Assembly: GCA_024103355.1 (NCBI GenBank)
Contig: JAGFIU010000043.1
Span: 2,102 to 66,101, forward strand
Source of the DNA: Bacteroidota bacterium
GTDB taxonomy: Bacteria; Bacteroidota; Bacteroidia; NS11-12g; UBA955
DNA: 64,000 nt
Direction of reading: 5' to 3'
Part shown: in pieces, positions 1 to 64,000 of the stretch
Numbering within the stretch: the stretch's first letter is position 1
How the letters are laid out: each line of letters begins with the position of its first letter
Translations under genes and position numbers: made by a program
The notes under the pieces: model-generated
What the model saw: the letters and a program-made list of their open reading frames with translations, nothing else
What the model was told of the DNA's origin: nothing
The model's database searches: none

Positions 1-256
1 CTTGTTCATTAAATTTTGCTCCTTTGAAACTAAATCCAACCTCTGTATAAAGTGATATTTTTTTTGATTTATTAATTGGATGTCTATAATATACACCTCC
101 TGTAAAGGCAAACAAAGGAAGAGGAGATTTAAACATTTTCCCATAAAAACTATTAGCAGCATAACCCATACGTATCCCTAAATCAAGAGACTCCTTCTCA
201 TCAGGATTGACAAATGTATAATCCTCTTCCTGCCCAAATAGATAATTGGAGGGCAT
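1..256 (-). CDS. Partial ORF: the N-terminal ~85 codons of a gene that runs off the window start. Hypothetical protein.
   Basis: ATG at 256..254 on the minus strand, with an open frame down to position 1 (MPSNYLFGQEEDYTFVNPDEKESLDLGIRMGYAANSFYGK...). It is missing from the ORF track because it is truncated. No family was recognised. Confidence 0.3.
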   Translation of the reverse strand, partial: MPSNYLFGQEEDYTFVNPDEKESLDLGIRMGYAANSFYGKMFKSPLPLFAFTGGVYYRHPINKSKKISLYTEVGFSFKGAKFNEQ

Positions 257-284
257 GAGTAGGATTAGTAATATATAAATGTGC

Positions 285-2156
285 TTAACCAATCTTATTC
301 CCTTTAAGTGATTTTTGAACAGCCTTATCCATTAATCTTTCTGCATAAGGTTTTGTGTATTCATTTAACTCATCCTTACACGCAAGTATAGCATCTTTTT
401 GATTGGATTCCAAAGTGTGTTTTAGTTTCTCGATAATCTTTTGGGTTTCTTTAATCTCGGTAGGCGTAAGCAAATCATTATTCCTTTCAATAAAACGCTC
501 GGTGGTTGAGATTAATTGCTTAGATTCTGTAATTGCTTCCTGCAACATACGGGCTTGCATATCTTCTTTTGCATTTTTAATTGAATCAAGCAACATGGAC
601 TCAACTTGTTCATCTGTAAGCCCATAGGCCGGTTTCACCTGAATTTCCTGTTTAACACCGGAGCGCAATTCGGTTGCATCTACTGTTAGAATACCGTCTG
701 CATCCAATAAAAAGGTGATTTCTATCTTGGGCAAACCTGCTAACATGGGCGGAATCCCTTTGAGCTCAAACTCTCCCAACAATCTATTGTCTGCAACCAT
801 TTCTCTCTCTCCCTGATAAATATTAATTTTTATTCCTGTCTGACCATCTTTTGAAGTTGTGTATTGTCGCCCGGCTTTACATGGGATTCGAGAATTTCTA
901 CTAATCAAAAAGTCCATTAAGCCTCCCAAGGTTTCAATTCCCAATGACAATGGTGTTACATCCAAAAGCAGGATATCTTTACGATTTCCGGCAAGCACAT
1001 CTGCCTCAACTGCTGCGCCAAGGGATACTACTTCATCGGGATTGAGTTTGTCGTTTAATTTTTCTTTTTCAAAAAACAATTTTACTGCTTCGCAAACAGC
1101 AGGAACTCGGGTAGAACCGCCCACCATAATAACCTCGTCTATTTCAGCCTTGCTGAGTGAAGCGTCTTTTAGTGCTAGCACACAAGATGCTATGGTTTTA
1201 TCTATCAATGGTTTTATGAGTCCTTCAAATTTTTCTTTTGTAAGAGATAATATTCCCGAGAAAACTTTGGTATCAATCTTTTCTGAGAATTCCGTTTGAT
1301 TGGAAAGTATTCTTTTTGCTTTTTCTGAAAATATTCTGAATTTCTGTGCACTGACTTTGTCTGAAAGGAGTTTATCCTGCAAAATCCCGTTCTGTGTAAT
1401 CCAATAATTTACAATGGCATTATCAAAATCATCTCCACCTAAGAAAGTATTTCCATTGGTTGACAGGACTTCAAATATACCGTTTTCAATTCTTAAAATA
1501 GAGATATCAAAAGTACCGCCACCAAGGTCATAAACCGCAACGGTTTTAGTCTGTTCTTTATTCAATCCTATACCATAAGCTAAACTTGCAGCCGTTGGTT
1601 CATTGATGATTCGCAACACATCAAGCCCTGCCATTTTGCCGGCATCTCTGGTTGCTTGTCTTTGAGCATCATTGAAATAAGCAGGAACGGTAATGACAGC
1701 TTTGTTAACATCGCCTTTCAAAACCCGGGATGCACGCTCTTTCAACTCTCTCAATATCATGGCCGACAATTCTATTGGATTATAAAATCTTTCACCAATA
1801 TTAATTTTGACCAATTCGTCTTCTTTCTCATCAATAATTCTGTAGTGAAAAAAATCTGACTTCGTTTTTACATCATTATAAGAACGACCCAGTAATCTTT
1901 TAACAGAGTAAATGGTTCTTTCAGGGTATATTTCCAACATTTCTTTTGCCTTCTCTCCTACTATTGCATGGTTATTTTCATCAAAATAAACAACAGAGGG
2001 GACAATGGTAACAGAATCATTGGACAGTGCTTTTGGCTTCCCGGTTTCAGAATCACAAACTGACACAAGGCTGTTGGTTGTTCCTAAATCAATTCCAACA
2101 ATATATTCAGGTTTCTTGAGTGTACCTTCTTTGACGTTAATACTAATTTTTGACAT
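285..2156 (-). CDS. Hsp70-family chaperone, HscA-like (non-DnaK type)
   Basis: Hsp70 nucleotide-binding signatures ([42 protein letters not shown]) in a 623-aa protein. The GTTNSLV form is typical of HscA rather than DnaK. It lies 6 bp downstream of korB on the same strand. Confidence 0.75.
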
Positions 2157-2162
2157 AATTTT

Positions 2163-3185
2163 TTAATCTACTTTCCAAGTAAACTTCCCTGCAATGACTT
2201 TGTCAATCTCACTCTCATCGGCATCCCATCCTTTAGATTCAAATAATTCATCATAAGTAGGCCTTTGTTTTGAATAGAAAACACCAAAAGGTCGTGGGAA
2301 TCCTTGCATATATGTAAATTGAGCAAGCAAAGTTGCTTTAACAAAATCTTGAGGGTCGTGCAACCATTCGTTGGTTTCATTGACTTCACTCAATGAAACA
2401 ATTTCAGGGCTGTGCCCTTTGAGCACAATAGCCTTATCCTTTTCTTTACCGAAAATAAGTTGCTTTCCCTGCTCCAAAATAATGATATTATCATCTTTGG
2501 CTTCTTTGTCAGTAAAGCTTTCAAAAACACCATCATTGAAAATATTACAGTTTTGATAAATTTCTACAAAAGAAGTTCCATTAAACTTAGATGCTTCAAG
2601 GATTGTATCGTGTAAATGAGCAGAGAATCGGTCTATAGTTCGGGCAACAAAAGAGGCACCCGCACCCAAAGTCAATGCCGGGGGGTTGAACGGATTGTCA
2701 ATAACTCCCAAGGGCGAAGACTTGGTTAATAATCCTTTTTCGGATGTCGGGGAGTGTTGTCCTTTTGTCAGTCCGTATATCTCGTTATTAAACAGCAAAA
2801 CATTGACATTGGGATTTCTTCTGCACAAATGAATTAAATGATTACCTCCGATAGACATACTATCACCATCACCGGTAATAATCCATACATCCAGCTCCGG
2901 TCGGGTTATTTTCAAACCGGTTGCAATAGCAAATGCACGTCCATGAATAGAGTGCATCCCATAAGTATCTACATAATACGGGAATCTTGAAGAACATCCT
3001 ATTCCTGAGATGAAAACAATGTCCTCTTTTCTTTTTCCTGTTTGCGGCAAAACTTTTTTTACTGCGTTCAAAACCGCATAATCACCGCAACCGGGGCACC
3101 AACGTACATCTTGGTCAGATTCAAAATCTTTTGATGTATATACTTTCGGTTGTGTTGTTTGTGTTAGAACTGAATCAACTTCCAT
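2163..3185 (-). CDS. korB: 2-oxoacid:ferredoxin oxidoreductase, beta (TPP-binding) subunit
   Basis: 340 aa with the N-terminal CPGCGDY Fe-S/TPP-region motif and a GDGD..SIGGNHL TPP-binding fold. It overlaps the upstream alpha-subunit stop by 11 nt. Confidence 0.85.
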   Translation of the reverse strand: MEVDSVLTQTTQPKVYTSKDFESDQDVRWCPGCGDYAVLNAVKKVLPQTGKRKEDIVFISGIGCSSRFPYYVDTYGMHSIHGRAFAIATGLKITRPELDVWIITGDGDSMSIGGNHLIHLCRRNPNVNVLLFNNEIYGLTKGQHSPTSEKGLLTKSSPLGVIDNPFNPPALTLGAGASFVARTIDRFSAHLHDTILEASKFNGTSFVEIYQNCNIFNDGVFESFTDKEAKDDNIIILEQGKQLIFGKEKDKAIVLKGHSPEIVSLSEVNETNEWLHDPQDFVKATLLAQFTYMQGFPRPFGVFYSKQRPTYDELFESKGWDADESEIDKVIAGKFTWKVD

Positions 3186-5040
3186 GATTAATTTCTGTTA
3201 TTTTTTCTAAAATTTCTCTTGCCAAGAAAGGTTTCCCTTTTACTTTATTCAATTGAATAATATTCGCATTAAAATTACTCTTGAGTATAAATGCCAACTG
3301 ACCGGAATTAAGTTCGGGTACAAGGATATTTTCAAAAGAATTAAGAACCATCTCCAGGTTTCTTGGAAAAGGGTTCAGGTATCTCAAATGTGCCTGACTT
3401 ACTTGAATTCCTGCTTTGTGAGCATCAGTAATAGCTGTGGTTATTGCACCTAAAGTAGAGCCCCAACCCAAGACAAGTAATTTACCCTTCTCATCTCCAT
3501 TCACTATTTTAAGCTCAGGAATAAAATCAACAATCTTTTCTACCTTTTTCCTCCTTAGGTCAACCATTAATTGATGATTATCAGGGTCGTAAGAAACATT
3601 TCCTGTAATATTTTCTTTCTCTAAGCCCCCTATTCTGTGTTGCATTCCGCTCATTCCGGGTACCGCCCATTGTCTGACAAAATTTTCATCTCTTTCATAA
3701 GGCTTGTAACCACTGACAGATTTAGCCAAATTAGGGTTAATTTTAGGGAGTTCTTCCATTCTCGGAAATTTCCAAGGCTCAGCACCATTGGCAATATAAC
3801 CGTCACTCAACAACATCACCGGAGTAACATGTTCCAAAGAGAGTTTGGCTGCTTCAAAAGCCATTTCAAAGCATTCCCTTGGACTTCCGGGGGCTATAAC
3901 AATCATAGGTGCTTCTCCATTTCTGCCAAACATCGCTTGAAACAAATCAGCCTGTTCGGTCTTTGTAGGCAAGCCTGTGGATGGGCCTCCTCTTTGTACA
4001 TTACAAATAACCAAGGGTATTTCTAAGGATATAGCCAATCCCATTGCTTCTGTTTTGAGTGCGATTCCCGGTCCTGAACTCACTGTAACCCCAAGATTTC
4101 CGCCATAAGATGCACCAATGGCTGCACAGATAGCAGCAATCTCGTCTTCTGCCATAAATGAATCAACTCCCAACTTTTTGTATTTTGCAAGTTCATGCAA
4201 AACATCGGAAGCAGGTGTGATAGGATATGCACCCAAAAATAATTTCAACCCGGACTTATGACCGGCAGCAATTAACCCCAAGGCCAAAGCCTCGTTTCCG
4301 GCAATTCCTCTATATGTGCCTGATTGTAAAGGAGCCGGTTTAACAACATATCTCTCATTAAACAGTTCCAATGTTTCACCAAAATTCCATCCTGCCTGAA
4401 TCAAAGCTTTGTTCCATTCTGCCCAATCCCCTTTCTTCCCAAAGCGCATTTCGGTCAAGGCAAAAACTTTATCTAAAGGTCTCTGATACATCCAACAAAC
4501 AAGACCGAGTGCCACCATATTCTTACCACGCTCCATTTCTTTGGTACTGATACCTTTGTCTGCTAAGGTTTCCTTAGCCACCTTTGATAAATCAACATTG
4601 ACTAATTTATAACCTTTTGCCTGAACTTCTCCAAGCGGGTCTGCATCAGACGAGTATCCTGCCAATCGCAGGTTTTTTGAATCAAAACCCAAAGTATTGG
4701 CAATAATAATTCCATTGGTTTTAAGCGTATCCAAATTACTTTTCAGTGCAGCAGCATTCATAGCAATCAACACATCACAACTATCACCGGGTGAGTATAT
4801 TTCTTCACTTCCAAATCTAATTTGGAAACCGGAAACTCCGGCAACGGTTCCTATGGGAGCTCGAATTTCAGCCGGGAAATCAGGGAAAGTAGCAATATCA
4901 TTTCCCGCTAAAGCTGAGGTAGAAGTAAATAAATTACCTGAAACTTGCATCCCATCACCCGAATCTCCCACAAACTTTATAACAACTGAGCTAAGCTCTT
5001 TCTCTTTCAAGGTCATTTCATCTGTTGTTTTGCGTTGCAA
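3175..5040 (-). CDS. korA: 2-oxoacid:ferredoxin oxidoreductase, alpha subunit (two-subunit KorAB type)
   Basis: 621 aa with the typical POR/KOR alpha domain order and motifs (GAYPITPASD..; GPGIALKTEAMGLAISLEIPLVI). It is paired with korB by a start/stop overlap. Confidence 0.85.
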   Translation of the reverse strand: MQRKTTDEMTLKEKELSSVVIKFVGDSGDGMQVSGNLFTSTSALAGNDIATFPDFPAEIRAPIGTVAGVSGFQIRFGSEEIYSPGDSCDVLIAMNAAALKSNLDTLKTNGIIIANTLGFDSKNLRLAGYSSDADPLGEVQAKGYKLVNVDLSKVAKETLADKGISTKEMERGKNMVALGLVCWMYQRPLDKVFALTEMRFGKKGDWAEWNKALIQAGWNFGETLELFNERYVVKPAPLQSGTYRGIAGNEALALGLIAAGHKSGLKLFLGAYPITPASDVLHELAKYKKLGVDSFMAEDEIAAICAAIGASYGGNLGVTVSSGPGIALKTEAMGLAISLEIPLVICNVQRGGPSTGLPTKTEQADLFQAMFGRNGEAPMIVIAPGSPRECFEMAFEAAKLSLEHVTPVMLLSDGYIANGAEPWKFPRMEELPKINPNLAKSVSGYKPYERDENFVRQWAVPGMSGMQHRIGGLEKENITGNVSYDPDNHQLMVDLRRKKVEKIVDFIPELKIVNGDEKGKLLVLGWGSTLGAITTAITDAHKAGIQVSQAHLRYLNPFPRNLEMVLNSFENILVPELNSGQLAFILKSNFNANIIQLNKVKGKPFLAREILEKITEINHGS

Positions 5041-5107
5041 AGTTATTAAAATTAACGCCTGTTAGAAAACCTTTAGAATATTATTCCGATTGATTTGAGC
5101 AAAAAAA

Positions 5108-5141
5108 AGAGCCGTATCTTAACAGACACGGCTCTTAAATA
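5108..5141 (-). terminator. Rho-independent terminator ending the ACIII operon
   Basis: GC-rich hairpin agagccgtatct-taa-cagacacggctct. It is preceded on the plus strand by A8, which gives a U-run after the hairpin on the minus-strand transcript. It sits immediately 3' of actF. Confidence 0.7.
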
Positions 5142-5155
5142 TTTTAAATTATTTT

Positions 5156-6535
5156 TTAAACTCCAACATCATGATGTGCTGACTCTTCGAGATAAGGATG
5201 ATTGATTGGGACAAGTGCTCTTTTTGTTAATGAAAGCAGTGTTAAGTATATAAATGTACCAGTAAATAGTAATAACATTCCAATCTCAAGCATTCCAAAT
5301 TGTGCAAGAGAACCAATAGTGCCGGGCATTACCATTAGATATACATCTATCCAATGCCCAAACAGTAAGATTACTGCAATCCAACCTAGTAATTTAGGAT
5401 TTCTCTTTGCATCCCTAGTCATTAAGACGAAAAATGGTATCACAAAGTTTATAACAATATTTATGTAAAAATAAGGTTTCCACTGATCCATTAATCTTAC
5501 TTGGTAATAGTATACCTCTTCAGGAATATGGGCATACCAAATTAGAAGGAACTGTGATATCCAAATATATCCCCAAAAAATAGAAAAGGCAAAAATAAAT
5601 TTACCTAAATCATGAATGTGTTCATCAGTTACAAGATTTAAATGACCTATTGATTTAAGATAAAGAACAATCAGAGTGATTGCGCATAAGGCAGCAACAA
5701 ATCCTGTTGCAAAATTATAAACGGAAAATATTGTTGAGTACCAATGTGCATCAACACTCATTATTACTAACCAACTAAGTACGCTAATTGAGAAAATAAA
5801 AAAAACAGTAAATGCTGCTGACCATCTGATAGATTTCTTAAACGGTGTGAGCCCTCCCTCTGCATCTTCTCGAACTGATAATGAACTTAGTTTTTTACCG
5901 ATTAAGAACCAAACTAATGGGATAATGATAATGCCACCAATGAAGAAAGAAGAATTTAGAAACCATGATTTTCCGGATAATATTTTATCATATCCCGGTT
6001 CACCAGGTTTTAAAGCCTCATGTTCATAATGAGCCCAATGATATAAATCAGACTTTCCTATAATGAGAATTAAAATTAGAATAATTGAAGCTATTGGCAG
6101 GAATGCTACAACTGATTCAATTACTCTTTTAAAAACTGTTGTCCATCCGGCATTAGCAATATATTGTAAAGCCCAAAAGAACAATGCTAGACAACTGACC
6201 AACACGAAAAAATAGGAATTTGTTAAGATGTTGGCATAAACTCTTGAATACCAAGGCTTATGTGCCCCAGCATCCTCCGGGATAGGTGGAGGTAGTGGAT
6301 GATTTACTTGATGGTCTCCATAATAATTTAACCTAGGTGTATTATTATCAGCTGCAACATGGTGATGTTCCTCGCTCGATGCCCCTTCATTTGAAGGATG
6401 AGTTTTGGGTGCTGTAGCTATTCCGATAATAGTAAGCAATAGTCCCAGCACAATAAGTATTAAACTGAATTTTGTTGCCTTCTTATTACCTGAGAAGAAC
6501 TCTTGTTTTAATTCTATTTTATGTCCGTGCGCCAT
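5156..6535 (-). CDS. actF: Alternative complex III subunit ActF (NrfD-like polytopic quinol-binding membrane subunit 2)
   Basis: 459-aa, highly hydrophobic protein with roughly ten predicted TM segments. It is the last gene of the actABCDEF order and shows the His-rich N-terminus typical of Bacteroidota ActF. Confidence 0.6.
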   Translation of the reverse strand: MAHGHKIELKQEFFSGNKKATKFSLILIVLGLLLTIIGIATAPKTHPSNEGASSEEHHHVAADNNTPRLNYYGDHQVNHPLPPPIPEDAGAHKPWYSRVYANILTNSYFFVLVSCLALFFWALQYIANAGWTTVFKRVIESVVAFLPIASIILILILIIGKSDLYHWAHYEHEALKPGEPGYDKILSGKSWFLNSSFFIGGIIIIPLVWFLIGKKLSSLSVREDAEGGLTPFKKSIRWSAAFTVFFIFSISVLSWLVIMSVDAHWYSTIFSVYNFATGFVAALCAITLIVLYLKSIGHLNLVTDEHIHDLGKFIFAFSIFWGYIWISQFLLIWYAHIPEEVYYYQVRLMDQWKPYFYINIVINFVIPFFVLMTRDAKRNPKLLGWIAVILLFGHWIDVYLMVMPGTIGSLAQFGMLEIGMLLLFTGTFIYLTLLSLTKRALVPINHPYLEESAHHDVGV

Positions 6536-6552
6536 TTGAATAAAGGTTAATA

Positions 6553-7215
6553 TTAATTATTAGTCTGAATTGTTGTTTGTTGATCTTGTTGCTCATTGTT
6601 CACAGTAGCGTTCTTATGATATCCAATACCACTCAGCTCTTGGATATGAGCAATAACCTGCCATCTCTCCTCTGGTGTTAAAACTGAAGCGTGGCTTCCC
6701 ATATTATTTTTACCATAAGTAATTACATGATACATCTTTCCAACAGGGAGGTTCTTGATATAATCATCTTGATATCCTTTCCATGGGGGTTTGATTGCAG
6801 CTACTCTCTTAAAAACACTACCATCATTATGACCTTCTACTCCATGACAAGGTGCACAATAAATGTTATAAAGGCGTTCACCTCTAACTGAATCAAAAGT
6901 AAAATCCTCTGGGTAATGAATTTGTATGGCAGAAGCTTCATAACCCTCTCCATTATTATCCAAAAGATATGCATAATCCAATTTACCAACAGCAATTGTC
7001 CCTTTTACAGGTTCACGCAAATTTGATCCAAATCTGTTTAATGTATTAGAATCCTTCTCCTTAAAAGGTTCATAGCCTTTATCATAATACATATCAGGTG
7101 CATATTCAACTCCCGGATTGTTTCCTCTGCTTTTTGCACAAGAACTCAAAAGGAATGAAACCCCAATCAATGAAAATATTATATAAAAATGTTTGTTCAT
7201 GTTTTTTCTAATCAT
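6553..7215 (-). CDS. actE: ACIII subunit ActE, mono-haem c-type cytochrome (probable lipoprotein)
   Basis: 220 aa with a signal peptide carrying a lipobox-like LSSC and a single CAPCHG haem-binding motif. Its operon position matches ActE. Confidence 0.65.
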   Translation of the reverse strand: MIRKNMNKHFYIIFSLIGVSFLLSSCAKSRGNNPGVEYAPDMYYDKGYEPFKEKDSNTLNRFGSNLREPVKGTIAVGKLDYAYLLDNNGEGYEASAIQIHYPEDFTFDSVRGERLYNIYCAPCHGVEGHNDGSVFKRVAAIKPPWKGYQDDYIKNLPVGKMYHVITYGKNNMGSHASVLTPEERWQVIAHIQELSGIGYHKNATVNNEQQDQQTTIQTNN

Positions 7216-7220
7216 TGTTA

Positions 7221-7805
7221 TTATTTAATCACATTATCTTCAAACTCATTATTATCTAGATTAACTCTTTGCCTTATTTCAACAGCACCCTTATCAGACA
7301 AGAGTTTAACCAATTCATCTGTATTAATCCCAGCTTCATCTAACGACATAGCAAGAACGATTCTATCGCTAGTTTGTCTAGGGTCGATTATCTCATTAGC
7401 TATTTTCCCATGAATCATTCCACTTCTTGCAAAAAACAATATGGCAATACCAAATGCGGTGCATAAGATTGAGAGTTCAAACATAACGGGTATCCATGAT
7501 GGAATGCCGGCATAAGGTTTACCACCAATAATCATTGGCCAATCAAAATACATAATTCCTGCCTGAAGGATAATTGCTAGAGACAAACCGGTCATAGCAC
7601 ATACAAAAGCTCCGATGGGTAATCTTGAACGTTTTAATCCCATAGCTTTTTCCATTCCATGAATCGGATATGGTGAATAGCAGTCTATAATATTCACACC
7701 TCTATTAAATACAGTTTGTGTAGCTTCTAATGCTGAATCACCATCTTCAAATATTCCAAATAGAACCTTTTTGTTATTTCTTAAACTTAGTTTCTTGTCA
7801 TTCAT
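7221..7805 (-). CDS. actD: ACIII subunit ActD (small membrane subunit)
   Basis: 194 aa with a central pair of TM helices, located between actC and actE as in known act operons. Confidence 0.55.
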   Translation of the reverse strand: MNDKKLSLRNNKKVLFGIFEDGDSALEATQTVFNRGVNIIDCYSPYPIHGMEKAMGLKRSRLPIGAFVCAMTGLSLAIILQAGIMYFDWPMIIGGKPYAGIPSWIPVMFELSILCTAFGIAILFFARSGMIHGKIANEIIDPRQTSDRIVLAMSLDEAGINTDELVKLLSDKGAVEIRQRVNLDNNEFEDNVIK

Positions 7806-7829
7806 TTTTCAAATCATTTTAAGTGTGAA

Positions 7830-9185
7830 TTATTCGCTGTCTTTCAAAATTGTTTTAATCTCAGCCATATTAATAACCGGAAGAAATTTGGCAAATAAGA
7901 AGAAAAACGTAAAGAACATTCCAAAAGTTCCCAAGTAAATTCCTATTTCAACCCATGTAGGGGAGTATAACGCCCAACCGGATGGTAGATATTCTCTATG
8001 TAAAGAAGTAACAATAATTACGAAACGTTCAAACCACATACCCACATTCACAACAATAGAAAGGAAGAATATGAACCATGGAGTAGTTCTTGCCCATTTC
8101 ATCCAAAAGAATTGAGGAGCAACAAGATTACATGTCATCATGCTCCAATATGCCCACCAATAAGGACCGGTAGCTCTGTTAAGAAAGGCATATTGTTCAT
8201 ACTCTACACCGGAGTATGCTGCCACAAAAAATTCCGTAATATAAGCCAAACCAACCAATGTACCGGTAAGCATAAGTACCTTTGCCATTGCTTCTAGGTG
8301 TCCGATGGTGATATAATCTTCATAATTTAATACCTTGCGCGCTATTATTAATAATGTACAAACCATTCCAAAGCCTGAGAAAATAGCTCCGGCAACGAAG
8401 TATGGAGGGAAAATGGTTGTATGCCAACCCGGAACCACGGAAGTTGCAAAGTCAAAAGACACAATAGTATGCACAGACAATACAAGAGGGGTTGAAATAC
8501 CCGCAAGAATAAGTGATACTACTTCATATCTATTCCATGTTCTGGTAGAACCTGTCCAGCCCATTGAGAAGAAGTTATACCAAAACTTACGTCCTTTTGT
8601 TGTAGCTCTGTCTCTGATAGTCGCAATATCCGGAATTAAACCTAAATACCAGAAAACAAGGGAAACAGAGAAATAAGTACTAACCGCAAAAACGTCCCAT
8701 AAAAGAGGTGAATTAAAGTTAACCCACAAAGAACCGAAAGCGTTTGGCAAAGGGAACACCCAATATGCACCGACCCAAACCCTACCCATGTGGAAGAGAG
8801 GGAATAATGCAGCACAAAGCACTGCAAAGATTGTCATAGCCTCAGCAGAACGGTTGATAGACATTCTCCACTTTTGTCTGAATAAGAGCAAAATTGCAGA
8901 AATCAATGTTCCTGCGTGTCCAATACCAATCCACCAAACGAAGTTGGTAATATCCCAACCCCACTGAACTGATTTATTTAATCCCCATGTACCAATACCC
9001 ACTAAGGTAGTGAGCGCAAGCGTAAATGCAAGCAATCCAAAGAAGATTACTGCAAGAGTAAATCCTATTTTCCAAGTAGTAGAAGGCTTGTTCTCAATTG
9101 GGCGACATATCTCATTACTCACATCCGCGAGCGACTTGTCCTTGGTAACTAATCGAGGGCGTATTGTTGTTATATTATGACTCAT
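7830..9185 (-). CDS. actC: ACIII subunit ActC (NrfD/PsrC-like quinol-interacting membrane subunit)
   Basis: 451-aa polytopic membrane protein that directly follows actB. Confidence 0.7.
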   Translation of the reverse strand: MSHNITTIRPRLVTKDKSLADVSNEICRPIENKPSTTWKIGFTLAVIFFGLLAFTLALTTLVGIGTWGLNKSVQWGWDITNFVWWIGIGHAGTLISAILLLFRQKWRMSINRSAEAMTIFAVLCAALFPLFHMGRVWVGAYWVFPLPNAFGSLWVNFNSPLLWDVFAVSTYFSVSLVFWYLGLIPDIATIRDRATTKGRKFWYNFFSMGWTGSTRTWNRYEVVSLILAGISTPLVLSVHTIVSFDFATSVVPGWHTTIFPPYFVAGAIFSGFGMVCTLLIIARKVLNYEDYITIGHLEAMAKVLMLTGTLVGLAYITEFFVAAYSGVEYEQYAFLNRATGPYWWAYWSMMTCNLVAPQFFWMKWARTTPWFIFFLSIVVNVGMWFERFVIIVTSLHREYLPSGWALYSPTWVEIGIYLGTFGMFFTFFFLFAKFLPVINMAEIKTILKDSE

Positions 9186-9212
9186 TGTATATCGAATGAA
9201 AAATTTTAAAAA

Positions 9213-12200
9213 TTAAATGTTTCTGATTTTAGTTAGGTATTTTACACCTTGTTGAAGGTTTAATTCTTCAAGCAAGTGATAAGAACGTTCGTTTTTATAT
9301 AGTTTAGATACTTCACTAGATGTATCGTTTAAATCCCCAAATACTATAGCGTTTGCCGGACATGATCTTTGGCAAGCAGTTTCAATTTCTCCATCTATCA
9401 TTTCTCTTCTTTCGCGTTTTGCTTTAAGCTTACCATCCTGGATTCTCTGTACACACATTGAACATTTTTCCATAACCCCTCTGGTTCTAACTGTAACATC
9501 AGGATTAATGACCATCTTACCTAAATCATTATTGAAGAAGAAATCAAACTTATCATTATCATTATATCTGAACCAGTTAAATCGTCTCACTTTGAAAGGA
9601 CAGTTATTGGCACAATACTTTGTCCCAATACAACGGTTGTATGTCATTTGGTTCAAACCTTCTGAACTATGAGTAGTTGCCAACACAGGACAAACCGTTT
9701 CGCATGGGGCATTATCGCAATGTTGGCACATAATCGGCTGGTGCATCACCTGTACATTCTCATAATAGAGATATTCTCCATCTTTTTTCTTTGCTTCAGC
9801 TCTGTCCAATGCTTCGATACCTTTTTCTTTGGTAACAAAATCCTTCTGATAATCTCTTTTTAGGAGTAAGTCATTAGAATAGTCAACATGTTCCACATTT
9901 TTGAATGCAAAATATCTGTCAATTCTGATCCAATGCATCTCTCGTCTTCTTCTCACTTCATCGCGTCCTACAACAGGAACGTTGTTTTCAATGCTACAGG
10001 CGACAACACAAGCACCACAACCGGTACAAGCATTTAGGTCAATAGCCATTGCCCAATAGTGACCGGGATTATCATCTCTTTTATATTCATGTCTTGACCA
10101 AAGTTCATATAGATGAGGTCTTGGCATATCATTTCCGGCATATGGGTTCTTATTAAATTCTGTTTGAGTAGCTTCTCTTAATAAATCACGACCTTCGATT
10201 GTATTATGAGTTTGAGTTTGAGCCAATACATAATTACCGGCAACTTTTTCAATTTGAACACCTGAAGCAACCCATTGTCTTGTACCGTTAACAAACGGAG
10301 CAAACGGATATGCATTCTTTCCGATAGTTTCATATGCACCTTTTTCCGCAGATTTACCTTTTCGTCCATAACCCAATGCTATTGAAATAGTATTGTTTGC
10401 TTGACCCGGTTGAATAAGTACAGGAAATTGATCTATCGTGATTCCATTGAGACTCACTTTTACTAAATCTCCTTCAGTGATTCCTTTTTTCTCAGCTAAT
10501 GCTTTTGGCAAAGCAACATAGTTATCCCATGTTACTTTAGAAACAGGATCAGGCAATTCTTGTACCCATGGATTACCACAGAATTTTCCATCTCTTATTC
10601 CCACTTTTTGATATAAAATCAAGTCTATAGCACTATTAACTTCTGGTACCATTTTGGAAATTATAGGACCATAAGTACTGAATTCAGCAGTAAAGCTAAT
10701 AGGAGTATTTTCTATCATAGGCAGGTTATATACCCCGTCATGAAGCACTTTATTAAAGGCAGCTTCATTAGTAACACCTGCAACATTCGTTATCCAAAAA
10801 TTCTTTAGATAGGTATAGTATATTGAAGTATCAAATTTTTGTGCCATTATTTCCTTACCTGCAAACGGGTCTTTAGCAGGTTTTTCTCCAAGTCCTATCC
10901 ATGTGAGTAAAGACACCTCTGCTTGTCGTGTATTAAACACAGGCGAAATGGTCGGTTGAAGAATTTGCAATTTACCTTTCTTAGGTTCTGCATCTCCCCA
11001 AGATTCCAAGTAGTGGTTATCCGGGCAAATATAATCAACATTTTCAGCTGTTTCATCAATGAATCCTGAGAGAGAAATTTTAGTTTTGATTTTGGCTAAA
11101 GCATTCTTTACACTATCTGCTTTATGGTAGTTGTAAATAGGGTTTGCATCCCAAAAAATTACAGCATCATAGGCCCCATTTGTAGCATCAGAAATAAATT
11201 TATCGAAATCGGCATCCAAACCTTTGTACTGATTTGAATAGTTATTTAGGTCAATAGTGTTACCATAGTTACCTAACAAAACATTGAGACCGTTAACCAT
11301 TTGTTGTACATAGGGGTCATTTGAACCGGATATAATGATTGATTTACCTTCATTGTCAAGCAAATCTTTTGCAACATTATCAAGCACATTTCCTGCAAGA
11401 TTAAGAACTCTTGTAACCGGAATTTTAGCTGTTCCTTTTTTCTCTGCAATTCTATTATAAAGAGTAGCGATATAGAGCGCTTCACTTGATTGTTTCATAG
11501 GGAATCTGATATCAGCATTGGTTCCCGTAAGAGAAAGGTTGGATTCAAACTGATAATGTCTTGACATATTTCCGGGAACTCTTCCTCTAGTGTATGAGCC
11601 GGTATATTCAACCGGAGAAATCCACGTACCTAAAAAGTCTGCTGCAAAACTTACAATGATTTTTGATTTTGAAAAATCATATGATGGAATAACGGCTTTC
11701 CCAAATCCATCTAAATTTGCTTTTAATATCCCACTATAAGAAATCGCATCATAAGTAATATGGTCAGTGCTATATTTTTCAGCAAATTTTTGAATTACGG
11801 AAAGCGCTGAAGGACTATGTATTGTACCGGAAACAATAGCAACTTTTTTGCTCGCAGCAAGTGCTTTCTCTATTTCACCATCTATAGTAGCCCAGTCAGT
11901 TGCTTTCCCACCTTTCATTGGGTTTTCTAATCTAGCAGTATCATAAAGTGAGAGAATACTTGCTTGACCTAAAGCAGATAGACCTCGTCCTGAAAAGGAA
12001 TTTGGGTTACCGTCAACTTTAATGGGCCTTCCTTCACGAACCTTAATTTGAACACCATATCCCTCTGAACTTGCACCTAAAGTAGAGTTATAATAGTTTG
12101 CAACTCCGGGAGTGACATCCTCGGGTTTAACCAAGTACGGGATTGCTTTTCTGATTGGAGCTTTGTTACATGCTGCCAATGCTACAGCGGTGATACTAAA

Positions 12201-12371
12201 ACCAAAGAATTTTAAGAAGTCTCTCCTATTTGAAGATAATTCAAAGTTATTCTCTTGTAGAACTTCATCTAAAGGTAGGTCTTCGCTAAACTCTTTTTTC
12301 AAATCTGCTTGAAATGAAGGTGTGTTAAGTAACTCATCCTCTCCTTTCCAATATTGTGTTTTATTAGACAT
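9213..12371 (-). CDS. actB: ACIII subunit ActB: Tat-exported molybdopterin-oxidoreductase-like domain fused to a 4Fe-4S ferredoxin domain
   Basis: 1052 aa. The twin-arginine motif SNRRDFLKF is followed by a hydrophobic stretch. The C-terminal half holds multiple Cys clusters (CTGCGACVVACSIENNVP, CQHCDNAPCETVCP, CIGTKYCANNCP). Confidence 0.75.
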   Translation of the reverse strand: MSNKTQYWKGEDELLNTPSFQADLKKEFSEDLPLDEVLQENNFELSSNRRDFLKFFGFSITAVALAACNKAPIRKAIPYLVKPEDVTPGVANYYNSTLGASSEGYGVQIKVREGRPIKVDGNPNSFSGRGLSALGQASILSLYDTARLENPMKGGKATDWATIDGEIEKALAASKKVAIVSGTIHSPSALSVIQKFAEKYSTDHITYDAISYSGILKANLDGFGKAVIPSYDFSKSKIIVSFAADFLGTWISPVEYTGSYTRGRVPGNMSRHYQFESNLSLTGTNADIRFPMKQSSEALYIATLYNRIAEKKGTAKIPVTRVLNLAGNVLDNVAKDLLDNEGKSIIISGSNDPYVQQMVNGLNVLLGNYGNTIDLNNYSNQYKGLDADFDKFISDATNGAYDAVIFWDANPIYNYHKADSVKNALAKIKTKISLSGFIDETAENVDYICPDNHYLESWGDAEPKKGKLQILQPTISPVFNTRQAEVSLLTWIGLGEKPAKDPFAGKEIMAQKFDTSIYYTYLKNFWITNVAGVTNEAAFNKVLHDGVYNLPMIENTPISFTAEFSTYGPIISKMVPEVNSAIDLILYQKVGIRDGKFCGNPWVQELPDPVSKVTWDNYVALPKALAEKKGITEGDLVKVSLNGITIDQFPVLIQPGQANNTISIALGYGRKGKSAEKGAYETIGKNAYPFAPFVNGTRQWVASGVQIEKVAGNYVLAQTQTHNTIEGRDLLREATQTEFNKNPYAGNDMPRPHLYELWSRHEYKRDDNPGHYWAMAIDLNACTGCGACVVACSIENNVPVVGRDEVRRRREMHWIRIDRYFAFKNVEHVDYSNDLLLKRDYQKDFVTKEKGIEALDRAEAKKKDGEYLYYENVQVMHQPIMCQHCDNAPCETVCPVLATTHSSEGLNQMTYNRCIGTKYCANNCPFKVRRFNWFRYNDNDKFDFFFNNDLGKMVINPDVTVRTRGVMEKCSMCVQRIQDGKLKAKRERREMIDGEIETACQRSCPANAIVFGDLNDTSSEVSKLYKNERSYHLLEELNLQQGVKYLTKIRNI

Positions 12372-12405
12372 TTAGTTTCTATGAAATGATTAGTTGATAA
12401 TTATA

Positions 12406-14127
12406 TTAATAATGGCACTTTGAGCAATCCAAACCACCAATGTTTGCAATTGTGATATTAACTTTTCCGTCCTTAAGATACTTACTTTTATCTCCATTCT
12501 TCTCAATATCCTTTTTGGCGAGCGCATGAAGTTTTTCGTAATAATCATTGTTCTCAACATCTACTCCTGAGTTTCTGTGACAATCTATGCACCAACCCAT
12601 TTGAAGTGTGGCGTATTGCTGAATAACTTCCATCTCTTGAACAGGCCCGTGACACTTTTGACATTCCAATCCGGCAACATTGGCATGCTGAGAGTGATTG
12701 AAATATGATAAATCCGGTAAATTATGTACCCTTACCCATTTGATATTCTTTGGATTATCTCCAAAGCGCTCTCCCGGTTTTGCATCAGGGTTGTAATCTA
12801 AGGCTGTATAAATCTTCTGAATTTCCGGAGAAACTTCACCGTTATATTTGTCTCTTAGTTGTACTCCAACGTGGCAATTCATACAAGTATTTAATGAAGG
12901 AATGCTCGCAGCTTTACTATAATCTACAGTACTATGGCAATAACGACAATCAATATTTAATTCACCGGCATGAAGCGCATGGGAATATGCAATCGGTTGT
13001 GTTGGGGCATATCCTCTCTGAACACCAACTTCTGTAACTCCAAAATAAAAACCATAAATACCTAAAACCAAACCCACTGATACAATAATTAATAGAGTAT
13101 TTATTGTTCTTCGAGAAGTACTATATTTGTTCTTAAGATGTTCTGTAAGTGATTTTTCTTTTTGTTCTGAGCCTTCAAATTCTTTTATTACATTGGATAA
13201 TTTCCTTCTGATTCTATAAAGTATTATAGCTACAATGAGTAAAACTACTGCAATTATAGCCACCACATAGAGTGTTGTTTTATTGTAAAAACTACCTTCA
13301 TTAGCGGACTTACCGTCATCTGTTTTTGTCTTACCTGAATCTTCTGCAACTTTAGGAGCACTCTCATAGTCAATCCAAGCTAGGATTGCATCTATATCCT
13401 CAGTAGTCAAATTCTCATATACATTCATCGCTGCACTATTATACTCTTTGTATAGTGCAATGGCATCAGGATCTCCTGATTCTCTTAATTGAACATTATT
13501 TTTTATCCAACTATGCAACCAATCTTTGCTTCTTCGTTTGGTTACATCCTTTAAGGCAGGCCCGATTACAACTCTATCAATTGCATGACATGCCATACAA
13601 GCTTGTTGTTCAAATAACTCTTTCCCCTTTTGGACTAAAGCATCAGGTGCGCCACCAGAAGCAGGCGCTGCTTTGGGCGAACTTTCTTCTTCTATCCACA
13701 ACAAAATCGACTTGATGTCATTATCAGATAGGTGCTCATATGTATTCATTGCAGCACCGTTATATTCTTTGTAAATTGCTATAGCATCCTTATCACCTGA
13801 TTCTCGTAACTGAACATTATTTCTAATCCATTTAATTAGCCACTCTTCACTTTTTTGCTTTGTTATATCTTTTAAAGCAGGACCAATTACAACCCTGTCA
13901 ATAGCATGACAGGCAAAACATGCTTGTTGTTCAAATAATTCTTTCCCTTTTGCTGCTGATGGGGCATCTTGAGCCTTAGCTACATAGGAACCATAAGTTA
14001 GTAATAGAGCAGTAAGGCTAATTGCCCTTACTGAATTTCTGATTATGTCTGATAGTCTTATCATTAGTACTATTAATATTATATACACTAATTTCCAAAG
14101 CACTTTTGCTTCAAAAATTCGGGGCAA
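12406..14127 (-). CDS. actA: ActA-like multihaem cytochrome c: two N-terminal mono-haem class-I-like domains plus a C-terminal pentahaem ActA domain (7 CXXCH motifs)
   Basis: 573 aa with a signal peptide. The motifs are CFACH and CMACH in two near-identical 88-aa repeats, two TM helices, then CRYCH, CMNCH, CIDCH, CQKCH and CSKCH. Confidence 0.7.
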   Translation of the reverse strand: MPRIFEAKVLWKLVYIILIVLMIRLSDIIRNSVRAISLTALLLTYGSYVAKAQDAPSAAKGKELFEQQACFACHAIDRVVIGPALKDITKQKSEEWLIKWIRNNVQLRESGDKDAIAIYKEYNGAAMNTYEHLSDNDIKSILLWIEEESSPKAAPASGGAPDALVQKGKELFEQQACMACHAIDRVVIGPALKDVTKRRSKDWLHSWIKNNVQLRESGDPDAIALYKEYNSAAMNVYENLTTEDIDAILAWIDYESAPKVAEDSGKTKTDDGKSANEGSFYNKTTLYVVAIIAVVLLIVAIILYRIRRKLSNVIKEFEGSEQKEKSLTEHLKNKYSTSRRTINTLLIIVSVGLVLGIYGFYFGVTEVGVQRGYAPTQPIAYSHALHAGELNIDCRYCHSTVDYSKAASIPSLNTCMNCHVGVQLRDKYNGEVSPEIQKIYTALDYNPDAKPGERFGDNPKNIKWVRVHNLPDLSYFNHSQHANVAGLECQKCHGPVQEMEVIQQYATLQMGWCIDCHRNSGVDVENNDYYEKLHALAKKDIEKNGDKSKYLKDGKVNITIANIGGLDCSKCHY

Positions 14128-14336
14128 ATATAGGAGCAGTTTCTATAAGTCAATATCCTTTTTAGTATTTAGAAAGTAATTTAAAACCTATCTAAATAGT
14201 ATTTGTAAGTGACTAATTATTAACGATATACAGTGTTGCGGAAATTTATATGAATTTTTCTTTCAAATCATCTCTCATTAACTCTCAGTAGCATTCTTAT
14301 CGGAAAATATTGAGAAAATCAATTAAAAAACTTGCA

Positions 14337-15359
14337 TTACTTTGGCTCTCTAGTATTCAAGAGAATTAGCCTATATTCTAAGAAGGTGCCTGCTCCATTA
14401 ATCTTAACAGAGGTTTCCATTCTAAATTCTGAAATATTCCTTCTTAGCTTGTCGAATGTGTGATATTCATCTCTTGAAACAATTATACGAGGTGGAGGAA
14501 TGTTGACCTCTCCTCCTGAAGTCCCTGTTAAATAATTCAAATAATCCTCTGCAAGGCTTTGAAAGTCTGATTCATCAGTTACTGAATTAAAGGAATGTTT
14601 AATTTCATCTCGATTCTCGGAAGTAATATAAAAGATTTCGTCACCTGACTTGCTTATACTCTCTCTATCTTTGAAAGGATTAGGTATCTCACATATAATA
14701 GGGTCCTTTATCCATAGATTAACTCTACGTCCAATTATCGAGAACATATTTAAATAGTAATTTGCAACCACAAGTTCAACTTCTTCAGGTTGTTCATACA
14801 GTTTTCTATATTCATCGTAAGTATTTAAACCTATTTTTTTATTCTCAAATTCTATTCTCAAATTTTGCAATAACGTATCTCGCCATTGTTCCCAATTCTT
14901 TAGACCAATGTAGTTAAATGAATCATCAAACTCCAACAGAACCGGAGCATTTCTTAAGGATTCTCGGGTTTCTAAATAAGCCGTTTTGCTCGGCTTATCA
15001 TATTTCATATAATGTGTTATACCTACTATCCATGTGTTTGAATCGGTATAGGATATGTTCATCACTGAATAAAGCGAATCAATCGTCATATAAATAGGCA
15101 TATCCCTCTCATTCGTATTCAAATTGGTTGTTTTATGAAAATACACAAGCTCCATCCCGTTTTTCCAATTTGGTTTAAAAGTAAAATGCATCGTGGTGTC
15201 AAGCTGAGCAAATGTCTTTGAAGCAGAAAGCACTATGCACATCACTATTAAGGAAGCAATAAAACCGCTTTTGAATGAGACATTGTTGTTCATGAATATT
15301 TCAAAATAAATTGCTGCAAAGATGCAAAAAACTATGCCAAAGTTGCTCCTACTAAACAA
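14337..15359 (-). CDS. Hypothetical secreted protein (the real start is probably the internal Met at about 15293)
   Basis: 340-aa ORF. Only the segment from the MNNNVSF Met onward has a signal-peptide-like hydrophobic region. No recognisable family. Confidence 0.4.
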   Translation of the reverse strand: MFSRSNFGIVFCIFAAIYFEIFMNNNVSFKSGFIASLIVMCIVLSASKTFAQLDTTMHFTFKPNWKNGMELVYFHKTTNLNTNERDMPIYMTIDSLYSVMNISYTDSNTWIVGITHYMKYDKPSKTAYLETRESLRNAPVLLEFDDSFNYIGLKNWEQWRDTLLQNLRIEFENKKIGLNTYDEYRKLYEQPEEVELVVANYYLNMFSIIGRRVNLWIKDPIICEIPNPFKDRESISKSGDEIFYITSENRDEIKHSFNSVTDESDFQSLAEDYLNYLTGTSGGEVNIPPPRIIVSRDEYHTFDKLRRNISEFRMETSVKINGAGTFLEYRLILLNTREPK

Positions 15360-15392
15360 TATTCTACCTTTGCTCCCGATTCAGAAACTAAA

Positions 15393-17369
15393 ATGATATT
15401 TAACAGAAAACAACTCGATGACTCAACGTTAATAGAGTTATATAAAAACCTCATATATCCCCGTATCATAGAAGAAAAAATGCTGATTTTGCTCAGACAA
15501 GGGAAAATAGGTAAATGGTTTTCCGGTATTGGGCAAGAAGCAATTGCAGTCGGGGCAACACTTGCGTTAAAGGATAATGATTATATACTTCCACTGCATA
15601 GAAATCTGGGAGTTTTTACCACTCGAAAAATTCCATTTTCCAAGCTCTTTGCACAATGGCAGGGGAAGAAGTCGGGTTTTACCAAAGGTCGCGACCGTTC
15701 TTTTCATTTTGGTACTAATGAATATCATATAGTCGGGATGATTTCGCACCTCGGTGCAATGGCGGGAGTGAGTAATGGAATCGCATTGGCTGAGAAAATT
15801 GATAAAACAGGCAATATCGCACTTGTTTTTTCCGGTGACGGTGGTACCAGCGAAGGTGATTATCATGAAGCTTTAAATGTGGCTGCTGTGTGGGATCTGC
15901 CGGTTATTTTTCTTATTGAAAACAACGGCTATGGGCTTTCTACTCCCGGCAATGAGCAATTTCGGTGCAAACAATTTATTGACAAAGGGATAGGCTATGG
16001 CATGGAAGCCATACAAATTGACGGGAACAACCTATTGGAGGTGTTTCACACTATCAAAGAAACCGCAGACTCAATCCGACAAAACCCTCGTCCCGTGCTG
16101 ATTGAATGTATTACCTTCAGAATGAGAGGACATGAAGAAGCCTCAGGTACAAAATATGTTCCGCGAGAATTGTTCGAAATATGGGCTAAAAAAGACCCCA
16201 TTTCCAACTATGAAAGCTATCTGATTCAACTAGGTTTATTGAATGAGGCACTTAAAAATCAAATCCACGATTCTTTCAAATCAGAAATTGACAGTGCTGT
16301 TAAAGTAGTAGAAAACGAACCGGATATTATTGCAGATACAAAAGAAGAACTTGCAGATATGTATGCAATATCTGATATCGTTCCTACCCTACCCGACACA
16401 AGCAAACAAAGTGAAAAACGTCTGGTTGATGCAATTTCAGACGGCTTGAAGCAAAGTCTTGAAAAATTTCCTCACTCATTGGTTATGGGTCAAGACATAG
16501 CTGAATATGGCGGTGTTTTTAAGGTTACAGAAAACTTCTATGAGATATTTGGCAAAGAACGAATCAGAAATACTCCCATCACTGAAAGTTCTATTTTGGG
16601 TGCCGGTTACGGCTTATCCATCAAAGGATGGAAAGCGGTTGTAGAAATGCAGTTTGGTGATTTTGTAAGTTGCGGTTTCAATCAAATTGTAAACAACCTT
16701 GCCAAATCTCATTATCGCTGGGCACAGAATGCAGATGTAGTGGTTAGACTTCCCACCGGAGCCGGTGTTGGCGCAGGTCCTTTCCACTCTCAAAGCACAG
16801 AAGCCTGGTTTACCCATGTTCCGGGACTAAAAGTAGTGTATCCCTCAAATCCGTTTGATGCTAAAGGATTGCTCTGCGCAAGCATCGAAGACCCTAATCC
16901 TATTCTGTTTTTTGAACACAAAGCATTGTATAGAAGCATTCACGGAATGGTTCCGGATAATTACTACACCTTACCAATCGGTAAAGGCCGAAAAATCAGC
17001 GAGGGAGATGAACTCAGTATTATTACTTACGGCTGGGCAGTTCATTGGGCAAAAGAAGCTTGTGAAAAAATGCAAATCAGTGCCGATATCATAGACCTGA
17101 GAACATTAATCCCATGGGATAAAGAAATGGTTTCGCAATCAGTACAAAAGACGGGCAAAGTGTTAGTCTTGCACGAAGACACGCTCACAGGCGGTTTCGG
17201 AGCTGAAATTGCAGCATGGATCAGCGAAAACTGTTTTGAACACTTGGACGCACCTGTACGCAGGCTGGGAAGCCTTGATACTCCTGTGCCTTTGGCTAAA
17301 GATTTGGAAAGAAATTTTCTTGGCAAAGCAAGACTGGAAACCGTCCTAAATGAGTTGAGAGCATATTAG
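15393..17369 (+). CDS. 2-oxoacid dehydrogenase E1 component with fused alpha and beta subunits (TPP-dependent; BCKDH/acetoin-type)
   Basis: 658 aa. The N-terminal half has the E1-alpha TPP-binding region (GDGGTSEGDYHEALNVAAVWDLPVIFLIENNGYG). The C-terminal half is E1-beta transketolase-like (EMQFGDFV.., pyrimidine-binding). Fused E1 genes are common in Bacteroidota. Confidence 0.8.
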   Translation: MIFNRKQLDDSTLIELYKNLIYPRIIEEKMLILLRQGKIGKWFSGIGQEAIAVGATLALKDNDYILPLHRNLGVFTTRKIPFSKLFAQWQGKKSGFTKGRDRSFHFGTNEYHIVGMISHLGAMAGVSNGIALAEKIDKTGNIALVFSGDGGTSEGDYHEALNVAAVWDLPVIFLIENNGYGLSTPGNEQFRCKQFIDKGIGYGMEAIQIDGNNLLEVFHTIKETADSIRQNPRPVLIECITFRMRGHEEASGTKYVPRELFEIWAKKDPISNYESYLIQLGLLNEALKNQIHDSFKSEIDSAVKVVENEPDIIADTKEELADMYAISDIVPTLPDTSKQSEKRLVDAISDGLKQSLEKFPHSLVMGQDIAEYGGVFKVTENFYEIFGKERIRNTPITESSILGAGYGLSIKGWKAVVEMQFGDFVSCGFNQIVNNLAKSHYRWAQNADVVVRLPTGAGVGAGPFHSQSTEAWFTHVPGLKVVYPSNPFDAKGLLCASIEDPNPILFFEHKALYRSIHGMVPDNYYTLPIGKGRKISEGDELSIITYGWAVHWAKEACEKMQISADIIDLRTLIPWDKEMVSQSVQKTGKVLVLHEDTLTGGFGAEIAAWISENCFEHLDAPVRRLGSLDTPVPLAKDLERNFLGKARLETVLNELRAY

Positions 17370-17457
17370 TTTTGACTGTAAGCAAAATTAGATTCTTTCA
17401 AAAACATATCATTCACAATACTATGCGATGCAAGATAGTGGACTGTTTCTGATTTTC

Positions 17458-18510
17458 CTACCTGAATCCTTCGTTGATATCTTGCAAAATATCATTTCCG
17501 GGGCACAAGGTTGCTTCGTTCAAGCGGTTGAGCGGGGTGTCGGAAGTATTTAAAATATTATGCAACTCTTTGGGATTGCGGTTGATATAAAGCAAGCCGG
17601 TTAGCACCTCTTGTTTTTCTTCTGCTCTTTTGAGTGCTGAGATAGCGGATAGTCGGTCTTCCGGATTCCATTCATTATCCAATTTATGAAATTGCAGTGC
17701 ACTGCCGTCATGCAGTTCAATAGTGGTAACTTCTCCTTCTCCATAGGACTTGGTAATGGGATCCATTACAGGCACATAATCTGCTCTACCAGTGCAGGCT
17801 GCATGTTCTCTCGCAAACTGATATGATTTTGTAGAGCCGGGATTATTATTGAATGTAACACAAGGTGAAACCACATTCAAAAAAGCAAATCCGGGATGGT
17901 TGATAGCAGCCTTGAGTAGAGGAATCAATTGGTCTTTGTCTCCCGAAAAGCTCTGAGCTACAAAAGAAGCTCCCAATTCTATTGCAAGGCTGGCCAAATC
18001 AATAGGCGGATAGGGGTTAACGCTTCCGGCTTTACTGATAGAACCTACATCGGCAGTGGCGGAATCTTGTCCTTTTGTAAGACCATAAACCCCATTATTC
18101 ATGCAGATATAAACCATGTTCAGGTTTTTGCGTATCACATGAACAAATTGTCCCATACCGATTGATGCAGAATCTCCATCGCCCGAAACACCGATATACA
18201 ATAACTCTTTGTTGGCAAGGTTTGCTCCGGTAGCCACAGCCGGCATGCGTCCGTGAACTGAGTTGAATCCGTGTGAATTGCTCAAAAAATAAGCAGGCGT
18301 TTTGGATGAACACCCAATTCCGGATAGTTTGGCAACTTTGTGTGGCTCTATATCCAATTCAAAACAAGCCTGAACAATGGCTGTGCTGATGGAATCGTGG
18401 CCGCAACCGGCACAAAGGGTTGAAATAACTCCTTCGTATTCGGCTGAGGTGTAGCCCAATTTATTTTTGGGTAATTCAGGATGTCGGAAACTTGGTTTAT
18501 AAAATGTCAT
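17458..18510 (-). CDS. 2-oxoacid:ferredoxin oxidoreductase beta subunit, second paralog
   Basis: 350 aa with CAGCGHD and GDGDSASIGMGQ TPP-binding motifs. It is collinear with the alpha-subunit paralog 12 bp upstream. Confidence 0.8.
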   Translation of the reverse strand: MTFYKPSFRHPELPKNKLGYTSAEYEGVISTLCAGCGHDSISTAIVQACFELDIEPHKVAKLSGIGCSSKTPAYFLSNSHGFNSVHGRMPAVATGANLANKELLYIGVSGDGDSASIGMGQFVHVIRKNLNMVYICMNNGVYGLTKGQDSATADVGSISKAGSVNPYPPIDLASLAIELGASFVAQSFSGDKDQLIPLLKAAINHPGFAFLNVVSPCVTFNNNPGSTKSYQFAREHAACTGRADYVPVMDPITKSYGEGEVTTIELHDGSALQFHKLDNEWNPEDRLSAISALKRAEEKQEVLTGLLYINRNPKELHNILNTSDTPLNRLNEATLCPGNDILQDINEGFR

Positions 18511-18522
18511 TGTTATTAATTG

Positions 18523-20343
18523 TTATTTAATTTGTGAAATAATATCATCAGCGGTAATTGGCATACCGTTATAATTTAAAACAGGAATCAATTTATTTGG
18601 ATTTATACCCATCTCAATCATCATCAGGCTGCGCAGTTGTGCATCGCGGTTTTGTTCTACTACATAAATTTTATCATGGGAATTAACAAACTCTTCTACT
18701 GACTTACTAAACGGAAAAGATTTGATTCGCATAGCATCCATTACCATTCCCTGTTTTTGGAGAATATGCATAGCCTCTTCTGCGGCATAAATTGAAGTGC
18801 CATAAAAGACAATCGCTGTTGCGCTTTTCTTTTCATCCTGATAGAAATGTGGCGCGGGCACCATCTCCTTTGCTGTATTAAATTTAACTAACAGCCTATC
18901 CATATTCTTCTTATAGGAATCTGAATCCTCGGTATATTTTGCATATTCGTTTTTGGATGTTCCTCTGGTAAAATATGAGCCTTTTGTAGGATGAGTTCCC
19001 GGATACGTTCTATAGGGTATCCCGTCTCCATCCACATCAAGGTAACGTCCAAAATTTTCAATTTTTTCCAAATCTTGAGCAGAGAGGACTTTGCCACGTT
19101 TAAATGTTCTGTTATCGTCCCATTTCAAAGGTTCTGACATGTGGTCATTCATACCCAAATCAAGGTCAGAGAGCAGAAGGATTGGTGTTTGTAATTGTTC
19201 TGCAAGGTCAAATGATTCTGCGGTAAAATCAAAGCACTCTTTCGGAGTAGATGGGAATAAAACAATATGCTTGGTATCTCCATGAGAAGCATAAGCTGCT
19301 TCCATCACATCACTTTGTTGTGTACGTGTTGGCATTCCTGTGGAAGGCCCTGTGCGTTGTATGTCAATCAACACTACCGGTATTTCGGCAAAATAAGCTA
19401 AACCCAAAAATTCGTTCATCAAAGAAACGCCCGGACCGCTGGTTGCAGTGAACGAACGTGCACCATTCCATCCTGCTCCGATAGCCATCCCGATTGCGGA
19501 TAATTCATCTTCTGCCTGAACAAAAGCATAATTCTTTTTTCCGGTTATGGGGTCAATGCGAAATTTGGAAGCGTATTCATTAAATGCTTCGGGTGTAGAA
19601 GTAGAAGGGGTTATTGGATACCATGCACAAACCGTTGCTCCTCCATAGACAGCTCCTATTCCGCAAGCGGTATTGCCATCAATCATAATAGAATCTTTAA
19701 CCAAATCTCTTCTTTCAACCCGCATATTCAATGGAAATTCAAAATGTTCTTTAACATAATCCACACCCATTTGTAATGCTTTTATATTGGGAGATATCAG
19801 TTTTTCTTTCCCTTTAAACTGAGATTGAAGGACATTTTCCAAAGCAGTAAACTCAATGTTCAGCAAAGCAGAAAGCGCTCCCACATAAATCACATTTTTA
19901 AAAAGCTGTCTTTGGCGTGGGTCTGTAAAAGCAGCGTTGGACATATCCATTAGCGGTATTCCAAAATAGGTAATATCTTCACGGATGAACTCATCATGCA
20001 AATGCTTAGAACTGTCATAGAGAAAATATCCTCCCGGCTTAACACAAGCAACGTCTTGATGCATACTTTGAGGGTTCATACAAACCATAAAGTCTACTCC
20101 TTCTCGCCTGCCCAACCAACCGTTTTCATTAACTCTGACTTCATACCAAGTGGGAAGTCCTTGAATATTGGAAGGAAAAATATTTTTGGGTGTTACCGGA
20201 ACCCCCATTCTAAAAATTGCTTTTGTAAAAAGAAAATTTGCACTTGCAGACCCTGTTCCATTCACATTTGCAAAGCGGATAACAAAATCGTTAACTTTTG
20301 TTGTGCCGGTCTTATCTGCTGCTAAAGCTTGAGATTCGAGCAT
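18523..20343 (-). CDS. 2-oxoacid:ferredoxin oxidoreductase alpha subunit, second paralog
   Basis: 606 aa with the same domain order as the 3175..5040 product (GPGVSLMNEFLGLAYFAEIPVVLI). Confidence 0.8.
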   Translation of the reverse strand: MLESQALAADKTGTTKVNDFVIRFANVNGTGSASANFLFTKAIFRMGVPVTPKNIFPSNIQGLPTWYEVRVNENGWLGRREGVDFMVCMNPQSMHQDVACVKPGGYFLYDSSKHLHDEFIREDITYFGIPLMDMSNAAFTDPRQRQLFKNVIYVGALSALLNIEFTALENVLQSQFKGKEKLISPNIKALQMGVDYVKEHFEFPLNMRVERRDLVKDSIMIDGNTACGIGAVYGGATVCAWYPITPSTSTPEAFNEYASKFRIDPITGKKNYAFVQAEDELSAIGMAIGAGWNGARSFTATSGPGVSLMNEFLGLAYFAEIPVVLIDIQRTGPSTGMPTRTQQSDVMEAAYASHGDTKHIVLFPSTPKECFDFTAESFDLAEQLQTPILLLSDLDLGMNDHMSEPLKWDDNRTFKRGKVLSAQDLEKIENFGRYLDVDGDGIPYRTYPGTHPTKGSYFTRGTSKNEYAKYTEDSDSYKKNMDRLLVKFNTAKEMVPAPHFYQDEKKSATAIVFYGTSIYAAEEAMHILQKQGMVMDAMRIKSFPFSKSVEEFVNSHDKIYVVEQNRDAQLRSLMMIEMGINPNKLIPVLNYNGMPITADDIISQIK

Positions 20344-20393
20344 ATATATTGTCTAAAATAATTGTTTCTAATAAGTTTAAGATAGTCTTTGAT

Positions 20394-22211
20394 TTAATAA
20401 ATTACTGTAGGCGGCAGTCCGTCTTCGCCCATATTATGTGCTTTTGTCACATTATAATAAAACTGCTTCATGTCCCAAGCTGAAGTAGGGCAACGCTCCG
20501 CACATAATCCACAATGCAGACAGACGTTTTCATCTTTGACCATGATTCTACCTGTTTTTACTTTGTCTGACACATAAAGACTTTGGTCAGTATTTAATGC
20601 GGGCATTGTCAACTTAGCGCGCATTTCTCCTTCGTCCTCTTCATTGAAGGTAAATGTAATACAATCCGTAGGGCAGACATCTACACAAGCATCACACTCA
20701 ATACATAAGTTTTCTTCAAAAACTGTTTGCATATCACAGTTGAGACAACGTTCTGCTTCTTTGAATGCTTCTAATTCATCAAAACCCAACTCCACTTCTT
20801 TTTTAATATTATTTAGCGTCTCAGACTTGTCTGCTTGTGGTACGATATATCTTTTGTCATTCACAACCTGACTATCATAACTCCATTCATGAATACCCAT
20901 CTTCATACTGTGCAGATTCACAAATGGAGACGGTCTGTCTTGTTTAATATTTAGACCTTCACACAACAGATGTATGGAAATAGCAACTTGATGTCCTTGG
21001 GCAACAGAGGTAATAATATTTTTAGGACCTAAAGAAGCATCACCGCCAAAAAAGACTTTTGGATGTGTTGAGGCAAAAGTTTTGGCATCCAAAATCGGCA
21101 TTCCCCATTCATTAAATTCTATTCCCAAATCACGTTCAATCCAGGGAAAGCTATTTTCCTGACCTATCGCCACTATGGCATCATCTGCTTCAAAAAAAAC
21201 ATCGGGCTCTCCGGTTGGTATTAATTTTCTTTTTCCTGTATCATCATAAACAGCCTTTACTTTTTCAAACATCATTCCCTGCAATTTTCCATCTTTTACT
21301 ACAAAGGATTTGGGAACATGATTATCAAAAATAGGGATATCTTCATGTAGTGCATCTTCAATTTCCCACTCTGAAGCTTTCATTTCAGATTTCGGACTTC
21401 TAACCACAACCTTTACATCCGTTCCGCCCAATCTTCTTGCAGTTCGGCAGCAATCCATTGCGGTATTTCCTCCACCCAAAACCAAAACTCTTTTTCCTAT
21501 TGATTTTGTATGTTCAAAAGCCACACTTGCGAGCCAATTGATACCCACATGAATATTTTCTTTGGCATCCCATCTCCCTGGCAAGTCGGGCAAATCGCGT
21601 CCTCTGGGAGCACCCGTACCTACATAAATAGCGTCATAATCTTTTTCAAGCATCTCTTTCATTGAAGACACATAATGATTAAAATGGGTATGGATACCTA
21701 AATCAAGAATATATCCAACCTCCTCGTCCAACACTTCATCCGGCAGTCTGAAAGAAGGAATTTGGCTGCGCATAAATCCTCCGCCTTTTGATTGGTCATC
21801 AAAGAGATGAATTTCATAACCAATTGGTGCGAGGTCTCGAGCAACGGTCAAAGAAGACGGACCTCCTCCAATCAACGCAATTTTTTTCCCGTTAGGTGGA
21901 AACGGGCCCTGAGGCATCATTCTTTTTACATCCTCCTTGTGGTCAGCTGCCACTCTTTTGAGTCTGCAAATTGCAACAGGCTTTTCTTCAACACGTCCAC
22001 GTCTGCATGCAGGTTCACATGGCCTATCACAAGTTCTGCCCAAAATCCCGGGAAACACATTGGAATCCCAGTTTACCATATAGGATTCACTGTAACGCCC
22101 TTGGGCAATCAGTCTTAAATACTGAGGAATCGGAGTGTGCGATGGACAAGCATATTGGCAATCCACCACTTTATGAAAGTATTCTGGATTCTTGGTATCA
22201 GTAGGTTTCAT
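20394..22211 (-). CDS. GltD-family NAD(P)H-dependent FAD/Fe-S oxidoreductase with a C-terminal 2x[4Fe-4S] ferredoxin domain
   Basis: 605 aa. The N-terminus has GltD-type Cys clusters (CPSHTP..CDRPCEPAC) and a Rossmann motif (IALIGGGPSSLTVARDLA). The C-terminus has CIECDACVDVCP and CLHCGLCAERCP. It lies 50 bp upstream of the second korA paralog on the same strand. Confidence 0.65.
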   Translation of the reverse strand: MKPTDTKNPEYFHKVVDCQYACPSHTPIPQYLRLIAQGRYSESYMVNWDSNVFPGILGRTCDRPCEPACRRGRVEEKPVAICRLKRVAADHKEDVKRMMPQGPFPPNGKKIALIGGGPSSLTVARDLAPIGYEIHLFDDQSKGGGFMRSQIPSFRLPDEVLDEEVGYILDLGIHTHFNHYVSSMKEMLEKDYDAIYVGTGAPRGRDLPDLPGRWDAKENIHVGINWLASVAFEHTKSIGKRVLVLGGGNTAMDCCRTARRLGGTDVKVVVRSPKSEMKASEWEIEDALHEDIPIFDNHVPKSFVVKDGKLQGMMFEKVKAVYDDTGKRKLIPTGEPDVFFEADDAIVAIGQENSFPWIERDLGIEFNEWGMPILDAKTFASTHPKVFFGGDASLGPKNIITSVAQGHQVAISIHLLCEGLNIKQDRPSPFVNLHSMKMGIHEWSYDSQVVNDKRYIVPQADKSETLNNIKKEVELGFDELEAFKEAERCLNCDMQTVFEENLCIECDACVDVCPTDCITFTFNEEDEGEMRAKLTMPALNTDQSLYVSDKVKTGRIMVKDENVCLHCGLCAERCPTSAWDMKQFYYNVTKAHNMGEDGLPPTVIY

Positions 22212-22551
22212 TGATTCAAATAAGTTTTGATTGGGTATTTCTTCTCAAGCATTCTAATAATTTACTTGGCAAATATATCAATATAATAATCTGACAAAAT
22301 CAAATTACAAACCCTGCCCTGAATTTAGAATCAAAACAAATAGAATATAAGGATTTCCGCAAACAAATCATAATACATTGATTAACAAACAATAAAATCA
22401 ATTACAAAAAAAGAATTAAACCCCTCATATTCAATAGTATTTAAGCAAAATAAGAAATCAACTAAATGGACACACCCTCGTTAATGCAAAACAGGTTGAT
22501 AAAATCCGTCATTGGAGTGGCATCGTACTCTCAAAGTAACCATTTAAGTAA

Positions 22552-22559
22552 TATATTTG
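22552..22559 (+). promoter_or_regulatory. Candidate Bacteroidota sigma-A -7 element (TAnnTTTG) for the GAPDH-like/gld operon
   Basis: The sequence tatatttg lies about 35 nt upstream of the 22594 start. No clear -33 TTG partner was found. Confidence 0.3.
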
Positions 22560-22593
22560 CGGCCATCTAAAATACTTAAAAAATCAAAACAAT

Positions 22594-24033
22594 ATGGCGT
22601 ACGAACAAGACTTGCAAGAGTGGATAAAAGCAGAAAAAGCGGCAATCGAACTCATACATGTAACCGGCAATTTATGGTTTGAGAAATCTGTAGAATTGGT
22701 AATATTCCGTAATCAGGTAGTTGACCGGAGTGCCAGTCAAATTCTAAGTTTAATTCAATATGCAAAAGAGATTGTAAAGAAACCAATAAATATCTTTGAC
22801 GCTCTGCTTGTTGCAAAAGAAATGCTTTCCTTCGAGTTATCCCCTTCACGTATTGACCTCGGAAGACTTACTTATGAATGGTTTCTCGAAAGAGAAAAGT
22901 ATGGTAATATAAAAGAATTTGTATCTGACAAATTAGCAACCTTCATTGGGAAGGACAAGAAAAATTTAGTCCCAAAAGATGTGGTTCTGTATGGGTTTGG
23001 TCGAATCGGTCGTATTCTTGCCCGTGAATTTATTATTCAAGCAGGTAAGGGAGAACAACTTAGACTTCGCGCTATAGTTACACGAGATAAAACAGATGAG
23101 GATTTAATCAAACGTGCAGCATTATTGCGCACAGACAGCGTACATGGCCCTTTCCCAGGAACAATTATTGAAGATATTCAAAATCGTACTCTGATTATCA
23201 ATGGCCATACCGTTCACATGATTTCTGCCAAAACTCCGGAAGAAATTGATTATACAAAATACGGAATCAATAATGCACTACTAATAGACAATACCGGTGT
23301 GGCAAGGGACAGAGAGGGTTTGAGCAAGCACTTATTATCAAAGGGTATCGACAAAGTATTGTTGACAGCACCCGGGAAAGGCGACATTCCCAATATTGTT
23401 TATGGAATCAACCATGCAAACCATGTCAAAGATGAGCGAATATTCTCTGCTGCATCATGCACAACCAACGCAATCGTGCCTATTCTTGCTGTTGTAAACA
23501 ACACATTAGGTATTGAACGCGGACACATTGAAACTGTCCATGCCTATACAAATGACCAAAACTTGTTAGATAATTACCATAAAAAATACAGAAGAGGTCG
23601 CTCAGCAGTGCTCAACCTTGTTATTACAGAGACAGGTGCTGCAAAAGCAGTTTCTAAGGCAATACCTGAACTCGAAGGCAAATTAACCGGTAATGCAGTA
23701 AGAGTGCCTACCCCAGATGTGTCTTTGGCAATACTTAACCTTACATTAAACAAGACAACAGACAAAGAAAGCATCAACGGGATTTTGAAAGATGCAGCAT
23801 TAAAAGGTGATTTAGTAGAACAGATTCTTTATTCATACAGCAATGAGTTGGTTAGTTCAGACCTTGTTGGCTGCCCACAAACAAGTATTGTTGACAGTCC
23901 TGCCACACTGATTAGCAAAGATGGCAAGAATGTAGTGCTCTATATATGGTATGACAACGAATACGGATATAGCCGACAAGTGGTTAGATTAGCAAAATAT
24001 CTATCCAATGTTATTCGTCTGACATACTATTAA
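22594..24033 (+). CDS. GAPDH-family NAD(P)-dependent dehydrogenase, long form with an extra N-terminal domain of about 120 aa
   Basis: 479 aa. It has a Rossmann motif (LYGFGRIGRILAREF) and the catalytic SCTTN signature (SAASCTTNAIVPIL). The GAPDH-like core is preceded by an unrecognised extension of about 120 aa. Confidence 0.7.
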   Translation: MAYEQDLQEWIKAEKAAIELIHVTGNLWFEKSVELVIFRNQVVDRSASQILSLIQYAKEIVKKPINIFDALLVAKEMLSFELSPSRIDLGRLTYEWFLEREKYGNIKEFVSDKLATFIGKDKKNLVPKDVVLYGFGRIGRILAREFIIQAGKGEQLRLRAIVTRDKTDEDLIKRAALLRTDSVHGPFPGTIIEDIQNRTLIINGHTVHMISAKTPEEIDYTKYGINNALLIDNTGVARDREGLSKHLLSKGIDKVLLTAPGKGDIPNIVYGINHANHVKDERIFSAASCTTNAIVPILAVVNNTLGIERGHIETVHAYTNDQNLLDNYHKKYRRGRSAVLNLVITETGAAKAVSKAIPELEGKLTGNAVRVPTPDVSLAILNLTLNKTTDKESINGILKDAALKGDLVEQILYSYSNELVSSDLVGCPQTSIVDSPATLISKDGKNVVLYIWYDNEYGYSRQVVRLAKYLSNVIRLTYY

Positions 24034-24049
24034 AAGTCATTCTATTATT

Positions 24050-24973
24050 ATGACAATCCGAGTCGAGAACCTGACTAAGATATATGGACCCCAAAAAGCG
24101 GTTGATAATATCAGTTTTGAGCTTAAGAAAGGCCAAATAGTAGGTTTTTTAGGACCTAATGGAGCAGGCAAAAGCACCACAATGAAAATGCTTACAGGCT
24201 TTATTCCTCCCAGTTCGGGAAATGCCTATATTGACAATATCAATGTGGAAGAACAACCTCTGATAACCCGCTCAAGGATTGGTTATTTACCCGAGCACAA
24301 CCCGCTTTACTTGGATATGTATATACGGGAGTATCTGCGTTTTATGGCGGAGATAAACAACGTGAAAAATCCCAAAAAGAGAACGGAGGAATTGATAGAA
24401 CTCACGGGTTTAACCTTGGAGAGGAAAAAGAAAATAGGACAACTCTCAAAAGGATATCGCCAGCGTGTGGGATTGGCACAAGCATTGATTCATAACCCTG
24501 ATGTATTAATCTTGGATGAACCAACTTCAGGCTTAGACCCCAATCAAATCGGAGAAATCAGAAAACTCATTCTGGAAATCGGTTCAGAGAAAACAGTTTT
24601 ACTTTCTACTCATATAATGCAAGAGGTAGAAGCGATTTGTCAAAGGACAATCATCATAAACCGAGGTAAGATTGTGGCAGATGCAGCAACAACTGAATTG
24701 GGCAAGAGAAATGATACAGATATTGTTATTTATGTTGAGTTTTCCAAAGAGATTTCAGAGTCAGACTTGCGCAAGATTCCCGAAGTAAAAAATGTTTCCA
24801 AAGGCTCTCAACCCAATTCATGGCATATCAATACTACCGAATCTCAGTCATGTAAAATTGCTCTCAATAAACTGATAGCAGGTGTTGGCGGGTATATTTT
24901 AGAACAGAAAGAAGAAAAACAAAGTTTAGAAGATATTTTCCAAAAACTAACTCGGAATGTGGACGATTTATAA
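24050..24973 (+). CDS. gldA: ABC transporter ATP-binding protein, GldA-like (gliding motility)
   Basis: 307 aa with Walker A (GPNGAGKST), the signature LSKGYRQR and Walker B (LILDEP). It is collinear with gldF/gldG-like genes through overlapping stop/start codons. Confidence 0.65.
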   Translation: MTIRVENLTKIYGPQKAVDNISFELKKGQIVGFLGPNGAGKSTTMKMLTGFIPPSSGNAYIDNINVEEQPLITRSRIGYLPEHNPLYLDMYIREYLRFMAEINNVKNPKKRTEELIELTGLTLERKKKIGQLSKGYRQRVGLAQALIHNPDVLILDEPTSGLDPNQIGEIRKLILEIGSEKTVLLSTHIMQEVEAICQRTIIINRGKIVADAATTELGKRNDTDIVIYVEFSKEISESDLRKIPEVKNVSKGSQPNSWHINTTESQSCKIALNKLIAGVGGYILEQKEEKQSLEDIFQKLTRNVDDL

Positions 24974-25691
24974 AAAAGAAATCAGAAGTTTTTTAAGCTC
25001 ACTCATTGCTTATGTAGTGATTGCAGTCTTTTTAATTGTAACCGGTATGTTCACTTGGTTGTTCAAAGACACCAGCGTTCTAGACAGTGGCTATGCAAAC
25101 CTTGACCCACTGTTTTCGATCGCACCGATTATTTTTATCTTTTTGGTTTCAGCAATTACCATGCGTAGTTTTTCTGAAGAGCGCAAGAGCGGCACTATTG
25201 AAACTCTGACCACAAGACCTGTTTCAGATATGTCAATCATAATGGGTAAATATTTTGCAGGACTAACCTTGGTATTATTTTCCATACTTCCAACCCTGCT
25301 CTATTATTACTCCGTAAACAAATTATCTATTAATCCCGAACAGACCGGTATTGACAAAGGAGCAACCTTAGGTTCCTATATCGGCTTATTATTACTTGGG
25401 GCGGTATATGTAGCTATTGGCACATTTGCCTCTGCATTGAGCGACAATCAGATTATTGCCTTTTTATTGTCAATGTTCCTATGCTTCTTTTTCTTCATTG
25501 CATTTGACTTTCTTTCGGATTTAGAGTTTTTGAAAAACTCTGATTTTTCAACAGAATGGCTCGGTATCAACTACCACTATCGTTCAATCAGTAAAGGAGT
25601 AGCAGACACCAGAGATTTAATTTACTTTCTGTCTTTGACCATTTTATTTCTTGGTTTCACTAAATTTATTTTTGGCAGCCGTAAGTGGTAA
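24957..25691 (+). CDS. gldF: ABC-2 type permease, GldF-like
   Basis: 244-aa six-TM ABC-2 permease. It overlaps gldA by 17 nt and gldG by 7 nt. Confidence 0.6.
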   Translation: MWTIYKKEIRSFLSSLIAYVVIAVFLIVTGMFTWLFKDTSVLDSGYANLDPLFSIAPIIFIFLVSAITMRSFSEERKSGTIETLTTRPVSDMSIIMGKYFAGLTLVLFSILPTLLYYYSVNKLSINPEQTGIDKGATLGSYIGLLLLGAVYVAIGTFASALSDNQIIAFLLSMFLCFFFFIAFDFLSDLEFLKNSDFSTEWLGINYHYRSISKGVADTRDLIYFLSLTILFLGFTKFIFGSRKW

Positions 25692-27484
25692 TCAATATGA
25701 GTAAGAAAAGAACACATCGAATTAAGAGTTTAATTGACCTTACGATTGTAATTGCAATCGTTGTGATTGCAAACCTTCTTTCTGCACAGTATTATACCAA
25801 GTTTGACCTTACCAAAGAGAAGCGATACACCTTGAGTGAAACATCCAAAAAACTTGCTAAGAGTGTAAATGACTATATATACATCAAAGTGTATTTGAAT
25901 GGAGAGTTAAGTTCAAAGTTTAAACAACTCAAAAATGCCACATTGGACATGCTGACAAACTTTAGGGAAGCATCCGGGAACAAGATTGAATATGAATTTA
26001 TTGACCCATTTGCAGGCAAGGACAACAAAGAGAAGCAGCAGATTCTACAAGATTTTGAACAAAAAGGCATTCCTCCGTACGATGATGTTGATGATGAAGA
26101 TATAGAATCACAAAAGCGCAATTTGATTATTCCGGGTGCTGAAGTATTTTACGGGACAGGAAAGAGTTTTGTAATCAATCTTCTCAAGACCGAATTGGGA
26201 CAAGCCAATGAAGAAAACATCAACCAATCCATTGAAAATCTAGAATACGAAATAGCACATGCCATTCGCAAATGTAAGGCAGACCAAAGTAAACGTATTG
26301 GATTTATAATAGGTCACGGAGAATTGAACGAACTACAACTGTACGATCTTAAAAAAGAGCTTGGCAGTTTTTATCGTTTGGACAATCTCAATATTGACCT
26401 TCGAGATTCAGCAGCCATTGCACTCTATGCAGACAAATTCACTGAAAATGATGAAGAGAATGCAAAGATTATCCTAAGCGGTTTGCAGAATCGTATTAAT
26501 CAATATGATGCAATTGTAGTTGCCAAGCCCCGTGTCGATTTGACACGTGAAGAAGCATTTCTAATTGACCAGTACATGATGCAAGGTGGCAAAAGCCTAT
26601 GGTTTATTGATGCACTACAAGCTGAAATGGATTCAATGAGCAAAACCGGCAGAATGGTTGCCGTTGATTACCCTTTAGAAAACCTGCGAGAGTTGCTTTT
26701 TCACTACGGAGTTAGAGTGAATGTGGATTTACTGCAAGATCTTCGTCGTTGTAATGACATTGCATTACGCGATCCATATTCCGCCAATAGCTATCGCAAT
26801 TTCCCATGGGTATATTTCCCTGTATTTACCGCACATCCGACATTATCCAAACATCCTATTAACCGTAATATCGAAGGAGTTTGGTCTCAATTTGGTGGAA
26901 CGATTAAGATATTAAACAAGGACAACATAAAGGCAACACCCCTGCTCATTAGTTCTGATTTAACTAAAATTTCCAATGCACCTGCACTCGTTGAGTTCAG
27001 TATTATTGATAAAATACGGATGAATGACAGAACCTTTTTAGCAACTTTTAATTCAGGGCCTCAGGTTGCAGGGGTTTTGTTAGAAGGTACATTCAAAACA
27101 GCCTTTGCACGCAGAAATGTCCGGTCCGATTTACCATTTATAGAAAGTGGAAAAGGCAGTATTATCGTTATTGCAGATGGAGATATTGCCAGGAATCATG
27201 TCAGCAGCCAAGGGGGGTATCTTGAACTTGGAAAGGATTTTATTACAGGAAGATTTTTTGGAAATAAAAAATTCTTGTTGAACTGTTTCGATTACTTACT
27301 TGATGATTCCGGATTAATCGAAATACGCTCTAAAGAAATCATACTGCGTTTGCTTGACAAAGAAAAAGTGAAAGAGGAGCGAACCTATTGGCAATTTTTT
27401 AATCTCGGGTTTCCGGTATTATTAATTCTCTTATTTGGGGTTGTTAATGCCTTGTTGAGAAGAAGAAAATATGCGCACACTTAG
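25685..27484 (+). CDS. gldG: GldG-like ABC-associated gliding motility auxiliary protein
   Basis: 599 aa with an N-terminal TM, a large extracytoplasmic domain and a C-terminal TM (..GFPVLLILLFGVVNALLRRRK). The size and topology match GldG. Confidence 0.6.
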   Translation: MVINMSKKRTHRIKSLIDLTIVIAIVVIANLLSAQYYTKFDLTKEKRYTLSETSKKLAKSVNDYIYIKVYLNGELSSKFKQLKNATLDMLTNFREASGNKIEYEFIDPFAGKDNKEKQQILQDFEQKGIPPYDDVDDEDIESQKRNLIIPGAEVFYGTGKSFVINLLKTELGQANEENINQSIENLEYEIAHAIRKCKADQSKRIGFIIGHGELNELQLYDLKKELGSFYRLDNLNIDLRDSAAIALYADKFTENDEENAKIILSGLQNRINQYDAIVVAKPRVDLTREEAFLIDQYMMQGGKSLWFIDALQAEMDSMSKTGRMVAVDYPLENLRELLFHYGVRVNVDLLQDLRRCNDIALRDPYSANSYRNFPWVYFPVFTAHPTLSKHPINRNIEGVWSQFGGTIKILNKDNIKATPLLISSDLTKISNAPALVEFSIIDKIRMNDRTFLATFNSGPQVAGVLLEGTFKTAFARRNVRSDLPFIESGKGSIIVIADGDIARNHVSSQGGYLELGKDFITGRFFGNKKFLLNCFDYLLDDSGLIEIRSKEIILRLLDKEKVKEERTYWQFFNLGFPVLLILLFGVVNALLRRRKYAHT

Positions 27485-27591
27485 ATTCTTGCCATATTTA
27501 TTCCAAATACTTTTAGGTTTCCACTCTTAGATAGAACTATATTTCCAATTACAAGTAGAGTTTGATGACCAAAATTGATTTTTAATACAAA

Positions 27592-30500
27592 TTACCACCA
27601 TTGTGTATTATCACTCACATCAAATGCTGAAGCACGCTCTCTGCCTTCAACCTTAAACTCTTCGGATAATTCTTCTAAGTATTTCTCACGTCTCTCAGGG
27701 TTATCAATATTGACATGGTATTGAAAAGTATTACCCACAGGGTAAACTTTCCCATCCCTTACTTCAACAACAACAAGGGCGTAATATTGGAAATCTTTTG
27801 GTGCAAAATTACGAGATTCGGCACTTTTGGTACTTATATACTGATGAATCTCATAATAGAACAATCTAAATTGTTTCCCTTTTGAGTTGACTTGCTCTTG
27901 CGAAATCAGATTAAAAGTATCTTTTTCCAAATCAAATTTAGACCCTGAAAACTCATCTGTTCCATTGATTGTTATTCGGGCCAACATTTCATCATCCAAA
28001 TATTTAGTAGGTATAATATCGAGCCGACCAATATCTTCCATATTTTTATATAGGTTAAATAAATACTTTGGGTTAGAGGCTATTTTATCGACCAAAACCT
28101 TGTTTGGATTAAGTTTGTTAATTAACTGATATTTAACCATCATAATTTGATTAATTTCAGAAGTGATAGAGGTATCATAGCTTTTCACCAAATTAGCGAC
28201 CTCATTGTTTTTGACCTGAGGAAGGAGTAGCTTATATTTCTGTATCAATGTTTCGTTATAAACAGGTGAAGAATAGCTATTATCAGCCTCTCCCACTGCC
28301 TCATCCATTGCCTTGGATATATTATTTTTTTGCTCAAACGCAAGGTATTTCTTCAAGACAAACTCCGACTCTTCTAACAGTTTTGGTAAAAATGGCTCAT
28401 AAAAAGCACCATTAATAATCCCGCTATCAAGCATATTGGATAGGTCTCCTAATATATAGGACTTATACTCCTGAATATGCTCATAATCATACATTTGGGG
28501 GTACATCTGTTTCCACAATTGCATACTGTCATTTCTAAGAGGTGACCAGATATCACTATCACTAACCATCACATAAGGTAAATCTTCATGCATGATTTCC
28601 TTCAATGCATTGATTGCCTTAATATTCTTCTGCGCACAAATTACTTCGATAGCATTTAACTGAATTGGATAATTATTGGGATTATTCAGGTATAATCTTT
28701 TGGCAAACTCAATCAATTTATCATCCTTGAGTTCAGAAAGTTTATCAAGCAATATTTGTTGAACAAACTCTTGCCCCTTCTCTCTAAATGGATAAGTTTC
28801 GATTATTTGGATAACTCTATCAATGTTTGATTTATTGAGTTTTACGAATTCAACGGATGAGATAGCCTTGTTAAACCTGGCACTATCACCTGAAAACAAA
28901 TCATCTAAAAATAAATCACCCTTATTTTCAAAGATTGAAATGCCAAAAGTAGAATCAATAGGTTTAAAACTATTATAAAAAGAATCAATAAATGGTGATG
29001 ATCGATGGACAGAATCTACAAGGGTTCGTAATACATATTGTGCATCACCGCCCTCCTTGATTATATGTCTCAATTTGATAAGCCGCATACTTCCTGTGTC
29101 AGACAAATACAAATCCATGATATGAAGTCCATCCTTTTGGAACCGCACTTGAGAGGACACAGCTAATGTCATGTCTTTTGTTGACTTTCTTACAATCTCA
29201 TTAAAAAGGGAATCAACATCGGGGTAGTAGGTATATTGATGAAATTTTTCAAAAAACACTCTGATTCGTTCACCTGTTTCAGACAAATAAATATACACTT
29301 TTGAGAAGTCTTCATAGTCTTTCCGAGTTTCATAATATCCCAGATATCTTGCACTACTTTCATTGATATCCTTGGAAGTCAGTGTTGAAAAATATAATAA
29401 GGTATCAGTAAATCTCTCAAACGGTTTATGGTTCTCGAAAGGTTCAATTTTAAAGGAATTAAAGAATTTATTTGCGGCTCTTTTGTTCTTATGTGTTTTG
29501 GCTGCAAGTAAATAATAAAAGCCTCCGGAAATAAGCATCCTAAAATAGGTGATTTCACCGCTTTCTCCCGCTTTTGGAACTAGTGAAAAATCAAGACAAG
29601 GGAGTCCTTGCCATTTACCAAGTTTCTTATCTGCAACTTGTTTACTATGTTTTTTGGCAAGTTTTTCAGCGGTTCTTTCCAATTCAAAATTATCTTCTTC
29701 AATATAGTAGAAATCAATTAATACATTGCGTGTCAATAAAAACAAGCTATTTGTTTTGCTGTCATAACCTTGGAAAAGAGGTTGATTATAAACAGCCGAA
29801 ATCGGCAAATCTGAATCAAGCACATGCACAGGTGGCATTTCCACAGAAAATCCTCCATAGACATATTTTGTTCTTTTCCATTCTGTCTGTTTACTTTTAT
29901 CAATAAATTTCAATGTTGAGAAAATCGAATCAGACCAAGGTTCAATAAAATCACCTTTTCCACCCATTTTAAAAATGATAATTTCCAAAGGGGTAACAAA
30001 AATTTGATAGTGTTGCAAATCACCTGACTTTGTTCTGTTTTTTACTTCAATGCCTTTGTAAACACCATTCTTAATTCTTTGTTTTGACAATATTTTTCCG
30101 GGTATATTCTCGAAGAGTAGGCTGTCAATTTTATCAAGATAGATATCGGGTGTAATTTCCGACATTATACTAAAAGTGGCAATTTTGTTAACTGAAAAGA
30201 AGGAACCATTGGTCATCTCTGAACAAAGAAAATGAGTACCGCTGTATGGCAACTCATAGAGTTTAGCCGGCAGATTGATAGCAAACTGACTATCGGGAGA
30301 AACTTGTTTTGTGAGCGTCAAATTGGTTTTGAGTGAGTCATAATATTTTTTGGTTTCAGCCGCAATATCAGTTTTTGTAAAAATAACCGGTCTGACAGTG
30401 CACCCTTTTTTTCGCAAATATTCGATCACACCAAAGTCACCACCCAAATGCGCTGCTCCAACTCCGGCAAAGACAGAATGCCCTTTCATTAGAACAAACA

Positions 30501-31281
30501 TACTATCTGCCATCAAGCGATTGCGTTCATTGAGGAACCAATGGATATAATGGGGTGTTGAGAAGAGATTTTGCAGTTCAAGCACCAAGTCTAAATCTTG
30601 TTGACGATAAGCATCCTGAAATATTTCGCTTATGTCTTGAGTTTTCATTCGTTCTTCAAGCCACAAAGGGATAGGTTTTTCATCTTTTTTATTTTTTCTC
30701 TCTGTTTGAGCAATTCTTAGCAAGTCGTTTGTATGTTTAATATTTTCTAATCCAACCACTGTTCTTCCTGTCTTTGCACCTGCCATATAGATAAACATAT
30801 CGAGATAAGTATCTTCTTCAAAGTCTGCCATATACGGGTCACTTCTAAACTGTAGCGAATTAATCATTACGTCTCTGCTTGCTAAATAAGACCCAATCAC
30901 ATTATTTTGTGGAGGGTCTAAAGGAAATATTTTTTGATAAAAACCCTTGTCTGTATACGTATTAAATGGATAAGCACCAAAATACTCGGTGGCATATTTC
31001 AAATTCATTATTTCATCTAACCAGTTTGTGGGGTTTGATTCTAATGCAATAATATCAGCATGTTTTAGTCCTATAAAAAAAGTATCACTAAGATTAAACG
31101 CAAGTTTGCTGCTCACATGCATTGTTCCGTACAGATATGATTTTTGTCCGGGATTCTGGGGTGAGGTTACCTCCCACAACAAGGACTGATATTTTTTCTC
31201 GCTTGTTTGTGCATTAAGGAAGTCTATCGAATGGCTAAAATAAAATGCAGCTATTGAGAACAGAATAACAATTTTTTTCAT
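27592..31281 (-). CDS. Large secreted protein with an N-terminal TIKI/TraB/GumN-family domain and an unassigned C-terminal region of about 900 aa
   Basis: 1229 aa with a signal peptide. GumN-type motifs are LLWEVTSPQNPGQKSYLYGTMHV and VFAGVGAAHLGGDFGVIEYLRKKGCTVRPV. The rest has no recognised domain. Confidence 0.5.
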   Translation of the reverse strand: MKKIVILFSIAAFYFSHSIDFLNAQTSEKKYQSLLWEVTSPQNPGQKSYLYGTMHVSSKLAFNLSDTFFIGLKHADIIALESNPTNWLDEIMNLKYATEYFGAYPFNTYTDKGFYQKIFPLDPPQNNVIGSYLASRDVMINSLQFRSDPYMADFEEDTYLDMFIYMAGAKTGRTVVGLENIKHTNDLLRIAQTERKNKKDEKPIPLWLEERMKTQDISEIFQDAYRQQDLDLVLELQNLFSTPHYIHWFLNERNRLMADSMFVLMKGHSVFAGVGAAHLGGDFGVIEYLRKKGCTVRPVIFTKTDIAAETKKYYDSLKTNLTLTKQVSPDSQFAINLPAKLYELPYSGTHFLCSEMTNGSFFSVNKIATFSIMSEITPDIYLDKIDSLLFENIPGKILSKQRIKNGVYKGIEVKNRTKSGDLQHYQIFVTPLEIIIFKMGGKGDFIEPWSDSIFSTLKFIDKSKQTEWKRTKYVYGGFSVEMPPVHVLDSDLPISAVYNQPLFQGYDSKTNSLFLLTRNVLIDFYYIEEDNFELERTAEKLAKKHSKQVADKKLGKWQGLPCLDFSLVPKAGESGEITYFRMLISGGFYYLLAAKTHKNKRAANKFFNSFKIEPFENHKPFERFTDTLLYFSTLTSKDINESSARYLGYYETRKDYEDFSKVYIYLSETGERIRVFFEKFHQYTYYPDVDSLFNEIVRKSTKDMTLAVSSQVRFQKDGLHIMDLYLSDTGSMRLIKLRHIIKEGGDAQYVLRTLVDSVHRSSPFIDSFYNSFKPIDSTFGISIFENKGDLFLDDLFSGDSARFNKAISSVEFVKLNKSNIDRVIQIIETYPFREKGQEFVQQILLDKLSELKDDKLIEFAKRLYLNNPNNYPIQLNAIEVICAQKNIKAINALKEIMHEDLPYVMVSDSDIWSPLRNDSMQLWKQMYPQMYDYEHIQEYKSYILGDLSNMLDSGIINGAFYEPFLPKLLEESEFVLKKYLAFEQKNNISKAMDEAVGEADNSYSSPVYNETLIQKYKLLLPQVKNNEVANLVKSYDTSITSEINQIMMVKYQLINKLNPNKVLVDKIASNPKYLFNLYKNMEDIGRLDIIPTKYLDDEMLARITINGTDEFSGSKFDLEKDTFNLISQEQVNSKGKQFRLFYYEIHQYISTKSAESRNFAPKDFQYYALVVVEVRDGKVYPVGNTFQYHVNIDNPERREKYLEELSEEFKVEGRERASAFDVSDNTQWW

Positions 31282-31311
31282 TCTAATTTTTTAAAGTGGC
31301 AAATCTAAATT

Positions 31312-31343
31312 AATAACTGCTTGAAAAACGTCAAGTAGTTATT
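31312..31343 (-). terminator. Possible terminator hairpin after the BspA-like gene
   Basis: Imperfect 13-bp inverted repeat aataactgcttga / tcaagtagttatt with a 6-nt loop. The U-run is weak. Confidence 0.35.
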
Positions 31344-31422
31344 AATTAGTGTATTTAGAATTTAATTTGGTAAAATAGATTATTGAAATACAGAGACATG
31401 AAATTTTGTCATCATCAATCTC

Positions 31423-33753
31423 TTATTCCTTCACAATCTTGTTGACTTGTCCGGCTATGTTTATGAAGTAAATTCCGCTTACTAATCCTGACAAATCAAT
31501 TTCTAGTATTCTTTTTTCTAATTTGCCTTGCATAACCAATCTCCCTTGTACATCGGTAATCTTATATTCCTCTCCTACTTTCCCCTCGATTTTTGTCAAT
31601 CCTGTTGTCGGATTGGGATATATTGTAAATGGTTGGTATAAATTAATCGGAAATTCAACAAATCTTATTGGACTCAACTCACTTTTGCCATCATAATCTA
31701 CCTGGCGAAGGCGATAATAATTTAGTTTCTTTGGGTTGGAATCAACTAATTGATAATAACTCATTGAATAGATTGTTCCTTTTCCTTGAACAATTCCAAT
31801 AGATTCCCAATTTATTCCATCGCTATTTCTCAATACTTCAAAATGACTATTGTTTACCTCTTGAGCAGTTTGCCATGTAAGCTCTACCCTTGTATTACTA
31901 AAGTCTGGCGTTGCCTGAAAATCAATGAGCTCCACAGGCAACGGAACTGGACCACCCCCTATTGCAAAAGGTGAAAAGGCGCCATTGTAGCCAGTATGCG
32001 TCAAAGTTGTCCCACTTGCACTGCCACTGCCCGATGTCGCTATCTCCCATGCACTTATGCCTGAATTGTAGTGGTTGAGTGTGGGTGTTGCCAACAACGC
32101 TGACTCCTCTCCCGAATTCCAATAAAATTTAAAATCTACTCCACTGCCTCCATTCGCACTGGCTTTGTCTATATCCCATGTACGTTTTACGTGAGGGGGT
32201 ATCAATACACTCCCCGTCAATCCATCTTCATAAGCCTCATCCAATATCCTGATACTAAAAACATCGGCAGAACCTGTGTTGTTTTTTATCTCAATAGGAT
32301 TGTATGCACTGTTACCTACAGGGAACAACAAGGTAGCGCCATTAGCCACATTCATCTTGAGTTTACCGGTTCCGGTTGTTTTCACATAACCTGTTCCGAT
32401 ATTGCTTAGTCCGGTCACTGTCAGATTGTAATTTCCTAAGACAATCTTCTTACCCGAATTAATCATATTGATTACTCCCACTGTTCTGTCTTGGTCTAAT
32501 TCCAAATCCCTGACTACAGTACTGTGAAATTTAAAATTATCACCGGATGCAGGTAAGCCTCCCTTGTACCAATTTCCCGACTTTGACCAATCATTGTCGG
32601 TTGTACCTATCCACTCACATGGGCAATTGGAAACATCTTTACCATTATCACTAATCGTCCAACTCTTGGTAGTGGCTAAATAGTCACGAGCAGATTGAGC
32701 ATATGCTGCGTATTTGATACTTGCAGCTCCTAAGGTTATATTGCTTGGAGCTGTACCTCCCGTTGCCCAACCTATCAAGGTAGCTCCATAATTTGAACAA
32801 TCCATTCCTGAATTACTAAACATACTTACTAAACTTGTTACACTTAACAAATTCCAATTACCTAAATTCTGATTGAAATTACTCGCATTATAAAACATAA
32901 AATTCATATTGGTAACCGCGCCCGTACTCCAACTACTTATATTTCCATTGAAAGAACTTGCATTGCGAAACATAGCACTCATATTAGTTACCTTTGACAC
33001 ATCCCAAGAATTCAAATCTTGGTTAAAACTACTAGCATCATTAAACATTGAATTCATATTGGTGACAGAACCCGTACTCCAAGCGTCTATATTTTTATTG
33101 AAAGAACTTGCATTGCGAAACATAGCACTCATATTAGTTACCTTTGACACACCCCAAGAATTCAAATCTTGGTTAAAACTACTAGCATCATTAAACATAT
33201 AACTCATATCGGTCACAGAGTCAGTTTTCCAACTGCTTATATTTCCATCGAAGGAACTTGCTGAAGAAAACATAGAACTCATATTAGTTACCTTCGACAC
33301 ATCCCAAGAATTCAAATTTTGATTAAAATTACTTGCAATATAAAACATAGCATTCATATTGATTACTGAGCCCGTATTCCAATTGCTAATATCCGCATTG
33401 AAGGAACTTGCTGAAGAAAACATAGAGCTCATATCGGTTATACCTTCTGTATGCCAATTCCAATTTGCGCTTGAACCTTTTAGATTTGTGCAAGATGCAA
33501 ACATATTTGAAAGGTTTGTAACTTTTGCCAAAACCGGAGTATCTGTGGCGGTAATATCCATTCGCGAGCATCCATAAAAAGATTTCACAAAACTCGACCA
33601 TGTACTATCTCCCCATTGGGTGATTAGCTTGAGCGAATCTTTCTGTCCTCCATTATTAAAATAGATTTGCGGGAAAGACCCGTGAATCTCAACCTTATAT
33701 AATTTATCCGCGGTTCCAGTTGTAACAGTGAACGGGCCCGAGCCGGATAACAC
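31423..33753 (-). CDS. DUF285/BspA-type 26-residue-repeat surface protein with a T9SS type-A C-terminal sorting domain. The ORF as called starts at an internal GTG.
   Basis: About 10 tandem 26-aa repeats (..SVTNMSAMFRNASSFNQDLNSWDVSKV..). The C-terminal Por-secretion tail is YPNPTTGLTKIEG...GIYFINIAGQVNKIVKE. The same frame stays open upstream to an in-frame TAA at 33865..33867. Confidence 0.7.
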   Translation of the reverse strand: MLSGSGPFTVTTGTADKLYKVEIHGSFPQIYFNNGGQKDSLKLITQWGDSTWSSFVKSFYGCSRMDITATDTPVLAKVTNLSNMFASCTNLKGSSANWNWHTEGITDMSSMFSSASSFNADISNWNTGSVINMNAMFYIASNFNQNLNSWDVSKVTNMSSMFSSASSFDGNISSWKTDSVTDMSYMFNDASSFNQDLNSWGVSKVTNMSAMFRNASSFNKNIDAWSTGSVTNMNSMFNDASSFNQDLNSWDVSKVTNMSAMFRNASSFNGNISSWSTGAVTNMNFMFYNASNFNQNLGNWNLLSVTSLVSMFSNSGMDCSNYGATLIGWATGGTAPSNITLGAASIKYAAYAQSARDYLATTKSWTISDNGKDVSNCPCEWIGTTDNDWSKSGNWYKGGLPASGDNFKFHSTVVRDLELDQDRTVGVINMINSGKKIVLGNYNLTVTGLSNIGTGYVKTTGTGKLKMNVANGATLLFPVGNSAYNPIEIKNNTGSADVFSIRILDEAYEDGLTGSVLIPPHVKRTWDIDKASANGGSGVDFKFYWNSGEESALLATPTLNHYNSGISAWEIATSGSGSASGTTLTHTGYNGAFSPFAIGGGPVPLPVELIDFQATPDFSNTRVELTWQTAQEVNNSHFEVLRNSDGINWESIGIVQGKGTIYSMSYYQLVDSNPKKLNYYRLRQVDYDGKSELSPIRFVEFPINLYQPFTIYPNPTTGLTKIEGKVGEEYKITDVQGRLVMQGKLEKRILEIDLSGLVSGIYFINIAGQVNKIVKE

Positions 33754-33867
33754 TCCTGACCAACCATTGTTAGAGGCATTCCCTACCTCTTCCCAATAGA
33801 CCTTAAAGTTATAACTGCTTCCTCTCGTAGGGATAATTATCTGTCCACTACTGTTGGCTCGCCATTA

Positions 33868-33975
33868 TACAATAAACGGATCTAATGCCCTTGCATCTGA
33901 TAGTTTTAGTAACAAGAGCAATAACAATCCAAATCGAAAAAAAGTGCGATGATTAAATAACCAAATTATTTTCAT
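33868..33975 (-). other. 36-codon signal-peptide ORF in frame with the BspA-like CDS and separated from it by a single TAA
   Basis: MKIIWLFNHRTFFRFGLLLLLLLKLSDARALDPFIV, then TAA, then the same frame continues as WRANSSGQIIIPTRGSSYNFKVYWEEVGNASNNGWSG into the 31423..33753 ORF. Confidence 0.45.
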
Positions 33976-34138
33976 AAAGTCTATATTTTAGGATTGCGCA
34001 AATATAATCTCACTTTTATTACACAATATTTTATAAATACTTTTTTTTAATACCTTTTTAGTCATCCCAATAGTTAAATTAATAAAACGAGTCCAAACAT
34101 AGCCAAGCATAGTTAGAGCAGTTATGCTTTATTGAAAA

Positions 34139-34176
34139 AGAGCCATTAGGGAAGCTTCCCTAATGGCTCTTTTTTA
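34139..34176. terminator. Bidirectional rho-independent terminator
   Basis: Perfect 32-nt palindrome agagccattagggaagcttccctaatggctct, flanked by A5 upstream and T6 downstream. Confidence 0.75.
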
Positions 34177-34196
34177 TTCTTTTATTTATAAATGAA

Positions 34197-34319
34197 TTAT
34201 TCCTTCACAATCTTGTTGACTTGTCCGGCTATGTTTATGAAGTAAATTCCGCTTACCAATCCTAATAATTCAACAAAAGCTATCGTAATGTTTGTGCATG
34301 AAATATGGAAAAACAAACC
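34197..34319 (-). pseudogene. Orphan 3' remnant of a T9SS type-A CTD gene (last 40 codons plus stop, no start codon)
   Basis: Translates as GLFFHISCTNITIAFVELLGLVSGIYFINIAGQVNKIVKE*. Bases 34197..34256 are identical to 31423..31482, the 3' end of the BspA-like gene. An upstream in-frame TAA lies at 34320..34322 and no ATG is present. Confidence 0.55.
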
Positions 34320-34341
34320 TTAAAGCCATAGAGATAAGCCC

Positions 34342-34349
34342 TATCTTTG
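34342..34349 (+). promoter_or_regulatory. Candidate -7 promoter element (TAnnTTTG) for the 2475-aa gene
   Basis: The sequence tatctttg lies about 22 nt upstream of ATG 34372. Confidence 0.3.
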
Positions 34350-34368
34350 CACTCCGCATTCGTGTAAG

Positions 34369-37300
34369 GTGATGGCTCTAAGAAAAACATTTATTTTGTT
34401 ACTATTATCAAGTATTCTTATTGGCATCAGCCGGCAAGCAAAGGCACAGTGCGTTGCTGATTACAGCATCATTTCTCGCAGTTGCGACAAAGACACCGTT
34501 CATTTTTCCTTTACCGGCAACGGGAAAAAGTTTCAATGGGACTTTGATGATCCTGCTTCTGGTGTTAGAAACTCTGACACTCTCAGCAATCCAAAACATC
34601 AATTTACTTCAGCAGGTTCCTATTATGTCAGATTGGTTGTTTTTGACTCCGCATGCACTGATACCGTTACCAAATTAGTACAGATATACACAAATCCAAC
34701 CATTGCTTATTCATACTCTAATAATTGTAAAAATCTGATTTCCAAATACAATTCTTCGATTACCATTGATTCGGTTGATTCCATCAGACAGATTTATTGG
34801 TTTTTGAACAATGTACTTATTGATTCAGGAAGCAACATCTCTCACATATTTTCAGACACTGGGATAATAAACCTATCCACAGTTGTTGTTACCGGGGAGG
34901 GATGTACTGACAGCTTTAATAAACCTATAAAGGTATTCCCGGCCCCTGTTATAGAATCAGACAAGTCAAGTGCATGTGAAGATAAGGATATTAATTTCAA
35001 TCTCAAATCCGGTTTTGTACCTGAAATTAAAAATTACAAATGGAATTTCGGTGACGGCTCAATCAGCAGTCAAGCCTCACCTAAATATCAATTCTCTAAT
35101 GGTGGGCTTTACCCTGTTTCGCTTTTGCTAACCTATTCAGACAGCAGCTCCTGTTTATCAAACGCTGATTCAATCAAGATAACAAACAAACCCAATACCG
35201 CATTTCGTCTTTTGAGTGATAGCGTTCAATGTTTTCAAGGAAATCAATTTTGTTTTGAATTTTTGGGCAGGGAAAAGAATTTGAGTTATCGTTCTGTCAT
35301 ATTTGGTGATGGCAATAAGAACAACACTTTCCCATTGACAGACAGCACACTTTATTACTCATACAACGACAGTTTAGGCAGAGTTTATTCAATAACTTAT
35401 GAAGCTATTGACTCAAACGGTTGTTCAAACACAACAACCATTGACAGCTTAATAACACTTCACCCTAAGATCAATTTATTATTTGGTTACAGTAGAACTC
35501 TTGGATGTTTCAGCACTCCTGTATCATTCACAAATTACAGCAACACCACACCTCCTAGCATTATAAAATTCAAATGGGATTTTGGTGACAGCACCCTTGA
35601 CTCTACATCGTGGAATCCAAGTCATACTTATACACAAAACGGAATATTCTCGGTTTCGCTCGAAGTTCTGAGTGACAAGGGTTGTCAAGTGAAAACAACT
35701 TACAACAAAATCATCGAAAATGTAAACTTCAAAGCAGATACTCACTTGGACAGTGTCATTAGTTTTTGTAGAAGCGACAACAAATTTTTCTATAAACAAA
35801 CCCCGATACTCGGTGCCAGCGTACGATGGTATTGGGGAGATGGTGACACCTCTTACACATGGAGTGTAAACAAACATTACAATAACCCGGGTACATATTA
35901 TCCAAGAATAAGAATCTGGGCTTCTAACTGTATTGTTGATACTGTTTTCGATACGATAACCATTACAGGGCCTCGTGCTTTAGCAAGCAATATAATCAAC
36001 CGATATCAATGTCAAATCAAAGACACTATATACTTTACAAACAGCAGTTTATTCGATTTTAACAAAAGCAGAAGTACATTTTGGGATTTTGGTGATATTT
36101 ATGCACCAAGTTGTACGACAAACCTCGCAAAGGGTATCAATGTAGGTATGAATTGTCGATATAGCACCGACAGCATTTTAACCCAACACTATTACACCCC
36201 CGGCAAAGAGCAGTGTTACTATACAAAATTGGTTGTAAGTGATTCCATAATAGGTTGTGCGGACTCAACGTATATAAGCCTTCCGCTAACAGCACCCAAA
36301 GCGGATATAGACCTCTTAGCCACTCCTCCTCGATTAGGAATGAGTCTTAACAAAAATAGAACTTGCCTGAGTGAAGAAGGAGACTATGTCAATGTCTTAG
36401 TTCTAAACTTAAATAACACACAGCCTGCTTGTGCCAGACAACGATGGTGGGTGATGTGGGACTCTCTTGGTGCACGCCAATCAGGCAGCTTTGATTCACA
36501 TTGGGAATCTTATGCCGACTCGCATTACTATAGTTTTGCAAATAAACCTGCCGACACAAATGGATATGTAACTATCGGATTGATTATTGAGAATGGTAGC
36601 GACTCTAGCAACAACGTTTGCAGAGATACGGCATGGTATCACCATTTTTTGAAATTTGAAATTTATGACCCTGAATTTGTTTCAGACTATGACTCAACTG
36701 TACAGTACTGCAAAGGTTCAACTTTTACTTTTCGTTTAAAGGATACAACACAAAAAGCACTTTCTAAAGTAATATGGGATTGGGCTGACGGGAGTTTGTC
36801 TCAACTAACATCAGGAAACCTTACGGCACCTATCAAACACACATTCTATAAGCCCGGAATATACAAAGTTATTGTAACTGTGATTACTGACTCCGGTTGT
36901 ATTGCAACTTATTCAAAGAGAATCGAAGTAGGCTATAACATCAATTTTGGCGTAAGTAATGTTTATTCGTCTTCGGGGCAACGATTTTGTGAGAATACCA
37001 AAATACCCTTATCGTTTGATGTCGGTTATATTGGCACTACACGCAATGAATGGCATGATACCATGCGTTTGAAAGCCGGTAAAGAAAAAATCAGGTGGGA
37101 TATGGGAGACGGTCTTGGTTATCAGGACTTGGGATTTCCGCCTTTTTCCTATCAATACAACAAAGGAGGTTATTATAAAATATCCTTGATAGCTGAAGAC
37201 AGTGTAGGCTGTATGGATACAATGACAGTTCCCGATGCCATTCTTATTACTCATATCAAGTCAAAAATTACAACCTCACAAGACAGCTTTGTTTGTGCAC

Positions 37301-40300
37301 AAGGGATTCAATTCAATTCTAATGTTTCTCAATATGACAGCACAAGCACAGTTCCTCAAGGCAGTGCGGAAACTATTACCTATCGTTGGGAATTTGCTCC
37401 GGGCATACCCTACAACACGTTATCCGATCCTTTTGTTCTGTTGAAAGAAGGTGATTACAATGTTAAACTAAAGGTTACCAATACAACGGGATGTGAAGAC
37501 TCCTCTTTTAAAAGTATAAGCATCATCGGTCCAAAAGCAGAGTTTGTATTTCTTTCCGACTCTATCGGTTGTCAACCCCTGGAGGTTACTTTCAAAAACA
37601 AAAGTAAAGGTGCCACAAATTATATTTGGAGATTCAAAGACAGCAGTGGAAATGTGTTGAACACCGTCTCCTCCGGCAATGTTAGCTTTACTTATCCTCA
37701 GTTTGGAAAATATTATCCGTCTCTTACTGTTCAAGGAACTTATATCAAAAATGGAGTAAGTATTACCTGTTCCAATACTTTTCCTGACTCTATTCCTAAG
37801 CCATTTAGGGAAATTACAGTATTGGAAATCCCCAAACCTGATTTCACCCATGTTACCAACTGTTTCAGCAAAACCACACAGTTTACTAACAAGACTTATA
37901 CAGGTAGTTCAACTCTGAACTCTGTTTATTGGGATTTTGGAGACGGCAGCACTTCTACTGACAACAATCCTTCTCATCAATACAGTGATACCGGAAGATA
38001 TACAATAACATTAATTGCTTATTCTGCAAACGGCTGCTCAGATACATTAAAACGAATGATTGTCATATCCCCTACTCCAATCCCCAATTTTAATTTTACA
38101 AACCAATGTGCCGGAGTTCCCATTCAATTCAAAGATTCAACAAAAACGTTTAATGATGTTATTGTCAATTGGAGCTGGAGTTTTGGCGATAGCACTTTCA
38201 GCAATCTGAATATTGAAAATAAAAGCTATGCAAAAGGAGGTTCTTACAATGTTAAACTGGTCGTTACCAATATGGCAGGTTGTTCCGATTCTGTTTCTAA
38301 AATAGTAAAGGTTCATTATAAACCTCTTGTTAATTTCTCGGTTCCACATACTTGTTCCCATCAAGACTTGGCAATTTCAAATCTGAGCAGTGTTGCAGAC
38401 ACTACACTCTCTTATCAATGGAATTTTGCAGACGGGACATATTCTACAGATTTTGCTCCCTCAAAATCATATACAAATAACGGCAATTACAAAATCAAAC
38501 TGCAAGCATTGAGTGGCTTTGGCTGCGTTGATTCTATTACAAAAAACATTCAAATAAACCCAACGCCTTATAGCAATTTTAATATCAATAGTGCTACACA
38601 GTGTTTTGCCGAACATGAGTTTGTGTTTAGCAATACAACATCACTTGTATCAGGTACATTTTCTTCACTCTGGAAGTTTGGAGATGGGAATACGAGCGTT
38701 ATCAAATCTCCCACACATCAATATACAAGCATAGGCTCCTATGCCATTGACTTGATTACCACCTCTGATTTTGGTTGTAAAGACACCATTTCTAAAAGCG
38801 TGACAGTGCAATCCAATCCATCAGCCAATTTCACTATTGACAAAGTTCAACAATGTTTGCTCGGCAATGCCTTTACTTTTACTGATATTACTGGTACTCC
38901 TAACAGAACATGGCAAATCAAAGGAATTAACTATGCAGATAGTGTACTCAAATACAGTTTTGTTGACACCGGAGTTCACACAATTCGCATGGTTGCCATA
39001 TCAACAAATACTTGTACTGATACAATCTATCGAACGGTAGAAGTGCTTCCCATGCCGATTGCAAAAATTGGTGTAAACAGCCCGGGACAATGCGTAAACA
39101 ACCAAAATTTCTCCTTTTCCGACTTAACAACACTTGCCAAATATCCATCATGGACTCCTTCTTGGGATTTCGGAAACGGGAAAACCGCTGGAATTTCCAA
39201 CCCGACCACAAGTTATGACACTGCCGGATTTTATACTGTTACGCTAAAAGTGCTTTCAAGCAAAGGTTGTGCTGATACCACTCAATACAAAGTTGAGGTT
39301 TATTCTAAACCAACACCTGATTTTGCTATCAATGATGACGAGCAATGTCAATTGAACAACTTGTTTGTGTTCACAAATAAGTCAAAAGTTGCAAAAGGCT
39401 CACTCTCTTATCAATGGACATTTGGTGATGGGGCAAGCAGTATTCTAACCAATCCAAAACACAGCTATACACTAAAAGGAAATTTACCTGTTAAACTCAT
39501 TACGACCAGTTCCTTAGGTTGTGTGGACTCGATTTCGCGAACCATTACTTTGCGAGCAAAACCAACCGCTTCAATAGCAGTAAACAAAGCACAACAATGT
39601 ATCAATCCCAATTTGTTCACTTTCAGCAGTAAGAGTCAAAGCAATGAGGGTTCTTTTGTTTCTTACGAATGGAACATTCCTTCACAGCCAATAAGCAGTT
39701 TGCAAACCAATGACACATTTTTCTATAGTTTTCCAAACTATGGAGCATTCCCTGTTCATCTCTATGTTACAACGAGTTTCGGCTGCGCTGATTCTACTCA
39801 AATGTCTGTTGAAGTTTATCCAAAACCCAAATCTTTGTTTTCTATCAATGATTCTACACAATGCCTTAACAAACAACTATTTTCTTTCAGCAACTTAAGC
39901 ACAATTCCCTACGGTACATTGAGCTATCAATGGACTTTTGGAGATGGCAAAGGCTCTACCGCTAAACATCCTTCTTATACCTTCAACAACGCTGATACTT
40001 TTATTGTAAAAATGATTGCAACCTCAAACAATAATTGCAAGGATACTACCTCTTTGCCCGTGATTGTATATCCCAAACCCTTTGTTAATTTTAACATCAA
40101 CGACTCAGGACAGTGTCTGACAGGTAATCTCTATGAATTAAACAATCTTAGCAACATTTCTTATGGCACTTTATCATATTTCTGGGATTTAGGAAATGGT
40201 AAAACATCAACTCAAAAAGACACACAAATCAGCTACAATGCTTATGGTACATATAAGATTTTATTACAATCAACCTCTAACTTTGGTTGTATAGATAGCG

Positions 40301-41796
40301 TTTCGTATAAAGTAAAAGTTTATCCAAAGCCTACACCTGACTTTGCTATCAACAAAGAGAAACAATGTTTGAATGAGAACCAATATAAAATCAGCTCTCG
40401 TTCCAATATTGCTTATGGTACTTTGACCTATCAATGGCAATTAGGTGATGGCGCAACAGCAAGCGGTGACTCTATAATTCATCATTACAACAATATAGGC
40501 ACCTATACTATCAAAATGGTTTCAACCTCAAACTTTGGTTGTGTGGATTCAAGCAGTAAAGAAATCAGGATTTGGGCAAATCCTCAAAGTGCTTTTGCCG
40601 CCAACAATCCTGCACAATGTATTAATACACAAGATTTTCAATTTATCAATCAATCCCGCATTAATGAAGGCGCTATCGATTCACAGACATGGAATTTTGG
40701 CAACGGAAATTTCAGTAACTCACAATCTCCAAACCAATTTTTCAAAAGTACCGGACGTTATCGAATCAGTCTGATATCTCATTCTGACAGCGGCTGTTTG
40801 GATTCTGCTGTCAACTATATTGATATTTATCCAAAACCCGAAGCCGCTTTTGATATCAATGACACATCACAGTGTTTATATACCAACCTATTTGAGTTTA
40901 CTGACCAATCAAAAGACACATTGAACCTCATCAATTATCGTTGGATATTAGGTAATGACAGTTCTGCTAACTCAAAAAATACATCCTTTAAATTTAATAA
41001 AATTGGTTTTCACGACATAGAACATCAAGTAATATCAGAATTGGGTTGTGCAGACACCATAATCAGAAAGATATATGTAAAGCCAATGCCTGACCCGAGT
41101 TTTGAAAAATTGGATATTTATTATTGTAATAACAAAGGGCCATTTTCATTCAACACAACCACACCGGGTGGAACTTTCTACGGTAAAAACATAGAAAACA
41201 ATCTATATATGCCTCAGATATTGTGGAGAGACACCATCGAATATAAAGTAACCGTAGATGGATGTTTGGATTCAAGTTCTCAGGTTACACAGGTCTATCC
41301 GGCTCCTTCTGTCTTTCTCGGCTCAGACACCATGCTTTGCAAATATGAATCATTGGAATTTGATGTTAGCTTTTGGAACAGCACTTACGAATGGCAGGAT
41401 CGAAATAAAGAGGCAAAATACCTAGTTAAACGTCCCGGATTATACAAGGTTACCGTAACCAATTTTTGCGGTTCTGTTTCGGATTCTGTTTATGTAGAAT
41501 ATGGGGAATATAATTGCCGATTATATCTGCCTACATCTTTTAGCCCAAACAAAGACGGGCTTAATGATTATTACAACCCCATTACGTATGATGTTGAAAG
41601 TTTTCATATCCAGATTTTCAACCGCTGGGGGCAAATGGTTTATGACGGCACACAAAACGACCCCGGATGGGATGGCTCCTATATGGGAATGCCTTGTGAA
41701 CCCGGAATGTTTATTGTCCAAGTTTCGTATTCATACAAATTCAAAAACGAATACCGAAATATTACAGAAAGCTCCCCACTATACTTGATGAAATAA
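34369..41796 (+). CDS. Giant cell-surface protein with about 23 tandem PKD domains and a T9SS type-B (gliding motility-associated) C-terminal domain. SprB/adhesin-like.
   Basis: 2475 aa with a signal peptide. The W-x-F-G-D-G...N-P-x-H-x-Y...G-x-Y PKD signature recurs about every 90 aa. The C-terminal motif SFSPNKDGLNDYY..IQIFNRWGQMVY..WDG matches the type-B CTD. The probable true start is ATG 34372. Confidence 0.8.
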   Translation: MMALRKTFILLLLSSILIGISRQAKAQCVADYSIISRSCDKDTVHFSFTGNGKKFQWDFDDPASGVRNSDTLSNPKHQFTSAGSYYVRLVVFDSACTDTVTKLVQIYTNPTIAYSYSNNCKNLISKYNSSITIDSVDSIRQIYWFLNNVLIDSGSNISHIFSDTGIINLSTVVVTGEGCTDSFNKPIKVFPAPVIESDKSSACEDKDINFNLKSGFVPEIKNYKWNFGDGSISSQASPKYQFSNGGLYPVSLLLTYSDSSSCLSNADSIKITNKPNTAFRLLSDSVQCFQGNQFCFEFLGREKNLSYRSVIFGDGNKNNTFPLTDSTLYYSYNDSLGRVYSITYEAIDSNGCSNTTTIDSLITLHPKINLLFGYSRTLGCFSTPVSFTNYSNTTPPSIIKFKWDFGDSTLDSTSWNPSHTYTQNGIFSVSLEVLSDKGCQVKTTYNKIIENVNFKADTHLDSVISFCRSDNKFFYKQTPILGASVRWYWGDGDTSYTWSVNKHYNNPGTYYPRIRIWASNCIVDTVFDTITITGPRALASNIINRYQCQIKDTIYFTNSSLFDFNKSRSTFWDFGDIYAPSCTTNLAKGINVGMNCRYSTDSILTQHYYTPGKEQCYYTKLVVSDSIIGCADSTYISLPLTAPKADIDLLATPPRLGMSLNKNRTCLSEEGDYVNVLVLNLNNTQPACARQRWWVMWDSLGARQSGSFDSHWESYADSHYYSFANKPADTNGYVTIGLIIENGSDSSNNVCRDTAWYHHFLKFEIYDPEFVSDYDSTVQYCKGSTFTFRLKDTTQKALSKVIWDWADGSLSQLTSGNLTAPIKHTFYKPGIYKVIVTVITDSGCIATYSKRIEVGYNINFGVSNVYSSSGQRFCENTKIPLSFDVGYIGTTRNEWHDTMRLKAGKEKIRWDMGDGLGYQDLGFPPFSYQYNKGGYYKISLIAEDSVGCMDTMTVPDAILITHIKSKITTSQDSFVCAQGIQFNSNVSQYDSTSTVPQGSAETITYRWEFAPGIPYNTLSDPFVLLKEGDYNVKLKVTNTTGCEDSSFKSISIIGPKAEFVFLSDSIGCQPLEVTFKNKSKGATNYIWRFKDSSGNVLNTVSSGNVSFTYPQFGKYYPSLTVQGTYIKNGVSITCSNTFPDSIPKPFREITVLEIPKPDFTHVTNCFSKTTQFTNKTYTGSSTLNSVYWDFGDGSTSTDNNPSHQYSDTGRYTITLIAYSANGCSDTLKRMIVISPTPIPNFNFTNQCAGVPIQFKDSTKTFNDVIVNWSWSFGDSTFSNLNIENKSYAKGGSYNVKLVVTNMAGCSDSVSKIVKVHYKPLVNFSVPHTCSHQDLAISNLSSVADTTLSYQWNFADGTYSTDFAPSKSYTNNGNYKIKLQALSGFGCVDSITKNIQINPTPYSNFNINSATQCFAEHEFVFSNTTSLVSGTFSSLWKFGDGNTSVIKSPTHQYTSIGSYAIDLITTSDFGCKDTISKSVTVQSNPSANFTIDKVQQCLLGNAFTFTDITGTPNRTWQIKGINYADSVLKYSFVDTGVHTIRMVAISTNTCTDTIYRTVEVLPMPIAKIGVNSPGQCVNNQNFSFSDLTTLAKYPSWTPSWDFGNGKTAGISNPTTSYDTAGFYTVTLKVLSSKGCADTTQYKVEVYSKPTPDFAINDDEQCQLNNLFVFTNKSKVAKGSLSYQWTFGDGASSILTNPKHSYTLKGNLPVKLITTSSLGCVDSISRTITLRAKPTASIAVNKAQQCINPNLFTFSSKSQSNEGSFVSYEWNIPSQPISSLQTNDTFFYSFPNYGAFPVHLYVTTSFGCADSTQMSVEVYPKPKSLFSINDSTQCLNKQLFSFSNLSTIPYGTLSYQWTFGDGKGSTAKHPSYTFNNADTFIVKMIATSNNNCKDTTSLPVIVYPKPFVNFNINDSGQCLTGNLYELNNLSNISYGTLSYFWDLGNGKTSTQKDTQISYNAYGTYKILLQSTSNFGCIDSVSYKVKVYPKPTPDFAINKEKQCLNENQYKISSRSNIAYGTLTYQWQLGDGATASGDSIIHHYNNIGTYTIKMVSTSNFGCVDSSSKEIRIWANPQSAFAANNPAQCINTQDFQFINQSRINEGAIDSQTWNFGNGNFSNSQSPNQFFKSTGRYRISLISHSDSGCLDSAVNYIDIYPKPEAAFDINDTSQCLYTNLFEFTDQSKDTLNLINYRWILGNDSSANSKNTSFKFNKIGFHDIEHQVISELGCADTIIRKIYVKPMPDPSFEKLDIYYCNNKGPFSFNTTTPGGTFYGKNIENNLYMPQILWRDTIEYKVTVDGCLDSSSQVTQVYPAPSVFLGSDTMLCKYESLEFDVSFWNSTYEWQDRNKEAKYLVKRPGLYKVTVTNFCGSVSDSVYVEYGEYNCRLYLPTSFSPNKDGLNDYYNPITYDVESFHIQIFNRWGQMVYDGTQNDPGWDGSYMGMPCEPGMFIVQVSYSYKFKNEYRNITESSPLYLMK

Positions 41797-41810
41797 GAGT
41801 TGTAAGTTTC

Positions 41811-44800
41811 TTATCGCAGCAATTCTATTTTCCCGGTAAAGACCTCTTCTTCTGTAACAACACGAACAAAATAAACGCCTTGTGCAAATGCCGACAGGTT
41901 GATGAAATTATCGTTTTTCAATAACTCTGATACATTAGAACTGAATATTGCCGTTCCCTTTGAATCATATATTTTCAACTCACCGCTTTGAATACCGTTT
42001 TTGAATTCAACTTTAAAAATTCCGGTACCGGGGTTAGGATAAATCAATAACCCGTTTTGTGAAAAAGTTTGAGAAATCCCGAGATTTGTTACAGTGTGTG
42101 AAAACGAGCTGCTACACTCGCAACCTTCAGGAGTTCTGATATTTAATTTCACATTATAATTACCATCCTCTTTAAATTGATGCGTAGGCTTTTTTGCATC
42201 AGAACTATTTCCATCACCAAAGTCCCAAGTATATTCACCATCAAAATCTTGTGCTTCAAACTCATAGCCTCTGTGACCGGGAATCCATATACTATTGATA
42301 GAAAAATCACAAATTGGTGTTACCCCTACCCTAACTTTTTTGTAGGCCGTATCGGAACAAACTGCATTATTTGCAAAAGCAACTAACATCACATTATAAT
42401 TGGTTGCAAGATTAATTTTATAGATATGATTAGGAACAAATACATCATTATATACGGTATCTCCCATATCCCATTTATACTTAGCAATTCCAAAGTTGAC
42501 AATAGTTTTGTTTATTGGTTGAAAAGAAGTTTGAGTACACAAAGTATCTTTCATAGTAAACTGGGCATCCGGCTTATGTCCTGCACCGATTTGCATTGAA
42601 GCGTTATTACTACATCCATTAGAGAAGGTTACTTGTAAATTGACCGTTTTAAGTCCAACATTTCCGAATGTAACGATTGGGGTTGAATCGTAATAATTTT
42701 TCCCATCAATTTTCCACTTAAAGCTTGCACTTTCACCTGCCGGAATCACAACATTTCCCTTAAACAAAGTAGGGTTATTAATACAAGCATCTGAAGTGCT
42801 AATCGATATTTGGGGACTTATTCCTACTAAAATTGATTTTATGATAGAATCTTTACATCCATTGACTGTATTCACAAGCAATTTCACCGACTTACTACCT
42901 TCGGATTGAAAATTATAGGTAGGATTGTTTTGTAAAGACTTTCCTTCACCGGTTCCAAAATGCCACTCACTACTCCAAGTTGAGAAAGCGATTGTAGTTT
43001 TATTAGTAAATCCAACCGGAGTTCCTAAACAAATGGGGCTTACAAAATCAAAATCAGTTTTTGGAACCGGGAATAGAGTCAAGACTTTTGAGAAAGTATC
43101 CTCACACCCACTCTCTGAAGATGCGATTAATCTAATTGCATAATCCCCTGCAGACGTGTAGGTTATTAATGGAGATGTGGTGTCTGAGGTCTGTCCATTC
43201 CCAAAATCCCAACGGTATAAAGTAGTATCTGACTTCCCAATGGTTTTGTTTTGAATGTTAACTTGGCTTCCAAAGCACGCATTGTCCACTGAAAATTTTG
43301 CTTCAGGGTATTCATTTACATGAATGACTTTTGTAAGCGATTTTTCAAATCCAAACACACTTGTGGTTGTTTTAAGAGTGACAGAGTATTTACCCGGGGA
43401 AGTGTATGTATGTCTTGGATTGTATGATTTTGAGGTATTCCCATCTCCAAAATCCCAATCGTAACTAAGTGTTCCGCTTTTAACAAATGATTTATTTTCG
43501 AAAAAAATCTCGGTCGACACACAAGCCTTACTCACAAGAAAATCCGGTTTCCCGTAGGGAGATACAAATATCTTAATACTGATGGTAGAATCACAATTTG
43601 TCAAATCATTATGGATGACGAGTCTTGCTTCAAGCATACTATCAATAACAAAATCCGTTGGACTTATTAACCATTGTCCCTTATTTCCACTGCTTGGTAG
43701 CGGATAATAGTTAGATAAAAGTAACGTATCCATCATCGAATTCAGCACATAGGTTATTACAGAATAATTTGTCAGAGATAAAGGGAAATCAACATCAAAA
43801 CTCAAGGAATCTCCCGGAATGACAACATAATAGTCTCGTGTAGAATCAGGATCTAAACCTTTAGAATGAATACTCTTAGCAATTACAGCAGAAGTAATCC
43901 CTCTGCGAATATTTAGGTTAAAGACCAATGTATCATTACTATTATCATCATCATAATGCGAAATAAAAACTCTTAAAATGGAGTTATCAGGCTCTCCAAT
44001 CAAATCAAATTTTGGAAGTTTAAAGAATGTAGTATCATTTGCTTTAACAGTGTCTATTTCTATGAAGTCAATCGAATGTGAGTTTAAAGCATATCCAATC
44101 TTAGCATCAGTATAATCAAAATTGAATTTACTGATTATAAACCCTTCAAATTCAGGTTTAGATTCGGAGCAGATATCATAATCACCACCATTAAAATCTC
44201 CCATGAGCAAGAAATCGAAATCAACTTCAACCGCTCCAATATCCGGCTTTGAAGAATCTCGAGTAAAACCTAAAATATCATTTGTAATTCCATTTGGATA
44301 GGCAAAGGATTTATAAAAAGTACCTGAACTATTTAATGCCGGATTAAGAAAAGAAAGGTTATTCTTGCCACCATTAACAAATGCAGGGTCTGCATTGATA
44401 TTACTGTCTGCACCGGAGAGAAAATTAAGATTATTCACAGAAATTAAACTTTGTGGGTTATTGGCACCTTGTAAATAGTTGAGGGAGTATATGGCTGCAT
44501 TGTTTGAAGAAGTTGTGGGATTATAATACAGATTATTATTTTTAATCTCATACAAATATTGGAAGTTAGGTCCATTGTTATTTGCAGTCGAGGCTTTCAC
44601 ATTAAAATATGAATTATTATTTGAAAAAATCGTTTGAAGTTGTCTTGGGATAGTGGGATACAAAGGAATACTCTTACTCCCGGAAATGTTGAAATAGTCA
44701 TTTACAGTAACTGTACCCGGATATTGGGTGTAGTCAAATGACCTATAAAAAGTATTATTTATAATATCACCTGTGGTAGCATACCAATCTATAACAAATT

Positions 44801-46112
44801 TTGCCTCTCGAATCGGATTTGAGATAGGTGGATATGCTATGTTATTAGAGAAAACATTGTTTGTGAGATAAACGTTTTGTGCCAGATAGGCTGCAAATGG
44901 GTAAACATTGGCTTTATTATCGTACTTATTGCCTGAATAATTATTAACTACTTTATTATCTTCCACTCTAATAATATTAGTACCGTTATAACCGCTATGC
45001 ATATCTGATGTATTCCCTTCAGTTCTGGATATCGCGATACCATAAAAAGTGTGCGCATTATCAGTTCTGGAACTGTCGCCAATATTTTGAATTGTATTTC
45101 CAATAATCTCAATATCTTGGCTGGGATAAGCAGACAAATAAGGGTAATAGAGCTGGATTCCATAATAATAGGTATCGTCTTTATCATCTTGTATGGGTCC
45201 ATTGGTTGTTCTAACTATGGTATTATTGTTGTACTTTCCTCCACCGGATGCATAAGAATAAATTGCAACACCACTGGCATTAATGATTTTATTTCGAATA
45301 AAAGAATTGTTACCGGAATTTGATGTTCCATCACCTAATTCAAATATACCATATGTAGCTCCACGTCTGCCATTACCATCCAAAACACATATTATTTTGT
45401 TATTCTCAAAAAGATTCCCTTTTCCATTGGCATTTCTCACGTTGTGTTTTAGACTATTAACAGAATTACCAAAAACGACAATGGCTCCGGCATCTGAATA
45501 ATTGGAACGGTTAACTGACTCATCTTGGGTATGGTTAGTATTGATTGTAATCTTATCATAATTAAAGTTGTCATTAGTGATATTGCAATTTCTAAAAATA
45601 TTATAGTCTGCACCATCTGACAGAATCACAGTTTCTGACCAAAGTGTATTCCAATTAACAATTTGCAAACTGTCAAACACGAAATAATCAGCTCCTTTGA
45701 GCCAAAGTACATACTTTGCACTCGGATTAGGATTATAATAAAAATAAGGATAATTCCCTTTTACGACAACTCTTCGGGAGGAATTTAGGGAGTCGTGAGG
45801 TAATATTACGATTTGCTCATTAACAACCGAACTTATAATGTTGAGTACAATATCACCACTTCCGGTCACACCGGGACCCTGAACCGGGCCTCCGTCACTT
45901 CTACTCCCCAATGCAATATCATCAAAAAAAGATTGTAAGTTCGTATAGTTTGTCATACTTGCAGCACTACTTCCGTCCAATGTATAAGAATTGGAAGCAG
46001 AAAGCTGAGCGCGTGAAATTGTTGCATGAAGGATTAAGAAGATAACAACAGCAGCATGTTGAAGCAATCCATTTAGTTTTAAATTAAAGTATTTTTTTTT
46101 CATATATTGCAT
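41811..46112 (-). CDS. Large secreted protein with a parallel beta-helix (pectin-lyase-like) region, several PKD domains and a T9SS type-A C-terminal sorting domain
   Basis: 1433 aa with a signal peptide. There are N-terminal beta-helix-like NN(T/K)I repeats and PKD motifs (WDFGDGNTSKSYNPRHTYTSPGKYSV; WDFGNGQTSDTTSP). The C-terminal tail is LLIYPNPGTGIFKVEF...GVYFVRVVTEEEVFTGKIELLR. Confidence 0.75.
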   Translation of the reverse strand: MQYMKKKYFNLKLNGLLQHAAVVIFLILHATISRAQLSASNSYTLDGSSAASMTNYTNLQSFFDDIALGSRSDGGPVQGPGVTGSGDIVLNIISSVVNEQIVILPHDSLNSSRRVVVKGNYPYFYYNPNPSAKYVLWLKGADYFVFDSLQIVNWNTLWSETVILSDGADYNIFRNCNITNDNFNYDKITINTNHTQDESVNRSNYSDAGAIVVFGNSVNSLKHNVRNANGKGNLFENNKIICVLDGNGRRGATYGIFELGDGTSNSGNNSFIRNKIINASGVAIYSYASGGGKYNNNTIVRTTNGPIQDDKDDTYYYGIQLYYPYLSAYPSQDIEIIGNTIQNIGDSSRTDNAHTFYGIAISRTEGNTSDMHSGYNGTNIIRVEDNKVVNNYSGNKYDNKANVYPFAAYLAQNVYLTNNVFSNNIAYPPISNPIREAKFVIDWYATTGDIINNTFYRSFDYTQYPGTVTVNDYFNISGSKSIPLYPTIPRQLQTIFSNNNSYFNVKASTANNNGPNFQYLYEIKNNNLYYNPTTSSNNAAIYSLNYLQGANNPQSLISVNNLNFLSGADSNINADPAFVNGGKNNLSFLNPALNSSGTFYKSFAYPNGITNDILGFTRDSSKPDIGAVEVDFDFLLMGDFNGGDYDICSESKPEFEGFIISKFNFDYTDAKIGYALNSHSIDFIEIDTVKANDTTFFKLPKFDLIGEPDNSILRVFISHYDDDNSNDTLVFNLNIRRGITSAVIAKSIHSKGLDPDSTRDYYVVIPGDSLSFDVDFPLSLTNYSVITYVLNSMMDTLLLSNYYPLPSSGNKGQWLISPTDFVIDSMLEARLVIHNDLTNCDSTISIKIFVSPYGKPDFLVSKACVSTEIFFENKSFVKSGTLSYDWDFGDGNTSKSYNPRHTYTSPGKYSVTLKTTTSVFGFEKSLTKVIHVNEYPEAKFSVDNACFGSQVNIQNKTIGKSDTTLYRWDFGNGQTSDTTSPLITYTSAGDYAIRLIASSESGCEDTFSKVLTLFPVPKTDFDFVSPICLGTPVGFTNKTTIAFSTWSSEWHFGTGEGKSLQNNPTYNFQSEGSKSVKLLVNTVNGCKDSIIKSILVGISPQISISTSDACINNPTLFKGNVVIPAGESASFKWKIDGKNYYDSTPIVTFGNVGLKTVNLQVTFSNGCSNNASMQIGAGHKPDAQFTMKDTLCTQTSFQPINKTIVNFGIAKYKWDMGDTVYNDVFVPNHIYKINLATNYNVMLVAFANNAVCSDTAYKKVRVGVTPICDFSINSIWIPGHRGYEFEAQDFDGEYTWDFGDGNSSDAKKPTHQFKEDGNYNVKLNIRTPEGCECSSSFSHTVTNLGISQTFSQNGLLIYPNPGTGIFKVEFKNGIQSGELKIYDSKGTAIFSSNVSELLKNDNFINLSAFAQGVYFVRVVTEEEVFTGKIELLR

Positions 46113-46183
46113 TGACTATTTGATTTTCAAATTTGAATTCAATTTTCAAATTCTCCAAATAATCATTACAATTTTAAAGCAAA

Positions 46184-48493
46184 CTAAAAATTTGCATTAA
46201 TACTCAATGAAGGCAGTATGGGTAGTTGGTCAACACGCGTAAAACTCACTCTATCAAAATAAAAAACATTATTTCTGTTATAAACGTTCGTTATAGAGAA
46301 TACTGCCCATACTTTAGTATTCTTCTTTTTGTAAAAAATCTTCTCAGCAGAAAAATCTAATCGGTGATAATAAGGTAATCTACCACCATTTAACTGGCCA
46401 TATAGGATTCCTAGATCACCATTGTTCGACAAATAATTAGTACCAATCCCTTGAGACTGGAAATCTAATTTTTCATAATAACCAACAGACTGTGTAAAAG
46501 GGAATCCGGAACCAAGATTCCAGCGTAAATTTAGACTCCAAGTCTTCTTCTTATCGGGAGTATAGGCTAATAAAGTATTTACATTATGTCTTCTATCCCA
46601 ATGTGTCGGATAAGTAATAACCCCATCAAACCTATCCACCCATGTAATTGAATACACAGCCCAAAAATAGAATTTCTTACTCTCATACTTGAATGTAAAA
46701 TCTCCTCCATAAGCATCACCTGATTCAACAATAAAATCTTTCTTTTGAGAATCAGGTTTGTCAGCATAGGCGGGAATATCATCAAACAGTTTATCTCTGT
46801 TGATGTTTGTTAATTGTGGGAATCCTTTATAAAATCCTTCAACATTGATTTCAATATTATCAGTAAGTTCAAATTCAAATCCTGAAACCAAATGCCACGA
46901 TTTTTGTAATCTGGAAGTAACCGGATGACCGTCAAACTCGGCAGGAAGATTATTTGGTCCGGATAAAAAACCATAAAAGAGATTGACAACATCTCTGTCT
47001 GAGATAGCACTCATCAGATTTTGAGAATACATACCTGAAGCAGCTTTAAATCTCACTTTTCGAGAAATATTATATTTGGCGGAAACTCTTGGCTCAATAG
47101 TACGACTCCCCAACGAAGCATATTCTTGGAGACGCAACCCTGCATCAAACAAAAACCGATGTCTAATATACTTATAGAGTACAAAACCAGCAATCTCTGT
47201 GTTGATATTATCTTGAGTTATACGTCTTCCGTTTGAATTAAAAATTTCGAAATCCGTGTTGAATCCGTTTACCTCAAGGCCATATCTGAATTCATCTCTT
47301 TTTAGATAGGAGGTGAAATTAATTCCCAGATTAAACCCTCCCACACCACTTTTTCGGGGTTTTCCATCAGACTCAATTTGCGTCATCATATAATCAGAAT
47401 ATGCTACAAAGCCATCAATTTTGGTTTTGGTTGATTCAGGGATAAACACAAAACGGCTTCCAAATCCATTAGACACCCAATGATAATTGGTGCTATTGGG
47501 AAAATTAACTCTATCATCAAAACGGAACCCAAACAACTTCAGACTGCTGCCATTAGGAGAATGAAACGAGGTTTTTGCATATATATCTGTGAAGTTATAA
47601 GGCAGTTTATCAGAATTAGCATAGGAATAAAAAATTGGTGCACTTTGTTCTAGATAAGACTTCTTGATAGACAGCACATAGGAGCTGCTTCCTGAACCTT
47701 GGACAAATGATTTTAACGGACCTTCAAGTGAAATTTTAGAAAGAAACGGTCCTAAATTGATATTCCCTCCATGTTGAGTTTTGTTTCCATCTCTAGTCTT
47801 AATATCTACAATTGCAGAAATTCTATCTCCGTATTCTGCACCAAAACCAGCCGAATAAACATCTGCTGTCTTTATTAAATCTGCATCAAAAACGGAAAAT
47901 AGGCCAATGGAATGAAAAGGATTGTATATGGTCATCCCATCTAATAAAATTTTATTCATTACAGGAGAACCTCCTCTAATATAAAGCTGTCCACCTTGGT
48001 CTCCGGTAAAAACAACCCCCGGCAGTATTTGTAAATATTGCGCAATATCCGGTGCCCCACCCATTGCAGGCAAGCGTTTTATATCCTTTGCATCAATGGT
48101 AACTTTTGACACTGTAGGGTCTATGCTTCTGTCATTCTTCTTTCCTTTAACTTCTGCTGTATTAAGAGTTTCGGATTTTTGGGTTAGAAATATATTCTGA
48201 ATGACAGTTTGCCCTTGTTTAATATTCACAACAATCTTTGCAGAATCATATCCAATATATGTACAAATTAATGTGTATGAACCTTCTCGTAAATTATTAA
48301 TAGTATAAAATCCATCAAAGTCAGAAGTAGAGCCTCTTTGTGCTTCAACAACATAGATATTTGCCGAAATTATGGCATCTCCTTTGATTCCATCTCTCAC
48401 AATACCCTTTACTTCTCCACTTTCTTGTGCAGAAGCAACGATGGAATTGAACAAAATAAAAAACGTAATAAGTAAAATTCGATTAACTTTCAT
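46184..48493 (-). CDS. TonB-dependent receptor-like outer-membrane beta-barrel with an N-terminal carboxypeptidase-regulatory-like domain and a plug domain
   Basis: 769 aa with a signal peptide. It has a CarbopepD_reg-like segment (VKGIVRDG..EGSYTLICTYIGYD), a plug-like segment (GGAPDIAQYLQILPGVV..GGQLYIRGG) and a C-terminal aromatic residue (..SINANF). Confidence 0.6.
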   Translation of the reverse strand: MKVNRILLITFFILFNSIVASAQESGEVKGIVRDGIKGDAIISANIYVVEAQRGSTSDFDGFYTINNLREGSYTLICTYIGYDSAKIVVNIKQGQTVIQNIFLTQKSETLNTAEVKGKKNDRSIDPTVSKVTIDAKDIKRLPAMGGAPDIAQYLQILPGVVFTGDQGGQLYIRGGSPVMNKILLDGMTIYNPFHSIGLFSVFDADLIKTADVYSAGFGAEYGDRISAIVDIKTRDGNKTQHGGNINLGPFLSKISLEGPLKSFVQGSGSSSYVLSIKKSYLEQSAPIFYSYANSDKLPYNFTDIYAKTSFHSPNGSSLKLFGFRFDDRVNFPNSTNYHWVSNGFGSRFVFIPESTKTKIDGFVAYSDYMMTQIESDGKPRKSGVGGFNLGINFTSYLKRDEFRYGLEVNGFNTDFEIFNSNGRRITQDNINTEIAGFVLYKYIRHRFLFDAGLRLQEYASLGSRTIEPRVSAKYNISRKVRFKAASGMYSQNLMSAISDRDVVNLFYGFLSGPNNLPAEFDGHPVTSRLQKSWHLVSGFEFELTDNIEINVEGFYKGFPQLTNINRDKLFDDIPAYADKPDSQKKDFIVESGDAYGGDFTFKYESKKFYFWAVYSITWVDRFDGVITYPTHWDRRHNVNTLLAYTPDKKKTWSLNLRWNLGSGFPFTQSVGYYEKLDFQSQGIGTNYLSNNGDLGILYGQLNGGRLPYYHRLDFSAEKIFYKKKNTKVWAVFSITNVYNRNNVFYFDRVSFTRVDQLPILPSLSINANF

Positions 48494-48878
48494 TCATCTA
48501 AATTCAAGCCACGAAACAAAAGAAAAAAAGCATTCTAAAACATACTAATAGATGATAATTGAGGAATGTACATATTTATGCCATAAAACCTCATACACTC
48601 AAAACAAATGGAAATCACAGTGTGCTAAGTCAATACTTCTAATAATCTAAGCCTTTATCCGAGAACCGAAAATATCTATACAAATAGCGTATTATAACTC
48701 TTTGTTATTTCTAAATTACTTGTACATTTGCCAACGCAATAAGGACAAGAACATCAGAAAAATTATGTTTTCTACAGAGTCTTATCAGTCAATGAAAAAC
48801 AGCTCAAAGCATAATCTTGTCAATATTTCTAAGACTATCTCAATCAATTTCTTATCAAACTAAAATCACCATTAAGTA

Positions 48879-50492
48879 ATGCGAAGAAAATTTGTATTTA
48901 TTTCAAGTGCCTCATTAATTGTAACCTTTGGATTGGCTTGGTTTCTCAGTCATAATTGGTATGTACTGTTTGCCATCTTGTTAATACTCACGATAATGGG
49001 TTACCAAGACATGATGCAGTCTAAACATGCAATCAGAAGAAACTTTCCGCTAGTTGGGCGTTTACGATATTTGATGGAAGACCTAAGACCCAAACTCTAC
49101 CAATATTTTATTGAGTCCGACATTAACGGACATCCTTTTCATAGAGTGGACCGTTCCACTATTTATCAACGTTCCAAAAAAACCTTACAAACCATACCAT
49201 TTGGGACACAATTTGATGTGTATGCTGAGGGCTACGAATGGATGTGCCATTCAATTGCCCCAAAAGCATTCGATACTCTAAACCATGACCCAAGAGTAAT
49301 GATTGGCAATAAAGATTGTAAACACCCTTATTCTGCAAGTATTCTCAATGTATCAGCAATGAGTTATGGTGCATTAAGTGCAAAAGCAGTTGAGGCAATG
49401 AATGGTGGAGCAAAAATTGGCAACTTTGCCCAAAACACCGGAGAAGGTGGGATAAGCCCATACCACCTCAAACAAGGAGGAGACTTGATTTGGCAAGTAG
49501 GAACAGGTTATTTTGGCTGTCGAGATGAACAAGGGAATTTCAATCCTGAACTTTTTGCAGAAAAGGCAAAGCTACCACAAGTCAAAATGATTGAACTAAA
49601 ACTCTCACAAGGAGCGAAGCCCGGTCATGGTGGAATTCTTCCTGCAATTAAAAACACAGAAGAAATCGCAGCAATAAGACATGTAAAACCTCACACAAAA
49701 ATTGCATCTCCGCCCTACCATTCTGCATTTAATACACCCTATGAAATGGTTCAATTCATTAAGAAATTAAGAGATTTGTCAGATGGGAAGCCCGTAGGAT
49801 TCAAGATATGTATTGGTCATAAAAATGAGTTTATTGCTATTTGCAAAGCAATGATTGAGTTGGATATATATCCTGATTTCATTACGGTTGATGGAGGTGA
49901 AGGCGGAACAGGTGCTGCACCACAAGAATTCTCAAACTATATAGGTGCTCCACTCTTGGATGGGCTTGATTTTGTTCATAATATCCTTACCGGTCTAGGA
50001 ATTCGTAAACATATCAAACTAATTGCCTCCGGAAAAATCACTACCGGATTTCATATTGCAAGAGCCATAGCTCTAGGTGCAGATATCTGTAATTCAGCCA
50101 GAGGAATGATGATTGCTATTGGTTGTATTCAATCATTATTGTGCAATACAAATCGCTGCCCTACCGGTATCACTACACACGACCCTCAATTAACAGCCGG
50201 ATTGGATGTTGCCGATAAAAAAGTTCGTTTAGCTAACTATCATGAAGAAGTGATTAATGCATTTGTTGAAATTTTAGGAGCTTCAGGACTTGATGAGGCA
50301 AAGAATATTACCCGCTCTCATATCTACAGAAGAATCTCACTCAATGAGATGCTTACCTATGAAGAGATTTTCCCCTCAATCAAAGAGGGTTCTATGGCTG
50401 AGGGGATTATTCCCGAAAAATATAAGTTAGATTTTGCTTATGCAGATATTCATAGCTGGGGAATTCCGGTTTCTGCAAATGCTAAATATTAA
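48879..50492 (+). CDS. Glutamate synthase domain-2 family FMN-dependent oxidoreductase (stand-alone GltB-like) with N-terminal TM helices
   Basis: 537 aa. It matches the Glu_synthase central-domain family by sight (..DGGEGGTGAAP.., GxxTG, Cys cluster CNTNRCPTGI for a 4Fe-4S centre). Confidence 0.65.
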   Translation: MRRKFVFISSASLIVTFGLAWFLSHNWYVLFAILLILTIMGYQDMMQSKHAIRRNFPLVGRLRYLMEDLRPKLYQYFIESDINGHPFHRVDRSTIYQRSKKTLQTIPFGTQFDVYAEGYEWMCHSIAPKAFDTLNHDPRVMIGNKDCKHPYSASILNVSAMSYGALSAKAVEAMNGGAKIGNFAQNTGEGGISPYHLKQGGDLIWQVGTGYFGCRDEQGNFNPELFAEKAKLPQVKMIELKLSQGAKPGHGGILPAIKNTEEIAAIRHVKPHTKIASPPYHSAFNTPYEMVQFIKKLRDLSDGKPVGFKICIGHKNEFIAICKAMIELDIYPDFITVDGGEGGTGAAPQEFSNYIGAPLLDGLDFVHNILTGLGIRKHIKLIASGKITTGFHIARAIALGADICNSARGMMIAIGCIQSLLCNTNRCPTGITTHDPQLTAGLDVADKKVRLANYHEEVINAFVEILGASGLDEAKNITRSHIYRRISLNEMLTYEEIFPSIKEGSMAEGIIPEKYKLDFAYADIHSWGIPVSANAKY

Positions 50493-50507
50493 TACTTGAT
50501 AAAACTC

Positions 50508-50541
50508 AAAAAAAGGCGAGATCAACTATCTCGCCTTTTTT
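50508..50541. terminator. Bidirectional terminator between convergent genes
   Basis: A7, then hairpin ggcgagat / atctcgcc (loop caact), then T6. Confidence 0.7.
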
Positions 50542-50552
50542 ATTGGTTCATT

Positions 50553-51146
50553 TCAAAAATTAAATTTCCCTTGAAGCGGTAATAATCTAAAGGATTTTCT
50601 ATGTTCATGGCAAATACCAAACTTAGCAATTCCTTCTCTATGCTGTACTGTTGGATACCCTTTGTTTTTATTCCACCCGTACATAGGAAATTTTTGATGT
50701 GCTTCTTTCATGTACTCATCTCGGTAAGTCTTGGCAAGAATAGATGCAGCGGCAATATTCATAAAACGCGCATCACCTTTGACATGAGTAGCAAAAGGGA
50801 TTTTATTCCATTTTTTGAATCTGTTTCCGTCCACAGAAACGAAGTAGGGTATGGTTGTTAGTTTGCTCAAAGCTTTGTGCATGGCTGAAACCGAAGCCCA
50901 CAAAATATTCAAAGTATCAATTTCTTCTGGTGTACATTGCTCAACTGCCCAAATAGTTTTTGCTTCAATTTCTATTCTTAGAGTATCTCTCTGTTTTTCA
51001 GTCAGTTGTTTAGAATCATTCAATCCTTCAATATTAACTCCTTTGGGTATAATTACAGCAGCAGCAAAGACAGGTCCTGCAAGACAGCCCCTGCCGGCTT
51101 CATCGCATCCTGCTTCATATTTCAACTTGGTAAACTGCTTTTCCAT
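50553..51146 (-). CDS. rnhB: Ribonuclease HII
   Basis: 197 aa with GCDEAGRGCLAGPVFAAAVI and the DDSKQL motif typical of RNase HII. Confidence 0.85.
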   Translation of the reverse strand: MEKQFTKLKYEAGCDEAGRGCLAGPVFAAAVIIPKGVNIEGLNDSKQLTEKQRDTLRIEIEAKTIWAVEQCTPEEIDTLNILWASVSAMHKALSKLTTIPYFVSVDGNRFKKWNKIPFATHVKGDARFMNIAAASILAKTYRDEYMKEAHQKFPMYGWNKNKGYPTVQHREGIAKFGICHEHRKSFRLLPLQGKFNF

Positions 51147-52198
51147 TATTCGAGCAACAACTTTATTTCTGCTAACACTTCCTCTACACTTATTGTTTCC
51201 ATTGAACTTTCTCCTGACTTTGTATTAGAAATGTGGTGGATTACCCTTGCTTTTTGTCCAAAAGGATAAAAGACACCATACGGCACAGGACCAAACAATC
51301 CCACCAAAGGCGTTCCGGCTACATTGGCTATGTGCATGGGGCCGCTATCGTTCCCGACATACAAAGAGGCCCTTTTACAAAATTCAAATAACTGAGTAAG
51401 AGAAAAGGCTCCAGCTAAATTCATAGCCTTATGCTTCATTAATTTAATAAGAGATGCAATACGTTCAGATTCGCTTTTAGCACCTATCAACACAATTTGG
51501 AAACCATACTGTTCAATTAAAATATCTGCTAGCCGAGCAAATCGCTCGTGCGCCCACTCCTTTACAGGCAAATTAGAGGCAGCATGAAGAATAGCAAAGT
51601 GTTGTAGATTGTTTTGGGTTAGAAAATTATCAATAAAATCTTTGTCTGATGGTGATGAAAAAAGTTCCGGTAACGGCATTTCAGACTCTCCCAAAAGAGG
51701 TTTTATTACAAGAAAGTTGGTTTCTCTATCACTCAGATTCCCGGAAGCAGGTCTATAATTGAAGCGTACAGTACCTCTATCCAAACGATAAGACGGAAGA
51801 TACTGCAATGATTTAAGCAATGTCGCTCTTGTTCCTCTGAGCTCTATAACCAATTCATACCTCTTTTTCCAATCAGAAACAGAACAAAAAATAAAGTCCA
51901 CATTGGGGTTGAATTGCATAAAAGTTTTGCAAATAGGTTTGCAAAGCAGGTTTATCTTGGCATTCGGATATTTTTCCCTCAATAATTTAAAAACCGGAGT
52001 AGCGGAAATCATATCTCCAATCTCATCAATTTTAACCACTAAGATTTCTGAAGGTTGTAAACTTTTATTACCAAACAGATTTATACAAGCAGAAAGAAAT
52101 GCATTGGCTGCAAAAAGCATTTTTTCGGGTAAATTGTGTAATAATCTCATTGGAAATATTAACTCAAAATCAGAATGCGAAAATGAAACAAATAACAC
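51146..52198 (-). CDS. Glycosyltransferase family 9 (LPS heptosyltransferase-like)
   Basis: 350 aa with GT9 motifs (ILVVKIDEIGDMISATPVFKLLREKYP; GNDSGPMHIANVAGTPLVGLFGP). It has a 1-nt stop/start overlap with rnhB. Confidence 0.7.
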   Translation of the reverse strand: MLFVSFSHSDFELIFPMRLLHNLPEKMLFAANAFLSACINLFGNKSLQPSEILVVKIDEIGDMISATPVFKLLREKYPNAKINLLCKPICKTFMQFNPNVDFIFCSVSDWKKRYELVIELRGTRATLLKSLQYLPSYRLDRGTVRFNYRPASGNLSDRETNFLVIKPLLGESEMPLPELFSSPSDKDFIDNFLTQNNLQHFAILHAASNLPVKEWAHERFARLADILIEQYGFQIVLIGAKSESERIASLIKLMKHKAMNLAGAFSLTQLFEFCKRASLYVGNDSGPMHIANVAGTPLVGLFGPVPYGVFYPFGQKARVIHHISNTKSGESSMETISVEEVLAEIKLLLE

Positions 52199-52267
52199 AA
52201 ATTATCGTTGAGATAAAAAGTCACCATATCGTTGCGAAAATAATGGTGATTTTGGGATAATTTTGAC

Positions 52268-53434
52268 GTGGTGAATATTTTTTACACAAAGAAGCTTATC
52301 AAAATAGGTTTGTTTATAGGCGCACTGCTTATAGGAGCATTCTCACTTATTTATACAAACAACATGGTGAAGAAGCTTCGAATAGAGGAGCAGAAAAAAA
52401 TAGCGATTTGGGCAAAAGCACAAGAACAACTTGCCACTGCTGAAGAAGAATCCGAACTCAGTTTTTTTTATAGTATTGTAGAAGACAACAAGACAATTCC
52501 TGTTATTCTTGAGTCAAATGACGGTAGGCTCACTTACCGGAACTTAGATTCAAAAAAAGCAAAGGATCCACAATATGTGAAAGAAAAATTAGAAGAAATG
52601 AAGAATGGCTATCCACCTATAACAATAATCGTTATGGGCGAGGAAGTAGGTCATTTATATTACAGTGATTCCTATATTCTAACACAACTTCAAAACTACC
52701 CTATCTATCAGTTAGGGATCGTTTCTCTTTTTATTTTTGTTTCCTATTTTGCATTTTCAATTGCTAGAAAATCTGAACAGAATAAAGTGTGGGTAGGGCT
52801 TGCAAAGGAAACAGCACATCAATTAGGAACCCCTATCTCTTCTCTTATGGCTTGGACAGAATTATTGGAAATGGATGCTGAACAAGCTACTCCCGAATCT
52901 TTTCAAGAGATGAAAAAAGATATAAATAGATTAATGGTTATTACTGAAAGGTTTTCAAAAATTGGTTCAGAGCCGGAATTGTTAGTACAAAACATCAATT
53001 CAATACTTGATGAATCTATTAAATACATGAAAACTCGAAGTTCTGATAAAATTGAATATGTATTTGTAGAAAGGCATAAAGATTTATTAGTTAGATTAAA
53101 CAAAGCTTTGTTTGAGTGGGTAATTGAAAATATATGCAAAAATGCCATAGATGCAATGGGGGGGAGCGGAAAAATTACGATTAGTATCTTTCTACTTCGA
53201 CAGCGAATATTTATTGATTTTACAGATATTGGGAAGGGAATACCACCCAATAAATTCAAAACAATCTTTAGACCAGGTTATACTACAAAGAAACGGGGAT
53301 GGGGTCTTGGGTTATCTCTAGTTAAAAGAATTGTTACAGAATACCATAAGGGGAAGATTTTTGTAAAAGAGTCAATACCTAATGAAAAAACTACGATTCG
53401 AATTATCCTAAAATGTGAAAGCGCACCCGTATAA
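52268..53434 (+). CDS. Sensor histidine kinase (two TMs, about 115-aa periplasmic loop, HisKA + HATPase_c)
   Basis: 388 aa with H-box AHQLGTPISS, an N-box region (NAIDAM) and G-boxes (GKGIPP; GWGLGLSLVKRIV). Confidence 0.7.
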   Translation: MVNIFYTKKLIKIGLFIGALLIGAFSLIYTNNMVKKLRIEEQKKIAIWAKAQEQLATAEEESELSFFYSIVEDNKTIPVILESNDGRLTYRNLDSKKAKDPQYVKEKLEEMKNGYPPITIIVMGEEVGHLYYSDSYILTQLQNYPIYQLGIVSLFIFVSYFAFSIARKSEQNKVWVGLAKETAHQLGTPISSLMAWTELLEMDAEQATPESFQEMKKDINRLMVITERFSKIGSEPELLVQNINSILDESIKYMKTRSSDKIEYVFVERHKDLLVRLNKALFEWVIENICKNAIDAMGGSGKITISIFLLRQRIFIDFTDIGKGIPPNKFKTIFRPGYTTKKRGWGLGLSLVKRIVTEYHKGKIFVKESIPNEKTTIRIILKCESAPV

Positions 53435-53477
53435 GAGTATAAAAAACGTATTTCAAATCACGTAAAATAATATTTTA

Positions 53478-54419
53478 CTATCTGACAAAGGGACTTTTTA
53501 ATTTCTTTAACCACTTCTTCCACCTATAATACGAATACTTAAACATCCAAGCAAAACCAAAGGTTGAGAAGAAACTAAATGCCGCATAAACCAATGCAGG
53601 TTTTTCCATTTCAGAACTATCAAGTAGTGTTCCGGCAATAAGTAGCGCCATTGCTGTGTTCTGCAATCCCACTTCAATTAAAATTGTAAGCCTATTTCTA
53701 AAATTGACATTAACCAGAGAGCCTGCAATATAGCCAAAGAACATCCCAACAAAGTTTATTAAAAGTCCCGGAGCCATCATATATAAAAACTCGCTACCCT
53801 CCAGTTTTGTCCCTCCAATATCCTTATTGGCAAATATCTTAACAGAAAAAATAAAAAATAGCAACAGTGGCAATATATAGCGCAAAATCGGTCTTGCTCT
53901 CTTGGCAATATTCTTAAACTTCGCTCTCACCATGACTCCAATTATAGTTGGCAATACTGTAATAAAAAATATAGTAAGAAATGTTTCCCAAAATGGGAGT
54001 CTGAACTTGATTGCATTTTCATGCATAAAGAAGTCGAGTGCAAGATTAGTAAATATTGGGACTGTGATAAGCGTAATTACTGCGTTAAAAACAGACATTG
54101 AGATAGACAATGCGGTATTGCCATTCATTAAAAAACTTAAAAGGTTAGAACTGATTCCCGAAGGGCAAATAGTAATAATAAAAAAACCAACTTTTAATAC
54201 AGGGTCCAAATCCAAAAATTGCATGATTAGTACCGCAGATAATGGAAGTAGAATTATCTGCGAGAAAAGACCTATCGTGAGTGATTTGGGATTAAGAAAG
54301 AGATTGGAAAACTCATGTTTGGTAAGAGTAATTCCTAAGCTGAATGTAATCAATGCGAGAGTTACATTAACTAAGATATCAATATTTTCAATACTTGCAA
54401 ACATGATGAATCGGTGCAA
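53478..54419 (-). CDS. Bile acid:sodium symporter (BASS) family transporter
   Basis: 313-aa polytopic protein with a BASS-like signature EVGLQNTAMALLIAG. Confidence 0.5.
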   Translation of the reverse strand: MHRFIMFASIENIDILVNVTLALITFSLGITLTKHEFSNLFLNPKSLTIGLFSQIILLPLSAVLIMQFLDLDPVLKVGFFIITICPSGISSNLLSFLMNGNTALSISMSVFNAVITLITVPIFTNLALDFFMHENAIKFRLPFWETFLTIFFITVLPTIIGVMVRAKFKNIAKRARPILRYILPLLLFFIFSVKIFANKDIGGTKLEGSEFLYMMAPGLLINFVGMFFGYIAGSLVNVNFRNRLTILIEVGLQNTAMALLIAGTLLDSSEMEKPALVYAAFSFFSTFGFAWMFKYSYYRWKKWLKKLKSPFVR

Positions 54420-54420
54420 A

Positions 54421-55113
54421 TTATAGAAATATTAATTTAAAAAAAGAAAAAATAAAGACTAATCCAATGATAATAAAGACACCTCCGAAATATCTATTCA
54501 AATGATAAAATGTTCTGTGACCAATTTTTCGACCAATAAAATCAGCAGTTACAACCTTCAATATATCCATTAAATAGAGCATAAGTAATATTCCTAATAG
54601 ATTTAAAATAAGGTTGGTTCTATAATCATTACCTGAGCTATATTTTAAACTGATTGCTCCCAAAACATTAAACCATAGTACAAAAGTAAATGGATTTATT
54701 AGATTAAGACTAAAACCACTCAGTAGGCTTTTTCCTCCTTTTGTCCTCTCTCTATAAGATTGAAGAAAAAGTCTATACGAACTCTTAACGTATTTCATTC
54801 CCAAAACAATCATAGCAATGCCTGCCCCCAAGCTATATAATTGCTCAAAATAAACATTTTCAAACAAACCGGACAATCCATATATCAACAATAACACTAC
54901 CACAAAATCACTCAATACCACACCTGTAGCCAACCACCATCCTTTGAACTTCCCCGACTGCATACTCACATTCAATAGCTTGAAAAAAGCCGGTCCGAAA
55001 AGCAGCAATGAAATCACAACACCTTCAAGCAGTCCGTTAAAGAATGGTAATAGCATAATATGAATCAGCCCGTAAAGAACGCAAAGATTGAGGATATTTT
55101 TGTAACTTCGCAA
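54421..55113 (-). CDS. LysE/RhtB-type small-molecule exporter-like membrane protein
   Basis: 230 aa with about six TMs. The N-terminal ..LLLFGPAFF.. region resembles the LysE motif. Weak call. Confidence 0.35.
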   Translation of the reverse strand: MRSYKNILNLCVLYGLIHIMLLPFFNGLLEGVVISLLLFGPAFFKLLNVSMQSGKFKGWWLATGVVLSDFVVVLLLIYGLSGLFENVYFEQLYSLGAGIAMIVLGMKYVKSSYRLFLQSYRERTKGGKSLLSGFSLNLINPFTFVLWFNVLGAISLKYSSGNDYRTNLILNLLGILLMLYLMDILKVVTADFIGRKIGHRTFYHLNRYFGGVFIIIGLVFIFSFFKLIFL

Positions 55114-55134
55114 TGAAACTTATTTTTAAATAAT

Positions 55135-55551
55135 ATGACTATCCACAATCTCATTCTTCACCATCGTCAAGGGATGGAATTTGACACAGAAATCAACGGG
55201 TTTCCGCTTGTTCTCAATAGTGAGAATCTAACCAATGGCGAACCGGCAGGTATTTCACCTAAAAAATTATTACTTGCCGCTCTGAGCGGCTGCACAGCAA
55301 TGGATGTCAAAAGCCTGCTGGACAAAATGAGGGTTGAATTCTCGGATTTCTCGGTTTCTGTTGAAGCACCCTTAGGCGATGAACATCCAAAAACTTATCT
55401 TAAATATAGTATTGTTTACAAAATCAGAATAAATCAAAAAGACAGGGACAAAATGGAGAAAGCAGTGAATTTGTCAATGGAAAGATATTGTGGCGTAAGT
55501 GCTATGCTAAGAAAATCAGCTCCCGTTAATTATAAGATAGAATATCTATAA
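55135..55551 (+). CDS. OsmC/Ohr-family peroxiredoxin-like protein
   Basis: 138 aa with the conserved LAALSGCTAMDV cysteine motif and a second Cys (RYCGVSA). Confidence 0.7.
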   Translation: MTIHNLILHHRQGMEFDTEINGFPLVLNSENLTNGEPAGISPKKLLLAALSGCTAMDVKSLLDKMRVEFSDFSVSVEAPLGDEHPKTYLKYSIVYKIRINQKDRDKMEKAVNLSMERYCGVSAMLRKSAPVNYKIEYL

Positions 55552-55584
55552 GAAAGCAAGGTTTGACAGCGCCTTAACAATATA

Positions 55585-56451
55585 TCATAAAATCGTAATC
55601 ATGGCAATTTGAACCATGAAAACATAGACCCAAACTACGGCAATAAAACCATCAAATCGATCCCAGATACCGCCATGTCCGGGAAGTAAATTACCACTGT
55701 CCTTAGCTCCTACCATTCGCTTTACTGCCGATTGAATTAAATCTCCAATGGTGGCAGCCGTACCGAAGATGATTCCGGCATAAATATGAGTGTACCAAGG
55801 TATCTGATTTTCAAATAATCCAAATCTAATCATTAGATAAGATGCAAGACCGCAAAATAGAATCCCGGAAATAAAACCCTCAATCGTTTTGTTTGGAGAA
55901 ATCTTGGGCATGAGCTTGTGTTTTCCAAAGGTTTTACCCCCCAAATAAGCAAAAGTATCATTGCTCCACACCACAATCAACAGATAAAGAAGCAACTGAT
56001 AATTGTACCTGCCTTCATTCGTATCCACCAACGGGACAAGAAGAATGAACGGATAAACAAAATAAAGATAGCCCAAACCCAAAAGACCTGCTGAAGAAAA
56101 AACATCCTTTTTGAGCGCAAAAAGGTTGTATAATAACAAACATAAAGAAAGGGCAATAAAAAGACCTAATGCGGGTATTTTAAATTCTCCTATAAAAACA
56201 GCATACACAAGCAGTATCAATCCTCCTGTAATCGCTCCAAAATAAGGGTTCACTTTATTTTCTTGCTCTTTATACAATTTCAAAAATTCAAATAAACTCA
56301 AAGCACTTATTAATACAATCAATACCCGAAAACTCTCAACTCTCCAAAGTACTGCCCCCAACACCACTGCAACAAACACTATTCCCGTAAGTGCTCTTTG
56401 CATGAAATTACTCATCTTCACCTCCTGCTTCGTTTTGTTCTTCGACCTCAA
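55585..56451 (-). CDS. cdsA: Phosphatidate cytidylyltransferase
   Basis: 288-aa polytopic protein with the CTP_transf_1 C-terminal signature (SAVKRMVGAKDSGNLLPGHGGIWDRFDG). Confidence 0.75.
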   Translation of the reverse strand: MRSKNKTKQEVKMSNFMQRALTGIVFVAVVLGAVLWRVESFRVLIVLISALSLFEFLKLYKEQENKVNPYFGAITGGLILLVYAVFIGEFKIPALGLFIALSLCLLLYNLFALKKDVFSSAGLLGLGYLYFVYPFILLVPLVDTNEGRYNYQLLLYLLIVVWSNDTFAYLGGKTFGKHKLMPKISPNKTIEGFISGILFCGLASYLMIRFGLFENQIPWYTHIYAGIIFGTAATIGDLIQSAVKRMVGAKDSGNLLPGHGGIWDRFDGFIAVVWVYVFMVQIAMITIL

Positions 56452-57373
56452 TTAATTGCTTAGGAAACATCTTCATTAAAAAGAAGATTCCTATACCCAA
56501 CCCCAACAAAGAGGGCAGCACCCAAGCGACACCGGGTACATAGTCATCCTTCATAAATTCTTTGGCTTCAGTTCCTCCCACATAATAAGTTAAGGCAACA
56601 ATAAATCCATTATGGACAAAATGCATCAGTATAGTATAAGCAAGATTGCGGGTTCTGAAATAAATATAGCCAAAAAGCAAGCCTACATAAAAAATCGGTA
56701 TGATTTGTTCAAACTTGAAATGGAAAAGTGAAAACACCAATGCACTCACAATGATTCCGGCTACTGCCGAACCAAACCATTCTGACACATAGCGTTGAAG
56801 CAAACCCCTGAAAAACACTTCTTCCACAAAAGCCGGCAGCAATGCCATCACAAAAAGTCGAATCATCAAATCCCAAATATTATTCATCACAAGGAGAGAA
56901 TCTGTCAAAGAAGACATTTTTTGATTCATGGATTCAGTTAACTCCTTAAATCCTCCTATATCAGGAATCGGAATGCGATAGTTCAACGCTCCCAACAGGT
57001 TTACCACAGCAATATTTGAAAAAATAATTAACAAACACAAAAGCAAAGCCTTTAGGTTGGGGTTGTTACTGAGTCCCAAATAATCAAAAACTCTGTATCT
57101 ATATGATTTTAGAAAAATAAAAGCTGTTACAAAAAAACCTCCGAAAGAACTGATAACCTGCAACCAAAGCATAACCTGAATACCATAATCGTAATGGGAA
57201 GGATTGCTAACAATCAGCGGAATATCTTCAAAAGTAACATCGTACATCCTTGTAACCAAAACAAAGCCCAGTAATGGGAAAATCATGAAGTTAGAGAGTA
57301 TAAAAACTCCGAGTAAAACCAAGAATCGGGAAGAATATTGAACTCTGTGTTTGGTATCTAACTGAGATTGCAT
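56408..57373 (-). CDS. CPBP-family (CAAX/Abi) intramembrane metalloprotease
   Basis: 321 aa with motifs EEVFFRGLL, FSLFH and HFVHN. It overlaps cdsA by 44 nt. Confidence 0.7.
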   Translation of the reverse strand: MQSQLDTKHRVQYSSRFLVLLGVFILSNFMIFPLLGFVLVTRMYDVTFEDIPLIVSNPSHYDYGIQVMLWLQVISSFGGFFVTAFIFLKSYRYRVFDYLGLSNNPNLKALLLCLLIIFSNIAVVNLLGALNYRIPIPDIGGFKELTESMNQKMSSLTDSLLVMNNIWDLMIRLFVMALLPAFVEEVFFRGLLQRYVSEWFGSAVAGIIVSALVFSLFHFKFEQIIPIFYVGLLFGYIYFRTRNLAYTILMHFVHNGFIVALTYYVGGTEAKEFMKDDYVPGVAWVLPSLLGLGIGIFFLMKMFPKQLIEVEEQNEAGGEDE

Positions 57374-57412
57374 AAATACTTACTTTTGCAGCAATAATAA
57401 TTCTGTGCAAAT

Positions 57413-58411
57413 TTGGTAAAAATAGCCGATATACAACTACCCGATTTTCCATTGTTATTGGCACCTATGGAAGATGTCAGCGACCCTCCTTTTCGCTATG
57501 TATGCAAAATCAACGGGGCAGATTTGATGTACACAGAATTTATCTCTTCTGAAGGCTTGATTCGAGATGCTGCGAAAAGCACACAGAAATTAGATGTCTT
57601 TGAATATGAACGCCCGATTGGAATACAACTTTTCGGAGGAGAAATCGAAAGCATGAAAGAAGCATGCGAGATTGCCACCCAAGCCAATCCCGACCTGATA
57701 GACATAAATTATGGATGTCCGGTAAAAAAAGTAGTTTGCAAAGGAGCCGGAGCCGGAATTTTGACCAATATACCCAAGATGAGAGCAATTACAGAAGCTA
57801 TGGTCAAAGCCACCAATCTACCTGTGACAGTCAAAACTCGTTTAGGTTGGGATGATAGTTCCAAAAATATTGAAAATGTAGCTGAGCAATTACAAGATGT
57901 TGGAATAAAAGCACTGACCATACACGGTAGGACAAGAGTACAACTTTACAAAGGCTCAGCTGATTGGACACTAATTGGCAAAATCAAAGCAAACCCGCAT
58001 ATTCAAATTCCAATTTTTGGAAACGGTGATATTGACTCTCCTCAAAAAGCATTGGAAATGAAAAACAAGTATGGAGTTGACGGCATAATGATTGGCAGAG
58101 CAGCAATAGGCTATCCTTGGATTTTCAGAGAAATTAAACATTATATAAAAACAGGAGAAACACTTCCTCCTCCAACCTTGGAAGAACGCGTAGAAACTTG
58201 CCGAGTCCATTTTGAGAAAAACCTTGAATGGAAAGGAGAACATATTGGAATTGTGGAAATGCGTAGGCACTACGCTGGTTATTTCAAAGGACTACCGGAT
58301 TTTAAGTCAATCAAAACACAGCTTGTAACATCAAATAATCCAGAAGAAATAAGAAATTTACTCAATCAAATCCTTGTTCAATACAATGGAATTGAAAATT
58401 TTGCTATGTAA
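57413..58411 (+). CDS. dus: tRNA-dihydrouridine synthase (DusB-like)
   Basis: 332 aa with the Dus TIM-barrel motifs LAPMEDVSDPPFR, INYGCPVKKV and HGRTRVQ. Confidence 0.85.
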   Translation: MVKIADIQLPDFPLLLAPMEDVSDPPFRYVCKINGADLMYTEFISSEGLIRDAAKSTQKLDVFEYERPIGIQLFGGEIESMKEACEIATQANPDLIDINYGCPVKKVVCKGAGAGILTNIPKMRAITEAMVKATNLPVTVKTRLGWDDSSKNIENVAEQLQDVGIKALTIHGRTRVQLYKGSADWTLIGKIKANPHIQIPIFGNGDIDSPQKALEMKNKYGVDGIMIGRAAIGYPWIFREIKHYIKTGETLPPPTLEERVETCRVHFEKNLEWKGEHIGIVEMRRHYAGYFKGLPDFKSIKTQLVTSNNPEEIRNLLNQILVQYNGIENFAM

Positions 58412-58463
58412 GCAAATTGTGCATTATAAATTTTATTAAAAAACTATTTTTACCGCAATATTT

Positions 58464-59051
58464 ATGAAAACAAACCTATCCAAACACTTAAAAACTAAAA
58501 TAATATCTCAATTAACAATGTTAATCCTATTATTTTCCATTTGTCCAAATCTAAATGCACAAAAAACCAGATGGCCTTTTCGAGTTGAAGGTAGTGACAA
58601 TGGTAGAGGCGTACCTAAAATATGGTCATACGGATATAATCCCAACGCAATTACTCCGTATAAAGACAGAAAAGAAAATAAAAAAATTAAGCCGGGTAAA
58701 AAACCCGCAGTACTTCGATTCAAGTTCGAAAAATTTGAAGCATGCCAAGTAGTGGTAACAGAAACCTATAATCCCGGAGCTATAACAAAAGTAGAAATTG
58801 GATATAAACCATCCGGTAAAGGAAGAACACTAAAAAAGGTCGTATGGGAAGGAACAGCACAAGCCACGGTGTCAAAATATACGGTAAAATATTTTCATTT
58901 TGATATGACTCCTAACATTACTGATGTTTGGCTTTATGTTGATTATTCAGCAATCGATGGGGTAAATCAATTCGGAGGAGTTTGCCTTACAAACTCGACA
59001 GCAGATTATTATCCAAGAATTAATATCCCAAAAAGAAAAATATTTACTTAA
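58464..59051 (+). CDS. Hypothetical secreted protein. It may be the N-terminal part of the downstream PD40/OmpA gene (same frame, single TAA between them).
   Basis: 195 aa with a signal peptide (..LTMLILLFSICPNLNAQ). The frame stays open from 59052 to the next ORF. Confidence 0.4.
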   Translation: MKTNLSKHLKTKIISQLTMLILLFSICPNLNAQKTRWPFRVEGSDNGRGVPKIWSYGYNPNAITPYKDRKENKKIKPGKKPAVLRFKFEKFEACQVVVTETYNPGAITKVEIGYKPSGKGRTLKKVVWEGTAQATVSKYTVKYFHFDMTPNITDVWLYVDYSAIDGVNQFGGVCLTNSTADYYPRINIPKRKIFT

Positions 59052-59144
59052 AATGTAACCAAGCTAAACGATAACATCAACGGAAAAAAAAATCCTTCAG
59101 GGTTAATCTTAACCGTTGACAACAAATACCTGTTCTTTTCTAAC

Positions 59145-60626
59145 ATGGATAAAAACTACGAACAGATATATAGGGCTGAGCTCAATGAAGACAAACAAAT
59201 TATCAAAGTTGTTCCAAGCGAATTCAACTTACCTAAGGGAAAGTCAAGAACCAGCGGTTTGATTGGAATCAGTCAAGATAACAATATTGCTTATGTTTCT
59301 GACATGAAACTAACCCGTTTTGAATTCTATAAGACATATTTAGGTAAATCAATATTTGGAAAAGCAAAGTGGAAATATGAAAAGGAGAAAATAAAAAACT
59401 ATAAAAACGGAGGCATATTCATTGACTATGTGATGAGCTATGACGGGAATGTCGTTATCTTGGGTTATAAAGAAAAAAGTGATATGGGCGACCTCTATAA
59501 AGAAGACCTCTATGTATCAATAAAAGATGCAAAAGGAAATTGGTCTCCTTTTAAACACATGGGATTTGACATTAACACATTGGGAACAGAAACACCATGT
59601 TATCTCGCACCGGATAATAAGACACTTTACTTTTCCTCCTCCGGAAGAATCGGTTTTGGACAAGGCGATATTTATATTACTCGTAGGCTTGATGACAGTT
59701 GGACAAATTGGAGTGAACCACTCAATCTCGGCAATTCTGTGAATTCTTTTGAACACGAAAACAGTTTTGTCATTGATGGACAGTCAGGCAGAATCTATTT
59801 TATTCGCTGGGAAGATGATGTACACACCAATATCTATACATCAGAGTTATATGTAGAACCTCCTGCACCCATTGAGCAACCTCCTTTAGAAATTCCTACA
59901 ACAGATTCTATTCCGGAGCAAGATACTGTTGCTATTGTCCAGATAACACCTCCGCCTACACCCGAGCCTGTTATGGAAGAAGAAATCATGCCTGAACCGG
60001 TGATAATTATCAGAGGTATTACAACCAACAAAAAAAATGGCGAGATAATTCAGGCCGAAATCAAATATTATGATATCTATACAGGGCAAGTAATTGGGAA
60101 AGTAATCTCTAACGCAGAAACCGGTGAATATTCTCTCATACTACGCAAAGGAATTTATTATTCATTTGATGCAAATGCAGATAACTTTATTGGCGAAAGC
60201 CATAGTCTGAACACTACAGAACTGAAGGATTTCGGTAAAATCGAACAAAATTTTGAACTTACTCCAATAGAGAAAGATGTTACAATAAGATTAAACAATA
60301 TTTTCTTTGAAACAGATAAGTCAGAACTCTTACCGGCTTCTTTTACGGAACTAGACAAGTTGTTAGGTTTGTTAAATAAAAATTCCAATATCAAGATTGA
60401 AATATCAGGTCACACAGATGATGTAGGTTCTGAAAGTTACAACCAAAAACTGTCTGAGCGCAGGGCAAATGCTGTGAGAGATTACCTCATTTCAAAAGGT
60501 ATAAAAGCGGAAAGAATTGTTGCAAAAGGATATGGTGAAGCTAAGCCGGTGGTTGAGAATAACAGTACGGAGAATCGTGCTCTGAACAGAAGGGTAGAAT
60601 TTACGATATTGGAAATAGGAAAATAG
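59145..60626 (+). CDS. OmpA-family protein: PD40 (TolB-like) repeats, a carboxypeptidase-regulatory-like domain and a C-terminal OmpA peptidoglycan-binding domain
   Basis: 493 aa with PD40-like TLYFSSSGRIGFGQGDIYI and an OmpA domain (NIFFETDKSELL...ISGHTDDVGSESYNQKLSERRANAVRDYL). The called ORF has no signal peptide. Confidence 0.7.
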   Translation: MDKNYEQIYRAELNEDKQIIKVVPSEFNLPKGKSRTSGLIGISQDNNIAYVSDMKLTRFEFYKTYLGKSIFGKAKWKYEKEKIKNYKNGGIFIDYVMSYDGNVVILGYKEKSDMGDLYKEDLYVSIKDAKGNWSPFKHMGFDINTLGTETPCYLAPDNKTLYFSSSGRIGFGQGDIYITRRLDDSWTNWSEPLNLGNSVNSFEHENSFVIDGQSGRIYFIRWEDDVHTNIYTSELYVEPPAPIEQPPLEIPTTDSIPEQDTVAIVQITPPPTPEPVMEEEIMPEPVIIIRGITTNKKNGEIIQAEIKYYDIYTGQVIGKVISNAETGEYSLILRKGIYYSFDANADNFIGESHSLNTTELKDFGKIEQNFELTPIEKDVTIRLNNIFFETDKSELLPASFTELDKLLGLLNKNSNIKIEISGHTDDVGSESYNQKLSERRANAVRDYLISKGIKAERIVAKGYGEAKPVVENNSTENRALNRRVEFTILEIGK

Positions 60627-60631
60627 ATGAG

Positions 60632-61870
60632 CTAAGCGGCTTCGTTGAGGTAGCCGCTGATCTTTTCGCGTATATCCGCTAATTTAATAGTCAGTTTTTT
60701 ATTCTTGCTACTTTTTTCAGGTATCTCATACATATAATCCAGCATAATTTGTTCACAGATAGCACGCAATCCCCGTGCACCTAATTTGTGTTCAATTGCT
60801 TTTTTAACAACATATTTCAGTACATCATTTTGAATATCAAGTTCAACTCCCTCCATTTCAAAAAGCTTTTTATATTGTTTTACTATGGCATTTTTGGGCT
60901 CGGTTAGGATACGATAGAGCGCATCTTCATCTAATTCATCCAAAGACACTACAACCGGCAATCTACCTAATATTTCCGGTATCAAACCAAAATTTCTTAA
61001 ATCTTCCGGTGAAACGTAATGCAATATTTCTTTCTCTGCAACTTGCTTCTTTTTAGATGCTTTGAAACCCAAAGCTTGTGCATTTACTCTTCGTTTAATA
61101 ATAGACTCAATTCCTTCGAAAGCTCCTCCACAAATGAATAAGATATTGGAGGTATCCACTTTAACATAATCTTGGTCAGGGTGTTTTCTTCCACCTTTGG
61201 GAGCAATATTGGCAACCGTACCTTCCAACAATTTCAACAGTCCTTGCTGAACTCCTTCTCCCGAAACATCACGAGTAATAGAGGGGTTTGCAGATTTGCG
61301 CGAAATCTTGTCAATTTCATCAACATAAACAATTCCACGCTGAGCAGCTTCCACATTGTAATTTGCCGCCTGCAACAAGCGTGAGATAATGCTTTCTACA
61401 TCTTCGCCAACATAGCCTGCTTCAGTTAGCACAGTGGCATCAGCAATACAAAACGGAACATTGAGTGTTTTTGCCAATGTACGTGCCAATAGAGTCTTAC
61501 CGGTTCCTGTTTTACCCAAGAGCAGAACATTGGATTTTTCAATTTCAACTTCGTTATTCACATCTAAGGACATCAGCCGTTTATAGTGATTATAAACTGC
61601 GACAGACAACACTTTTTTTGCTTTATCTTGTCCAATCACATATTGGTCTAAGTGGGCTTTGAGTTTGGCAGGGGTATTCAGTTCCAACTCAAAAGTCTTT
61701 TTTGATTTTGGTTCTGATTTTATTTTTGAAACTCCAATTGCTTCATCCACAATATCATAAGCCTGCACAATACACGATTCACAAATATGACCGTCTATGC
61801 CGCTGATAAGCATGGCAACTTGGTCCTTTCCTTTTCCGCAAAAGGCGCATTTAATCTGTTTATCCTTCAT
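60632..61870 (-). CDS. clpX: ATP-dependent Clp protease ATP-binding subunit ClpX
   Basis: 412 aa with an N-terminal zinc finger (CAFCGK...CESC), Walker A (GKTGTGKT) and the GYVG pore loop. Confidence 0.9.
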
Positions 61871-61885
61871 TGAATGAAAAGAATC

Positions 61886-62551
61886 TTAGTCTTTCTTTTT
61901 AATCAAAACCTCATCAACCATTCCATAGGCTTTGGCTTCTTCAGCAGTCATCCAATGGTCACGGTCGCTGTCTTTTTCAACTGTTTTAAAAGGCTGACCT
62001 GAGTGAAAAGCAATAATTTCATAAAGCTCTTTTTTGAGTTTAAGAATCTCTTTCAAAGTGATTTCCATATCACTTGCTTGACCTTGTGCTCCGCCAAGGG
62101 GTTGATGTATCATAACTCTGGAGTGTTTAAGAGCAGTTCTTTTGCCTTTAACACCTGCACACATTAGAACTGCACCCATGGAGGCAGCCATTCCGGTACA
62201 AATAGTAGCCACATCAGAACTTACATATTGCATAGTATCATAGATTGCCAACCCTGCATACACACCTCCTCCGGGACTGTTGATATAAATCTGAATGTCT
62301 CTGCCCGGATTGGTAGAATCCAAAAACAAGAGTTGTCCTATAATAATGTTAGCAACTTCATCATTAATTCCTGTTCCGAGAAAAATTATCCTATCCATCA
62401 TCAAACGTGAGAAAATATCCATTTGACTCATATTGAGTTGGCGTTCCTCAATGATATAAGGTGTCATGTTTTCGATTGCACTTTCTACTCTTAGAGAGCT
62501 CATCCCGAGATGTTTTGTAGCATATTTTTTAAATTCTTTTCCGTAGTCCAT
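61886..62551 (-). CDS. clpP: ATP-dependent Clp protease proteolytic subunit ClpP
   Basis: 221 aa with the Ser/His/Asp catalytic context (GMAASMGAVL; MIHQPLGG). It sits immediately upstream of clpX. Confidence 0.9.
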   Translation of the reverse strand: MDYGKEFKKYATKHLGMSSLRVESAIENMTPYIIEERQLNMSQMDIFSRLMMDRIIFLGTGINDEVANIIIGQLLFLDSTNPGRDIQIYINSPGGGVYAGLAIYDTMQYVSSDVATICTGMAASMGAVLMCAGVKGKRTALKHSRVMIHQPLGGAQGQASDMEITLKEILKLKKELYEIIAFHSGQPFKTVEKDSDRDHWMTAEEAKAYGMVDEVLIKKKD

Positions 62552-62729
62552 TTTCCAAATAATTTAGCGCAAATCTAATCCTAATTATCTTTACTCAACA
62601 ACAATTTTATCCGACAAAAGTCAATACACATGAAAATTATTGACATTCATACAATAACATAACTTGTTATAGTCCAATCAATCTAAAAATCAAGGCTCAA
62701 AAACTAAAATAGTATTTAACTTTGCGGGC

Positions 62730-63869
62730 ATGAAATTTGAAACCAAAACTATTCATGCAGGAGTTCATTCAGACCCTGCCACAGGGGCAATCATGACCCC
62801 TATTTATCAAACTTCAACTTATGCCCAATCTGCTCCCGGAGTACACAAAGGATACGAATATTCACGTACGCACAATCCCACGAGGACTGCATTACAAGAC
62901 AACCTCGCGGCATTGGAAAGTGGAAAATGGGGATTGGTATTTGCCTCCGGCATGGCTGCTACAGATACCGTTGCCAAATTGCTTAAACCCAATGATGAGG
63001 TTATTGCATCCAATGATTTGTATGGCGGTACTTACCGAATTTTCACTAAGGTTTTTCAAGATTATGGAATCAAATTTCATTTTGTTGACATGTCAAACCT
63101 TGACAACGTAGAAGCAAAAATTAATTCTAAGACAAAGCTAATATGTGCTGAAACACCCACAAATCCCTTATTAAAAATTGTGGACTTGAGAAAAGTGGCT
63201 GCCATTGCAAAATCACACCAAATTTTGCTTGCTGTTGACAACACCTTTGCTTCTCCATACTTACAAAATCCACTGGCATTGGGTGCAGACCTTGTTGTAC
63301 ACTCTGCAACCAAGTACATAGGAGGACACAGCGATGTAGTCATGGGAGCTATTTGCGGCAATAGCAACGAGTTATTTGAAAAACTAAGTTTTATTCAAAA
63401 CTCCTGCGGTGCAGTGCCGGGTCCTATGGATTGTTTTCTTGCAATCAGAGGAATTAAAACATTGCATGTCAGAATGGAAAGGCACTGTCAGAACGCTTCT
63501 AAGGTTGCCAACTTCTTGATAAATCATCCTAAGGTTTCCAAAGTTTATTATCCGGGTTTAGCAAACCACAAAGGACATGAAATAGCAAAAAATCAAATGA
63601 GAGATTTTGGCGGCATGCTTTCTTTTGAACTAAAAGATGATTCCGTTCAGGCAGCTCATAAATTCTTGAGTTCTTTAAAAATATTTGTTTTGGCGGAATC
63701 ATTGGGAGGTGTAGAATCCTTAGCCGGACACCCTGCAACCATGACTCACGCCTCAATTCCAAAAGAAGAAAGAGAAAAAGCAGGATTGAAAGACTCACTC
63801 ATTCGCTTGAGTATAGGGATTGAAAATGTAGATGACTTAATTGAAGATTTATCACAAGCAATGGGTTAA
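62730..63869 (+). CDS. PLP-dependent Cys/Met-metabolism enzyme (cystathionine gamma-synthase/gamma-lyase/beta-lyase family)
   Basis: 379 aa with the fold-type I signature and PLP-lysine context (VHSATKYIGGHSDVVMGAI). Confidence 0.8.
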   Translation: MKFETKTIHAGVHSDPATGAIMTPIYQTSTYAQSAPGVHKGYEYSRTHNPTRTALQDNLAALESGKWGLVFASGMAATDTVAKLLKPNDEVIASNDLYGGTYRIFTKVFQDYGIKFHFVDMSNLDNVEAKINSKTKLICAETPTNPLLKIVDLRKVAAIAKSHQILLAVDNTFASPYLQNPLALGADLVVHSATKYIGGHSDVVMGAICGNSNELFEKLSFIQNSCGAVPGPMDCFLAIRGIKTLHVRMERHCQNASKVANFLINHPKVSKVYYPGLANHKGHEIAKNQMRDFGGMLSFELKDDSVQAAHKFLSSLKIFVLAESLGGVESLAGHPATMTHASIPKEEREKAGLKDSLIRLSIGIENVDDLIEDLSQAMG

Positions 63870-63957
63870 AATCTATTATTCTCAAATAAATCATTCCTTT
63901 TCCAAGAATGTATGGTAGATTAAAACCTTAATAAAACAATAGATTTAAAAAAACTAA

Positions 63958-63991
63958 AAAGCCCATTGAAAAACTCAATGGGCTTATTTAT
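63958..63991 (+). terminator. Rho-independent terminator after the PLP enzyme gene
   Basis: Hairpin agcccattga / tcaatgggct with loop aaaac, followed by a T-rich tract. Confidence 0.55.
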
Positions 63992-64000
63992 GTTGCTGTC

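Follow-up and report, generated by a model that had tools for sequence, protein, structure and literature searches.

We analysed a window of 64 kb (the whole 64,000-nt stretch of DNA), which belongs to a Bacteroidota metagenome-assembled genome (MAG) and carries gldA, gldF and gldG. Two divergent T9SS cargo genes in the window are separated by an intergenic region of 396 nt, and this region contains an orphan 3' end (the stump) that repeats the last codons of one of the two genes. TAnnTTTG is the -7 promoter motif of Bacteroidota, and the two candidate -7 motifs given below were read from the sequence. L015 is the related metagenomic locus used for comparison. In the coordinates of the window, the features are:

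31423..31499, minus strand: partner copy of the repeat, the 3' end of the DUF285/BspA-like cargo gene (60 exact plus 17 diverged bases)
31423..33975, minus strand: DUF285 (PARCEL-repeat, BspA-like) T9SS cargo gene with signal peptide and type-A CTD
33999..34006, minus strand: TATATTTG, putative -7-type motif, 23 nt upstream of the DUF285 ATG at 33975
34135..34174, no strand assigned: perfect 40-nt palindrome including A5/T5 flanks, with a 30-nt G+C-containing core
34197..34256, minus strand: orphan core, the last 19 codons and stop of the type-A CTD of the DUF285 gene (60/60 against 31423-31482)
34257..34273, minus strand: inner, partly diverged end of the stump, codons E-L-L-G-L-V (13/17 match in register)
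34291..34314, no strand assigned: non-coding block conserved between the window and L015 (19/24; 0/1000 shuffles attained the score, P<0.001)
34342..34349, plus strand: TATCTTTG, a match to TAnnTTTG and candidate -7 motif, 22 nt ahead of the PKD ATG (the equivalent site of L015 reads TAATTTTG)
34372..41796, plus strand: PKD-repeat cargo gene, 2474 aa, type-B (CHU_C) CTD, divergent

The true start of the DUF285 gene is the ATG at 33975, with a signal peptide behind it, and the encoded C-terminus is a type-A CTD (PF18962, 4e-11; TIGR04183, 5e-10), as the sequence-only reading of this DNA had held for the shared end. Codon 37 of the gene is an in-frame TAA at 33865-33867 (read as PFIV*WRANSS, the asterisk standing for a stop), at which the L015 ortholog and the paralog P0002 of the same MAG both have Glu. 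Because of this stop codon, NCBI annotates only a 776-aa ORF without a signal peptide (31423-33753, MCO6495494.1). The DUF285 gene of the window is a probable pseudogene. Paralog P0002 likewise begins without a signal peptide. Within the DUF285 gene, 150-nt periodic repeats at 32809-33408, 75-79% identical to each other, represent the PARCEL/DUF285 units.

A complete type-B CTD forms the end of the PKD gene, and the gene bears no insertion signature. A model in which the PKD gene is the inverted body of a lost gene was ruled out by this complete CTD. Next to the 3' end of the DUF285 gene, a gene at 27592-31281 (minus strand) encodes a 1229-aa protein with a TraB/PrgY/GumN domain at residues 34-298 only, leaving about 900 residues unannotated; a peptide-pattern scan of GTDB species representatives found no relative of this protein.

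The 60-mer at the stump was present in two copies in the 64-kb window, at 31423-31482 and 34197-34256, with 0 mismatches, as the sequence-only reading had reported; the chance expectation is none, even with 3 mismatches permitted. On the minus strand, the orphan and the DUF285-gene copies both read GLVSGIYFINIAGQVNKIVKE*, and the orphan core, which is the exact 60-nt part of the direct repeat, translates as ...SGIYFINIAGQVNKIVKE*. Similarity of about 75% had been claimed for roughly 20 more bp, in agreement with our in-register comparison: identity was 6/7 over the next 7 bases and 13/17 over the next 17 (chance P 4.5e-5). Further inward, identity between stump and gene fell to background, and recognisable homology ended at 34273. 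The whole homologous tract is therefore 77 nt with 73/77 identical, and the 4 mismatches are all confined to its inner 17 nt (4/17 there against 0/60 in the core; Fisher p 0.002). On the 3' side of the stop codon, the in-register comparison found no similarity between stump and gene in the window. MAFFT paired an 11-12-nt AT-rich match there, which lies 5 nt out of register; in register the identity is background, and we rejected it as homology.

The frame of the stump is shut by an upstream TAA and is open for 40 codons, as previously described. The accompanying statement that it lacks any start holds for ATG and GTG but not for TTG, which permits a mechanical 39-aa ORF at 34197-34316. When the 57-residue translation of the stump was compared with a CTD profile made from 199 tails, residues 33-57 aligned with positions 53-78 of the 78-position profile. 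CTD-like sequence is limited to the final 25-26 codons, and the extra open codons contribute nothing. The remaining open codons overlap the conserved non-coding block at 34291-34314. The translation had no match among NCBIfam models even at E<=10, while the 76-aa CTD of the neighbour, for comparison, scored 45 bits against a cut-off of 23. A functional T9SS cargo with a type-A CTD (PF18962/TIGR04183) has a complete sorting domain of about 70-80 residues, which the stump lacks; its ORF has neither a signal peptide nor a passenger domain, and the equivalent frame in L015 is full of stops. The identity of 60/60 and 73/77 nt places the stump as a fragment derived from the DUF285 CTD. These results support the view that 34197-34273 is not a gene but a body-less, promoter-less 3'-end fragment of a type-A CTD cargo gene, and to this extent the sequence-only reading was right. 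The stump goes untranslated and has neither passenger information nor a coding role.

Such an echo is the only one of its kind in the window. The tail of the other type-A CTD gene matched the repeat at 20/63 nt, which is background, and for each of the other 36 large ORFs in the window the 3' end occurs only once. Among 1.84 billion representative proteins, the best CTD was 54% identical, and a metagenome scan with an amino-acid-degenerate pattern of the tail gave 0 matches. A search of the literature for orphan CTD ends found no description. The proposal that the exactly conserved end could act as a recombination handle for swapping passenger domains between T9SS substrates found no support in these searches, in a copy number of two in the window or in the lack of variable content. 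For T9SS, this argues against CTD-coding ends as cassette-swapping handles, at least at this locus.

A hairpin (34135-34174) sits 22 nt 3' of the stop codon of the stump. Its folding energy is -29.8 kcal/mol (z -6.8), its stem has 20 pairs, and T-runs are found on both strands. No perfect hairpin stem longer than this was found in the 64-kb window; the hairpin occurs there as a single copy, and it has the stable G+C-containing stem followed by a T/U run that is typical of a Rho-independent terminator in terms of sequence. The centre of the hairpin is AAGCTT, with no unpaired loop, and the hairpin lies between two divergent promoters. Judged from its structure and position, it is probably a bidirectional terminator or insulator between these promoters. 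Two more perfect hairpins with A-run/T-run flanks occur at 50509-50541 (between convergent genes) and 63959-63985, which points to such bidirectional intrinsic terminators as a normal feature of the genome. No counterpart of the hairpin was found in the L015 locus. The perfection claimed earlier for this terminator stands, over 40 nt with A5/T5 flanks; its designation as the stump's own terminator is doubtful, because it is perfect in the window and missing from L015. The hairpin is lineage-specific, and it does not have to be the terminator of a lost gene. Its perfection suggests current function or recent origin, so that it would be either functional now or recent.

Because the window derives from a MAG and contigs from other samples break in this region, a mis-join of the contig, or its homogenisation at a short repeat, had to be weighed. 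Logan contig SRR23890175_636165, from the same strain in another sample and 99.98% identical to the window, carries the PKD side and stops at window position 34227, 30 nt into the repeat. If the repeat is genuine and position 34257 a true mismatch, a graph with k=31 is forced to branch at this point, so the contig end supports the repeat. The independent assembly thus joins the PKD-side flank to the repeat and breaks exactly k-1 bases in; the junction that it covers is the one between the repeat and the PKD side, not the one between the repeat and the hairpin. With direct repeats, moreover, the order of the window is the only linear path that uses all four junctions, and L015, from another project and another species, has the same architecture. 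We regard an assembly artefact as very remote. Exact look-ups of the 1229-aa protein, P0001, P0002 and the 36-aa signal-peptide ORF returned no record, hence no independent contig for 31058-34226. One practical consequence is that short-read assemblies break at the 60-nt repeat.

Same-strain contigs from two other samples (L001 and L002, 99.96% identical) end at window positions 31058 and 30302. Both ends fall inside the gene for the 1229-aa protein, where no repeat occurs in the window at either position. They could stem from strain heterogeneity or from a repeat located in another part of the genome.

A metagenome scan with the 1229-aa neighbour found one related locus, L015 (Ga0265293_10000075). 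Its gene order and orientation are the same as in the window: PKD gene, orphan end, DUF285 gene, 1229-aa gene. Amino-acid identity between the two loci is 89% for GldG, 65% for the 1229-aa protein (10001-13663 in L015), 66% for the PKD protein and 54-58% for the DUF285 protein, and 4-fold degenerate sites are 32-38% identical, that is, saturated. Between gldG and the gene for the 1229-aa ortholog, L015 has two extra minus-strand genes at 13874-17174 (470 aa and 606 aa), which the window lacks. A GldG scan of a genome collection also found UBA6161 at 70% identity, which is not syntenic past gldG.

The intergenic region between the PKD and DUF285 genes of L015 is 373 nt long and contains no intact gene. 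It holds an orphan CTD end, ...LRKICFLLCVIK*VEKIVKE*, which matched the tail of the DUF285 gene of L015 at 27/28 nt by blastn (E 9e-9 within the locus) and, over its last 31 nt, at 29/31 by eye; this is the only second copy in the L015 locus. The DUF285 ortholog is broken there independently, by an in-frame stop (L015 7942-7944) and a frameshift (~8421-8472), so the adhesin gene bracketed by direct repeats is inactivated in both species. A more distant DUF285 homolog, P0014 (L016), has no upstream echo of its own 3' end.

These observations bear on the origin first proposed for the stump, a recent loss confined to one lineage: the body of a paralogous cargo gene would have been deleted, or pushed aside when the PKD gene inserted, and a fresh stump with a terminator of its own would have stayed behind. 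The 60/60 identity seems young, a strong terminator follows the stop codon, and the same MAG has DUF285 paralogs (P0002), all of which would suit such an event. Against it, L015 has the same order with an orphan CTD end at the equivalent site and no intact gene, at saturated neutral divergence; the PKD gene is intact, with a complete CHU_C domain, and occupies the same position in both species; and the mismatches are not uniform along the tract. Recent loss is accordingly quite improbable. Insertion of the PKD gene as its cause is likewise at odds with L015, and neither the complete type-B CTD nor the lack of an insertion signature supports it. The sequence-only reading had itself named a syntenic relative with the same arrangement and no intact gene as an outcome that would weaken the cassette idea, and L015 is such a relative. 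Since L015 shares the arrangement, without an intact gene, at saturated 4-fold divergence, the stump predates the split of the two lineages; we infer that it was present in the common ancestor of the window and L015.

The similarity within each genome nevertheless exceeds that between the species. In a four-way ungapped alignment of the last 24 nt, the stump and gene of the window were identical (24/24), those of L015 matched at 23/24, and cross-species pairs matched at 17-18/24. Grouping by genome is backed by six sites, grouping of stump with stump by none. Within-genome similarity greater than between-species similarity at saturated neutral sites is the mark of concerted evolution, found here in a comparison of two genomes only. 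Inherited neutral identity is excluded because the 4-fold sites are saturated, and saturated divergence together with identity within each genome implies that sequence has been exchanged with the neighbouring tail in each lineage since the split. Recombination is strongly implied by the alignment as the homogenising force.

The conserved non-coding block gave a second measure of the position of the stumps. Its counterpart in L015 is at ~7113-7136. Situated some 60-70 nt upstream of where the PKD gene starts, the block separates that start from the stump, and it persisted after the echo was taken out of the alignment. It anchors the positional orthology of the stumps, which has support independent of the echo. 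The distance from the block to the end of the stump's stop codon is 107 nt in the window and 117 nt in L015. Between the two species, the sequence from the PKD ATG up to the stump can be aligned (z 5.6), but not the sequence from the stump to the DUF285 start (z 0.4). The block may be an upstream regulatory site of the PKD gene. In L015, the stretch from the block to the echo is of similar length, and FLLCVIK*VEKIVKE is in register with the CTD profile, though weakly.

These distances matter for another origin, in which the DUF285 unit goes through repeated cycles of tandem duplication and collapse, and a partial copy of the 3' end arises anew and independently in each lineage. The DUF285 unit between the direct repeats is 2,774 bp, and the structure is formally a tandem repeat (period 2774, 1.03 copies); identity in the window ends right at the stop codon, as a duplication junction might; and extra copies would collapse in short-read MAG assemblies. 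Independent regeneration, however, agrees less well with orphan ends at comparable distances from the conserved block and with a block-to-echo stretch in L015 that is similar in length and reads, by a weak alignment, as a decayed CTD. Neither a duplication junction nor a second body fragment is visible. We consider this origin improbable.

The reading that we favour, with a probability of roughly two in three, is that the stump is an ancestral relic evolving in concert with the 3' end of the neighbouring DUF285 gene; the view that it is ancestral and was converted in both lineages is drawn from two genomes (n=2). The stump would already have been at its present site before the window and L015 lineages split. 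Intrachromosomal homologous recombination would keep overwriting its 3' end, with the DUF285 tail 2.7 kb away as the donor, either by gene conversion or by unequal exchange between the direct repeats with subsequent collapse. As the inner part diverges, the identical block would shrink, giving 60-77 nt in the window and ~31 nt in L015. The clustering of the window's mismatches at the inner edge would be expected at the edge of a conversion tract. The only mechanistic effect of the stump would be that direct repeats flank the 2,774-bp unit, and these are long enough that they could support RecA-mediated deletion or amplification. A classical two-sided conversion tract does not sit easily with an identity in the window that ends, together with the homology, right at the stop codon; this end fits unequal exchange, or duplication followed by collapse, equally well. 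About 31 nt is near the minimum length usually held to be efficient for RecA-dependent exchange, and for this reason the 31-nt tract of L015 counts against the RecA-exchange reading. The survival of a useless 77-nt relic through saturating divergence is also unexpected, given the deletion bias of bacteria.

This survival could instead point to selection on a functional element: an RNA mimicking the 3' end of the DUF285 mRNA, a cis element coupling the two adhesin genes, or a repeat for amplification or excision. The stump was kept through saturating divergence beside a conserved non-coding block; in the window, an undecayed perfect terminator follows 22 nt on, in a layout like that of a small-RNA gene; and no other of the 37 genes has such an echo. 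On the other hand, no Rfam 15 family exceeded its gathering threshold (the best hits, all hairpin-driven, had 19-30 bits against thresholds of 50-376), and inspection of the sequence found no canonical TAnnTTTG promoter upstream on either strand. A promoter for a small RNA, or for an antisense PKD leader running over the stump, was rejected for want of a canonical TAnnTTTG box at a usable position. The terminator is missing in L015, the two stumps share only their last ~24-31 nt, in which each mirrors the gene tail of its own genome, and the DUF285 gene that they match is broken in both species. A selected element is unlikely. There is a slim chance that the stump must track the DUF285 tail in sequence, whether as a sense RNA (stump plus terminator) that would mimic the 3' end of the cargo mRNA or as a direct repeat for RecA-mediated amplification or excision of the adhesin gene. 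If so, T9SS surface proteins would have, in the tail-tracking stump, a conserved device for regulation or copy number.

An ancestral relic overwritten by its neighbour can be set against several known systems. Like other gene relics in bacterial intergenic DNA, the stump lacks a promoter and a real gene start and keeps only part of a domain. Decay of an ordinary relic is uniform and its deletion follows soon, whereas the 3' end of this stump stayed identical to its neighbour through speciation. A fragment of 25 codons could thus long escape decay because recombination overwrites it from the neighbouring gene, which makes perfect identity an unreliable guide to how old a short bacterial repeat is.

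Certain integrative elements target the 3' end of a gene, which they duplicate, and are flanked by attL/attR direct repeats; here, too, a discrete segment is enclosed by direct repeats that include the 3' end of a gene. The difference is that no recombinase lies between or beside the repeats: the sole Pfam-supported gene in 31483-34196 is the DUF285 gene (the other ORFs are <=97 aa and overlap it), and the neighbours of the segment are the gene for the TraB/GumN-domain protein and the PKD cargo gene. The segment is one cargo gene, at the same locus in two species. Silent partial cassettes serve antigenic variation in Neisseria (pilS), Borrelia (vls) and Mycoplasma genitalium (MgPar). With these the stump shares the form of a promoter-less partial copy near an expression locus, a conserved 3' segment and conversion. 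Silent cassettes come as several partial copies with variable segments, but the window and the L015 locus have one extra copy each; the stump, lacking a variable segment, cannot donate diversity, and the gene in the place of the expression locus is inactivated.

The other two comparisons concern recombination between genes. Identical nucleotide blocks and domain rearrangement have been described among the T9SS cargo genes rgpA, kgp and hagA of Porphyromonas gingivalis (PMC5266723). As at the present locus, T9SS cargo genes carry exactly repeated DNA from which recombination was inferred. The P. gingivalis blocks are adhesin modules in intact genes and make protein diversity (PMC5266723), whereas here the shared block is the extreme end of the CTD, one copy lacks a gene body, and a new protein cannot arise. 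In bacteria, paralogs are known to evolve in concert through gene conversion, as in rrn operons (PMC8022953) and in antigen and repeat families of M. tuberculosis (PMC13061034, PMC12046097). In those families, as here, copies within a genome are closer than orthologs between species, and homologous recombination homogenises them (PMC8022953, PMC13061034, PMC12046097). The classic cases pair full-length functional genes over long tracts; the present one has a 77-nt non-coding stump as one partner and a tract of only 31-77 nt. The present case is a small, non-coding instance of these known conversion and shared-block processes.

Follow-up and report, generated by a model that had tools for sequence, protein, structure and literature searches.

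SprB, the gliding adhesin of Flavobacterium johnsoniae whose carrier is SprF, is a giant repeat protein of 6497 aa that carries a Sec signal peptide and ends in a type-B T9SS C-terminal sorting domain (CTD), and the 2475-aa protein described here shares these three features with it, as well as an expected retention by a PorP/SprF-type partner. To our knowledge, the grappling-hook protein GhpA of Aureispira sp. CCB-QB1 is the sole T9SS cargo of type-B-like character whose structure has been solved. GhpA (5898 aa) is a heptamer with 52 Ig-like repeats and a hook-forming N-terminal region, and its gene is followed by homologues of PorP (ghpB) and PorE (ghpC). In its stem, disulfides are paired with O-glycans (bioRxiv 10.1101/2024.01.29.577165). 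It is the closest solved structure to our protein by profile (PDB 9flp and related; E=4e-53), and both are beta-sandwich chains rich in disulfide and O-glycosylation motifs that end in a homologous pre-CTD Ig-like unit and CTD.

Type-B cargoes are not always encoded next to their partners. In F. johnsoniae, 3 of the 12 type-B cargoes are orphans, namely: Fjoh_1123, Fjoh_1720 as well as Fjoh_4934, which were shown experimentally to share a single unlinked shuttle, Fjoh_1677 (PMC12618676). Like our protein, these orphans are predicted adhesins with a type-B CTD at the extreme C-terminus and no sprF/porP-like gene beside them, a likeness at the level of description; our protein comes from the MAG of an uncultured Bacteroidota. 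Finally, multi-PKD CHU_C proteins of environmental Bacteroidota (e.g. the large CHU_3220-type proteins of Cytophaga hutchinsonii) combine a PKD array with PF13585, as is the case here. More than 4800 proteins match ours at E<=1e-10, a large share of which bear the label ‘gliding motility-associated-like protein’, and the subfamily to which it belongs is set apart from the other multi-PKD CHU_C proteins by a 234-aa module at residues ~535-768.

The gene lies in a 64-kb stretch of DNA that was analysed as a whole (the window). It encodes a signal peptide, ~25 PKD-like beta-sandwich units, two Ig-like domains and a type-B CTD, arranged as follows:

34342..34349, + strand: candidate promoter TATCTTTG, 20 nt upstream of the start codon (read from the sequence)
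34369..41796, + strand: giant PKD-repeat type-B T9SS cargo gene, an intact single ORF of 2475 codons from GTG
34369..34446, + strand: Sec signal peptide, residues 1-26, (V)MALRKTFILLLLSSILIGISRQAKA then QC (read from the translation)
34447..37827, + strand: N-terminal half, residues 27-1153, ~12 divergent PKD-like beta-sandwich units (own HMM, Pfam PKD_4/PKD)
35971..36672, + strand: 234-aa module specific to the family, residues 535-768, a pair of elaborated beta-sandwich domains containing 8 Cys (phmmer against homologues)
37828..41082, + strand: 13 PKD units of ~84 aa in a regular head-to-tail array, residues 1154-2238 (own-HMM scan, unit alignment)
41086..41517, + strand: two small Ig-like beta-sandwich domains before the CTD, residues ~2240-2383 (homologue conservation, model)
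41518..41793, + strand: type-B T9SS C-terminal sorting domain, residues 2384-2475 (TIGR04131, PF13585)

The GTG at 34369 is followed directly by an ATG at 34372, and the ORF ends with the TAA at 41794-41796. The ATG is probably the true start, giving a protein of 2474 aa; it is also the start taken by public gene callers (MCO6495495.1, 2474 aa, 100% identity), whose label is ‘PKD domain-containing protein’ only. By the A-x-A rule, rather than by computation, signal peptide cleavage is predicted at AKA/Q, which would leave Gln as the mature N-terminus. The gene is monocistronic, as both flanking genes are on the opposite strand, the upstream one divergent and the downstream one convergent. TATCTTTG fits TAnnTTTG, the -7 promoter consensus of Bacteroidota; no -33 TTG is present at the proper spacing in the sequence upstream of the gene, and the element is put forward as a candidate promoter only. 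Horizontal transfer of the gene was considered and rejected, since its G+C content (0.36-0.39) is the same as that of its surroundings.

Against Pfam, the protein has multiple domains above the gathering thresholds of PKD_4 (PF18911; 573.5 bits, 17 stretches) and PKD (PF00801; 305.8 bits, 13 stretches). At E<=0.01, the only other families to match are ChitinaseA_N, which overlaps PKD units, and CHU_C. An HMM built from six units of the protein itself (own HMM; domain cut-off E<=0.01) finds 22 units, or 27 with the marginal ones, so that the figure of about 23 tandem PKD domains given by an earlier, sequence-only reading of this DNA was a fair count. That reading also described a ~90-aa periodicity across nearly the entire protein. 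The repetition is regular across 13 contiguous units (residues 1154-2238), with a period of 84 aa instead; in the N-terminal half, 9 units score at domain E<=0.01 and the others are degenerate. Similarly, the P-x-P-x-x-F / QC start that it assigned to each unit from about residue 1130 is found in most of the 13 regular units, although the run begins at ~1154. Each regular unit contains exactly two Cys, 53-62 residues apart (58 in most), and 12 of the 13 carry the motif C-x-D-[ST]-[AILVMT]. Over the whole protein, there are 53 D-[ST]-[AILVMT] sequons, compared to 10.3 +/- 3.1 in shuffles.

The units are far from identical to one another: pairs share 15-48% of their residues and 35-56% of their nucleotides, and TRF finds no DNA tandem repeat within the gene. 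All 22 units best match their positional counterpart in the orthologue of 72% identity, as do 21 of 22 in the orthologue of 56% identity, and the identity to that counterpart exceeds the identity to the best paralogue within the protein for 21 units in the former case and for 20 in the latter. The serial duplication that had been proposed is, on these comparisons, ancient and not ongoing; recent tandem duplication was rejected because of the low unit identities, the lack of a TRF repeat and the positional orthology of the units across species. Furthermore, both the length and the arrangement of the units are preserved in orthologues of 40-72% identity, an indication that the gene is under purifying selection. 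A scan of genome contigs yielded a single locus, of Microscillaceae, at 30% identity.

The 234-aa module that marks the subfamily is found by phmmer at the same position in 59 homologues, and 156 cluster representatives match it at E<=1e-3 among 1.84 billion proteins. Its AF2 model has a pLDDT of 88.7 and a pTM of 0.81, and a fold search against the PDB with this model returned only generic FN3/PKD-like matches, none at E<=0.001. No member of the subfamily is known to have been characterised. Fold searches with both this model and that of the C-terminal module returned generic Ig/FN3/PKD strings and no lectin, enzyme or other functional fold, and we found no ligand-binding or enzymatic domain in the protein.

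The last 236 residues comprise the Ig-like pair and the CTD. This module is conserved from end to end in 46 homologues and is modelled confidently as three beta-sandwich domains (pLDDT 91.5). In length, it agrees with the 150-235 aa required for the secretion of type-B CTDs (PMC12618676, PMC10202324). The CTD itself was tested with HMMs, which bore out its earlier assignment to the type-B, gliding-associated class: at the extreme C-terminus, it scores 44.5 bits with TIGR04131 (residues 2387-2456; cut-off 35) and 44.6 bits with PF13585 CHU_C (residues 2387-2454; cut-off 27). Together with the Sec signal peptide seen in the translation, this identifies the protein as a type-B cargo. The profile of the 236-aa module is the one that matches GhpA at E=4e-53, with the C-terminal sorting domain of GhpA included in the match; the C-terminus of GhpA (chain residues 5805-5880) is matched with 37.6 bits. 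That sorting domain is the strongest single match in GhpA, while the other matching stretches are weak pre-CTD Ig-like repeats; the second pre-CTD Ig-like domain of our protein is homologous to these repeated stem units.

The gene has no PorP/SprF-like neighbour, as had been noted before. The window has 37 non-nested ORFs that are 120 aa or longer; 36 of them were run against Pfam and gave no match to PF11751, the 37th being ClpP by NCBIfam, and NCBIfam at E<=1 gave no TIGR03519 match among the ORFs without a Pfam family. A six-frame tblastn of the window with a genuine PorP_SprF protein yielded a best E of 3, and the longest intergenic gap is ~620 bp. A hidden PorP/SprF gene was also rejected, as the unannotated ORFs at 14340-15359, 5159-6535 and 58464-59048 (NCBIfam at E<=1, sequences read) are not PorP-like. 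Any PorP/SprF-type partner is hence encoded outside the 64-kb window, in agreement with the proposal that it must lie elsewhere. As a positive control, an SprB-repeat giant has a PF11751 gene directly downstream, whereas none is found within 10 kb of eight homologues of our gene, so that orphan status holds in 9 of 9 genomic contexts of the family. In the lack of an adjacent sprF/porP-like gene, the protein agrees with the orphan type-B cargoes of PMC12618676, and like them it would depend on an unlinked PorP/SprF shuttle for secretion. Given this family-wide pattern and the documented orphans of F. johnsoniae (PMC12618676), the missing sprF-like neighbour is neither anomalous nor unusual.

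Apart from the gene itself, the following features of the window are relevant:

24050..27484, + strand: gldA, gldF and gldG, gliding-associated ABC transporter (NCBIfam)
31423..33975, - strand: upstream neighbour, DUF285/PARCEL-repeat protein with a type-A CTD (Pfam, NCBIfam)
34133..34273, - strand: hairpin terminator (34133-34176) and 86-nt remnant (34188-34273) (repeat comparison)
41811..46112, - strand: PKD protein of 1433 aa that has a type-A CTD, encoded convergently at a distance of 14 bp (Pfam, NCBIfam)

GldF and GldG score above their NCBIfam cut-offs (306 against 288.5 bits, and 523.5 against 389.85 bits), and GldA slightly below (398.9 against 402.6 bits). These genes are on the same strand as the giant gene, ~7 kb upstream of it with opposite-strand genes between; they are not co-transcribed with it and serve as context only. 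They are also present, likewise ~7 kb upstream, at the locus of the 72% orthologue. The 56% orthologue lies among other genes, and the 10 kb displayed to each side of it contain no gldA/F/G. The GldG homologues retrieved all belong to Bacteroidota/Bacteroidia MAGs. No T9SS core gene (sprA, gldK-N, porV) is present within the window. The two flanking type-A cargo genes are indirect evidence that the host has a T9SS, as is a PorE-like OmpA protein encoded at 59145-60626.

By analogy with the systems described above, the giant protein is probably a disulfide-stabilised, O-glycosylated surface fibre or putative adhesin that is held by an unlinked PorP/SprF-type carrier. As suggested by studies of F. 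johnsoniae, P. gingivalis and Aureispira, it would cross the inner membrane by Sec. The Cys motifs predict one disulfide bond that locks each PKD unit, and the D-[ST]-x sequons predict O-glycosylation at many sites. The T9SS translocon (SprA/Sov) would then recognise the last ~236 residues, and we infer that a PorP/SprF-family outer-membrane carrier would collect the protein and retain it at the surface with its CTD uncleaved. At a rough 3.5-4 nm for each of ~28 domains, the filament would be roughly 100 nm long, as an estimate and not a computed value. The carrier may also set the behaviour of its cargo, which would be mobile if a twin-cysteine tail tied the carrier to the GldK track, and static in the case of a PorE-like anchor in the peptidoglycan. 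A Cys-x-Cys C-terminal tail of the carrier is needed for GldK bonding (PMC12635249).

A narrower interpretation, put forward by the sequence-only reading, is that of an SprB-class mobile gliding adhesin on a helical track, tied to gldA/F/G and with its dedicated SprF-like partner displaced elsewhere. We regard this as unlikely. The type-B CTD is as in SprB, and the orphan Fjoh_1123 of F. johnsoniae has a CTD that put a tagged reporter on the gliding track, with all three orphan cargoes classed as track-directed by the authors; however, no more than 3% of cells showed this, most of the foci obtained with that CTD were static, and Fjoh_3952 is type-B yet static (PMC12618676). The CTD type is the only feature that speaks for membership of the SprB class, since the SprB repeat (PF13573) is not detected at E<=0.01, no sprF gene lies downstream, and there is no sprCDBF-like operon around this monocistronic gene. 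The gldA/F/G genes are indeed in the window and near the 72% orthologue, but their distance, the intervening opposite-strand genes and their absence near the 56% orthologue leave them little weight as support for a gliding role; moreover, the host lineage is uncultured. Slightly more doubtful is a static, possibly oligomeric outer-membrane appendage that, like GhpA, would catch particles or cells and not serve movement. Among solved structures, GhpA gives the best match and the only strong one, and the two proteins have in common the CTD and the repeated pre-CTD Ig-like unit, as well as intradomain Cys pairs and dense S/T glycosylation motifs (bioRxiv 10.1101/2024.01.29.577165). Neither a PorP nor a PorE gene adjoins the giant gene, though, and its product has a PKD body in place of the Ig-like repeats and hook-forming region of the far longer GhpA; outside the C-terminal module, the similarity is weak (TMq 0.35).

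It is also conceivable, if very improbable, that no PorP/SprF carrier is needed at all. The protein would then be released to the medium, or PorV or some other route would handle it, and the missing neighbour would reflect a real mechanistic difference. The orphan status kept in all nine contexts would fit such a route, but all type-B CTDs tested to date needed a PorP/SprF-family protein, the three known orphans use one unlinked shuttle (PMC12618676, PMC9143113), and the match of the present CTD to TIGR04131 is canonical and above threshold.

With retention by an unlinked carrier as the favoured interpretation, the protein belongs to a known sort of system, real but ordinary, and matters little beyond annotation. 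The label of MCO6495495.1 can be changed to T9SS type-B (orphan) surface cargo. Orphan status is a property of the subfamily and not a one-off rearrangement, which fits unlinked shuttles that serve several orphan cargoes, and the conserved 236-aa C-terminal module would be a convenient probe for such shuttles in uncultured Bacteroidota. A bolder proposal, to which we give little credence, is that each genome has a single unlinked PorP/SprF shuttle dedicated to the subfamily, or that the members of the subfamily are GhpA-like self-assembling appendages anchored in a new way. If the former were true, track-loaded PKD fibres would be a second widespread class of mobile adhesins in uncultured Bacteroidota, distinct from SprB.

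The convergent neighbour (41811..46112) contains four PKD stretches, and its matches to PF18962 (45.8 bits) and TIGR04183 (40.5 bits) agree with its earlier description as a type-A cargo 14 bp from the giant gene. It is missing from the syntenic orthologous locus L002 and is thus a lineage-specific insertion. The DUF285 gene is missing from L002 as well; the codons of its signal peptide (33868-33975), although in frame with the main ORF, are severed from that ORF by one TAA. The 86-nt remnant at 34188-34273 has 91% identity with the 3′ end of the type-A CTD of this gene (31414-31499), and together with the hairpin it has the look of a scar left by a former type-A cargo gene that lay just upstream of the giant gene. 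A public Logan contig of 42.5 kb that encodes the exact protein stops inside this 86-nt repeat.

The giant gene and its immediate neighbours, in order along the window, are:

27592-31281, minus strand: gene for a 1229-aa TraB/PrgY/GumN protein
31423-33975, minus strand: DUF285/PARCEL type-A cargo gene
34369-41796, plus strand: giant gene, PKD-repeat type-B cargo
41811-46112, minus strand: cargo gene with a type-A CTD

The giant gene is one ORF of 2475 codons with a GTG start. Public gene callers choose the ATG one codon further on (34372), giving a 2474-aa protein that is already public (MCO6495495.1, 'MAG: PKD domain-containing protein [Bacteroidetes bacterium]'); a Logan contig carries it too. 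The protein carries a signal peptide (residues 1-26, …ISRQAKA, then QC), a PKD array (Pfam PKD_4, 573.5 bits over 17 stretches; PKD, 305.8 bits over 13) and a type-B CTD, the last matched by CHU_C (PF13585; residues 2387-2454, 44.6 bits vs. a Pfam cut-off of 27) and by the NCBIfam type-B sorting domain TIGR04131 (residues 2387-2456, 44.5 bits vs. 35). Since both scores exceed their cut-offs, the C-terminus does not fail the type-B models, the outcome that the sequence-only reading had named as counting against its assignment.

An HMM trained on six units taken from the protein itself detects 22 units at domain E<=0.01, or 27 including marginal ones. Thirteen of these run uninterrupted through residues 1154-2238, most with W-x-F-G-D-G within and opening, as had been described, with P-x-P-x-x-F…QC; the claimed periodicity is likewise regular, but at ~84 aa rather than ~90 aa. 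There are exactly two cysteines in every regular unit, with a spacing of 58 residues in most, and D-[ST]-[AILVMT], the O-glycosylation sequon of Bacteroidota, occurs 53 times in the protein vs. 10.3 +/- 3.1 in shuffles. Units in the N-terminal half are more divergent than those of the regular array. This half also holds a 234-aa module (residues 535-768; 35971-36672, plus strand) that has 8 cysteines and a pair of short helices and is conserved, position included, in 59 homologues. Its model shows two elaborated beta-sandwich domains (pLDDT 88.7), for which a fold search found no specific structural relative. The module has 156 cluster representatives among 1.84 billion proteins, including a second group of ~1260-aa proteins that carry it at ~residues 390-600, and it defines the subfamily of the giant protein. 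In 46 homologues the final 236 residues are conserved over their whole length. Their model (pLDDT 91.5) shows a pair of small Ig-like domains ahead of the CTD, and the size of this stretch fits the 150-235 residues that type-B secretion is reported to need (PMC12618676, PMC10202324).

The array had been read as a product of serial duplication. Compared in pairs, the 13 regular units are 15-48% identical in protein and 35-56% in DNA, adjacent units are no closer than distant ones (33% vs. 31%), and Tandem Repeats Finder detects nothing in the gene except a 17-nt microrepeat. Orthologues at 72, 67, 56, 48, 43 and 40% identity are of nearly the same length (2449-2474 aa), with unit starts within ~25 residues of those in the giant protein. 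In the 72% orthologue 22/22 units match their positional counterpart best, and in the 56% orthologue 21/22; for 21 and 20 units, respectively, identity to the counterpart is higher than to the best within-protein paralogue. The array was thus complete before the orthologue lineages split. In the wider family the number of regular units varies (13 here, ~17-21 in the homologues P0008, P0042 and P0009); serial duplication did shape it, though not recently.

The window holds no linked carrier gene. Neither PF11751 nor TIGR03519 is matched. Pfam covered all but one of the window's 37 non-nested ORFs that reach 120 aa, the exception being ClpP by NCBIfam, and NCBIfam, at E<=1, covered the ORFs lacking a Pfam family; tblastn in all frames with a genuine PorP_SprF protein from a control locus gives no match (best E = 3), and the widest intergenic gap is ~620 bp. 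The absence of an adjacent PorP/SprF-like gene is thus upheld, as is the convergent type-A neighbour 14 bp downstream. The accompanying premise also agrees with the literature, which describes type-B genes as 'usually clustered' with their PorP/SprF gene (PMC10202324). In F. johnsoniae this holds for 9/12, while three orphans (Fjoh_1123, Fjoh_1720, Fjoh_4934) share a single unlinked shuttle, Fjoh_1677 (PMC12618676); a missing neighbour is not unusual. PF11751 is found within 10 kb of none of eight homologues, namely P0002 (72%), P0003 (67%), P0004 (56%), P0038 (40%) and the more distant P0042, P0009, P0015 and P0008. The identical look-up places a PorP_SprF gene directly 3' of P0116, an SprB-repeat giant used as positive control, and hence detects the gene where present. 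Orphan status is therefore an old, family-wide trait rather than a local rearrangement.

The locus of the 72% orthologue (L002) is syntenic with the window, in the order gldA-gldF-gldG … TraB-like gene, giant gene, TonB-dependent-receptor-like gene and glutamate-synthase-domain gene. Both flanking type-A cargo genes are missing from it and are thus insertions in the window's lineage. The positions flanking the giant gene look like insertion sites for T9SS cargo genes; at another homologue locus (L003), the upstream one holds other small Por_Secre_tail genes. An 86-nt direct repeat (91% identity) lies at 31414-31499 and 34188-34273. What is repeated is the 3' end of the type-A CTD in the DUF285 gene; the second copy, a remnant with a 39-aa ORF (34197..34316, minus strand), lies ~100 bp before the giant gene and adjoins a strong hairpin terminator (34133-34176). 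A public Logan contig stops inside the repeat, apparently an assembly break. In the DUF285/PARCEL gene, signal-peptide codons MKIIWLFNHRTFFRFGLLLLLLLKLSDARALDPFIV are in frame with a 776-aa ORF and parted from it by a single TAA (33865-33867, minus strand), reflecting a sequencing error or else a pseudogene interrupted by a nonsense codon. The 1229-aa protein has TraB/PrgY/GumN (residues 34-298) as its sole domain, its remaining ~900 residues matching no family; in L002 its gene is conserved next to the giant gene, and in L003 close to it.

A profile of the 236-aa module gives one strong match to a solved protein, GhpA of Aureispira (5898 aa; E=4e-53), comprising the C-terminal sorting domain (37.6 bits) and numerous weak repeats of the Ig-like unit that precedes the CTD. 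GhpA is a grappling-hook protein and T9SS cargo whose stem chains disulfide-rich, O-glycosylated Ig-like domains, and PorP and PorE homologues are encoded after it (bioRxiv 10.1101/2024.01.29.577165). The two proteins share the CTD and pre-CTD unit; this resemblance supports a rigid extracellular fibre as the probable form of the giant protein. The giant gene has no linked partner genes and its product a different body, and thus it is not a GhpA orthologue.

Following the cited work, the giant protein would be exported by Sec, disulfide-bonded and O-glycosylated, translocated by the T9SS, and captured by an unlinked PorP/SprF-type carrier that retains it on the surface with its CTD uncleaved. 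The carrier might link the fibre to the GldK track via a twin-cysteine tail, making it mobile (PMC12635249), or to peptidoglycan via a PorE-like protein, making it static (PMC9143113). The sequence-only reading had favoured gliding, invoking gldA/F/G. These genes are present in the window, but ~7 kb upstream beyond opposite-strand genes, and they are not seen in the 10 kb flanking the 56% orthologue on each side; they contribute little to the case. The nearest relatives of GldG are all Bacteroidota/Bacteroidia MAGs. Nothing beyond CTD type speaks for the labels 'SprB-class' and 'gliding'. The giant protein is a new, uncharacterised orphan type-B T9SS cargo of an already known class: a real and accurately described finding, yet an ordinary one.

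Elsewhere in the window, an OmpA-family protein (59145-60626, plus strand) partially matches PorE (NF052230) at 165 bits and the CHU_0125 family at 190 bits, where the respective cut-offs are 600 and 620. PorE-like proteins pair with PorP-like carriers in static anchoring; no PorP gene lies beside this OmpA-family gene, which is preceded by one for a 195-aa secreted protein without a family (58464-59051, plus strand). Two 2-oxoacid:ferredoxin oxidoreductase alpha/beta-like pairs (POR_N/POR and TPP_enzyme_C; 2163-5040 and 17458-22211, minus strand) are also encoded, one adjoining a 605-aa flavoprotein / 4Fe-4S oxidoreductase, and an alternative complex III operon occupies 5156-14127.
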